From Malacoraja senta (lineage: Eukaryota): a stretch of DNA of 60,000 nt. Position numbers and translations under genes: made by a program. The DNA lies in assembly GCA_038087875.1 (NCBI GenBank), contig CM075996.1, positions 994,001 through 1,054,000 of the forward strand, given 5' to 3'. Shown one piece after another: positions 1-60,000 of this stretch. The notes under the pieces were generated by a model. That model saw only the letters and a list, made by a program, of their open reading frames with translations. It searched no databases and was not told the DNA's origin. Numbering within the stretch: the first letter of the stretch is position 1; every line of letters starts with the position of its first letter.

Positions 1-225
1 AAAGCCAAATAACCGAATGGAAACTACGGCGAAAAGCCAAATAACCGAACGTAAACGACGCGGAAAAGCCAAATAACCAAATGGCAACGACGCGGAAAAG
101 CCAAATAACCGAACGGACGTGTCCGTTCGGTTATTTGGCTTTTCCGCGTCGTTGCCATTTGGTTATTTGGCTTTTCCACGTCATTTCCATTCGGTATCTT
201 GGCTTCCACTTCTTTTCGCTTCGGC
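1..225. repeat. Palindromic array: tandem AAAGCCAAATAACC(G)AA units mirrored by their reverse complement (MITE/foldback-like; truncated by window start)
   Basis: Symmetry centre at 119-120 (CCGAACGGAC-gt-GTCCGTTCGG); left units AAAGCCAAATAACC, right units GGTTATTTGGCTTT. Confidence 0.8.
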
Positions 226-639
226 TTTTCGTCCTTCGACGCCCCGTCTGGGTACCATCCCTTTCACTCATGGGATGTTGACCTCGCTGGCCAGAGCAGC
301 AGTTATCATCCCAACCCTAATTTCCCCTTGAGCCATTGAGTCCATCGCAAGGATTGAGACAGAACAGCAGTGAGCAATTAATATATATCCAAACCATGGC
401 TGACTTTTGACTCGGGGAACTTGTGTGCTTCTGTGCCCATGCACCTGATGTCGTTGGCCCTCCAGGCAGATACTTATCAACGGGGACCTTGCACGGTGGA
501 CTTAGATGGGTATACAATTTTTTGGCGACCAAATTCAGTGTCCAGGTTAAAATTGCCCATCTTGCTTCATTCTTACAATGTAGAGGTTTAGTACAGCTGA
601 GTTCTCCGCCAAGCTATTTTCGAGTCTGCCACATTTTTG

Positions 640-880
640 TGAGTCTGGAGTGACATAGAGGCCAGACTGGGTACGAATAGCATATTTCTTTCCCCGGAAG
701 ACATTAGTGCTTTAGTGTTTTTGCAATGATTTAAGGTGCTAGCTTTTGCCTTCCATATTTATTTAATTACCTCAATTTAAATATCAGGACTGTTGTGGTG
801 GGACTCAAACTGCAAATCTTCAGGTAATTAATGCGAACCTCTGGATGCTAATCCAGTAATTTAACTACAATGCCACTGTG
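640..880 (-). mobile_element. Degenerate chondrichthyan SINE-like repeat (other copies ~7190-7460 on -, ~17420-17650 on +)
   Basis: Shared motifs among the three copies, e.g. GAAGGAAATCTGCC...CCAG...GGTTGACTCTTA and its reverse complement; family name uncertain. Confidence 0.5.
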
Positions 881-1284
881 CCCAGTAAAGATGTGGAAGG
901 TGAGGATTAAATCAATCCCAACCAGTAGGTCCAAAACTCAATTGTAGTAAAAAAAAATATCACCAAACTTAAAATGGTTAAATTATTTGAATTAGGAGGG
1001 AAAGAGTGGAAAATGAGTGGTTCTGGAACACATCATGCCAAGTCACACAGGGCAAACAGGCATGAACATCTTGCAAAAATGCATTTAATGTGGTTACATC
1101 CATAGAAATGTTGCTGATCATTTGATTCAATATGGCTCAGTTTCAGACAGTAGCCAGAGAGAGTGATGGAGTCACTGATGAGAGAATGGAGATTATGGAT
1201 AGGGAGCAAAGACAATGGTATCAGTCTCTCTATATTTAGTTGCGTGACATTTAGCATTTGATGTCAAGCTGCCTGTTAAAGTAA

Positions 1285-1617
1285 AAGGCCTGTCCCACTG
1301 CACGAGGTAATTCAAGAGTTCTCCTCTGATTCGAGCTCGTATAATGTCCGTAGCGGGTACGTAGGAGCTCGTGGATGTCACGTAGCGGCTCGTACGAGTA
1401 ACGGTAGGTACTCGGGAAATCAGGTAAACTCGTGACGTTTTTTCAACACTGAAAAATGTCCACGAGTAAAAAAATACTCGCGATAAAAAAAATCGTTACT
1501 TTTTACTCGTACGAGCCCCTACGAGACATCCACGAGCTCCTACGTACCCGCTACGTCCATTACACAAGCTCGAATCGGGAGAACTCTTGAATTACCTCGT
1601 ACAGTGGGACAGGTCCT
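1285..1617. mobile_element. PIF/Harbinger-type MITE
   Basis: Long TIRs AAGGCCTGTCCCACTGCACGAGGTAATTCAAGAGTTCTCC / GGAGAACTCTTGAATTACCTCGTACAGTGGGACAGGTCCT; TAA/TTA flanks. Confidence 0.85.
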
Positions 1618-2149
1618 TTAGGACTGGTCATCACAAAGAGGTAGGTTTTAAAGAGGACTTACAAGAGGGAAGTGAGACCTTTAGATTTAGCGGGGGGGGG
1701 GGGATTCCAGGGGTTTGGGACCATCCATGGCTGATAACAGTGGAGCAACGGAGATCAGGGCCGGAACCAAGAGCAAGGAACATGGGGATCTTGGAGTAAC
1801 AGAAGGGGTGTTGAAAGCAAGGATGTGAATTTTACAACAAATCCATTACTTACCCAGGAATCACAATAAGTCAGTGACACATGGACAGTTGGATGCCTGG
1901 TGCAAGTTAGGAATTAGTAGCAGAGTTTTGCATCGAGCTTAAATTTGCAGAGATTAGAATGTGGCAAAAATAGATTTCGTGCATTGGAATAGTCATGTGT
2001 GTAGATAACAAAGGAACAAATTAAGGTTTCAACAGCAGGTGAGCTGAGGCGGCGTTGGATTTGAGTGCTACTGAGCTTGAGACATTTGATCTGAGTGAGT
2101 AGATATGTAGACTGTAGTTATTCTTGGGATATATTGCACCGTCAATATG

Positions 2150-2282
2150 GGTAGGAAGGAACTGCAGATGCTGGTTTACACCGAAGATAGATACAAAATG
2201 CTGGAGTAACTCAGAGGGGACAGGCAGCATCTCTGGATAGAAGGAATGGGTGACGTTTCGGTTCGAGACCCTTCTTCAGACT
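2150..2282 (-). mobile_element. Penelope-type terminal-repeat fragment with hammerhead ribozyme core
   Basis: Reverse complement AGT-CTGAAGA-AGGGTCTCGAACC-GAAACGTC-ACCC followed by the GATGCTGCCTG...GAGTTACTCCAGCA tail shared by many copies in the window. Confidence 0.65.
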
Positions 2283-2824
2283 TTGGAGTTTCAGGGAGTA
2301 GCCGGGAAGTGTGATGGAGACACTGATGAGGGGGGAATGGAGATTATGGACAGGGGTCAAAGACCATGGTATCAGCCTCTCAATATTTAGTTTCATGACA
2401 TTTATGCTCATCCAGTGCTGAATGTCTGACAGACTGTCTGACAAAGCAGCACAACACTGTCTCCGCCTACATTCTTTCTTTGTCCTGCCCCCTTCCCCGA
2501 CATCAGTCTGAAGAAGCAGTCTCGACCCGAAATGTCGCCAATTCCTTCTCTCCATTGATGCTGCCTCTCCCGCTGAGTCTCTCCAGCATTTTGTGTGTCC
2601 ACCTTCGATTTTACCAGCATCTGCAGTTCTTTCTTAGACAACAACACTGGGGCATGCTGTTCTTTACTTCCTCTTGTCTATGTAGATATATCCTCTAACT
2701 TCAACTTCACAATATTTTATGGTGATTTTATGTAAACCCTTCCAGTGTAAGGTCTGTTAATCTACGACCATATAAAACTTTTGAGCATTATTTCACTAGA
2801 GAAATTGAAAAGCTCTTATTGATT

Positions 2825-3030
2825 TGCCTCAGAGGGCGGTGGAGGCCGGTTCTCTGGATACTTTCAAGAGAGAACGAGATAGGGCTCTTAAAGATAGCGG
2901 AGTCAGGGGATATGGGGAGAAGGCAGGAACGGGGTACTGATTGGGGATGATCAGCCATGATCACATTGAATGGCGGTGCTGGCTCGAAGGGCCGAATGGC
3001 CTACTCCTGCACCTATTGTCTATTGTCTAT
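2825..3030 (+). mobile_element. CR1 (HER1-type) LINE 3' end
   Basis: Near-identical to the CR1 3' ends at 9480-9660, 5815-6035 (-) and 50880-51100 (-); (TATTGTC) tail. Confidence 0.85.
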
Positions 3031-3449
3031 TGTTTATTTAATAACCCTTTCCCAGCTGAACCACAAAGCTTTTTTCCCCTCAGAATACGGTGCAGGTTGG
3101 GCTGAAACTCCAGAACAAGCGAGCATAATCTTAACACCACAACCACGTTATTCAAGAAACCCTCGTTCACACAAAGGGTGGTGCAAATTCAGAAATATCC
3201 CCCCTTCCCACACCCCACCCCATCCCACCAAAGAGCTTTGAGTCTGGAGGTTAGTAGAAATTGTCTAAACAAAGATCGTATATAGTTTCGTTGAACATCG
3301 GGCTTACAAAACCAAGGTGAGGAGATCGAATCAAGATCCATTTCATGATCTCATTGAATGGCAAAACATTTTGGAGAGGCTGACTGGTATTTTCTTATTC
3401 CCACATTCCACTGGGCTGCATGTTGGATGTAACAGACACCAAGAGTCGT

Positions 3450-4040
3450 AGCTTGTAGTTTAACCCGGGCAAGTGCGAGGTGTTGCACTTTGGGAGGTTG
3501 AATGTAAGAAGAGAGTATGGTTAATGGCAAGATCCTTAACAGCATTTATGTGCAGTGGGATCTTGGAGTCTAAATTTGTAGCTCACTAAAGATGGCAGCA
3601 CAAGTAGGTAGGGGTGGTGAAGAAGGCATATGGTATGCTTGCCTTAATCGCTAGGGGCTTTGAATGGAAGAGTCAATAAGGTCATGTTTCAGCTCTATAG
3701 GACTTTGATTGGAGTACTGCATGCAGTTTTGGTCGCCTCAATACAGAAAAGATGTGGAAGCTTTGAAGATACTGCAGAGGAGGTTTATCAGAATGCTGCC
3801 TGGATGATAGGGTTTCAGCTATAGGGAGAGGTTTATAAGGTTCATTTATTTGGATAGGGTTGGATAGACTTGAATTTGTTTTCTCTGGAAGATTGGTGGT
3901 TAAGGGGAGGCTTATAAAATTATGAGAGACATTCAGAACCTTTTTCCCAGGCTGGCAATATGCAACCCTACCTATAAGGTGAGAGGGGGAAAGTTTAATG
4001 GAGATGTGCGGGCAAGTTATTTACACAGAGGATGGTGGAG
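3450..4040 (+). mobile_element. Degenerate CR1 LINE RT fragment
   Basis: KCEVLHFG / DLGV / LEYCMQFWSP-like motifs with stops and frameshifts. Confidence 0.8.
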
Positions 4041-4177
4041 AAACAATGTGGAGAACTCTGGAGCTGGTAAAATGACTCAGGAAGGGGGAGAGGAGGAGAG
4101 GATGAGATTAAGTTACTTAAAATTAGAGAATTCATTGTTCATACCGCTGGGTTGTAAGCTACAATAGTGAAATATGA

Positions 4178-4611
4178 GTAAGTAAGTAAGTTTATTGGCC
4201 AAGTAATCACATACAAGGAATTTGCCTTGGTGCTCCGCCCACAAGTAACAACATGACATACAGTGACAGTTACGAATGACTCAGAAAACACTAAACATTC
4301 ATAATAATAAAACATTAATGATAAAACACCATTGATCAAGCATGTGAACCAACAAAATACCAGATCAAAGGGAGGCTACAGATTTTTGGCTGTTGAGTAG
4401 AGCAACTACTCGTGGATAAAAACTGTTTTTATGTCTGGCTGTGGCAGCTTTGACAATCCGGAGTCGCCTTCCAGAGGGAAGTGATTCAAAGAGTTTGTGG
4501 CCAGGGTGAGAGAGGTCAGAGATGATCTTGCCCGCTCGCTTCCTGGCCCTTGCAGTGTACAGTTCATCAATGGAGGGAAGGTTGCAGCCAATAACCTTCT
4601 CTGCTGACCTC
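4178..4611 (-). mobile_element. 5'-truncated Rex1/Babar LINE with TSD
   Basis: ORF RSAEKVIGCNLPSIDELY...HPGHKLFESLPSGRRLR...RHKNSFYP; (CTTA)n tail; flanking direct repeat AAATATGAG (4169-4177, 4612-4620). Confidence 0.85.
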
Positions 4612-6228
4612 AAATATGAGGCAGCTCATATTTCCACCTCCATATTGTTTCTCTTGAGATCACTCCTTCCCTAGCCAACAATGGCCCTACCTGGCAACGC
4701 CATGCCTGAGGTCATTTGTGGCTGACCCAGATTGGTCCTGGTCTATTCTCGCCTCCAGCTTACTCCTCCCCTCCCCCCCCCCCACTTTCAGTCTTAAGAA
4801 GGGTCCCAGCCCAAAACATCACCCATCCTTTTTCTCCAAGATGCTGCCTGACCCGCTGAGTTGCTCTATCTTTGGTATAAACCAGCATCTGCAGTTCTTT
4901 GTTTCTATTGCTCGCCAGGCTTTGCCCCATCCTACCTCTCTTTTTGAGCTTCCCCCCCGCCACTCCATCAGACTAAAGACGGGTCCCAACCCAAAATGGC
5001 GTCTGTCCATTCCCTTCGCAGATGCTGCCTGACTGTGTGGCCCCCTCCAGCACTTTGTTTTTCCATGAAGAAGATTCCAGCATCTGCGGTTTCTTGTGTC
5101 GCCAACTGCTCAGACACAGGACTGTTTTCCAATCCAACCCTCAGCAGAGAAGATTATTGGATTTCCTATCCAATAAACTGGGCTATTAGCACCCATAAGG
5201 ATTCCAGTATCCGAAAGGCTCGTCCTTTCTCTCCTGGTTCCTTACATGGAATCATAACTTGATCCCACTGAGTTCTAATTCTATGCAAAACATTGGAAAT
5301 CCAGCCATGATCCCAGTCCTGGCAACCTCCACATGCCCCTCTCTGGTTACAGTCTTAGTGGATTCGTTTGCTGTTACTGGATGTGCTCAGTATAGGCATC
5401 CATACCTCCCATAATGAATGGCCACTGTGAAAATATTAACAGCTGGCAGTTGCTTCAAAGGAATTGGGGATAATGCTTGAGGATCTGCTGGAATTTTAAC
5501 TTTTTAAACTTGCTGTGAAAGTGCAAAGTAAACTGCTGTACGGTAGCAGAAGCGAAATCTTCATTGTTGGTGGGGTAATACAATCTGTCTGTTTACCAAG
5601 TGTGATTCAATCCCCCTGGCTACGTTCAGGTAGAGAGCACTGGTAGCAGTATCGGATTCAAATTTTACATCCGCCTCTGTCGAACAGGTGAGATGGAGCA
5701 GGGCAGAGGAATCCTGCTGAGATATATGAAGTATCAAGCACATAAGGGGCTAATAAACTTGGAAGAGAAAAGACAGAAGGATAAGGAGAGACAGGCAAAG
5801 ACACACAAAGGGATAGATACAATAGACAATAGGTGCAGGAGTAGGCCATTCGGCCCTTCGAGCCAGCACCGCCATTCAGTGTGATCATGGCTGATCATCC
5901 CCAATCAGTACCCCGTTCCTGCCTTCTCCCCATATCCCCTGACTCCACTATCTTTAAGAGCCCTATTTAACTCTCTCTTGAAAGTATCCAGAGAACCGGC
6001 CTCCACCTCCCTCTGAGGCAGAGAATTCCACAGACTCACAGGCAAAGGGAGAAGCCTAGAAAATAAAAATGGAGAGTGGGAGATACAATAGACAATAGGT
6101 ACAGGAGTAGGCCATTCGGCCCTTCGAGCCAGCACCGCCATTCAATGTGATCATGGCTGATCATCCACAATCAGTACCCCGATACAATGAGTACCTCGAT
6201 ACAATCAGTACCTCAGTACAACGAGTAC

Positions 6229-6520
6229 TGGTGGCAGAGCGGTAGAGTTGCTGCCTTACAGCCCCAGAGACCAGGGTTCGATCCTGACTACGGGTGCTGT
6301 CCATATGGTGTTTGTACGTTCTCCCCGTGACCGGGTTGGGTTTTCTCCGGGATCTCCTGTTTCCCCCCCCACATTTCAAAGACGTTTGAGGGCTTGTAGG
6401 TTAATTGGCTTGGTGAAATTGTCCCCAGTGACTAGGATAGTGCTCACATGTGGCGATCGCTGGTCAGCGCGGACCCGGTGCGCCTGTTACCGCGCTGTAT
6501 CTGTAAGCTAAACTAAACTA
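6229..6520 (+). mobile_element. HE1-type V-SINE (tRNA-derived)
   Basis: A-box-like TGGCAGAGCGGT, B-box GGTTCGATCC, V-domain GTTTGTACGTTCTCCCCGTGAC, (CTAAA)n tail. Confidence 0.85.
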
Positions 6521-7756
6521 AAATACATTGGTAAAGATGGAAACTGCCGAGGGAGAGAGAAAGAAAAAGTGAAGCGAGGGAGAGAGGGCGTGGAAAAAGG
6601 AGAAGGTTGACGAAAAGAGATGAAGGATGGAGAAGGATAATGAGATTGTGAGCTTGTAATAAACAAGGGAGGCAGTGAATACAAGAATGCAGAATGAACA
6701 AAAAGCGAGCAAGAATGTGAACAGAAAATAAAGGGAGGGATTTAAAATTGTTGCCATATTGGACCCATTTTCCAGATGTAACAAAATATATATTTTTAAT
6801 CCCCTCAAAGGATGTTGGAGGCACTGACATAGTCAGCATTTATTGCCCACCCCTTGAAAATGGTGAGCCTCCTTCATGAGTCATTGCAGTCAGGACAGTG
6901 AAAGCAGACACACAGTGCTGAGACCATGCTTCTGACTGAGAGTCAGGGGATAGGGAGATAGGGAGATAGTGACTACCTCTGTGTCTTCCCCCTGACTCTC
7001 AGTCTGAAGAAGGGTCTCAACCCGAAACATCACCCATTCCTCCTCTCCCGAGATGCTTGCCGCCTGAGTTACTCCAGCATTTTGTGTCTATCCCTGGTGC
7101 AAACCAACATCTGCAGTTCCTTCCTACACATACAGTGCCCCTATTAGGCAGGCTTTCGTAATACTTTAGGGGAACTGGGTGTCTTGCTGGGTGATTTCAG
7201 GAGGCAGGTTCAGTCCCTTTGCTGTTGATCCTGAGTCAGGCACGGGCTAGTCTGAGTAAAGACAGCAGGTTTCCTTCCCTGAGAGGCATTAGGGGGCCAG
7301 ATATGATTTTACTTCAATCCAGGCATTTCATAAACAATTATTAATAATCTGGCTTCCAATATAATTGAATAAGCTCAAATTCCTCATCTGCCACGATGGC
7401 ATTTGAACTTGAATCTGGACTGTTAAAGTCTTGCTTTCTGGTTTACTAGACCAGTAACATTAACAACTTTGTTACCAAGCCAGCGGTTATCAGGAAACCT
7501 TATATACTATTACTTTATTAACAGCTCCCTCATCTCTGACTTGCACTGTTCGTTCCGAACTGATTTTGCTACAACTGAAAATACTTGTAAAATAAAGACG
7601 CAAATAAGGGAGTAAAATTTAGGGACATTGTTCTGATATCGGGAGGACAGCTGTACTGCAAGCAGGTGTTGTTTCAGTCATTCTCTTATCCAGTCCCAGT
7701 AAATAACAATAGTCAGCACTGTAAATGTCACCTAAACTTCTAAAAACAGTGAGTAA

Positions 7757-8062
7757 AGGGGCTGTCCCACTGTACGAGCTAATTCAAGAGTTCTCCCGAG
7801 TTTCCCCTGATTCGAACTCGGAGAATTACGGTAATGGCCGCTCGTAGGTACTTGGGGCTCTCGTGGACGTTTTTCAACATGTTGAAAATCTTCACGCGCT
7901 TACCGCGTTTCCCGAGTACCTGCCGTTAGCGTTACGAGCCGCTAAGAGACGTCCCGAGCTCCGACGTACCCGCTACGTACATTCTATGTGCTTACCACGA
8001 GTTTGATTTTTTTTTAAACTCGGGAGAGCTCTTGAATTACCTCGTACAGTGGGACAGGCCCT
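7757..8062. mobile_element. PIF/Harbinger-type MITE
   Basis: TIR AGGGGCTGTCCCACTGTACGAG / CTCGTACAGTGGGACAGGCCCT; TAA TSD on both sides. Confidence 0.9.
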
Positions 8063-9036
8063 TAAATCAGCCAGAATGAAATTTAAAATAGAGACAAAAA
8101 GTACTGGAGTGACTCAGCGGATCTGACAGCATCTCTGGAGAACATGGATAGGTGACGTTTCGGGTCGAGGCCCTTGGACAGTCTGAAGAAGGTCCCGAAC
8201 GCGAAACGTCACCTATCTTCAGACTGAAGCAGGGCCCAACCCGAAACGTCACCAATTCATGTTCTCCAGAGATGCTGCCAGATCCCCTGAGTTACTCCAA
8301 CACTTTATGTCTTTTTTTGGTAAACCAGCACTTGCAGTTCCTTGTGTCACCATCAGATTATGTTTATATATTTCTGTTAAACCTTTACCACTGTTTCACA
8401 TCAAGCACTAACAATTGGGCAGCGTTGTGGAGCAACAGGTAGTGCTGTTGGCTCACACTGACCCGGGATCGATCCTGATCTGGTGGTGAATCCGTGGAAT
8501 TCATTGCCGCAGAAGGCTGTGGAGGCCATCAATGGATATTTTTAGGGCAGAGATAGATAGATTCTTGATCAATACGGGTGTCAGGGGTTGTGTAGAGAAG
8601 GCAGGAGAATGTGGTTAAGAGGGAAAGATAGATCACCCATGATTGAATGGCGGAGTAGACTTGATGGGCCGAATGGCCTAATTCTGCTCCTATCACTTAT
8701 TAAATTGTGACCTCTCGTTCTGTCTGTGTGGAGTTTGCATGTTCTTTCTGTGACCATGCAGGTTGTTGCCACCATCCCAAAAATATGTTGGTTGGCAGAT
8801 GAATTGGCCGTGTAAATCATCATGTCGGGCAGCTCTATGATAGAGGAATCAGGGGATGTTATGCGGACAAGGGAGAATAGGTTAAAGAGAAACATGGGAA
8901 GATGGGATTGCTCTGAGATTTAGTATGAACTTGATGAGCTGAATGGCCTACTTCTGCATTGTAAAGAAATATGATAAATCGACACCAGCAACAAAAAACC
9001 TGCATTGTATTAAGGATAAGGGGTAAGCCATTTAGA

Positions 9037-9420
9037 GGCCGCTTCTAAGGCCGCCTGGGTCAAGATGAGATGGAGAGACCAGTGGAAGTCAGCGGAACCA
9101 TCTAGGCTACACCAGTACATCGATGACCCCATGGACGTCCCTGGCCAGGACCTGCCCCGAAAGCAGTGGACAACCCTCAACCGCTTGACGACAGCCATCG
9201 GACGCTATGGAGTAGCGATGAAGAGGTGGGGCCTCGTGGACAGCGAGTGCCTCCTGCGAGTGTGGGGACCCAACACACAGACAGTGGAGCACATAGTCAC
9301 CAGTTGCCCCAAACACCGGCCACCGAATGGTGAACGAGGTCTGATTGACCTGGACGATGACACATTGGCCTGGCTCGCCTCAATGGAGCTGCAGGTCTAA
9401 ACGACACACGATAGAAGAAG
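9037..9420 (+). mobile_element. Vingi/Ingi-like non-LTR element 3' fragment inserted in a CR1 3' end
   Basis: LPRKQWTTLNRL...MKRWGL..S...QTVEHIVTSCP C-terminal motif; (GAA)n tail; 12-bp TSD AAGCCATTTAGA (9025-9036, 9421-9432). Confidence 0.75.
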
Positions 9421-10570
9421 AAGCCATTTAGAACGGAGATGAGCAAACACTTTTTCTCACAGAGAGTTGTGAGTCTGTGGAATTCTCTGCCTCAGAGGGC
9501 GGTGGAGGCCGTTTCTCTGGATACTTTCAAGAGAGAGCTAGATAGGGCTCTTAAAGATAGCGGACTCAGGGGATATGGGGAGAAGGCAGGAACGGGGTAC
9601 TGATTGGGGATGATCAGCCATGATCACATTGAATGGCGGTGCTGGCTCGAAGGGCCTATTGTCTATTGGCCTTTATGCTCTCCATCACTGTAGCAGATAC
9701 AAAAGGAATTAAGACAAGGCTACGGCCAGGACCAGGTTGGTTACAAAGAAAGGGATACCCTGAGATACTGGGAAAAAGGCAGGGATCAGAATAGGGACCA
9801 AACACAAAAGAGTGGATGGTCAACAGAGATTTAGTCGGTAGATGTGGGTGAGGACCCAGTCCATCATCGGCTCTGATCTCCCTTCCATCGAGGGGATCTA
9901 TCACAGTCGCTGCCTCAAAAAGGCTGGCAGCATCATCAAGGACCCACACCATCCGGGCCATACACTCATCTCCCTACTACCTTCAGGTAGAAGGTACAGG
10001 AGCCTAGATAGGGCTCTTAAAGATAGCGGAGTCAGGGGATATGGGGAGAAGGCAGGAACGAGGTACTGATTGGGGATGATCAGCCATGATCATGTTGAAT
10101 GGCGGTGCTGGCTCGTAGGGCTCGTTGTCTAGCCAGGGGAAATATTGGTTGGTATTCATGACATCACCTTCAGAAGTCGAAAAGTTATCCAGTTTGGGAA
10201 CTAGTCTACTAGTTATACTAGAACTAAACTAGTCAGTCTCCCCCTTCTGTCGTGGGGTAGACTGACTCTCCTCCCGCCCCCCCCCCCCCCCCATCCCCAA
10301 TCCTTTCCATTCATCACTTTAATTTCATGTTTCGTGTATCTTGTGTTTTTATGACTGTTGGCAGATTAATTTCCCTCCTGGAATAAAGTTTTGTCATATC
10401 GTATATTGTATAAATATCTTTCAGTGGGAGTCTCTATCCAAGTTGAATATAGATTTCAGGGAAACACAGTGGAATGGGGCAGATGCATTTGCTTTGAGAG
10501 CTGGCATAGAATCGGTGGGCTGAATGGCTTCCTGTGTCATAACGAAATATGAGAAACTGGGACGGCAGTA

Positions 10571-10799
10571 AGGGCCTGTCCCACTTGGCGATTTTTTTCA
10601 GTGACTGCCGGCGTCATATCAGTGTCGCCAAAAAAGATTTTGAACATTTCAAAATCCAGCGGCGACAAAAAAATGTCGCAACACTCGGAAAAAAACACCG
10701 CGTGTCATACGTCATCACGCCGCAAATTTTTCGGTGACCTGATACGTCAGTCAATGATGCCGGCAGTCGCCGAAAAAATAGCCAAGTGGGACAGGCCCT
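10571..10799. mobile_element. PIF/Harbinger-type MITE
   Basis: TIR AGGGCCTGTCCCACTTGGC / GCCAAGTGGGACAGGCCCT with extended internal inverted symmetry. Confidence 0.85.
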
Positions 10800-11395
10800 A
10801 TAGAGGGGATTTTACTTTTGTCTAATCTGTGTGGTCCCTACTTAAAGAGTGTTTGTCATAGTCCTGGCAACATCCTCGTAAATCTCTGCATTCTCTCCAG
10901 TTTCACAACTTCTTTCCCATAACAAGGGTGACCAAAACTGAACAGGATACTGCAAGTGTGGCCTCACCAACATCTAAGTGCGGCCTCACACAGTGCTTAA
11001 TGGGAGAGTGCTTTATCTAACCTGCTCTCACTGCCGGGTGAGGGACTGACGGGATAGTCCAGGAGGAGTACCTTCAGTATCTGTGATGGAAGTTTTATTC
11101 AAGTATTTAACCAGTGCTGTACTTAATCTGGAAGTTTGATAGATTGGTGAAGAGAGAAAATAGCTCTAATAAGGGTCTCGACCCGAAACGCCGCTTATTT
11201 CCTTCTCTCCATAGATGCTGCCTCACCCGCTGAGTTTCTCCAGCATTTGTGTCTACCTTGCAACTAAAGGAGGGTCTGTCCCACTTTCACGACCTAATTC
11301 ACGACCTCTGCCGTGTTTGCCGTTGACACATACTCGCAGCATGGTCGTCACGAGGTCGTAGGAGGTCGTAGGCAGGTTGTGATGCTAGTCGAAGG

Positions 11396-12000
11396 CAAAG
11401 ATTATAGAGCAGAGCAAGATGCGCCACTCTGCGGAAAAAGCGTAGTATGACATGGGTGAGTGTTGACGCTATTTTACCGGACTGCAATTTACAATAATAA
11501 TAATAATATTTACAATAATATTAACTAAATGTGTGAAGTGATAGATGCTATATAAAACACTGTTCCCTACAACACGGATTACACCAAAGATGATAGAGCA
11601 GATCAATCTTTGGAACGGATTACACCAAAGATACTAGAGGAGCATTACCCGCTGCCTCGGGAGCGCCGACGCTTGAGGCTCTCCCGCCAGACAGACAGAG
11701 AGCCTGGTGCCGGCCGGCCACCTTCATCTGGTATCGGGGGGACCGAGAATCAGTCCTGGATCAACTCAGGAGTGGAGGAAACGTCCTCTTCCCCCAAAGA
11801 TACTTGAGGAGCCTCCAGTATCTTTGCTCTTCCCTGCGACCTGATGTAAGCGCAGATTGTATAACTGTGGAGTCCGTCCCCTCTACCAAAGATGTCGCGT
11901 TTTGCTTTAAAAAATGGCGGCCGTGACGTTCCGTTACGTACTACACGTCAGTCCATTGGATTTCGGAGGAGTGGTCTATCTTGCTCCTCTAGTATCTTTG
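11396..12000. mobile_element. Non-autonomous hAT-type element nested in a Harbinger MITE that starts at 11271
   Basis: Termini CAAAGAT...ATCTTTG; 8-bp TSD GTCGAAGG (11388-11395, 12001-12008); internal copies of the terminal motif. Confidence 0.85.
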
Positions 12001-12029
12001 GTCGAAGGTACTCGTGGCATCAAGTAGGT

Positions 12030-12229
12030 NNNNNNNNNNNNNNNNNNNNNNNNNNNNNNNNNNNNNNNNNNNNNNNNNNNNNNNNNNNNNNNNNNNNNNN
12101 NNNNNNNNNNNNNNNNNNNNNNNNNNNNNNNNNNNNNNNNNNNNNNNNNNNNNNNNNNNNNNNNNNNNNNNNNNNNNNNNNNNNNNNNNNNNNNNNNNNN
12201 NNNNNNNNNNNNNNNNNNNNNNNNNNNNN
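12030..12229. other. Assembly gap (200 N)
   Basis: Run of N. Confidence 1.
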
Positions 12230-12805
12230 TGGCCAAAAATCACAGCAGTAAGTGGCAGCGTTTTTTCTAAAATCAATATACAGAACAACAGGAAGTGGTT
12301 AAGATCAGACTTTTAGTAATATACTAGACCAAGTGGACACCGAACGTGCTTAAGACCCCGGGGTGTGAGATCCCGAACGTGCTTCAGACCCCGGGGTGAA
12401 AATCATTAGCGAAAAAAACCCAGAACATGTTTCAGACCCCGGGGTGAAAATTCAGAACGTGCTTCAGACCCCTGGACACTGAACGTGCTTCAGAACCCGG
12501 GGTTTTAGAGTCCGAACGTGATTCATACACCAGGTTGAAAATCGCTAGCGAAAAAAAGATGGCGTCGTTTTCGGAGCAGAGGCGGTCGACAGGTGGCTGA
12601 CCAGCAGGAAGAGACAAAATGAGTGAGTGGGGTGGTGATGGATTTTATTTTAAAATGTGTACATAAATACGACGAAATGTAATCAGGAGTGGCTAATCGC
12701 AAAGAAAAATAAAATCTCTACCGAAATGGAAAAAATCTCGGCGTTTCTGCGTGCGGTGTTGGCGTAGCGCGGTATCAAAGGGGCTGGCTGGCACAAGTCG
12801 AGCAG

Positions 12806-12838
<33 letters not shown>

Positions 12839-13303
12839 TTTAATATTATACTAGACCAAGTGCAGACCTGTTGGGTCTGGTCCCCGAAAGTGCTTCACAC
12901 CCCGGGGTGTTGTTCCCGAACGTGCTTCAGACCCCTGGGTGAAAATCGAGGAAAAAAATATGGCGTCGTTTTCGGAAAAAATCTGAGAAAATCGGCAAAA
13001 AAAGGTGGCGTCGTTTTCGGAGAAAATCGGCGGAAAAAGAAATCGGCGAAAAAAAGATCGGAGAAAATCGAGTGGGGGTGGGGATGGATTTTATTAAAAA
13101 ACGTGTACATAAATACGACCGAATTTAATCAGGAGTGGCTATTCGTAAAGATAAATGTCATCTCTTTGGAAATGGTCAAAAACTTGGGCCTTTCCGCGCG
13201 CTATGTGGGCCTGGGGCGGTATCAAAGGGGATTTGGTGGCAGACGGAGGTCAGGCGGACACAAGTCAGGCAGCCACAGAGTTTTATATAATAAGATAGAT
13301 AGA
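12230..13303 (-). mobile_element. Three nested non-autonomous Helitrons (inner 12851-13295, middle 12324-13299, outer from the gap to 13303)
   Basis: Minus-strand 3' CTAG ends at 12324 and 12851, the latter with GACC-tgttg-GGTC hairpin; stacked 5' TC ends read on + as ...AAGA-TAGA-TAGA; outer 5' part matches 56697-56790. Confidence 0.8.
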
Positions 13304-13389
13304 TATATATATGTAGTAGATATAGATATAGATAGATATAGATATTATATATGTGTGTACTTGTGAGCATGTGTGTGTACACTTGAACT

Positions 13390-14506
13390 ATGTTTACTTT
13401 TGTGTTGTGCTGCAGCAAGTAAGAATGTCATTGTTCTATCTGGGACGTATGACAATGAAACACTCCTGACTCTTGACTCTGCTTCCATTTTACTCATAGA
13501 GTCACACAGAGTGGAGTCAGGCCCAACTTGCCCACACCGACCAACATGCCCCCTCTACACTCGTCCCACCTGCCTGAGGTCAACTCCTATCCCTCTAAAC
13601 CTATCCTCTCCATTTACTTCCTGAAGATAAACAAATTCTCATCAACTTGAAACTTCTCGTAAACTTGAAACAGATCAGTAATGCAATTAATGAAAGTTTT
13701 CAATTACAAAATTATGCAAAATTCAATAGCATTAATCACAATGTCTCCTAGATAAATCATTTCACTTGGTAACAGGGCTAAACTGTACACAGTTCCTGGG
13801 CTGGTAGATGCAAGGATCGGCAATATCTGATCCATTACCGCTCCAAGTGGTCCATTCTTTTCCCAGAGAAGAAAATGAGAATTAAAGGGAGAGTGAAATA
13901 GGCATGGAAATGGCAAGTTATTGAAACGCCACTCAGAACCACAATAGACAATCGGTTCAGGAGTAGGCCATTCGGCCCTTCGAGTCAGCACCACCATTCA
14001 ATGTGATCATGGCTGATCACACTGATCAGAACCAACTCCAGAGGCTTGTCTCAATGGCAACCTCGATCCACCACTAGCCAAGAAGTGGTCTCACTGTCAG
14101 TCGAGTGGGTAGGCAGCATATCCTATGCCTAAACGCCAGCTTCAACATTAGCCCTGGTTTAAGTCTGTGACCTTTCTCCTTTTTATCTTTGTTCTCTTGG
14201 CTTCCAAAACTCACTGCTTCTCACATCCCTATCCTTTCCCAAACATTGGCATCTATGCTATTACTAGCCTTCGCCCAATAGTCTGGAGTTCTCCCCTCAC
14301 CTCTCTGCACTTCTGCCTGCAGCTAGTTGAACAGCTGCCAGCAACTCAGCTTCTGGCCTGTCTTGTTGAAGCTTGTTGCGTGAAGATAGATGCCTTCAAC
14401 ACCATCCTGTCCACCGACTAGGACCTTTCATGGAAGCATGCACCTGTACTCGCAGGTCTCTGTTCTTCAACACTCTCCAGAGCTCTTCCATAAGCCTTTC
14501 AGTAAG
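13390..14506. repeat. Local duplicate of 19198-20336
   Basis: Collinear, high-identity direct copy ~5.8 kb away, including unique exon sequence. Confidence 0.95.
13618..13862 (-). pseudogene. Duplicated copy of the DUF4347-like exon 19448-19692, with an in-frame stop
   Basis: EKNGPLGAVMDQILPILAST...IEFCIIL* (TAT>TAA); same GTAAAT donor and broken acceptor as the other copy. Confidence 0.75.
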
Positions 14507-14986
14507 CAGTTTATTTATTGCAGGCAGAGAGTTTATTTAAAGGATTCGTTGGCAATAATAGATGAATTGCTGCCTCCAATGACAAACTTTAATTCTGTTT
14601 CTTCCTGTATAGAGGCTACCTGACTTACCAAGAATCTGCTGTTATTTGTGATTATATTTCAGAATTCCTGCACCTGCAGCATTTTATTTTTTAACAACTT
14701 AGCTACGCTGCAGGATTCAGGCTGGCTCGGCAAAACCAAGCCCATTGTCAGCTCACGAGGGGTCAACCATTGAAGGCAGAGGGCAGGAGATGTTTCTTCA
14801 CCCAGAGGGCGAGTCTGTTTGGAACTGGTGACTGGAGTATGGTTGTAAGGTTAAACGCTAGATTATTGAAGACTGACACCTCTGGGATTCTGAGCAGGGA
14901 AGGGAATCGAGGAGAGTGGTGCAGAGGTGAAAGGTCTCTTGGATACATGTATAGGTGACGTTATGGTTCGAGACTCTTCTTCAGAC

Positions 14987-15050
14987 AATGGAGGTCCTTG
15001 CCCCCTTGTGACAAGGCTCATGGTTGTAACAGACATAATATTCCAGCTCA
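14987..15050 (-). pseudogene. Probable terminal exon, ELEYYVCYNHEPCHKG
   Basis: Acceptor CCCTTTTTGCTGCAG; phase-2 frame gives an L..Y.C.....C saposin/Canopy-like end. Confidence 0.45.
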
Positions 15051-15744
15051 CTGCAGCAAAAAGGGCCTTTGTTGAATGATAAAATAACATGGCACAGAAA
15101 CAGGCCCTGCTCAACCGTCACCCACACCCACTGCGGTGCCTCTCAGCGCTAATTCCATTGACACGTGACACACACATATCCCTTCCTGTCCAAATGCCTT
15201 TTAAACATTGCAATTGTTTCCGACTCCACAACTTCCCCAGGCAGCTCGTTCCAAATATTCATCACCCTCTGTGTGAAGAACATTCTCCCTCACATCTCCT
15301 TTATATTATCTCCTCTCATCTTCAATCTCTAGTTTTAGGCTCCACCGTCTGGGAAATTGATCCTCTCTGGACTATATGTGGATTAGTTATCCCTTATATA
15401 CATCCCAAATGATTTTATAAATTTCTCTAAAGTTACCATTTAGTTTCCTACCATCCAGTGAGAATAAATGCAGTCTATCCAAACTCTCCTTTTAACTTGT
15501 GCCCTGTAGTTTAGACAACATTCTGGTGAATCTCTTCTGCACCCTTTCTGTTGCTACCAGATCCTTCCTGTAGTGTGATGGCCAAAACTGTACACAACAC
15601 CCAAAGTGTAGTCAGACCTACATTTTATACAACTGCATGACATTCACACTCATACTCAATGCCTCCAATAATGAAGGCAAATAACGCTTCACCACCCTAT
15701 CTAATTTGTTTTGTTACTTTCAGGAAGCTATAGACTTGCACTCC

Positions 15745-16280
15745 AAAGTCAAGTCAAGTCAAGTGTCAAGTGAGTTTATTGTCATGTGTCCCTGGTAGGA
15801 CAATGAAATTTGCTTTGCTTCAGCACAACAGAACATAGTAGGCATTTACTACAAGGCATTCTATAAATATATACACAATGGTCAATATATTGATAAAGTG
15901 CAAATAGCAGTATTGGCTAATAAAGTTCAGTGTTATGTCTGAGCCAGGTTTAATAGCCTGATGGCTGTGGGGAAGTAGCTGTTCCTGAACCTGGTCGTTG
16001 CAGTCTTCAGGCTCCTGTACCTTCTACCTGAAGGTAGTAGGGAGATGAGTGTGTGGCCAGGATGGTGTGGGTCCTTGATGATGATGCCAGCCTTTTTGAG
16101 GCAGCGACTGTGGTAGATCCCCTCGATGGAAGGGAGGTCAGAGCCGATGATGGACTGGGCAGTGTTTACTACTTTTTGTAGTCTTTTCCTCTCCAGGGCA
16201 CTCAAGTTGCCGAACCAAGCCACGATGCAACCGGTCAGCATGCTCTCTACTGTGCACCTGTAGAAGTTAGACAGAGTCTC
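15745..16280 (-). mobile_element. Rex1/Babar LINE 3' fragment
   Basis: LSNFYRCTVESMLTGCIVAWFGN...LLPSGRRYRSLKTATTRFRNSYFPTAIRLLN; (CTTGA)n tail. Confidence 0.9.
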
Positions 16281-16394
16281 TCTGTCTCCATGCAGTATGA
16301 CCATGACTATGAATCTATGACAGGCTTGAGGGGTCAAGTGGCCACCTCCTGCTTCTGTTTTATGTTTTAATATTCTTTGTTTATGTGTCCAAAC

Positions 16395-16655
16395 CTGCCA
16401 TCGTGTTGAACTCCTTCTCAAATCTCGTCTCCATCATCCCTGGTCTGAGGAGAACTCTCTCCATATTACTGACCATTGTCACAGAGGGTCTGAGCAGGCA
16501 ATCCCTGTGGACCTCATCACCTCCTCTCATCTTTCCCAAACCATCACATGCAGAGCTGGAGATGATCTTGTGGCAAGGTTTACAGGTCATCACAGGAGCA
16601 GGGAGAAGTGAGGAGTTCCAGAATGAAGGTATTACATGGGACACAAAGCTTGACA
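16395..16655 (-). pseudogene. Cys-rich exon (261 nt; saposin-like frame VKLCVPCNTFILELL... has stops)
   Basis: Strong acceptor TTCTTCTTTCTAACCTTTTATAG; weak donor GTTTGG; frame ambiguous (the alternative frame is open, with TCKPCHK). Confidence 0.5.
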
Positions 16656-16795
16656 CTATAAAAGGTTAGAAAGAAGAAGAAATGCCTTAGACCACATTTA
16701 AGTACAAAATTATTGTTATAGAGAGGGCATCAACAGTTTATTTAACAACCTCTTATGACAGAGACTAATTTTAGCTGGGAGATCAGAGTGCTCAC

Positions 16796-16978
16796 TTGCT
16801 TCTGTAATAACAGTGACTAAATATAACTCTCTAAACTTCAACATGGACACTGTGTCCGATCCTTCAAGATGCAGATGGCAATCTTCATTTGGTCACTTGT
16901 CTTCATGACTCCTCCTTTGGGCTTGGGCTCATCTCACTCAGCACCACGAGCTCACTCAGTCTTCCTCTATAAAAGTTG
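16796..16978 (-). pseudogene. Exon, DUF4347-like C-terminal half (NFYRGRLSELVVLSEM...HLHLEGSDTVSMLKFRELYL)
   Basis: Acceptor TTTGTTTAG, donor GTGAGC; phase-2 start joins the upstream exon end AA to give AAC; internal frameshift and stops. Confidence 0.6.
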
Positions 16979-17850
16979 CTAAACAAATGCAAGACACTGT
17001 GTGTAGGAAAGAACTGCAGATCCTGTGCCAACAGTCCAGCAGCACCCTCCAATGTTAGATCCAGCACTTCCCAAGGATCTGCCTTCATCCCATTGCCATC
17101 TCGTCATCTTTATTTACGCTGAAACACAGCCGAGAGAAGGGCAGATCGCTTAAACTCTTTAAGTGCCTGACCGCCCAATTTAATTAATGAATTGGTTTTT
17201 AAACTTTAGTGATCTTTCTGTGGATTCAAAATGAAAAAAACATGAGAATCTAGTTCCGAGTGTTTCGAGTTGCGGGTCGCTGTGCAGGCATGTACTGTCA
17301 CAGGAAAGCACTGGTCATTGCTATGGTGCTACAGAGTGGAGCTGAAAGGTGAGAGCTATGTTTTACTGATGCAGCAGCGAAGGGATTAAGTTCTTGGACG
17401 GCGATCAGAGGTGGGAGCCATTCATCCAGAGTTCATATCTCACCATGACAGGTGGGAATTTAGATTCAAGTAACGAAATCGATCTGGAATACAGTGTGAG
17501 TTTCAGTAACAGCGACCATAAACGTCCAAAACTGTCATCGAAAAGGAAGGTCAGGTCCATTATTGCCTTTTACAGAAGGAAATCTGCCATATTTATCCAG
17601 TCGATCATCAGATCCACACATCTGGTTGACTCTTAGCGGCCCCCTGACACGGCCCGGGGACAAACAGCTGCATCTCATCAACAAATGAGTAAAGGAGATA
17701 GCATGGATAAAAAGGCTGAATGGCCCCCTGCATTCATGACTTTACGAGTGAAGTTTGGGTGGTGAAATGAACTCATGATACACAAGAGCCGGAGCAGAAA
17801 CGGTCACCCAGTCCAGCCTTTGTTTATGCATGATGTATCTCCACTGACAC

Positions 17851-18026
17851 ACCAGCTGACCAGGTAGTGGGCACGCCAGCTGTCCAGGTAGTGGGCACGC
17901 CACCTGACCAGGTAGTGGGCACGCCACCTGACCAGGTAGTGGGCACGCCAGCTGACCAGGTAGTGGGCACGCCACCTGACCAGGTAGTGGGCACGCCACC
18001 TGACCAGGTAGTGGGCACGCCACCTG
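17851..18026. repeat. 24-bp minisatellite CCA(C/G)CTGACCAGGTAGTGGGCACG, ~7 copies
   Basis: Direct tandem copies. Confidence 0.95.
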
Positions 18027-18639
18027 GTGATGCATGACTGGCCACCATGCAGTGCCTTGGGGACTTGAAGATGCTAAGCAAATGCAAGACATACTTTTGA
18101 TTCCAGTGCAAGCAATCCAATATTTGGAAAACGCTTTGTGATAGAAACATAGACAATGGCAGGAGTAGGCCATTCAGCCCTTCGAGCCAGCACCGCCATT
18201 CAATATGATCATGGCTGATCATCCTAAATCAGTACCCCGTTCCTGCTTTCTCTCCATATCCCTTGATTCTATTAGCCTAAGAGCTATATCTAACTCTATC
18301 TTGAAAACATTCAGTGAATTGGCCTCCACTGCCTTCTGTGACAGAGAATTCCAAGGATTCACAACTCTCTGGGTGAAAAAGTGTTTCCTCGTCCAGTGCT
18401 AAATGGCCTAACCCATGTCTTAAACTGTGACCCCTGGTTCTGGACTCACCCAACATGGAAGGCAGTATCTCATCTCACACCCAGGTTCAGGAACAGCTAC
18501 TTCCCCACAGCCGTCAGACTATTAAACACTACAACCTGAAATAAACTCTCAACTTCAATAGACTTTTATTATTATTATTATTATTATTGCACTACTATTG
18601 TTTGTTTTTTGAGTATGTGTGTATGTATGTATATATATA

Positions 18640-18870
18640 CTAGACCGTGCAGACCCGTTGGGTCTTCTCCCCCAATGCAACATTCCACCACTCACCCATT
18701 CCCTCATCGCAATATTGCACCACTCACGCATAGCCCCCAACTGCGCAGGCGCGGCTCATTACTCCTCATCCCCCAGCACTCCCTCCTCCTCCTCTTCACC
18801 CTCCCTCTTTAATCCCGAGAGAGGGAGGGGGTGTAGAGGGGGAGGGTTGGTAGAGGGAGGGGGTAGAGAG
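18640..18870 (-). mobile_element. Truncated Helitron 3' end inside a (TA)n tract
   Basis: A|CTAG on + followed by the perfect hairpin GACCC-gtt-GGGTC. Confidence 0.65.
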
Positions 18871-19150
<280 letters not shown>

Positions 19151-19447
19151 CATTGAACTTTTTTTCTCTCTCATTTACCATATTGTCTACAGTGTTCTAT
19201 GTTTACATATTGTTTTGTGCTGCAGCAAGTAAGAATGTCATTGTTCTATCTGGGACATATGAGAATGAAACACTCTTGACTCTTCCATCCTTGATTGTAT
19301 TGTTCTCTCTCTGCTTGTATTTTACTCATAGTCATACAGCGTGGAGTCAGGCCCAACTTGCCCACACCGACCAACATGCCCCCTCCACACTTGTCCCACC
19401 TGCCTGAGGTCAGCTCCTATCCCTCTGAACCTATCCTCTCCATTTAC

Positions 19448-19692
19448 TTCCTGAATATAAATAATTTCTCATCAACTCGAAACTTCTTGTAAACTTGAAA
19501 CAGATCAGTAATGCAATTAATGAAAGTTTTCAAATACAATATTATGCAAAGTTCAATAGCATTAATCACAATGTCTCCTAGATAAATCCTTTCACTTGGT
19601 AACAGGGCCAAACTGTACACAGTTCCTGGGCTGGTAGATGCAAGGATCAGCAATATCTGATCCATTACCGCTCCAAGTGGCCCATTCTTTTC
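19448..19692 (-). pseudogene. Open exon, DUF4347-like core (EKNGPLGAVMDQILLILASTSPGTVYSLALLPSERIYLGDIVINAIEL...DEKLFIFR)
   Basis: 245 nt, phase 0 to 2, no stops; donor GTAAAT; polypyrimidine tract ends in GG instead of AG (an in-frame AG lies 6 nt downstream). Confidence 0.7.
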
Positions 19693-20779
19693 CCAGAGAA
19701 GAAAATGAGAATTAAAGGGAGAGTGAAATAGGCATGGAAATGGCAAGTTATTGAAACGCCACTCAGAACCACAATAGACAATCGGTTCAGGAGTAGGCCA
19801 TTCGGCCGTTCGAGTCAGCACCACCATTCAATGTGATCATGGCTGATCACTCTGATCAGAACCAACTCCAGAGGCTTGTCTCAATGGCAACCTCGATCCA
19901 CCACTAGCCAAGAAGTGGTCTCACTGTCAGTCGAGTGGGTAGGCAGCATATCCTATGCCTAAACGCCAGCTTCAACATTAGCCCTGGTTTAAGTCTGTGA
20001 CCTTTCTCCTTTTTATCTTTGTTCTCTTGGCTTCCAAAACTCACTGCTTCTCACATCTCTATCCTTTCCCAAACATTGGCATCTATGCTATTACTAGCCT
20101 TCGCCCAATAGTCTGGAGTTCTCCCCTCACCTCTCTGCACTTCTGCCTGCAGCTAGTTGAACTGCTGCCAGCAACTCAGCTTCTGGCCTGTCTTGTTGAA
20201 GCTTGTTGCGTGAAGATAGATGCCTTCAACACCACCCTGTCCACCGACTAGGCACTTTCATGGAAGCATGCACCTGTACTCGCAGATCTCTGTTCTTCAA
20301 CACTCTCCAGAGCTCTTCCATAAGCCTTTCTGTAAGTTCTCTATAGTGTGGGGCCTTGGCAATACTCAAGGGTCTGCACATATCATGGCTGTCAGTTAAT
20401 TACCCCACTGGTCCTCCAGCGCTCTCTCCCCCCTCCCCCCCTCCCCACCCCAACATTATGGTAGTTTTGGTCACAGATTTCCCCTGTGGCAATGTGGAAC
20501 TCTCAATCCACGATTGTCTTCCATTCCAGATGAATTAGCTGCTGGACATCCTGCTCCTGTTCAGCAATCTACGCCTTGTTCTTCTCAGGAACAAAGCCAA
20601 GCCTTGTCAAAGATGCCAATTATAGTGGACTGCCGTGCATACACTGTGGCTCCCGTTGGCTGGAACCACGTGGTCGGGCAAGAGCTATTGATGCGGTCTG
20701 AGAGAATTTCAACACTAATTTTCTTGCTGCACGCTCTGCTGAAACTCGTTTTGGAGCCAGGTTAGAACAGAACTCAGTC

Positions 20780-22540
20780 ATTGAGCCATACAGCACGGAA
20801 ACAGGCCCTTCAGCCCAATTTGCCCATGCCGACCAATAAATAGAACAGTAAAGGACAGGAACAGGCCCTTCACCCATAATATCCTCGCCAACCATGATGC
20901 CAAGACTAACTCTTATTTACCTGCACACAATTCATAAAGCTCGGTTCCTTGCATATCCATGCACCTATCCAAAAGTCTCTTAAATCCCACTAATGTATTT
21001 GCTTCCAATACCACGCCTGGCAGCCCACTGCCGGCACTCACCTTCCTCTGCACCGCACATTTCTTTTAAATGTTCTCCCTTTCACCTGAAAGCATCTACC
21101 TCAACTATCTCCTCCAGCAGCTCGTTCCATATACCCACCACCCTCTGCATGAAAAACCTGTCCCTCAGTTTCCTATTAAATCTTTCTCCTCTCACCTTAA
21201 ACAGCTCTTTATTTCCCTACCCTGGGAGAGAGACACTGTGCATTCAACAGTCTGTCCCTCTGTGATGCCACCTTCAGGGAACTCCTCGAACCCTCTGCTC
21301 CCCAACGCTCCTCAACACTCCCCAGGGCCTTATTGTTCTCTGAGAAAGTCCCGTCCTGGGTGAACTTCCCAAAATTGCAGCATCTCACACTTATCTGAAC
21401 TTAACTTAATTTGCCATTTCTCGGCCCATTTGATGAAAATACAACATGGCCTTGATTTCTGCAAATGCCTGACTCACGACTGTCTGAAGACAGTAACATG
21501 CAGGATGTATCTGAGAACCTGGAGACCATGGAAGGCATGCACGCAGACATCTCTCCCACCTCACCCTCTCATCTGCTGCCCGCTGCTGAGAGAGTTTGTA
21601 GGTTCCACACTAGCCTCATCAGTCGCTGTGGAACTCACACAACCACAACAGCAACGAGTCCCGATCTCAAAGGATGGAATGAGAAGAAAATATCACAACA
21701 AGTCAGCAACCATGACTTTGTCATTTGGGAGGATATTTCTGGAAATAGCTTGTAGTTTCCTGTGGTTCAGGATGCCTGGTGTGGTGTCCGGTAGAGGCTG
21801 GATCAGAAGCTAAAACTGTCAGCACCACTGCTCCACCAGTCACTCACATAGAACAGAGAACAGCACAGCACAGGAACAGGCCCGTCAGCCACCAGGAAGA
21901 CAAATTCATTTAACTCCATATCCCTCCGTTTCGTGCCCATTCATGTGCCTGGCTAATTGCCTCAAACAGTATTATCGTATCTGCTTCCACCACCTCCCAT
22001 GGCAGCGCGTAGCAGGCGGCCATTGCTCTCTACGTATACATCTGGCCCCTCACATCTCCTTTAAACTCTCCCCCTCCCACCTTACTGTGCTCCCTAGTAT
22101 TTGACATTGACATCCTGAGAGAAAGGTTCTGACTGTCTCCCCTATCTTTCCTCTCATCATTTTATTTACTTCTTTCAGCTGAACCCACAACTTCTGGCAT
22201 TTCCTCCCCCTGTAGCTAATATCCTCTATTCCAGGCAGCATTCCGGGAAACCTCCTCTGCACCCTCTCCAAAGCCTCCATATCCTTCCTGTAATGTTGGC
22301 GACCACAACTGCACACAATACTTCAAATGCAGCCTGACCAGGGTCCTATAATGCTGCACCGTGACTTCCTGACTGATACCCACTGATGAAGACAAGCATG
22401 CCCTACGCCAACTTTACCACCCTAAGTTGTCACTTTCAGGCAGTTATGGACGAGTGCCCAAAGATCGCTCTGCACATCAATGCTCGTCAGGGTCCTGACA
22501 TTTACTGCATACGCTCCCCTGATATTTGACCACCAAAAGC
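20780..22540 (-). mobile_element. Two degenerate CR1 LINE fragments (~20780-21430, ~21850-22540)
   Basis: [19 protein letters not shown] motif; CR1 3' tails. Confidence 0.75.
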
Positions 22541-23079
22541 AATCAGGAAGTTGTGGGTTTAAGATCCACTCCAGGACATGAACACATCACATGACTGCAT
22601 GCACCTTGATGGGTGTCATCTTCCAAAAGAGGTCTTGCATCCACGATCCACTCGTGTGCTTGTGAACAATTTCATGACGTTACCTCAATGAAGGGCAGGT
22701 ATGCAGACCAATATCATCACCAATGCAGATCATTTGGTCAACATTGTATGGCTGTTTCTGCAAGCTTGATGTGCACAATTTGGCTACCACATTTTCTGCA
22801 TGCATTTGTTGATTGTAAGATTGTTCGCTAAACTACCAGCATCTGAAAAGCACGATGCAAGTTATTTTTCTTGAAACATAGAGGAGGAAGTAGTTGGGTG
22901 GCCAAGATAGTAGGGAAATAACGAGCATGGCACCCTGTCTGAAATCAGCCCTCATGGTGAGGACAGACGGACAACTGGCAGACACATGATGAGTGAGACT
23001 ATGATGGAGAAGTTCCGCTCAACACTAAAATTAGTTCACTTTGACAGGGTCTCTGTTGAAAACAGGATGTAACTCTTGC

Positions 23080-23150
23080 CTGCCCAATATTGAAGATGGC
23101 CACTCCATTAATGTTTAGGAGTTTTTACTTGTTGGTGAAACCAGCATTCA
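23080..23150 (-). pseudogene. Short exon VNAGFTNK*KLLNINGVAIFNIGQ
   Basis: Acceptor CCTTCCTCCCCGTTTTACAG; donor GCAAGA; 71 nt, phase 1 to 0, bridging the flanking exons exactly; one TAA. Confidence 0.65.
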
Positions 23151-23452
23151 CTGTAAAACGGGGAGGAAGGATAAATGTTGTGCAGAGTCCGGACTCACAT
23201 CTATCCCACACCAGGTGCCCATGTTCGACCCCCAGCCCTCGTGCACAACACTAAGCCAACCATCCAGTGGTTTCACTATTAATGAGATTAGCTTTTGGTA
23301 AATTCAATTCACTTAATGATTTTAATTTAAAATCCATGAACTATAAAAAGGACCATAAAAGATACAAGTTCTTTCTTTATTCCCATTGCACAATAAGCAC
23401 TTCTGATTGTCGGGAATGAATCTCTGGCAGAAACAGGAACTTGGCCTCTAAC

Positions 23453-23616
23453 CCTGCAAGGACCATGCTGCCAACATATTACGGGCTTCCCTTTCAGTCC
23501 AGTGAATGCTGTATGCTTCTCTTCCAGAAGGTTCATGCTGAAGTTCAGCATAGAATGGCCCATTCCAGTGGAGACTGGCGATAAAGGCGTCTATTGTCAC
23601 AGACTTTATTTCATCT
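23453..23616 (-). pseudogene. Open exon DEIKSVTIDAFIASLHWNGPFYAELQHEPSGREAYSIHWTEREARNMLAAWSLQ
   Basis: Acceptor TTTCTGCCTCTCAG, donor GTTAGA; 164 nt, phase 2 to 1, no stops. Confidence 0.7.
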
Positions 23617-25404
23617 CTGAGAGGCAGAAACTGTATGTACAACATTTCATGTGCATCAGTAACAAATCCACCAAATCAATTTATTTTCCCTGCACTGATC
23701 AGAACAATTATCTGTTTAAGAATGAACTGCAGATGCTGGAAAAATCGAAGGTAGACAAAAAATGCTGGAGAAACTCAGCGAGTGAGGCAGCATCTATGGA
23801 GCGAAGGAATAGGCGACGTTTCGGGTCGAGACGTTGGTGCTGAAGAACAATTATCTGAATATCTTATGACTTTTTCAGGTATGTGTGTCAATAGTATCCT
23901 GGCTTGGATATATGTTGCTGTACATTTGCTGTGAAGATGGCGGCAGTCCTGTTGCAAGGGCAGTGAGTATTCTCCTCCTTCATCTGCTCAAGGGCGGTGG
24001 GGATGAGCAGTGAATGCTGGCTCTGGGGGAGACATGATAGGAATGAAGAGAGGACATCTCAAGGTGCTCTGCAGCCAATGATGTCCTTCAGAAGGGTTGA
24101 CTTGTAGAGAGAGAGCACAGCGCGCAATAACCATTCCATCCACTTTCAAACCTCAAACTATCTTTAACCAGACTTTACCTTGCACAAACGTGATTCCCTT
24201 TATCCTGTATCTGTACACTGTGGACGGCTTGATTGTAATCATGTAAGGCCTTTTAATCATGGAAGTCTTCTTCACTGACTGGAGAGCACGCAACAGAAAC
24301 GTTTTTCACTCTACCTCGGTACACATGACAATAATAAAACTAAACTCAGCACTTTAGTTCAGTCAGGATGATTGTCTAAGTATTACTACGTCAGTACACT
24401 TGTTAAATGTTGGCTATTTCATCCTTGGACGGAGCCCGCGGCTAACGGTCCCTGGGTCGACAGAGCCCGCGGCTGGGGTCTGGGTCGGCGCCACGGAGGC
24501 GTCTGGAGAGGACCCGGCGGCGATAGTGAAGAGGTCAGTGTGGCGGTCAATGATGGCGCCGACCGACGGACGGACGAGGACGGACACGTGGAAGTGAGGA
24601 TGCCGCTGCCGGGGGAAGGAACAAAGGTGGAGCCGGCGTGGGGGGGGCGGGGGGGGGACCACCATGAGGGAGGAGGGATGGGGGGAGAACAAAGGGGCTT
24701 GGCGCAGATACTTTGTATCTTTGTAAGCGCCCTTTATGGGCGATTATTTCCAACCTTGGGTGAGCAAGCAAAGAAGTTCACTGCTACTTGTCACATGACA
24801 ATGAAGTATTCATTCATTCATTCATTCATTCATTCATTCAGACGATGAAGAGAATATCGGAGACTGCATCCATGGCGATCGCCAGGCCAGGGGGGTGAGC
24901 GACAAATATCTCCACAGGTGATTCTTAGTTCCATTAAATGTTTATTACTCCAGAGTAATATTTAACCATAACTTACAAATTGTTTATTGATAGTTTGAAA
25001 AAAAATCACATCTTTATTTGCCTGAAGAAGGGCGTCAGCCCGAACCCCGCCTGTCCACCCCCCCCCCATAGATGCTGCCTGACCCACCGAGTTCCTCCAG
25101 CACTAATGTGTTTCGCTCACCATTTCTCACCTTTGCTCACCTATTTTCTATGTTTCTATGGGTTATTGATTGGGGACGATCAGCCATGATCACAATGAAT
25201 GGCGGTGCTGGCTCGAAGGGCCAAATGGCCTCCTCCTGCACCTATTTTCTATGTTTCTATTATCTGCAGTCTCTTGTGTCTCTCTGTGTTCCTCAGACAG
25301 CTGGTGTGTAATTGTGAACAGGACCGCAGGAGACACCGATTGCCATGACTCCACTTGAGAGGTATTCTTGGGACCAGGTCACTGATACATGCTTCAAATC
25401 TTAC

Positions 25405-25574
25405 TGCCCAGTTCCTTCATAAATATTGGGTCTCTTTATATTTAGATGGCATCCCAGCGAGAGGATTTAACTGCATGTTCTATATTTTCCCAGAACTTCC
25501 ACAGACAAGGGACGTGCCAGTGACAACTGAGACAGTTATCTTAGCCACAGAGAGGAAGTTTATAAATCAAGCTT
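25405..25574 (-). pseudogene. Exon with two frameshifts (FINFLSVAKIT / WKFWENIEHAV / GCHLNIKRPNIYEGTG)
   Basis: Acceptor TTTACTGCTCCAG, donor GTAAGA; the last frame ends in phase 2, matching the next exon. Confidence 0.55.
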
Positions 25575-26313
25575 CTGGAGCAGTAAAGTATTTTATGATC
25601 AACTTCATAGAAAGAGGCCATTCATCCCACTGAATCCATGCTGACCATCAACCACCCAATTACGCGAATACTACAACAATCCCTTTTTAAAATTAGTTAT
25701 TTAATTTATCTTAGCCATTCAATAAGTCAGTGTCATACAACATGGGCCCTTCGGCTCACCCTGTCTATGTGGAACAGAACCTATACTCAGCGGGACAGGC
25801 AGCATCTCTGGAGAAAAAGGATAGGTGACGTTTCGGGTCGAGACCACCTTCTTCAGATCACATTCAAATACATATCTTCCATTTCCCCAGTTTAGCTTCA
25901 GCCCCTTTCCCCCAGTCACTGCAAGAATGCATTCCCTTTGTCCTGGCCTTCACTGCTGCCAGCTTCCTTATCCAACCCATTATCCTCCATAATGTTCACC
26001 ATCTCCAGCGTGATGCCACCAGCAGAGTCTGAGTCATACAGCATAGAAACAGGCCCTTCAGCCGAGCTTGTCCATGCTAACCAAGATGCCTATCTAAGCT
26101 AGTCCCATCGTTTGGCTGATGTCCCTCTAAACCCTCCTATCCATGTACGAGTCCCGCTGCAACTTAAAACACATTTTCCTCACTTTTCTTAGCTGTGGAC
26201 GGATTTGTTGATTGGATATATGACGCGTTCCTTTCTCCACAGATGTTGCCCAATCTGCTGAGTATTACAAGCATTTTCTGATATTTGTTCGGTAGCTTGA
26301 ATTTACAGATTAC

Positions 26314-26467
26314 TGTCTGTAGCATAATGATAGTGGTGTCCACGGAGCGATGGGGCTGTGCTGTTCCAGCCAAGGTGTCTGTGCCCCGAGACCTGCCCTG
26401 CCCTTATGCCCATCCTTCACCAGCAGTACCTCGACACATTGTCACCCCGCAACCAAAACTCCTCCAG
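26314..26467 (-). pseudogene. Exon (EVLLVKDGHKGRAGLGAQ / DTLAGTAQPHRSVDTTIIMLQT), DUF4347-like N-terminal part
   Basis: Acceptor TTTTGTTTAATAG, donor GTAATC; resembles the recalled pattern EVVVLD..RDGLAQI..ALAG...IDAIHI; frameshifted. Confidence 0.5.
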
Positions 26468-26547
26468 CTATTAAACAAAACCTGCACCTTCATTGCTAGC
26501 ATGGTGCAGGCTAGAGCTCAGGCTCGAGAGGATAAACACTCGCGTGT

Positions 26548-26807
26548 ATTTAACCAACGAAAGACATTCTGAAACTTGGTCAAGTGACAATAAAGGAAGC
26601 ACAGCCCCGGGTCCCACAAGATGCAGTGTGGATATGTGCAGTTGTGAAACAAATACCAGTCTGAAAGTCAGAAGTCACTAAACAGCTCTTTAAGACAAAC
26701 AGACTGGTATTTGTTCCTCAACTACACATATCCACACTGCATCTTATGGGACCCGGTTCCTTTATTGTCACTTGACCAAGTTTCAGAATGTCTTTCGCTG
26801 GTTAAAT
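26548..26807. repeat. Long inverted repeat / hairpin (MITE-like)
   Basis: ~110-bp arms (ATTTAACC...ACCAGTCTG / CAGACTGGT...GGTTAAAT) with a ~36-nt spacer. Confidence 0.9.
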
Positions 26808-27279
26808 GGACTATCTCTGCAGCTAGGGTTGTCAATGTCCTGAAGTTTAGGTGCCATTTTGGGTCAAGACTATGTTTCAGACTGAGTCAGGGGAGAGGGG
26901 AACTAGATGTATGAAAAGCACAAATCAAAGCCAGCCAGATTTGGCCATTTCTTACCCGCTACCCACTGGTTCCTTTACGTGGCGACTCGTACTGTACGCA
27001 AACGAAGAATCTCACTGTACCAAGAACACGTGACAATAAAGTATCAATCAATCAAGTAGGGTCTTGACCCGAAATGTTCCCTATTCCTTTTCTCCAGAGA
27101 TGCTGCCTGATCTGCTGATTTACTCCAGCTTTTTGTGTCTATCTTCAGTGTAAACCAGCTCTGCAGTTCTTTCCTACCGATGCAGAGGTTTAGAGATGAG
27201 TTTATTTGCTATAATTGTTTTGGAGGCTGAGCTGTATTCAATGAATAGCGTCCTGGCATCTTATCATCAAGTGGTCCAC

Positions 27280-27557
27280 AGTGTTGCTGCCTTACAGCGC
27301 TTGCAGCACCAAACACCCGGGTTCAATCCCGACTATGGGTGCTGTCTGTACCGAGTTTGTACGTTCTCCGTGACCTGCGTGGGTTTTCTCCGAGATCTTC
27401 GGTTTCCTCCCACATTCCAAATACGTACACGTTTGCACGTTAATTGGCTTGGTATATGTGTAAATTGTCCCTAGTGTGTGTTAATGTGTGGGGATCGCTT
27501 GTCGGTGCGGACCCGGTGGGCCGAAGGGCCTGTGCGCTGTATCTCTAAACTAAACTA
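27280..27557 (+). mobile_element. HE1-type V-SINE
   Basis: GGTTCAATCC B-box, V-domain, (CTAAA)n tail. Confidence 0.85.
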
Positions 27558-27739
27558 ATCAAGGTGGCCCAGAGTTGACTGCAATGCCAGAGAGATGGGA
27601 TGGTGTCCTCTGGAGATGTTGTACGTGAACTGAAAGGGATCTGGATTATCTGGAATCGAGGGGCAGATGTGATTCACAACCAATCATTTATTAATGGTGG
27701 ATGTTAGTCTACAGGGCGGTTTTCATTGTGACAGGTTGC

Positions 27740-28341
27740 TTGACTCTTAAAAGAACAGCTCAATCTTAATGAAGATTAGTGTTGAACATGGTGATAGACA
27801 TCCCTCAGTGTCCTGCCGAGCCAATTGATTGTTTTGATGGGGGAATAAGACAAGATATTATTCCTGTTGAGCAGTGAATATTTCTGAGCAGATTCCACAG
27901 GCTGCTCTTGCTGTGCAGCTGGCAAATCCCTTGCCATGCGACTCTGTATATATAGATGATGAACTCACCCTGTCTCTCCGTCCCCATCACTGAAACCGCC
28001 AGGGCACAGAACGATGGCCAAAGACCTTTTATGATCACTGGGGGCTTCCTAACGACCCCAGAGCTCAGGATTCTGTTTGTTATTTTTAGTTACAGGAAGT
28101 TCCATGGGACCTATCTCTTGGCAGCACTTCATTGACAGCGAGATGAAACGTCCTGTCTTTCCAATTAGCACTGCCTCAGCCGGCAGAACAAGGAGGCTTT
28201 GCTCAAACTAACTTTGGTCCCTTGGAGACATGATGAAGGGTATGACTGACTCTGAAAGTCGATCTTAATCGCACTCCGCACAATGTCCTCTCAGCTGAGT
28301 GCAGCTGACGTAAGCATAATACTCAGGTTTCTCACACAGTC
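27740..28341 (-). pseudogene. Large decayed exon encoding one DUF4347-like unit
   Basis: Frameshifted segments IMLTSAALS*EDIVRSAIK / SLLVLPAEAVLIGKTGRFISL / NFL*LKITNRIL...GEFIIYIY...LLRNIHCSTGI; boundaries uncertain. Confidence 0.45.
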
Positions 28342-28344
28342 CTG

Positions 28345-28600
28345 CAGCACAAACAGGCCCTTCGGCCCATCGAGTCCGTTCTGACCATCAAACACTTATT
28401 TACACTAATCCTACATTCCCATCAACTCCCCTACCCTCTGGAACACACCAGAGACAGAGACGGTGGCTAATGAACCTCGCTTTAGGATGTGGGTGGAAAC
28501 CGGAGCACTCGGGGGAAACTCACGTGGTCACAGGAAGAGCGTGCAAACTTCACACAGACAGTGCCGGATTGAACTGGGTCTCTGGCGCTGTGAGGCAGCC
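28345..28600 (-). mobile_element. V-SINE (degenerate)
   Basis: Reverse complement of the HE1-like head and tail. Confidence 0.7.
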
Positions 28601-29009
28601 GCTCACAAGAACCAAAAACCAGCAGGCATTTTTGTAGCAGACGTCCGCTGGTTAATGAGTGTTTAATCCTGAGAACTTTCCATAACCCAATCCTCCAGAG
28701 GTGCACATACTACAGATACCAACATCATATCACTCCACATACACCTGAACCATCCTCTCACTTTGTGGAATAATAACCAAAACATAATTAAACTAATGGA
28801 TTATATACTGTATCCCGTCAATAATGAACACCACAAAGCCTTTATTAATATTACAGCCTTGAAAAATGCTTTAAAATAAATGGGAGAATTTGAATAAAGT
28901 CCCTCGTGACCCAGGGATCCCTGTACCTCCAAGCCCATGATTTGGCTGAGGGCATATTCTGTATGTGAGACCTTGCTGTGCAGACTGGCTGCTGCCTTAC
29001 CCACACACA

Positions 29010-30275
29010 AATCATAAGTTCACAAGTGATGGGCCATTCGGCCCATTAAGTCTACACCACTATCCAATTGTGGCTGATCTATCTTCAAATCAACCCCATT
29101 CTCCTGCCTTCTCCCCATAACCCCTGACACCCGTACTAATCAAGAATCTATCTACCTCTGCCTTAAAAATATCCATTAATTTGGATTCCACAGCCTTCTG
29201 TGGCAAAGAATTCCACAGATTCACAGCCCTCTGACTAAAGAAATTCCTCCTCATCTCCTTCCTAAAGGGACGTCCTTTAATTCTGAGGCTGTGCCATCTA
29301 GTCCTAGACTCTCCCACTGGTGGAAACATCCTCTCCACGTCCACTCTATCCAGGACTTTCACCTGATCTGGACAACGACTAGGCCTGATGGGCAGCACAG
29401 TGGGAGGACAATCTCAGTCACGCGTGTGAGAGGGATCATGCGTGTGAGAGCAGAGGGCCAATGATACGCGTGGAGGACAAAGAGGCAGAGGCCGGTAGAA
29501 GAGAAGGAGAGGTTCACACAAAGCAAAGTTAGAGAGGGGTGAGAGTGCTGGATGTGACGGGAGAGCAGCGACTCAACAACTCCCGACACTCCACCTTAAA
29601 TTCTCCTTGGGAACAGTGGTCAGTGATGAATCTTGCTGCCACCATTTGGTCAGATGCAATCAGTCTTCAGTGCCAGCAGAATGATCACGGCTAGTGAGTT
29701 GGATAGCATGAAAACAGGCCCTTTGGCCCAACTCGTCCATACCGACCAAGATGCCTCACCTACAATAGTCCCATTTGCTTGCGTTTGGCCCATATCCCTC
29801 TAAACATTTCCTACCCATTGAACTTGCCCGAGTATCTTTAAATGTTGTTATTGTACCGGCCTCACCTACTTCCTCTGGCAGCTTGTAAGCACTATCCTAA
29901 GTGCAACAAAGTTGTCCCTCTGGCTCCTATTAAATTCTTCCTCTCTCACCTTAAGCCTATGTCCTCTGGTTCTTGATTCTCCTACCCTGGTTAAAAGACT
30001 CACCCTATCTCTTCCCCTCATGATTTTGTACACCTCTATAAGATCACCCCAGTGCTCCAAGGAATAAAGTCTAAGCCTGCTCAACCTCTGCCTGTAGCTC
30101 GGGCCCTGGAGTCCTGGCAACATCCTCGTAAATCTTCTCTGCAGCTTTTTCAGCGGAATGGCATCCTTCCTATAGCATGGTGTCCAGAATCAACACAGTT
30201 ATCTGCAAGTGGCCTCACCATATTCTTGTCCAACAGTAACATAATTCCCCAACTTGTAGAGTCAATGTTCTGACT
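29010..30275 (-). mobile_element. CR1 LINE 3' fragments (29010-29360, 29700-30275)
   Basis: GESRTR.H.L...G..F...RRNFFSQR and DLIEVYKIMRG motifs. Confidence 0.85.
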
Positions 30276-30493
30276 GTTGGCCATTTGCAGCTGGATTAAA
30301 CTGGCCGTGCAGAATGGAGACCATTGTTCCTCTGAGCATTTCAATCCCATTACCACAAAGTGAAAGATACGAGAGGCATTCTCTCCCTCTCTTGCTCGGA
30401 ATCCAGTTGCACAATCTTCTGTTAACCCATTGCCCGCACCCAGCCTGTACCAGCCACACACAGATTCTATCACCGTCTCCCGTGGTCTCTCAC

Positions 30494-30556
30494 CATCGGA
30501 GCTCACTCCCAGGGCCACAATGAGCAGCCAGGTAGAGCCACAAGCACCAATGACAC
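30494..30556 (-). pseudogene. Candidate signal-peptide exon (I/M)GACGSTWLLIVALGVSSD
   Basis: Acceptor TTTTGATTCTCAG, donor GTGAGA in phase 1; GTC-ATT-G would be a Kozak-like GTC-ATG-G with one change. Confidence 0.35.
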
Positions 30557-33500
30557 CTGAGAATCAAAACTGAGAAGCTGGCCATTCGGCCCTGCTGCCG
30601 TGTTGGTGTTTATAATATACACAGGCTGTAAAACTGTAAATCCTGAACCGCCATAGCCTTCTAGAATATTCCAAAGATTCAACACCCTGGAGTTGAAGAC
30701 ATTTCTTCTCATCTCTGATAGTGCTGGACCAGGGAACAACATCTCAGTCTGAAGAAGGGTCCTGACCTGAAACGTCACCTATCCGTTTTCTCCAGAGATG
30801 CTGCCTGACCTGCTGAGTTGCTCCAGTACTTTGTATCTATCTTTGGAATAACCAGCATCTGCAGTTCTTTGTTTCTCCTCTTCTCACCTCTTCCTGAATG
30901 ATCTGCTTACACTGAGACTGTCCTATGGTTCTATCTACCATGGCCATGCCTCATCTGTTCTGCTGAGTAGTGAGGCTGTTTTGCATCTTCCAATGATATC
31001 AACTCTCATTCACGTAAACCCTGGTCTGTAGAGGGTCTGTGAGGGATTGACACAGGGCAAACCGCCCCACCCCAAATATCAACCTCGTGAATCTTTGCCA
31101 TGCTCTCTGACTCACAAGTCTATCCTTTCTTGAGTAACTTGTGATGAAGGAGGCTATTCGACCCATCAGATCCATGCTAGCTACCAGCGATCATTCCCAT
31201 TGCAGCCATTCTCCTTCCACGTATTTCCCCGGTTAGAGTGTGAATGACAGCCTGGATTTCACCAAAGCCATCTACTCGAAACATGACATCTTATGTCTAA
31301 TATCAAATCCCAGCTGGGCCTTGAGGTTTGGGTTCCCTTATGGAGTATGACTAAATTAAAAACCTATGTGGTGAAGGTAATCACTTTACGCTCCAGGAAT
31401 ACCGTTTCCATGAAATCCCTCAGGATTCCTCGTGAATCTGGAGAAATGTATGAGAAAGTTTTGCGCCTGTCAAAATGTTAGGCCCGGACAACAGGTGCAG
31501 AGCTTGCAGATCAGAACAGTCTCTAACCTTGAGGTAAACAACATGTGGCCACACACGCTCTTCTGTAAATAGCATCTCCTGACATCTCAGAGGTCACTGA
31601 TGCCAGAGGAGTTTGGCCATTTCGCAAGAACCTGGTTGTAGGAGTGCAGAGCGAGACAGCAGATTTCCCCAGGCAGAAACTTTAGTCGCAAGGAAGGAGG
31701 TGGTGAATTCTATCTCCCAGTCTAGAGCGACTAGAGTCGGTAGGGATACCTCTGGCAACTGGGAACTCCTTCAGGAAAAGCCACACGGCTCTCCATCCTG
31801 TTCATGATGGAGTCTGGGACAATGGTCTCCTCAAGACTCCACCTTCAAGGGGCTGGATGGCCTCTCCTGCTCCCAGAGTGGTAAAACATTTGAGATAAGT
31901 CAGGGTAACTAAACACTCTGAGTGTAAATGCAGAGTTCACTTGTCATCATTTCCAGTATTGACCTGGTGAGGATTCCAGACCACATCCAAGACACAAAAA
32001 CAAAATCACAATGTGTGCAGGAACACCAGAGACCAGGAGCAGGAGTGGGCCACTCGGCCCCTCAAGCTAGCCCTGCTGTTCAATATGATCATGGCCGATC
32101 TGCCTCAGCCCTCAAGCCCCGCGCTGTGGCAGATACCCAAAGCTCTCAATCCTCTGACCTTTGAAAAATCGTTATACCTCCATTTTAAATACTTCTAATG
32201 AGCCATCGTCCATGGCACCCTGGAGCAGGAAATTCCAGAGATTCACCACCCTCTGCCTGTAATATATCCCATCGTTAAATGACTGGCTTACTTCAAACCA
32301 TGTCCCCTTGTTTATAACAACGACACCACTGAAAACATCAACTCCACCCTGTCATGGTTGCCTCTTATTCTTCCTCAATTCCTCTTGTTCTTCAGTGATT
32401 CTGCATTGTTACAACATATTTATGGTGTTTGGACGCTTTCCACAATCTGATGATGATAAGGTTTCAGATTTAAAGCTGCCGCTAATGCCTCGTAAATAGC
32501 TTTCTCTCCTGGGCAGGCTTGTGGTTTTACGTTGCCAGTAGTGACTCTGTGAGTCCTACACTTGCTCTGAATCAAGAGTTCTTGGCTTTGACTCGGAAGG
32601 AGAGAGATGCTGCCTCTTAGGCCTTGAACCGAAGACCCTCAGCTATTGCTATTGTTTTTCCCAATACCTATTCCAGCATCGGAGTTGCCAATATGATCAC
32701 AATGTTTGGCACAAACCTGATAATACAGTCATAGAGTCGTGGAGTTGCACAACTCAGAAACAGACCCTTGCAGGCCGAACGTGATACCTGTCCATGATAA
32801 TCTCATTTGCCCAGATCAGGCCCATATCCCTCTACTTCTTTCCTATCCAACTACCTGTCCAAATTCCCCTGACAGCTCTTTCTATTTAACCAGCACACTC
32901 TGTGTGAAACACTTGCTCCTGAGATGTCCTTTATATATCTCCCCTCTCGCATTAACCCTCTGCTATCTCGTTCCACACAGTCTCATGCAAGGAATCAGAC
33001 TCTGGTTTGTCTGCTCCTGCAACACTAAGGTCACCCCTCCACCTCCTGCGTTCCAGTTAGAAGAGAGACCATAAGCCAGGAGCAAGCTCCTAAACCCATG
33101 ATGCCGTTGCCAACCATGGTGACAATTACAACTGCCTGCACATGGCCATATCCCTGCATTCTCTGCCTGTTCATGTGCTGCCAAACTGCCTGTTAAACAT
33201 TGCGATTGTTATGCTCTCTCCATCCTCCAGCTCTGCATTCCAGGAACCGACGTTTGCCTCATAAATCTCCAATAAATTCCCATTCTCACCCGAAACCTAT
33301 GGCCTCCAGTCTTTGACATTTCCACTCTGGGGAAACAACTCTGGCTGTCTACCCTATCTATGCCTCATAATTTTATAAATTTATTTCAGGCCTCCCTCAA
33401 CCTCTGATGGTTCTCCTATCCTGGTTAAAAGTCTCTGTGCATCCACCCTATCCATTCCCCTCATGATCTATCTATACACTGCTATAAGGTGACTCCTCAT

Positions 33501-33971
33501 GCTTACCCCTCAACCTCAGCTCACATGTCCCAGCTCCCGGCAGTACGCAGCTTATCAATACACTGATCATTAATTTTCACTTTGATGGGTTTAAGGTGAG
33601 AGGGCAAAGATTTACTTGGGATCTGAGGGGCAACTCTTTCACACACAGAGTTGTGGGTATATGGAATGAGCTGACAGAGGAAGTACTTGAGGCAGATACG
33701 AGACATTTGGACAGGTAGATGGAGAGGAAAGATTTAGGGGGCAATGAACCAAATACAGGCAAATGGGACTAGCGTAAATGGATAGCACAGAGGAGTTGGG
33801 CTGAAGGGCCTGTTTCCATGCTGTATGACTCTATGAGTTTTAAGTTTTGCTCGTCACGCTGTCCGTTGGTTTCAATGCTGTGAAAGCCTTTCCTTTCTGG
33901 CATCTGTTATCAGTGTTACCTTTTTGCTCGGAGAACCTACTTGGTGAAACCAATGCTGGGTTCTAGCCTTA

Positions 33972-34680
<709 letters not shown>

Positions 34681-35004
34681 TTACACGATGAGGCTCAATC
34701 TGCTGGCCACACATCAGGTGGATGGTGCCCACTAGGTGGCGGTGGTGCCGTACATGGCAGCCCCGCCAACTGCCTGTCTCGTCTGTTTCTTCTTTTGCTG
34801 TTTTGGTCTGTGTTTACTTGTATGTTTTTAGTGCACCTTTAGATTTTGCATTATGTGTGGGGGGGGGGGAAAGGGAAACCTTTTTTATCTCTTTCCTCGA
34901 CGGAGATCCGACTTTTTCATCGTATCTCCGTCTGCGCAGCGGCTTTAACATCGTGGGGCTGGCGGTGCCTTTGTTAGGGATCGACTGCGGGAGCTCCAAC
35001 CGCA

Positions 35005-35222
35005 GGAGTTTCGATCACCCCGACTGTGGGAGTTTCGATTGTCCCGACTGTGGGAGTTTCGATCACCCCGACTGTGGGAGTTTTGATCGTCCCGACTGTG
35101 GGAGTTTCGATTGTCCCGACTGTGGAAGTTTCGATTGTCCCGACTGTGGGAGTTTCGATTGTCCCGACTGTGGGAATTTCGATTGTCCCGACTGTGGGAA
35201 TTTCGATCGTCCCGACTGTGGG
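35005..35222. repeat. 24-bp minisatellite GGAGTTTCGAT(T/C)GTCCCGACTGTG, ~9 copies, inside a GC-rich retroposon-like repeat
   Basis: Direct tandem copies. Confidence 0.95.
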
Positions 35223-35269
35223 AGAAAAGGAGGAAAGAAAGTATAGGTTATTTGCCTTCTATCACAGTG

Positions 35270-35460
35270 AGGAATGTGAGGTCGCTGAAAAAACAAGATG
35301 GACGAGCTGCCTGCACTGGTGGGGGGCTCGGAGGGAGTGCCGTGAGTGCAGTGATCTCGGTGTTTGCGGGGACATGGCTTCATGGGGACATCCCGGAGTC
35401 TTGTGCGAGTGTGGACGGCTTTCTGACTGTTCAGGTGGACAGGGACTGTAGAGAGGGTGA
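35270..35460 (+). mobile_element. Rex1/Babar AP-endonuclease fragment
   Basis: NVRSL..KMDEL...F..TWLHGDIPES..SVDGFLTVQVDRD with frameshifts. Confidence 0.75.
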
Positions 35461-35517
35461 CAACTCTGGTCACATCACGGTGAAGGAGCGTGTGTTTAGG
35501 TCGGTGGGGGCGCTGCA

Positions 35518-36428
35518 AGCCGGCGCCATGTCAGCAGCGTGTACGTTTTTTTCAACTTTTTTGTTTTTTTAGTATGTTTAAATGTATGTTTTTAATGTCT
35601 CTCTGTGTGTCTTGTGTGGGGGGGTGAGGGGGAAACCGCTTCGGTCCCCTCCTCCACGGAGAGGCGACTTTTTCCAGGTCGCCTCCCCGTGGCCTAACAG
35701 CAAGGATCGGTGCGACCTTTCCCGGAGACGCGCCCGGGGCTTCAGCGGCGGGCGCAGCGCGGACTCTCGGCGTGGAGCGTGTGAGCCCTCGCTGGGGCTC
35801 GCCGGAGGGGAGCGCTCCGTTTCGCTGGCCCGTGGCAGCCGGCAGCCTGAAGCCGCGGTCTGCGGAGCTCCAGCCGGTGCAGCGTCCGCAGCCCGGGATC
35901 CCTCGTGCGGGACCCGGGAGAAGAAGAGCTCCAACTGCCGGCCCGCGGCCTACTTCTACCGTGGGCGCGGCGGGGACTAACTTACCATCAGGAGCCGGGG
36001 TCCCTCGCCAGGGATCCCTGGAGGGGAGCTCCAGACTGCCGGCCCTGCAGTCTGCGGTGCTTCTGGCTGCGGTGCGAACTTTAAATCTTCGACCGCCGGC
36101 CTATGGCCTACACCAACTTGAAAGCCGCGGTCTCCGGTGGGGACCAAATTCAGGACTTACCTGGACTTACCTTGTCTGAACATCTGGACGCCCGCAGCGA
36201 CGACTGCGGAGGGTTGAGGTCCCGACCACGGGGGAAAGTGGAGGAGGACTGGCCAATTTTTGTGCCTACCACCACAGTGATGAATGCTGTGGTGGATGTT
36301 TGTGTTCAATTTTTATTGTGTATTGTGTGTTCTTTATCATTGTACCGCTGCTGGCAAATTCACTTCACTTGCACTTTATGTGCAATGCGACGAATAAAAC
36401 CGTATTGTATTGTATTGTATTGTATTGT
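35518..36428 (+). mobile_element. CpG-rich non-autonomous retroposon (relatives at ~24420-24840 +, ~34715-35270 +, ~38250-38980 -)
   Basis: Shared 5' T-rich/G-rich motifs and CACCACAGTGA motif; AATAAA plus (GTATT)n tail. Confidence 0.6.
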
Positions 36429-38119
36429 GTGGCCCGGACATTGAACTGATGGCTGTGGGTCTCCGCTTATGCTATGTGGTTATGGTTATATGTTCCCTGG
36501 GGATTCCCACATCCCGCTGTGGTGGCTGTTTAAGTCTATTTAATTTTTATGTGGTTATGTATCTTGTTGCTTTTTTATATGACCATTGGCAAATCAAATT
36601 CCTTGCATGTTTACATACTTGGCTAATAAATGGATTACAATTACAATTCATCAGCAGTGCAGCTTCCAGCAGTCTCACCCTTCACACGATCGCACCCTGA
36701 CTTGGGCTGAGTGGCGATTGCTGCCTTCTGCCCATTCACTGCACTAACGGGGTGAGTTGGTCGGCATTCTGCAGCAGTTTTCACAAATTATCTACAATTT
36801 AATTATAGAAACAGAAAATGCTGCAAAAGCTTCAGCAAGTCAGGCAGCATCTGTGGAAAGAGAAACAGACTGAGAGAGAGACTCATTAGTCGCAGTTGCA
36901 GAGAAGGTGGGAGAGTGACGTTTGAGTTTAGTTTATTGTCACATGTACCCAGGTACAGTGAAAAGCTTTTGTTGCATGCTATCCAGTCACCAAAGGCCTG
37001 GAACAAAGACCTGGGCCCGCTCTGGTTGGGTGCAATAGGCAATGTTTCTCTCTCCACGGATGCTGAGTTTTTCCTCACATTTTTGTTTTCATTTAAAATT
37101 TCTAACATTTGTGTACTGTTTTTATTTCCATCAATTTAGTAATTTCAATGATTGCCTGACTTGTGGACACCCCTACATACGAACGAGCTGCCATTATATT
37201 ATTAAATTAAAGAACCCGACATGCATCACACTTTCACCCTATGAATGCAGAACTAGTCTCTTCCTTCCACTTTTGGCATTGTTATTCTTTATCATGGCAT
37301 GTCCACCCATTATTACACTAGTGTGGAGGTAAGGTCACCACAGCTAAAGATCTTTGTGCATCTTGTGACTTAGGGATGATTGAAATATCTGAACCCGTTC
37401 ATTATGGAGAACTGCCTGCACCCTTTTCATCCCTTACCCAGATTGTACAAAGGATCTCCCACCCCAAAACATTCAGTCTGTTTCTCTCCACACACACTGC
37501 CTGACCTGTTGAGCGTTTTCCTCTGATCTTTGATGAGTTATTTAACCCTCTCAGGAGCCTGACATCACAAGTGATCTCAAACAGTACCATGCTGCTCCAG
37601 GCCAAAACATGTTCTTTTACGTTGACCCCACAAAGCTATTTAAATATATCTATTAAAAGATGTACAGTTAGATTGTTCTAAATTTATATCAGGACAGGAA
37701 GTCAGAGGAATCAGTCTGCTGAAAGAACTGACTATTTTTAATTTGTCCACAGGATGTTGAAGTTGCAGGTAACGCTGACCTTTACTGTACATTCCTGACT
37801 GAGTGTTGGTGAAGAGTGAAATGCTCAGATGGATCTGGACCACGTGAGATAAGAGCAGCGTAATCCTTCCCTGAAGAACAATATTGGCCCTCAGTATAGT
37901 ACAGGTATATCACTGATGCTCCAGCACCCTAGCTTGCTGAGCCTTGCTGGAGTATCCATTTCACCAGACTAGAGGCCATGTAATAATATTTCAACAACAC
38001 AAGCGCAGGTGAAGAAGGGTCTTGACCTGAAACGTCACCCATTCCTTCTCTCCAGAGATGCTGCCTGACCTGCTGAGTTACTCCAGCTTTTTCAGAATCA
38101 GAATCAGAATCAGATTTTG

Positions 38120-38250
38120 AGTCTGAAGAAGGGTTTCGGCCCGAAACGTTGCCTATTTCCTTCGCTCCATAGATGCTGCCGCACCTGCTGAGTTTCTCCA
38201 GCAATTTTGTCTACCTTCGATTTTCCAGCATCTGCAGTTCCTTCTTGAAC
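38120..38250 (+). mobile_element. Penelope-type terminal repeat with the best-preserved hammerhead core
   Basis: CTGAAGA-A-GGGT-TTCG-GCCC-GAAACGTT at 38123-38150. Confidence 0.65.
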
Positions 38251-41074
38251 AGAATCGGATTTTATTCGCCAAGTATGTTTCGCAACATACGAGGAATTTC
38301 ACTGGCCAGGTCAGTCATACAATTAAAAGCAACAGACTCAAAAACACATTTTAACATGAACATCCATCACAGTGACTCCAACACATTCCTCACAGTGATG
38401 GAAGGCGAAATAAAGTTCAAGTCCTTCCTTGTTCTTCCTCGGTCGGGGGCCTCGAGCCCCCCGTTGACGGGACGGTCTTGACTCCCGTAGCCGGCGACAT
38501 TCGGGCCCTCCGTGTCGAGGCATTCAGCTCTTGCATCAGGGTGATGTCAGCTTCCCCGCGCCGGGCGATCGAACCTCGCGTCAGGGCTGGCCGAACCTTC
38601 TGTGGCGTTGGAGCTCCCGACTAGCCTCTCCCGAGACTGCGAGCCTTTGATGGTAAGTCCGCAGGCCGCGGTGGGAGCGATCCCAGGCAAGGGATCCGCT
38701 CCGATGTTAAGTCCACGGTGGGGCTCACGACAGTTCGAGGAGGCCTCCAGCTCCAGCGATGGTAGGCCGCAGAGCCCGGAGAATGTGATCCGAAAATTGA
38801 TCACATCTCCGGGAAGGTAGGAACTTGAAAACAAGTTTCCGCCGATCCCCTCCCCCCTCCCCCCACATAAAACAAACCGAAAAACATTAAAAACAACCTT
38901 TTAACAAACGTTAAAAATAACAAAAAGATGAAGAAAAAAAACCAGACTGCCGGCAGGGCTGCCATCTCCCCGTCGCCCCTGGTGGTCCATCTATCTTTTG
39001 TGTCTATCTTTGTTGTAAACCAGCATCTGCAGTTCCTTGTGTCTCTGTTTGATTTGGATCCTGGTTACTGTCCCAAACCCGACTGGCTATGTGTCCGTGT
39101 TCGGGTCTCACTAAGAAACAACTCCTCAGGCGCAGAATTGAATTCAATTTTCCGAGAGACTCCTCAAGCGTGGTTTACTGGCAGAATTCAAAGGACTTCT
39201 GCTGCCATGATTTGAGCTCAATCCTCCCAGCCAAAAAGCAGGGAATATTAAGCAGAATTCCCTCTCCCCATTCCCTCTTCCCAACGATGTCCTCTTGGTT
39301 AAATAGTTAATCAATGAAAGAATAAGCAAGAAATATGCTAAAAATTTACCACTATGCACTCTTGTAATTTTATCCGGATTAAAGGACGTGCCAGGCCATC
39401 AGTTGCCGGATAATTGGTGGTGGATCATCACATTAATCATCAAGTTGGAAATCTCTATCATGTCAGGAAAGAGCCTCAGCCTCTTCATTTGGACTTGGCA
39501 TCATGTTTGGCGTGGACATTGTGGGCCGAAGGGCCTGTTCTTGTGCTGTACTGTTCGATATTCTATGTATTATAACTTACCCACTTTGGCATCACTGGCT
39601 CCTTTGCTACTTTCTTACGCTCACAGTCACTAGTTGCCTTACTGCCACATCGTTGGAGGAAACAGGAGCATCTAGTAGTAACCAACAGTCATAGAGAGGA
39701 CACACAAAGAGCACACAGACCCGCCCAGGGTCAGGATGAAACACAGGCCCTTGGAGTGGTGAGGCAGTAACAATGACTGCTGCCTCTGTTGGAGAACAAA
39801 GACTCGTGGACACAGATATATCAGATTGTGCAGAGTGGAGACCAAACTTGGTTAGTACAAGAGGATAACTCCTCAAGCCAAGAGAGGGAGGGCAGGCAGC
39901 AGCACAGTGCTGTGGGTCCCGGAGACAAAGCAATTCACAGCCCAAGGACAAGTTCACCGTCTCAACTAAAGACAGAATTCATCCTGTGCACGTGTGTCCT
40001 CAAATAATTTACCAATTACGTGACTTCAAAGTTACATAAACACAATAAACACACCCCTCACCTGTATCTGACTATTACCTGCCGGGCTTTGTTCTGCCCT
40101 CTTTTCCCACCTTTCCTCCCCATCCCCCCCCCCCTCCTCTGCAATAAGTCAGAAGAAGTCCCTGTCCGCAAAGTTCTCCAGAGATGCTGCCTTATGCGCT
40201 GAGTTCCTCCAGCACTTTGTCATTGTTTTATAAAGTAGCATCTGCAGTTCCTTGTTTCTACATAATTGACCTGCTCTTTAATCATTTATCAATTACCTAA
40301 TTTATCCATTGTTCATGTGTTCTTAAATGGGACAGGTTTAGGTGCGGCATCTTGGTCAGCATGGATGAGTTGGGCTGAAGGGCCTGTTTCCGAGCTGTGT
40401 GATTATTACTCCAGGAAAGACATTTGGACAGATATATAAATAGAAGGTTTGGACTAAATGCAGTCAAATGGGACCAGCCCAGTGTGCCATCCCTTGGTTG
40501 GCATAGACAAGATGGGCCGAAGGGCCTGTTTCTATGCTGTACAGTTCTAGACGGTGAGCAGATCAGGCAGCATCTCTGGAGAGAGATAAAGCGCTACCAT
40601 TTCAAGTCAGTAACCCTTCGTTAGAACTGGAGGTGAGCTTGTTGCACATGGAAACGATATCAACAGGCAGTGAAAGTCTTGCTCAGCGATTCTGCTGTGG
40701 ACACGCAGATTAGTAACTCACACCAAGCACCCCTGTACAAAGGAACAAACTGCAATGGTGATCAGGGTTTAATCGACCTGAAAACAGATCTCGAAGATTA
40801 AATCCCCAATCATTGTCGTGCCATTTGCTGAAACCATCTATGACCAATTGACCTTAATGCTTCAAAAATCCGAGTGGCGATGTGGAATTTATAAGTCATC
40901 TTGCTATTAATATAAACAGTGACGGCCTCTCCCTCTGGTCACTGCTTCAAGCTGAACCAGCAGCTCGCCACCTCCGTGCCTTGCTCTGGTAACGAGCCGA
41001 GCTTCGAAGTTGTACCCTCGGCGTCACAGACAGGGACGGGCACCTCTGCCGTGTAACCGAGCTCTGACGGCACC

Positions 41075-41475
41075 CTGCCCATCTGGCATTGTGGTAGTGA
41101 ATCTGTCCATCTGGCACTGTGGTGGTAGGCACTGCCACTGTGGTGGTGAATCTGCCCATCTGGCACTGTGGTGGTGAATCTGCCCATCTGCCACTGTGGT
41201 GGTGAATCTGCCCATCTGCCACTGTGGTGGTAGGCACTGCCACTGTGGTGGTGAATCTGCCCATCTGGCACTGTGGTGGTGAATCTGCCCATCTGGCACT
41301 GTGGTGGTGAATCTGCCCATCTGGCACTGTGGTGGTGAATCTGCCCATCTGGCACTGTGGTGGTAGGCACTGCCACTGTGGTGGTGAATCTGCCCATCTG
41401 GCACTGTGGTGGTGAATCTGCCCATCTGCCACTGTGGTGGTAGGCACTGCCATCGTGGTGGTGGTTGGCACTGCC
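41075..41475. repeat. Compound minisatellite (28-bp GCCCATCTGGCACTGTGGTGGTGAATCT with ~21-bp variants)
   Basis: Direct tandem copies. Confidence 0.95.
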
Positions 41476-41802
41476 ATTGCCTCCACTGCCCAACACAATC
41501 GCGTCCTTGCTCTGTGACATTTCAACGCACCCAAAACAAATTTGCAACAGAAAATGGCAAAAGTGGTTTTGGTGCTATTTATTAAACTTCACTGAATGTG
41601 TCTGACAAGTTTGAAGAAGGGGGTCCTGACCCGAAGCATCAGCAAGGGGGCAGCGATACGAAGTACTGTTTAAACCACTGCTGCATCACCTGGGGAGGGA
41701 TATGTTGGCTTCAGAGTGAAGGGGCATTGGCCTGGACCTGATCTGACCATTGCCAGTCTCACTTCTGCTGCTCACAGTCAGTGATGCTGGAATGGTCCTG
41801 AC

Positions 41803-42998
41803 CTGTGTGGGGTTCTGGTCCAGTCTGATGGGACCATGTACATGAGGGTTGCAGTCAGCTCTGGTGGACTGGGTAGGCTGCACAGTAACTCAGCAGCATG
41901 CAACCAGAACCTCCAGGGAGAAATCACACACACCAGCAGTTCAATCGCTGGCATTTACACGAGTAAAGGGAGACTTGGCTGAAGCTTTCACAATAAATAT
42001 GGATCATATGCTTGCAGTTAGATTAGTTTAACCTGGCATGATGTTCACCACTGATACTGTGTGCTAAAGGGCCACTAATAAACGATGTTCTAATAAACTC
42101 AGTTGAGTGCATGAAGAGAAGTTATTGCCTCCAGTCTGGGTCGGTGGACTTTAATCTCAAATTTAAAGCCAAGTTTTTCAGGAGTGAAGTTTCAACACAC
42201 TCCTGCATGCAGAGGGAGAGAGAAACCCGGAGCATTGATACCAGTAAAAGACACAAGTGCTGGAGTAACTCAGCGGGTCAGGCAGCATCTGTGGAGAACA
42301 TGGATATGTGACGCTTTGGGTCAGGACTCTTCTTCAGGTTCACATTCACTTTAGGTGACATTTTGGGTTGGGACCCTTCTCCTGACTGGAAACGTCACCT
42401 ATCCATGTTCTCCACAGATGCTGCCTGACCCGCTGAGTTACTCCAGCACTCTGTGAAACATCACCTATCCATGTTCTCCACAGATGCTGCCTGACCCGCT
42501 GAGTTACTCCAGCACTCTGTGAAACGTCACCTATCCATGTTCTGCACAAATGCTGCCTGACCCGCTGAGTTACTCCAGCACTCTGTGAAACGTCACCTAT
42601 CCATGTTCTCCACAGATGCTGCCTGACCCGCTGAGTTACTCCAGCTTTTTGTGGCTTTGTTTCTACTCAGGTTCAGATTAAATAGAACAGTATAAGACAT
42701 CTTATTTTCTGCTCCAAGGATCAGTTCAATCCAGATTGAAGCCTCATTGACACCACGCTTCCAGCCACACACCAGCACCACAGCCTAGCGCTAGCATGAA
42801 TGACTATGTTCTGCATACAAGACTATACAAGACTAGTTGTGACTTTGGGAACTGCCTGAGACTTGTGCCACCACCTGCAGTAACACTCACTGCCTGGTGG
42901 TGGAGCTGGCACCCACCTAGTGCTGCAGTTCACTGTGGCCAACAGCGCTGTCGGTGGACAGGTTGCGGAACTGCAACTTCTCGTAGGCTTCGATAAAG
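41803..42998 (-). pseudogene. Two exon-like segments of an unidentified gene (42891-42998 and 41803-41910)
   Basis: Both 108 nt, phase 2-2; FIEAYEKLQFRNLSTDSAVGHSELQH*VGASSTTR + QFWLHAAELLCSLPSPPEL...; acceptor ATTTGCAG, donor GTGAGT on the first. Confidence 0.4.
42389..42645 (+). repeat. 66-bp tandem repeat x4 derived from the Penelope-type repeat
   Basis: Units start at 42389, 42455, 42521 and 42587. Confidence 0.95.
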
Positions 42999-43089
42999 CT
43001 GCAAATACTAGTTTAACAAAGAAGATAAGATTTGGTCTTGGTTTCATGTTCAGCACAGACATTGTGCACCGAAGGGCCTGTTCCTGTGC

Positions 43090-45237
43090 TCAAAGAGTCA
43101 TACAGCATGAAAACAGGCCCTTCAGCCCAACTTGCCCACACCGACCAACATGTCCCATCTACACCAGTCCCACCTGCCTGCATTTGGCCTGTATCCCTCT
43201 AAACCTGTCCTGTCCATGTTTCAAACCTTGTAATAGTAACTGCCTCAACTACCTCCACCGGCAGCTTATTCCATACACCCACCACCCTTTGTGTGGAAAA
43301 ATGTTGCCCCTAGGTTCCTATTGAGTCTTTCATCCCTTATCTTAAACTTATCTCCTCTGGTTCTTAATTACCCAACTCTAGGTAAATGACACTGTGCATT
43401 TACCCTATCTGTTCCTCTCACGATCTTTCACACCTCCAGAAGATCACCAATTTATTCTTCTGCACTCCAAGGAATAAGGTCCAAGCCAGCTCAACTTCTC
43501 TCTGTAGCTCAGGCCCTCGAGTGCTGGCAACTGTACTGTTCTGTTTTATTAGGCCTTGAAAATTGATAGCCATTTAAGCAAGTAGCTTAGCATTTTTATT
43601 TTTAAATTCATCGTTGTGTTATGAGCATGAGTGCCAAGGACCGCATTTATAGTCCATCCCTGCAGCCACTGACTCTCGAACACAGCACAATAGTACAGAA
43701 GAGTATGGAAGTTGGGAGGTCATGTTGCAGTTGTACAAGACGTTGGTGAGACCGCATTTAGAGTATTGTGTTCAGTTCTGGGCACCATGTTATAGGAAAG
43801 ATGTTGTCAAGCTTGAAAGGGTTCAGAGAAGATTTATGAGGATGTTGCCAGGACTAGAGGGTGTGATCTATATATAGGGAGAGGTTGAGTAGGCTGGGTC
43901 TCTATTCCTTGGAGCGCAGGAGGATGAGGGGTGATCTTATAGAGGTGTATATAATCATGAGAGGAATAGATCGGGTAGATGCACAGAGTCTCTTGCACAG
44001 AGTAGGGGAATCGAAGACCAGAGGACATAGGTTTAAGGTGAAGGGGAAAAGATTTAATAGGATTTTGAAGGGTAACTTTTTCACAATTTATTCAAAGGGT
44101 GGTATGAAAGCTGCCAGAGGTGGTAGTTGATGCTGGGACTATCCCAATGTTTAAGAAACAGTTAGACAGGTACATGAATAGGACAGGTTTGGAGGGATAT
44201 GGACCAAGCACAGGCAGGTGGGACTGGTGTAGCTGGGACATGTTGGCCGTTGTGGGAAAGTTGGGTCGAAGGGCCTGTTTCCACACTGTATCTCTCTATG
44301 ACTCCATTGTGATTGAGTTTGCTTTGATTGCTTTGGTTTTGCACTGTTAGAATCTGGTTACTCAGTATTACTGATTATTAATTTATTTTATTATTTTTTA
44401 TAATCAATAATTTTTATTATTGATTATTGTGTTTATGGGCTTGTAAAGCTGCAATAAGTTAGGTTTAGGTTCAGGTTTATTATTGTCACATGTACAGTGG
44501 AAAACTGCTTTGCATTCTATCCAAACAGATCAGATAGGCCATAAATAAATACAATCAAAGCAAACTCAATCACAATAGATAGAACGAAGGGGAAGACACA
44601 GAGTGCAGAATATAGTTCTCAGCACTGAGGCACATCAGTTCCAGAGGCAAAGTCCAATGTCATTGTGTGGGGATAGAGGTGAATCGGACAGGACCCTAGT
44701 TTGTGGAAGGACCGTACAGAAGCCTGACACAAAGGGAAAGAAACTGTTGGTGAGTCTGTTGTGTACATAGAAACATAGAAAATAGGTGCAGGAGTAGGCC
44801 ATTCGGCCCTTCGAGCCTGCACCGCCATTCAATATGATCATGGCTGATCATCCAACTCAGTATCCTGTACCTGCCTTCTCTCCATACCCCCTGATCCCTT
44901 TAGCCACAAGGGCCACATCTAACTCCCTCTTAAATATAGCCAATGAACTGGCCTCAACTACTTTCTGTGGCAGAGAATTCCACAGATTCACCACTCTCTG
45001 TGTGAATTTTTTTTCTCATCTCGGTCCTAAAAGAATTCCCTCTTATCCTTAAACTGTGACCCCTTGTTCTGGACTTCCCCAACATCGGGAACAATCTTCC
45101 TGCATCTAGCCTGTCCAACCCCTTAAGAATTTTATAAGTTTCTATAAGATCCCCCCTCAATCTTCTAAATTCTAGCGAGTACAAGCCGAGTCTATCCAGT
45201 CTTTCTTCATTTGAAAGTCCTGCCATCCCAGGAATCA
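43090..45237. mobile_element. CR1 LINE fragments (43090-43530 -, 43700-44300 +, 44765-45237 -)
   Basis: LGLYSLERRR.RGDLIE.YKI motifs and 3' tails. Confidence 0.9.
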
Positions 45238-45885
45238 ATGGTGCCATAGTGGACACAGACGCTTTCAAGCTTCAGTACCTTCTGCTGGACGGGAGCGGAG
45301 AAAAAGAAGGAATGAACAGGTAGGTCTTTGATTTTGTTGGCTGTTTTTCCGAACTGCAGCGCAAGGTGGCAGCCAGCTCCACCAGCAGGCAGTGAGTGTC
45401 ACAGTGGCAATGGTTCTAAAGACGTACGGTTAATTGGCTTCTGTAAATTGTCCCCAGTGTGTAGTCTCTGTTTCCACACAGTATCTCTAAATTAAACTGA
45501 ATTGTCTGTAATTTCCTACGGTCTTGGGCAGAGCTGTTCCCAAACCAAGATGTGATGCAAGCCAACAGTCTGCTTTCTATGGTGCATCTGAAGAGGTTTG
45601 TAAGTCACTGATCTCCTCAAGAAGTGGAGGCATTGGTGCCCGATGGATGTTGGTCCACAACAGATTATTCGTAATATTAGAGCCAAGGAACTTGAAACTC
45701 TCAACTATTTCCACTATGGCAACATTGATGCTGATTGGGGCATGTACTCCTCCACGCTTGCTGAACTCACTAACTATCTCGTGTTAAAGAAGGAACTGCA
45801 GATGCTGGAAAATCGAAGGGCTACACAAAAATGCTGGAGAAACTCAGCGGGTGCAGCAGCACATCTATGGAAGCGAAGGAAATAG

Positions 45886-46085
45886 NNNNNNNNNNNNNNN
45901 NNNNNNNNNNNNNNNNNNNNNNNNNNNNNNNNNNNNNNNNNNNNNNNNNNNNNNNNNNNNNNNNNNNNNNNNNNNNNNNNNNNNNNNNNNNNNNNNNNNN
46001 NNNNNNNNNNNNNNNNNNNNNNNNNNNNNNNNNNNNNNNNNNNNNNNNNNNNNNNNNNNNNNNNNNNNNNNNNNNNNNNNNNNNN
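45886..46085. other. Assembly gap (200 N)
   Basis: Run of N. Confidence 1.
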
Positions 46086-47538
46086 ACGCAGAAACTGCTC
46101 AGTCCGTCACAGGTGATGATCTCTTCACCATCAAAGGGATCTGCAGGAGATGCTACCTGCAAAAGGCAGCTCATATCAAAGACCCACACCACCCGACCGG
46201 TGTGAAAAACCAGCAGAAGCAGGAAAACTGACCTCCATGTTTAAGAGCAGCTTCTTCCCAACAATTACAAGCTTCTCGAACACTGCACAACATGAACCAC
46301 AACGATGAGATATTATGGACTGTGTCATTTGCTGCCCGACAGATGTTTTTTACACTCGCATTCAATTTCCAGGATTTTTATTTTATTAGTTATCTGTGTG
46401 TCATTGCACTACGCTCCCATTATTTTGTTCAGAAGCCCAAAAACGTGACCTCCAGGTTCAGGAACAGCTTCTTCCCAGCAACCATCAGGCTCTTGAACAC
46501 TGCCCGACACAAACCACATCTATGAACTGTGAAGAACTATGGACTGAGTCTTTGGTTGCATTACAGACATGTTTACAGTAGTATCGTGAGTATAAATTTA
46601 CTGAAATGCAAATTAATGCATTTTTGTGTTGTTGCAATTACAGGCTTGTTAATCTACAGCAAGAAATACACCCCCACCCACACCCCCTCCCCCCGCACAC
46701 ACACCCTGCCCACACAGCCCCCCTCCCACACCCCGTCCCCCACACACAACCCCACCCTCACACAGCCCCCCTCCCACACCCCCTCCCCACACACAACCCC
46801 ACCCCCACCCCCACACACCCCCCATCCTTCCATATCCTCCCTCCCCCCGCACGCCCTCACTCCCGCCCACCCTCCACCACTGCCCACACACCGCCCTATC
46901 CGGCCCAACAATGCTCGCTGCCCCCCTCCCTCCCCTCCCCTCCACACACACCACACCCCTCCCCCACACCCCCCTCCCCACAACCCCCCCTCCACACATA
47001 CCCCCTCCCCCACACACACCCCCCTCCCCCAGACTCACACTCTCTGTGTGAAAAAGTGTTTCCCCATCTCTGTTCTAAATTGCGTACCCCTTATTCTTCA
47101 ACTGTGGCCGCTGGTTCTGGACTCCCCCAACATCGGGAACATTTTTCCCACCTCTAGAGTGTCCAAACCCTTAATAATCTTATATTTCAAAATTCTAGAG
47201 TGTACAAGCCCAGCCGCTCCATTCTCTCAAGATATGACAGTCCCGCCATCTCGGGAATTAACCTTGTGAACCTACGCTGCACTCCCTCAATAGCAAGAAT
47301 GTCCTTCCTCAAATTTGGAGACCAAAGCTGCACATACTCCAGGTGTGATCTCACTAGGGTCCTGTACAACTGCAGAATTACCTCTTTGCTCCTATACACA
47401 AATCCTCTTGTTATGAAGGCCAACATGCCATTTGCTTTCTTCACTGCTTGCTGTACCTGCATGCTTACGTTCGTTGACTGATGAACAAGGAACCCCAGAT
47501 CCCTTTGTATTTCCCCTTTTCCCAACTTGACACCATTT

Positions 47539-48640
47539 AGACCACAAATGGGCTGCAAAATATTCTTCCTTCAATCATTTTAAACATTAATATATTAAAA
47601 TAATACAATGAAATCAATTGTGCAAATGAAAAGATGTCTGAGTCGTTCAGTTTTATTTACAGATGTTTTGGTCCGCTTCAAGATCCAATCACCCAGTTTT
47701 CAACTGTACCCAGTTGAAAAGCCCGCTGCCTCTGGGGGTTTGGAGAGACCATTGGAAGAGAGATCTGCCCTCTGGGACAACTCGTGGCCAACAGTTTAGT
47801 TCCCATGTGCAGGCAGAACATTGGGGGTTCGAGTCCAACCCTGTTGATTTGTAGTCCTTATAATAACACTAATCTACAAACCCCTGGGGCCCCTGTATCA
47901 CATATAGTACAGAGATACAGGGCCCTTCGGCCCACCGAGTCCACACCGACCTGCGATCCTCCGTACACTATGCCACACACGCTAGGGACAATTTATACTT
48001 ATACCAAGGCTATCAACCTAGAGTTAGGGTTAGGGTTAGTGTTAGGGTTAGGATTAGTGTTAGGATTAGGATTAGTGTTAGGGCTAGGATTTGTAAAAAT
48101 TGTCTTTAGCGTGTGTGGATAGTGTGCGGGTATTCGTTGGTCACAGGCTGGGTCCACAAATGGGGGGCATCGGGCAAAGTGGGTTGGGGGGATTGGAAAA
48201 TCGGAGAAGGAAGGGAGAGGGGGATGTGAGGGAGGGGAATGAGTGGAGAAGGGGGAGAAGAGTGGAGCGGAGAGAGGGGGGAAGGGAAGAAGGGGGGGGA
48301 GGGTAGTGGAGAAGGGTAGGGGGGTAGTGGAGAAGGAGGGATGGCGTGGGAGGGGGGAAGAGAGGGGTGGAGGGGAGAGGGGAGTTCAGTCTACACTCAC
48401 TGAATCCATCCCTGTGAAAAGTTAGAGATGGTGATTGGATCTGGAAGCGGACCAATACATCTGTAAATAAAACTGAACGACTCAAACATCTTTTCATTTG
48501 CACAATTGATTTTATTGTATTAATTTTAATATATTAATGTTTATAATCCATGCATTGAAGGATGAATATTTTACAGCCCATCTGTGGTCCATAATCCAAA
48601 CCCTGACCCGAACCCTAACCCTGATCCTAACCCTAACCGG
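47539..48640. mobile_element. Foldback element with ~170-190-bp TIRs and (TTAGGG)-like ends (copies 51610-52645, 55608-57770)
   Basis: GACCACA(A/G)ATGGGCTG...GATCCAATCACC arm inverted at the other end; CCCTAA repeats distal. Confidence 0.8.
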
Positions 48641-51600
48641 GCCTCACCCGCAGGACAGCATACGTCAGCGTGTATGTCGTACACTTGACGGTTTTACGGG
48701 CGTCAGTCACTGACACTCACAGTCGCCGAAAAAAATCGCTAAGTGGGACAGGCCCTGTACTGCTATCCAAATGTGCTGCTATTTCATCTTTTATAATTGA
48801 CTCCAGCATCTTCCCCACCACCGATGTCAGGCTAACTGGTCTATAATTCCTTAAAAAGTGGGATAACATTAGCTACCCTCCAATCCACTGGACCTGATCC
48901 TGAATCTATAGAACATTGGAAAATTATCACCAATGCATCCACAATATCTAGAGCCACTTCATTAAGTACTCAGGGATGCAGACCATCAAGCCCTGGGGAT
49001 TTATCAGCCTTCAGTCCCATCAGTCTACCCAACACCATTTCCTGCCTAATGTGGATTTCCTTCAGTTCCTCCGTCACCCCAGATCCTCTGGCCACTAGTA
49101 CATCAGGAAGATTATTTGTGTCTTCCTTAGTGAAGACGGATCCAAAGTACCTGTTCAACTCATCTGCCATTTCCTTGTTCCCCATAATAAATTCACCCTT
49201 TTCAATCTTGAAGTGTCCAACTTTGGTCTTAACTATTTTTTCCTCTTCACGTACCTAAAGAAGCTTTTACTATCCTCCCTTATATTCTTGGCTAGCTTAC
49301 CTTCGTACCCCCCCCCCCCACCCACATCCCCCACACCCACTCCCCCGCAGCCCCCCCCTCCGCTCCACAACGTTCACTGCCCCCCTCCCTCCCTCCACAT
49401 ACACCCCACCAGCTTACCTTCGTACCCCAGACACACACCCACCGGCCCCCACACAACACACCCCGCCCACACCCCCTTTCCCACACACCCCTCGCCTCCC
49501 TCCGCCCGTCCTACACACCCCCCTCCCCCACACACACACCCCCCGCCCCCCTCCCCCCGCCCGATCATCCACAATCAGTACCTCGTTCCTGCCTTCTACC
49601 CATATCCCCTTGACTCCGCTATCTTTAAGAGCCCTATCGAGCTCATTCTTGAAAGTTTCCAGAGAACCTGCCTCCACCGCCCTCTGAGGCAGAGAATTCC
49701 ACACACTCACAACTCTCTGTGTGAAATAGTATTTTCCCATCTCCATTTTAAATGGCTCACCCCTTATTCTTAAACTGTGGCATTGTGCCACAGGTCAGCA
49801 AGTCTGTGCAGTCTTTGCAGGATCACTCTGGGAAAGGCCTTTCCTGTAACACTCAGAAGTGAGATGTCCCTGTAGTTGGTGCACTCCCTTGTTCTTGTAC
49901 AGTGTGACGATGTTGGTGTTACGCATGTGTTACACAGAAACTGCTCAGTCCGTCACAGGTGATGATCTCTTCACCATCAAAGGGATCTGCAGGAGATGCT
50001 ACCTGCAAAAGGCAGCTGATATCAAAGACCCACACCACCCGACCAGTGTGAAAACCCAACAGAAGCAGGGAAACTGACCTCCATGTATAAGAGCAGCTTC
50101 TTCCCAGCAATTACAAGCCTCTCGAATGCTGCACAACTTGAACCATAACGATGAGATATTATGGACTGTGTCATTTGCTGCCCGACAGATGTTTTTTACA
50201 CTAGCATTTAATTTTTAATTTCCAGGATTTTTATTTCATTAGTTATCTGTGTGTCATTGCACTACGCTCCCATTATTTTGTTCAGAAGCTCAAAAAACGT
50301 GACCTACAGGTTCAGGAACAGCTTCTTCCCAGCAACCATCAGGCTCTTGAACACTGCCCGACACAAACCACATCTATGAACTGTGAAGAACTATGGACTG
50401 AGTCTTTGATTGCATTACAGACATGTTTACAGTAGTATCGTGAGTATAAATTTACTGAAATGTGAATTAATGCATTTTTGTGTTGTGGCAGTTACAGGCT
50501 TGTTAATCTACAGCGAGAAATACACCCCCACACAAACCCCACGCCCCCCTCCCCCACATCCTCCCTCCCACCAAAACCCCCTCCCCCACACACCCCCTTC
50601 TCCCCCGCACCCACTCCCCCACACACAACCCACGCTCACATATCCCCATCCTTCCATATCCTCCCTCCCTCCGCCACACTCCCCTCATTCCACATCCTCC
50701 CTCCCCTGCACGCCCTCACCCCCTCGCCACAAACACCGCACGCCAACACCCCCCCTCCCCCCACCCACACACACCTCACCCCCTCCCCCCGCCTACACCC
50801 TCCCTCTCCCCGCATCCTCCCTCCCACACCCCACCCTCCCACACCCCCAAACAGCATGGGAGTTGGGACACAACTTTGCTTCAATAGACAATAGGTGCAG
50901 GAGTAGGCCATTCGGCCCTTCGAGCCAGCACCAACATACAATGTGATCATGGCTGATAATCCACAATCAGTACCCGGTTCCTGCCTTCTCCCCATATCCC
51001 CTTGACTCCGCTATCTTTAAGAGCCCTATCTAGCTCTCTCTTGAAAGTATCCAGAGAACCGGCCTCCACCACCCTCTAAGGCAGAGAATTCCACAGACTC
51101 ACAACTCTCTGTGTGAAAAAGTGTTTCCCCATCTCTGTTCTAAATGGCTCACCCCTTATTCTTCAACTGTGGCCCCTGGTTCTGGACTCCCCGAACATCA
51201 GGAACATGTTTCCCATCTCTAGAGTGTCCAAACCCTTAATAATCTTATATTTCAAAATTCTAGAGTATACAAGCCCAGCCGCTCCATTCTCTCAGGATAC
51301 GACAGTCCCGCCATCTCGGGAATTAACCTTGTGAACCTACGCTGCACTCCCTCAATAGCAAGAATGTCCTTCCTCAAAAATTTGGAGACCAAAGCTGCAC
51401 ACAATACTTCAGGTGTGATCTCACTAGGGCCCTGTACAACTGCAGAACGACCTCTTTGCTCCTGTACATAAATCCTCTTGTTATGAAGGCCAACATGCCA
51501 TTTGCTTTCTTCACTGCTTGCTGTACCTGCATGCTTACTTTCATTGACTGATGAAGAAGGACCCCCAGATCCCGTTTTACTTCCCCTTTTCCCAACTTGA

Positions 51601-54109
51601 CACCATGTAGACCACAAATGGGCTGCAAAATATTCTTCCTTCAATGCATGGATTTTAAACATTACTATATTAAAATTAATACAATGAAATCAATTGTGCA
51701 AATGAAAAGATGTCTGAGGCGTTCAGTTTTATTTACAGATGTATTGGTCCGCTTCCAGATCCTATCACCCAGTTTTCAACTGTACCCAGTTGAAAAGCCC
51801 ACTGCCTCTGGGGGTTTGGAGAGACCATTGGAAGAGAGATCTGCCCTCTGGGACAACTCGTGGCCAACAGTTTAGTTCCCATGAGCAGGCAGAACATTGG
51901 GGGTTCGAGTCCAACCCTGTTGATTTGTAGTCCTTATAATAACAGTCCTTATAATAACACTGATCTACAAACCCCTGGGGGTCCCTGTATCACATATAGT
52001 ACAGAGATACAGTGCCCTTCAGCCCACCGAGTCCACACCGACCTGCGATCCTCCGTACACTATCCCACACACGCTAGGGACAATTTATACTTATACCAAG
52101 CCTATCAACCTAGAGTTAGAGTTAGGGTTAGTGTTAGTGTTAGGATTAGTGTTAGAGTTAGGGCTAGGATTTTTTTTAATTGTCTTTAGCGTGTGTGGGA
52201 TAGTGTGCGGGTATTCGTTGGTCGCAGGCTGGGTCTACAAATGGGGGGCATCGGGTAAGTGGGTGGAGGATTGGAGAATGGGAGAAGGAAGGGAGAGGGG
52301 GAGAGGGGAGTGGAGAAGGGTAGGGTGGTAGTGGAGAAGGAGGGAAGGAGCGGGAGGGGGGGATGAGGTGGGTGGAGGGGAGAGGGGAGTTCAGTCTACA
52401 CTCAATGAATCCATCCCTGTGAAAAGTTAGAGTCGGTGATTGGATCTGGAAGCGGACCAATACATCTGTAAATAAAACTGAACGACTCAGACATCTTTTC
52501 ATTTCCACAATTGATTTTATTGTATTAATTTTAATATATTAATGTTTATAATCCATGCATTGAAGAATGAATATTTTACAGCCCATCTGTGGTCCCTAAC
52601 CCTAACCCTAGCCCTAACCCCAACCCTGATCCTAACCCTAACCGGGCATCACCCGCAGGACAGCATACGTCAGCGTGTATGTCGTACAACTTGACGGTTT
52701 TACGGACGTCGTAGTCGCCGTAAAAATCACAAAGTGGGACAGGCCCTGTACTGCTATCCAAATGTGCCGCTATTTCATCTTTTATAATTGACTCCAGCAT
52801 CTTCCCCACCACCGATGTCAGGCTAACTGGTCTTTAATTCCGTTTTCTCTCTCCCGTCTTCCTTAAAAAGTGGGATAACATTAGCTACCCTCCAATCCAC
52901 AGGAACTGATCCTGAATCTATAGAACATTGGAAAATTATCACCAATGCATCCACAATTTCTTGAGCCATTTCCTTAAGTACTCAGGGATGCAGACCTGGG
53001 GATTTATCAGCCTTCAGTCCCATCAGTCTACCCAACACAATTTCCTGCCTAATGTGGATTTCCTTCAGTTCCTCCGTCACCACAGATCCTCTGGCCACTA
53101 GTACATCAGGAAGATCATTTGTGTCTTCCATAGTGAAGACGTAATCCAAAATACCTGTTCAACACATCTGCCATTTCCTTGTTCCCCATAATAAATTCAC
53201 CCTTTTCAATCTTCAAGGGACCTAGTTAATAGTTGGTCTTAACAATTGTTTTCCTATTCACAAACCTAAAGAAGCTTTTACTATCCTCCTTTATATTCTT
53301 GGCTAGCTTACCTTCGTAAACCCACCCCCCAAAACTCCCTCCCCCACACACCCATCTCCCTCATACCCCCTTCTACCCCCTCCCACATCCTCCTTCCCCC
53401 GCATCCCCCCTTCCGGCTACACAACACTCACTACCCCCTCTCCCTCCCCCCCCCCCCCACAAACACCCCGTCAGCTTACCTACGTACCCCCACACCCCCA
53501 TGCCCCTCCCCCACATTCTCCTTCCCCCTGCACCTCTTCCCCACAGACATCCCCTGCCCCCATACCCCTCCCCCACAACCCCCCTCTCCCTCTGCACCCC
53601 CTCCCCAACACACACCGTCCACCCACACACTCCACCCCCCTACCCACACACCCCCTCTCTGGCTCCACAACGCTCGCTGCCACCCCTCCCCCCCACACAC
53701 CCCGCCAACACAACACACAAATTCTGCACTTACAAATTGAGACTTGAAAAATGGCACCAAAACTGGCCTCTCTGTCTACTATCTCAATCTCCTACTGTTA
53801 TACACTTGTACCATATCCGAGATGCTTATTTAAGATTTGTCATAGTGATTATATATGGTGATATATGTATTAAAGTTCATACAGAAATGAATTTCACTTT
53901 AGCTCAGTAAATATGACTAATAAAGAACCATTGGACATTTATAAGCACAGTTCTTACCTTGGTCTTGGCTTTCAGCGTTGCTAGAATGAAGAGGTTCCTG
54001 TCGCTTCTAGTGTGAAGATACGCTCCTTATGTGTCAGTCGTGAAGTCGAAGGACAGAAGGCAGATAGGAAGATGCCGAACAGCATGGGAGCAGGGACACA
54101 ACCTTGCTT

Positions 54110-55410
54110 CAATAGGCAATAGGTGCAGGAGTTGGCCTTTCGACCCTTCGAGCCATCACCGCCATTCAATGTGATCATGGCTGATCATCCACAATCAGTC
54201 CCCCGTCCCTGCCATCTCCCCCTTGAGTCCTCTATCTTTAAGAGCCCTATGTACCTCTTTCTTGAAAGTATCCAGAGAACCGCCTCCACCGCCCTCTGAG
54301 GCAGAGAATTCCAGACTCAGAACTCTCTGTGTGAAAAAGTGTTTCCCCATCTCCGTTCTAAATGGCCGACCCATTATTCTTAAACTGTGGTCCCTGTTTC
54401 TGGACTCCCCCAACATCGGGAACATGTTTCCCGTCTCTAGAGTGTCCAAACCCTTAATAATCTTATATGTTTCAATAAGATATCCTCTTATCTTTCTAAA
54501 TTCTCGAGTATACAAGCCCAGCCGCTCCATTCTCTCAGCATATGACAGTCCTGCCATCCCGGGAATTAACCTTGTGAACATACGCTGCACTCCCTCAATA
54601 GCAAGAATGTTCTTCCTCAAATTTGGAGACCAAAACTGCACACAATACTCCAGGTGTGGTCTCACTAGGGCCCTGTACACCCACAGAAGGACCTCTTTGC
54701 TCCTATACATAACTCATCTTGTTGTGAAGGCCAACATGCCAATCGCTTTCTTCACTTCCTGCTGTACCTGCACGCTTACTTTCATTGACTGACGAACAAG
54801 GACCCCCAGATCCCGTTGCACTTCCCTTTTTCCAAACTTGATACCATTTAGATAATAATCTGCCTTCCTGTTTTTTCTACCAAAGTGGATAACCTCATAA
54901 TTTATCCACATTAAACTGCATCTGCCATGCATCTGCCCACTCACCCAACCTGTCCAAATCATCCTGCATTCTCATAGCATCCTCCTCACATTTCACACTG
55001 CCACCCAGCTTTGTGTCATCTGCAAATTTGCTAATGTTACTTGTAATCCCTTCACCTAAATCATTAATATATATTGTAAATAGCTGCGGTCCCAGCACCA
55101 AGCCTTGCGGTACCCCACTAGTCACTGCCTGCCATTCTGAAAGGGACCCGTTAATCCCTACTTTTTGTTTCCTGTCTCCCATCCAATTTTCTATCCATGT
55201 CAGCACTCTACCCCCAATACCATGTGCCCTAATTTTGCCCACTAATCTCCTATGTGGGACCTTATCGAATGCTTTTTAAAATCCAGGTACACTACATTCA
55301 CTGTCTCTCCATTGTCCATTTTCCTAGTTACATCCTCAAAAAATTCCAGAAGATTAGTTAAGCATGATTTCACCTTTGTAAATCCATGTTGACTCGGACC
55401 GATCCTGTTA
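54110..55410 (-). mobile_element. CR1 LINE RT and 3' end (continuation fragments at 48757-49310 and 52746-53318; copy at 58630-59493)
   Basis: SGVPQG.VLGP.LFTIYINDL...ISKFADDTKL; QHGF...KSCLTNLLEFFE. Confidence 0.95.
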
Positions 55411-55752
55411 AGGGCCAGTCCCACTTGGGAGATATTTTTGGCGACAGCCTGAAGAGGTTGTCGCGTCGTGAGGCGGCGTGTCGCGCGGTGACTCCCTGTC
55501 GACCCTGGATTTTGGAATGTTCAAAATCCAGGGGCGACATCTGGGTGTCTCATCATGTCGTGCACCCTGTCACACGCTGACGTATGCTGTCCTGCGTGTG
55601 ACGCCTGGTTAGGGTTAGTGTTAGGGACCACAGATGGGCTGTAAAATATTCTTCCTTCAATGCATGGATTTTAAACATTAATATATTAAAACTAATCGTA
55701 AAATCTATTGTGCAATGAAAAGATGTCCAAGTCGTTCAGTTTTATTTACAGA

Positions 55753-56793
55753 CTAGACTAAGTGAGACCCGTTGCGTCCCAGCTTCACACGGGAAGGCTG
55801 GTCCCCCAACACAATATTCCACATGGGTGTTGTGGGCCGAAGGGAATGGTTTCCAGAGGGCTAGTATGGACATTGTGGGCCAAATGCATTCTTGGCAGGG
55901 CCACTCAGTAACTCAAGCCTGGCAGGCTGGCACCTCAGAAACTGCCAGAAATTCTGCCGAAAACAGGTGAGAGACTGTGAGAGAGAAGGGGGAGTGGGTG
56001 GACAATCAATTTTAGACATTTTCATCTTTTTATACAGTTGAAAAAGGCACACAGTTGCAAAAGGCAGACAGTTGCAAAAGGCAGTTGCAAAAGGCAGTTA
56101 CAAAAGGCACAGTTGCAAAAGGCAAACAGTTACAAAAGGCACAGTTGCAAAAGGCAGTTACAAAAGGCAGTTACAAAAGGCAGTTGCAAAAGGCACAATT
56201 ACAAAAGGCAGTTGCAAAAGGCAGTTGCAAAAGGCACAGTTGCAAAAGGCAGACTGTTGCAAAAGGCAGTTACAAAAGGCACATTTGCAAAAGGCACAGT
56301 TGCAAAATGCACAGTTGCAAAATGCAGTTGCAAACGGCAGTTACAAAAGGCACCGTTACAAAAGGCACAGTTACAAAAAGCAGTTGCAAAAGGCAGTTGG
56401 AAAAGGTGCAGTTGCAAAAGGGACAGTATAAAAACACATAAAGGGCACTCACAGGTTAGTATTCTCAGTGTTCTGTAGATTTCCAGCTCAGACTGAGTCG
56501 TGACCCTCTCCCTCCCCCATCTTGCAGACTGAGCCACGCCCACACTTCAGGGTTTCATAGATCCTCCCCCTCTCACCATGGCATGATTGACAGGAGAAAG
56601 AATCTCAACACATTTTTAACATTAATAAGTCTTTTATTTTTCATCGATGGGAAAAATCCTCTGGCACCAACAGCAGCAGGGGGACTCTGAGTAAGGTGGC
56701 CAAAAATCACAGCCGTAAGTGGTCGCGTTTTTTCTAAAATCAATATACAGTGCAAACAGAAAGTGGTCAAGTTTAGACTTTTAATTATATAGA
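55753..56793 (-). mobile_element. Complete non-autonomous Helitron (1041 bp) with an internal 13/15-bp minisatellite (56036-56425)
   Basis: 5' TCTATATAATTAAAAG, 3' hairpin + CTAG; inserted between A and T without TSD; paralogous copies show the empty site TTTATTTACAGA|TG. Confidence 0.9.
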
Positions 56794-59494
56794 TGTATTG
56801 GACCGCTTTCAGATCCAATCACCCAGTTTTCAACTGTACCCAGTTGAAAAGCCCGCTGCTTCTGAGGGTTTGGAGAGACCATTGGAAGAGAGATCTGCCA
56901 TCTGGGACAACTCAAGGCCAACAGTTTCGTTCCGATGAGCAGGCCGAACATTGGGGGTTCGAGTCCAATCCCTGGGGCCCCTGTAGCACATTTAGTTCAG
57001 AGATACAGTGCCCTTCAGCCCACAGAGTCCGCACCGACCAGCGATCCGCCGCACACTATCCCACACATGCTAGGGTCAACTTATACTTATACCAAGCCAA
57101 TCAACCTAGAGTTAGGGTTAGGGTTAGAGTTAGGGTTAGGTTTGGTGTTAGTGTTAGGCTTAGTGTTAGGGAAAGGGTTAGGGTTACGGTTAGGGTTAGA
57201 GTTAGGGCTCGGATTTGTATAAATTGTCCCTGGCGTGTGTGGGAGAGTGTGCGGGTATTCGCTGGTCGCTGACTGGGTCCACAAATGGGAGGCATCAGGG
57301 AAAGTGGGTGGGGGGGAGGTTGGAGAATGGGAGAAGGGAGGGAGAGGAGGAAATGGGGATGTGAGGGGAGAGGGGGAGTGGAGAAGGGGGAGTAGTGGAG
57401 CAGGGAGAAGGAAAGAAGGGGGGGAGAGGGGAATGGACAAGGGTAGGGGTGGTAGTGGAGAAGGAGGGATGGGGTGGGAGGGGGGAAGAGAGGGGTGGAG
57501 GGGAGAGGGGAGTTCAGTCTACACTCACTGAATCCATCCCTGTGAAAAGTTAAAGACGGTGATTGGATCTGGAAGCGGACCAATACATCTGTAAATAAAA
57601 CTGAACGACTCAAGACATCTTTTCATTTGCACAATTGATTTTAGTGTATTAATTTTAATATATTGATGTTTAAAATCCATGCATTTAAGGAAGAATATTT
57701 TACAGCCCAACTGTGGTCCCTAACCCAAGCCCTAATACTAACCCCAACCCTGATCCTAACCCTAACCGGGCCTCACCCGCAGGACAGCATACGTCAGCGT
57801 GTATGTCGTACAACTTGACGGTTTTACGGGAGTCAGTCACTGACGCTCGCAGTCGCCCACACACACCCCTCTCCCCCCTCCCACATCCTCCCTCCCCCCG
57901 CACCCCCCCTCTCCCCCACCCATACACCCCCCCCGCTCTCCGGCTCCACAACGCTCACTGCCCCCTCCCTCCCTCTCCCCCACACACATCCCGCCAGCTT
58001 ACCTATGTACCCCCCACACCCACACCCCTCCCCCACATTCTCCTTCCCCCGCACCCCCTCCCCACACACCCCCCCGCCCCCACACCCCGCCTCTCCCCCT
58101 CCCACATCCTCCCTCCCTCCTCACCCCCTCCCCCACACACACCGCCCGCCCACACACACCCCTCCGGCTCAACAACGCTCGCTGGCCCCCTCCCCTCCCC
58201 CACACACACCCCACACCCCGCCAACACAACAACACAAGAACTCTGCACTTACAAACTGAGGCATGAATAATGGCACCAAACCTGGCCTCTCTGTCTACTA
58301 TCTCAATCTACTACTGTTATACATTTGTACCGTATCCGAGATGCTTATTTAAGATTTGTCAAAGTGATTATGCATGGTGATACATGTATTAAAGTGTATA
58401 CAGAAATGAATTTCACTTTAGCTCGGTAAATATGACTAATACAGAACCATTGGACATTTATAAGCACAGTTCTTACCTTGGTCTTGGCTTTCAGCGTTGC
58501 TAGAATGAAGAGGTTCCTGTCGCTTCTAGTGTGAAGATACGGTCCTTCTGTGTCAGTCGTGAAGACAAAGGACAGAGGGCAGATAGGAAGATGCCAAACA
58601 GCATGGGAGCTGGGGCACAACCTTGCTTCAATAGGCAATAGGTGCAGGAGTAGGCCATTCGGCCCTTCGAGCCAGCACCGCCATTCGATGTGATCATGGC
58701 TGATCATCCACAATCAGTACCCCATTCCTGCCTTCTCCCCATATCCCCTTGCCTCTGCTATCTTTAAGAGCCCTATCTAGCTCATTCTTGAAAGTTTCCA
58801 GAGAACCGGCCTCCACCGCCCTCTGAGGCAGAGAATTCCAGACTCACAACTCTGTGTGAAAAAGTGTTGCCCCATCTCCATTCTAAATGGCTCACCCCTT
58901 ATTCTTAAACTGTGGCCCCTGTTTCTGGACTCCCCCAACATCGGGAACATGTTTCCCGTCTCTAGAGTGTCCAAACCCTTAATAATCTTATGTGTTTCAA
59001 TAAGATCTCCTCTCATCTTTCTAATTTCTAGAGTATACAAGCCCAGCCGCTCCATTCTCTCAGCATATGACAGTCCCACCATCCCGGGAATTAACTTTGT
59101 AAACCTACGCAGCACTCCCTCAATAGCAAGAATGTCCTTCCTCAAATTTGGAGACCAAAACTGCACACAATACACCAGGTGTGGTCTCACTAAGGCCCTG
59201 TGTAACTGCAGAAGGACCTCTTTGCTCCTATACACAACTCCTCTTGTTATGAAATCCAACCTGCCATTCACTTTCTTCACTACCTGGTGTACCTGCATGC
59301 TTACTTTCATTGACTGATGAACAAGGACCCCCCAGATCCCGTTGTACTTCCCCTTTTCCCAACTTGTCACCCCATTAGTCATCGCCTGCCATTCTGAAAG
59401 GGACCCGTAAATCCCTACTCTTTGTTTCCTGTCTGCCAACCAATTTTCTATCCATGTCAGCACTCTACCCCCAATACCATGTGCCCTAATTTTA

Positions 59495-60000
59495 ACCATA
59501 TAACCATTACAGCACGGAAACAGGCCATCTCGGCCCTTCTAGTCCGTGCCGAACACTCACCCCCCTTCTTTCTTCTTACTTCCCCCTAGTCCCATCTACC
59601 TGCACTCAGACCATAACCCTCCATTCCTTTCCCATCCATATACCCATCCAATCTATTTTTAAAGGATAAAATCGAACCTGCCTCCACCACTTCCACTGGA
59701 AGCTCATTCCACACAGCTACCACTCTCTGAGTAAAGAAGTTCCCCCTAATGTTACCCCTAAACTTCTGTCCCTTAATTCTCAAGTCATGTCCCCTTGTTT
59801 GAATCTTCCCTACTCTCAATGGGAAAAGCTTATCCACGTCAACTCTGTCTAACCCGCTCATCATTTTAAAGACCTCTATCAAGTCCCCCCTTAACCTTCT
59901 GCGCTCCAAAGAATAAAGACCTAACTTGTTCAACCTTTCCCTGTAACTTAGTTGCTGAAACCCAGGCAACAATCTAGTAATTCTCCTCTGTACTCTCTCT
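59495..60000 (-). mobile_element. CR1 LINE 3' end (different subfamily)
   Basis: MLPGFQQLSYRERLNKLGLYSLERRRLRGDLIEVFK...; (ATGGTT) tail. Confidence 0.9.

Follow-up and report, generated by a model that had tools for sequence, protein, structure and literature searches.

The bacterial members of the DUF4347 family (PF14252) include Tce1 (PDB 9QPE), a putative cysteine protease in which a His-Cys dyad is described (PMC13323088), and a DUF4347 profile matches 9QPE at an E value of 0.0015. The C-terminal domain of NSMF (NELF/Jacob) is of the DUF4347 type: PF14252 gives E values of 0.003-0.04 in four of the five NSMF proteins tested, under the curated cut-off of 24.6 bits, and hhalign relates the domain to bacterial DUF4347 at E 9e-4, with Gln in NSMF at the His position. 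The DUF4347 fold is also present in ECT2L, whose predicted model has a TM of 0.82-0.83 to the NSMF domain, and an ECT2L assignment requires in addition F-box and RhoGEF. A saposin-like domain (DUF3456, PF11938), a helical bundle with six cysteines paired in three disulfides, is found in CNPY3, CNPY4, and CRELD.

In the stretch of Malacoraja senta DNA analyzed here (the window, 60,000 nucleotides), nine exon-like segments are present on the minus strand, in the intergenic DNA that separates SOX10 from KIF18, at a distance of 57-73 kb upstream from the first coding exon of SOX10. Eight of them had been described in a sequence-only reading of this DNA as the fossil of a gene with tandem DUF4347-like domains plus a saposin-like module, and their positions, as well as the two fully open exons among them, were confirmed; the ninth (30494-30556) was added in this follow-up. 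These segments, and one local duplicate, are as follows.

30494-30556, minus strand: candidate first segment, hydrophobic and signal-peptide-like in two frames; AG/GT scores 4.4/4.3; phase compatible with the chain
26314-26467, minus strand: candidate exon that would form the front of putative unit 1; one stop in each frame
25405-25574, minus strand: candidate exon carrying ILSLGC; three stops in each frame
23453-23616, minus strand: single-copy candidate exon with 54 open codons; homologue search blank
23080-23150, minus strand: candidate exon with a strong acceptor and a GC donor; one stop
19448-19692, minus strand: candidate exon, core of putative unit 2, open for 81 codons; acceptor GG; homologue search blank
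16796-16978, minus strand: candidate exon with four stops in the chain frame; acceptor lost in run X3
16395-16655, minus strand: candidate exon, putatively saposin/CNPY-like; six stops in the chain frame, none in another
14981-15050, minus strand: candidate last exon with TGA at its end; completes a CNPY-type motif over the junction
13388-14506, strand not assigned: local duplicate of 19197-20336 (94.8% over 1142 bp)

Seven of the eight originally listed segments have an AG acceptor, the exception being 19692, where GG follows a strong pyrimidine tract and an in-frame AG lies 6 nt inside the segment. Seven are likewise followed by a GT donor, with a strong GC donor after 23080. The junction phases 2,1,0,2 reported for 25405-16978 were reproduced and, with 30494-30556 included, all eight junctions agree with one frame. 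This nine-segment chain contains 15 internal stops (by segment 0, 1, 3, 0, 1, 0, 4, 6, and 0), the five in the upstream segments being at 26406, 25562, 25538, 25469, and 23127. An ATG at 30585 was rejected as the start because it is repeat-derived, the 12-mer around it occurring 117 times in 860 kb. The segments all lie in single-copy DNA except 19448-19692, whose duplicate has the GG acceptor in common with the original, plus a TAA stop. For the three segments searched, no intact copy was found elsewhere in the genome, the matches being to self, to the local duplicate, and to contig C10 (E 0.037), the last of which was rejected as a chance match with no collinear partner in 140 kb.

The tandem DUF4347 domains proposed earlier were examined with Pfam in single segments and read-through frames and with a profile of 114 sequences (8/8 members tested were Pfam-confirmed) in the spliced chain, and no Pfam, hmmsearch, or hhalign match was obtained; what persists of this claim is a weak likeness by frameshift-allowing profile similarity, with z 0.3-1.4 for unit 1 and z 1.2-1.7 for unit 2. 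A decayed true DUF4347 homologue, used as a benchmark, scores a median z of 1.5-3.1. The forward test against bacterial DUF4347 gave z 1.43 (36/400) and z 1.18 (54/400) for the two units, and z of about 0 for their reverse complements. The best alignment of unit 2 to the bacterial family is in the register of the sequence-only reading; the DUF4347 scores are not significant (p about 0.07-0.14). ILSLGC aligns with the DUF4347 cysteine motif, not significantly (hhalign P 0.39). A candidate for this cysteine motif is seen in unit 1 only, and neither unit has the His-Gly motif at the corresponding alignment position. The target segments were absent from the best 600 of 30,618 windows with any DUF4347 or NSMF profile. 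No internal repeat was detected by blastp, unit 2 scoring z 0.19 against unit 1, and the three repeats proposed reduce to at most two units, the motifs listed for them corresponding to the fronts of units 1 and 2 and to the ends of both. The DUF4347 fold is alpha/beta and cysteine-protease-like; a single-sequence model of one 81-residue exon, made with no alignment, was all helix with a pLDDT of 66 and is uninformative. By eye, the putative units resemble the NSMF domain; scored against an NSMF profile, the chain gave no match (z -1.4 to 1.4). An intact NSMF gene lies elsewhere in this genome (C11), with a single domain of this type, whereas the chain has two candidate units. A scan of 12.3-36.5 kb (minus strand) matched neither F-box nor RhoGEF, in agreement with the earlier view that this is not ECT2L; motif searches for ECT2L gave no match, and hence no ECT2L profile.

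The chain also resembles the C-terminal motif of the CNPY-type saposin-like domain, an acidic helix followed by Leu-x-x-x-Leu-Cys. Using a motif profile built from the CNPY-type exons of this genome, where the CNPY-like genes sit on other contigs, and the last two segments spliced as the query, this motif was found to span the last junction with z 3.8-4.0 on the fixed chain, a score reached by 1/800 and 1/1500 null pieces and by 0/60 best-of-30 random joins. The score dropped to z 1.0-1.2 when the two segments were left unspliced; it was still z 2.5-3.3 when the last exon was shifted by 1-2 nt, because the test tolerates frameshifts. The CNPY N-terminal motif scored z 0.6, and the SapB/DUF3456 Pfam cut-off was not reached by segments or read-through frames. 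Under free splicing, the motif ranked only 11th-31st of 91 windows, and therefore the signal does not survive the window-wide null. Hence, of the saposin-like module proposed earlier, the C-terminal motif over the last junction was recovered, but it fails this null and lies in a frame with 10 stops, six of which break 16395-16655.

No homologue of the open segments was found among 1.84 billion representative proteins, where the sole match (P0001) was a spurious tandem-repeat artefact; an NSMF exon query used as a control gave 866 matches in the same database. Protein searches with single open segments, covering longer proteins only, yielded 0/59 and 0/45 candidates, exact look-ups gave 0/10, a PDB search with a single open segment was blank, and Atlas recognition was low (1208; best 0.78). 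Metagenome scans gave no homologue, and two metagenome loci with a short match were rejected (61-62% GC). Pfam matched 0/11 pieces, 18 read-through frames were without relevant match, and frameshift-aware local alignment scored at chance level. The genome search with PF14252 gave no candidates and recovered no control either, and is therefore uninformative. In spliced profile scans the region was mid-rank, and a joint model ranked it 41 and 52 of 91; intact NSMF failed in that model too, which therefore lacks power. Thus neither of the two findings whose absence the sequence-only reading had named as refuting it, a profile match and a homologue, was obtained in the Pfam/profile and protein searches.

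The reads of relatives were compared over 16330-17300, which contains the last two large segments. Of the words sampled from 16380-17000, where 10 of the stops of the chain fall, all 62 occur in two runs, which come from a single study and from two samples of the same organism; no RNA run was listed with them, which has no bearing on expression. The sampled relatives are 5-6% diverged, and in the two segments compared four other organisms changed at a neutral pace and carried their own lesions. In run X3, 20 changes were observed in 444 exon bases vs 28 in the 527 bases outside the exons (p 0.66), 3/20 of the exon changes being synonymous where about 26% is the neutral expectation. This run has two additional stops, plus the dead acceptor of 16796-16978, and a change is listed at only one of the 10 stops in 16380-17000. 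Among the indels listed, those shifting the frame inside 16395-16655 are +7 in X17 and +10 and +2 in X21, and 16796-16978 is shorter by 5 nt in all three relatives covering 16941-16957; its phase match may therefore be accidental. Because of the many stops and the neutral pace of change, the segments likely yield no protein, and these observations support that the two segments compared (16796-16978 and 16395-16655) are dead and not live. The disabling lesions and neutral evolution over 16330-17300, together with the lack of an intact copy of the three segments searched in the same genome, are what is expected of a unitary pseudogene. The part of the earlier claim that the sequence is dead and not live is thus supported for these two segments, but not a loss specific to this genome, since the relatives are also broken and the loss, if it was one, predates these species. 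A dimeric SoxE-like site at 16703-16717 was rejected as support for an enhancer, as two of its positions are changed in X3.

There is a serious chance, somewhat short of even, that no gene ever existed here and that the segments are a fortuitous AG...GT chain within the ordinary single-copy DNA that lies upstream of SOX10, with the domain likeness due to pattern-matching by eye. With the exon cost set at three values, an automatic phase-aware chain builder ranked the 17-kb region of the chain 44, 62, and 78 out of 100 windows, with the SOX10, KIF18, and NSMF windows among the top ranks; therefore phase-matching is not above chance, and equally good chains are found in most windows. Pseudo-exons are also abundant (1,529 in 800 kb sampled, both strands, at similar splice thresholds), and the blank homologue and family searches and neutral divergence are as this explanation would have it. 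For Sox10, regulatory DNA about 47 kb upstream is described in mouse, and a zebrafish sox10 regulatory search spanned 100 kb (PMC2518861); single-copy non-coding DNA is therefore expected here. Against this explanation stand the dependence of the CNPY-type score on the junction, a 205-codon core that is nearly free of stops (1 vs 13.5 expected; 0/20,000 shuffles), although its boundaries were hand-picked, and a number of weak tests, all pointing to coding. In the chain frame, 14 stops were counted in 407 codons vs 24.7 expected (p 0.011); the codon and composition tests gave z of about 1 (p 0.10-0.22), the exon-like composition being intermediate (p 0.10 and 0.22) where 5/5 held-out real genes reach p<0.01.

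It is improbable that the segments are a gene remnant whose domains were misread, with the last three segments belonging to another frame or a frame mosaic and the family lying outside those tested. Read in an alternative frame, these three segments stay open for 140 codons across their two junctions (p 0.002, shuffles), vs 10 stops in the frame proposed by the sequence-only reading, and no profile passes. However, this frame has no Pfam match, shows no synonymous excess in X3 (4/20 changes), and is disrupted in both X17 and X21, and the CNPY-type score belongs to the other frame. A live gene with lesions due to assembly errors is very improbable: two segments are fully open, but the sampled words holding the 10 stops are all in the reads of two samples, X3 differs at a single one of them, and the relatives carry further lesions.

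The balance tips slightly toward the segments being the remnant of a gene, and it falls just short of an even chance that all nine are decayed exons of a former, now protein-less gene between SOX10 and KIF18. If so, the gene would have died before this organism split from the sampled relatives, and the 1.1-kb piece would have been duplicated after its death. That the DUF4347-plus-saposin reading is correct we regard as rather unlikely. Under this reading, the lost product may have been a secreted or endoplasmic reticulum (ER) protein of about 460 residues, possibly with two DUF4347-type units of the cysteine-protease-like fold seen in NSMF and ECT2L and a putative C-terminal CNPY/saposin-type module. 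Most likely, such a product would have served as a binding scaffold and not as a protease, because a cysteine motif is seen in unit 1 only and the histidine motif in neither. The fullest form of this proposal, which we consider unlikely, is that a third vertebrate gene with the DUF4347 fold besides NSMF and ECT2L, secreted and with two units and a CNPY/saposin module, once lay between SOX10 and KIF18, died before the split, and may survive intact but unannotated in a distant lineage.

At present, the sequence is regarded as dead and its origin as uncertain. As phase-matched exon chains arise easily by chance in this genome, claims of this kind need a homologue. An intact orthologue, should one exist, would represent an undescribed vertebrate gene, in which a cysteine-protease-like fold is joined to a saposin-type module, and it would provide a clue to the role of the DUF4347 domains in NSMF and ECT2L.

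The sequence-only reading described a pseudogene of eight minus-strand segments, carrying tandem DUF4347 domains and a saposin-like module. All eight segments were borne out, and a ninth, which accounts for the end coordinate of that reading, was added:

30494-30556, minus strand, ninth segment
26314-26467, minus strand, segment
25405-25574, minus strand, segment
23453-23616, minus strand, 54-residue open segment
23080-23150, minus strand, segment
19448-19692, minus strand, 81-residue open segment, core of the second putative DUF4347-type unit (unit 2)
16796-16978, minus strand, segment
16395-16655, minus strand, segment
14987-15050, minus strand, segment

The acceptors are AG in seven of the eight segments; the exception is 19692, which has GG and, six bases into the segment, an in-frame AG. 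One donor is GC. When spliced by script, the nine segments share one frame, with 0, 1, 3, 0, 1, 0, 4, 6, and 0 stops, respectively. A core of 205 codons contains a single stop compared with 13.5 in shuffles (0 of 20,000 shuffles), and 407 codons contain 14 compared with 24.7 (p 0.011), both deficits being inflated because the segment boundaries were chosen by eye. Additionally, the last three segments have another frame (16894-14987, minus strand, spliced) that runs for 140 codons without a stop (shuffles, p 0.002); its middle segment has no Pfam match.

In terms of splice and frame features alone, the chain is not more than chance; the exon-chain observation is borne out in part. A phase-aware chain builder placed the 17-kb region of the chain at ranks 44, 62, and 78 of 100; the windows of SOX10, KIF18, and NSMF (an intact comparison gene with a DUF4347-type domain) were among the top. 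Pseudo-exons at similar splice thresholds numbered 1,529 in 800 kb, and the frame-free composition of the segments gave p 0.10 and 0.22 (held-out real genes, p<0.01 in 5 of 5); these tests used assumed splice weights. The GC and purine steps of the segments (p 0.20 and 0.45) and the codon scores of the core (z about 1) were also obtained.

In this genome of 1.94 Gb, which may be that of a cartilaginous fish to judge by its repeat types, the window is C20:994001-1054000 and the chain sits between divergent SOX10 and kinesin-8 (KIF18) genes. In window coordinates, POLR2F lies at about -97 kb. At -42 to -55 kb, the minus strand carries a SoxE gene of three exons; its sequence and its position beside POLR2F suggest that it is SOX10. 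The kinesin-8 gene, from about +71 kb, has KIF18A as its closest match among solved structures. The same contig also contains, at C20:8559643-8566674 and 7.6 Mb from SOX10, a gene with an Arfaptin domain, which may be PICK1; as PICK1 lies directly upstream of SOX10 in mammals, this distance would point to a rearrangement near the window. The window contains two N runs (12030-12229 and near 45900-46100; 400 bases in total). A head-to-head SoxE-like site (16703-16717) lies inside the 140-bp gap between two segments, and X3, a sequencing run from a related organism, differs there at two places.

The proposed three DUF4347 repeats are reduced to two candidate units at most, the third not being upheld. 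Profiles were made from 114 bacterial DUF4347 members (8 of 8 checked match PF14252) and from 55 NSMF domains, and the spliced chain matched neither of them in hmmsearch or hhalign; nor did unit 1 match unit 2 (z 0.19). Scoring against bacterial DUF4347 with frameshifts allowed gave z 0.3-1.4 for unit 1 and z 1.2-1.7 for unit 2. This test is underpowered, since the true homologue NSMF drops from z 4.3-5.6 when intact to a median of 1.5-3.1 once decay is simulated; the unit scores fall in the low to middle part of the range for a decayed homologue. Single-copy DNA at 27805-28089 (minus strand) has an open frame of 94 codons that is DUF4347-like by eye; with every profile, it was outside the top 600 of 30,618 windows.

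NSMF, which is intact at 27.17-27.20 Mb of another contig (C11), is itself a remote DUF4347 member (four of five proteins match PF14252, at E 0.003-0.04), and predicted models of its domain compare with ECT2L and bacterial members at TM 0.71-0.83. Its C-terminal domain matches bacterial DUF4347 by hhalign (E 9e-4) and retains the Cys motif, with Gln at the His position; the fold may therefore be that of an inactive cysteine protease. The bacterial profile also matches PDB 9QPE (E 0.0015), presented in PMC13323088 as a putative cysteine protease of the His-Cys kind. In the openly accessible main texts that were searched, DUF4347 is mentioned in five papers, and there was nothing on NSMF with a caspase-like fold or structure prediction, ECT2L with NSMF, or sox10-kif18b synteny.

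For the saposin-like module, the window was not among the matches listed in genome searches with DUF3456 and SapB_1. Against a small C-terminal motif profile, built on CNPY/CRELD-type exons (two or three) in the same genome, the last two segments scored z 3.8-4.0 when spliced (1/800 and 1/1500) compared with 1.0-1.2 unspliced, and exceeded 60 of 60 best-of-30 random joins; the N-terminal CNPY-type motif scored z 0.6. With free splicing in every 17-kb window, the C-terminal motif ranked 11-31 of 91, and its frame has 10 stops over three segments, versus the 140 open codons of the other frame. No other single result points as strongly to a coding past as this junction-spanning motif, but it is not significant allowing for the search.

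The locus likely makes no protein today. All 62 words sampled from 16380-17000 were recovered in two sequencing runs, which a single study made from two samples of the same organism and one of which may be the assembly source; eight other organisms contained 13-26% of them. Over 16330-17300, which covers two of the nine segments, four relatives showed about 5-6% divergence. In X3, the 48 substitutions counted divide into 20 over 444 exon bases and 28 over the 527 other bases (p 0.66), assuming that the 8 not among the 40 listed lie past the last listed place and hence among the other bases. Of the 20 exon changes, 3 are synonymous (about 26% expected if neutral). Among the changes listed, X3 gains two stops, loses one, and has lost the 16979 acceptor; 16395-16655 carries indels in two other relatives (X17, +7; X21, +10 and +2), and 16941-16957 is 5 nt shorter in X3, X15, and X17. 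The 81-residue segment has also been copied:

13388-14506 and 19197-20336, local direct duplication, 1.1 kb, 94.8% identity, copying the 19448-19692 segment

The segment part differs at 12 of 243 bases (5 synonymous changes and 7 others, including one stop) and the remainder at 22 of about 900. As the GG acceptor is common to both copies and the changes are of this kind, the duplication probably postdates any loss of function. The first N run lies 1.2 kb past the duplicate, and the local assembly may therefore be incomplete.

We lean slightly toward the segments being a gene remnant. A chance chain in single-copy DNA upstream of SOX10, where regulatory sequence is expected (PMC2518861), has an appreciable probability, somewhat short of even, and it accounts for every blank homologue search. 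The 81-residue segment gave one match, a spurious repeat, among 1,835,955,588 proteins and none among 59 word-based candidates, and the 54-residue segment none among 45 (longer proteins only in these two word-based searches); an NSMF exon gave 866 matches from 869 candidates in the same word-based database, indicating that vertebrate proteins are present in it. Similarly, Pfam had no match for 11 pieces of the chain, and 18 read-through frames (minus strand, 12.3-36.5 kb) gave a single irrelevant repeat match, while three segments found only themselves, the local duplicate, and one chance match in their own genome. A Cornifin match (Pfam, E 1.6e-9) at about 34945-35250 is a short-period tandem repeat translation and most likely a repeat artefact. 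However, chance accounts less well for the core with its single stop and for the CNPY-type motif that depends on the junction. That the locus is a gene remnant and the proposed domains are right at least in part is just short of an even chance, and it is unlikely that all of the DUF4347 and saposin reading is right.

If the locus was once a gene, its product would have been secreted or located in the ER, and would have combined two DUF4347-type units with a CNPY-type tail. Secreted animal members exist, as one report includes a 24.7-kDa DUF4347 protein among snail excretory-secretory proteins (PMC6744689). Such a product would more likely have been a non-catalytic scaffold than a protease, as Gln stands in for the His in NSMF and the His motif is seen in neither unit. 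An intact orthologue with the DUF4347 and saposin architecture, if found, would raise the significance of this locus.
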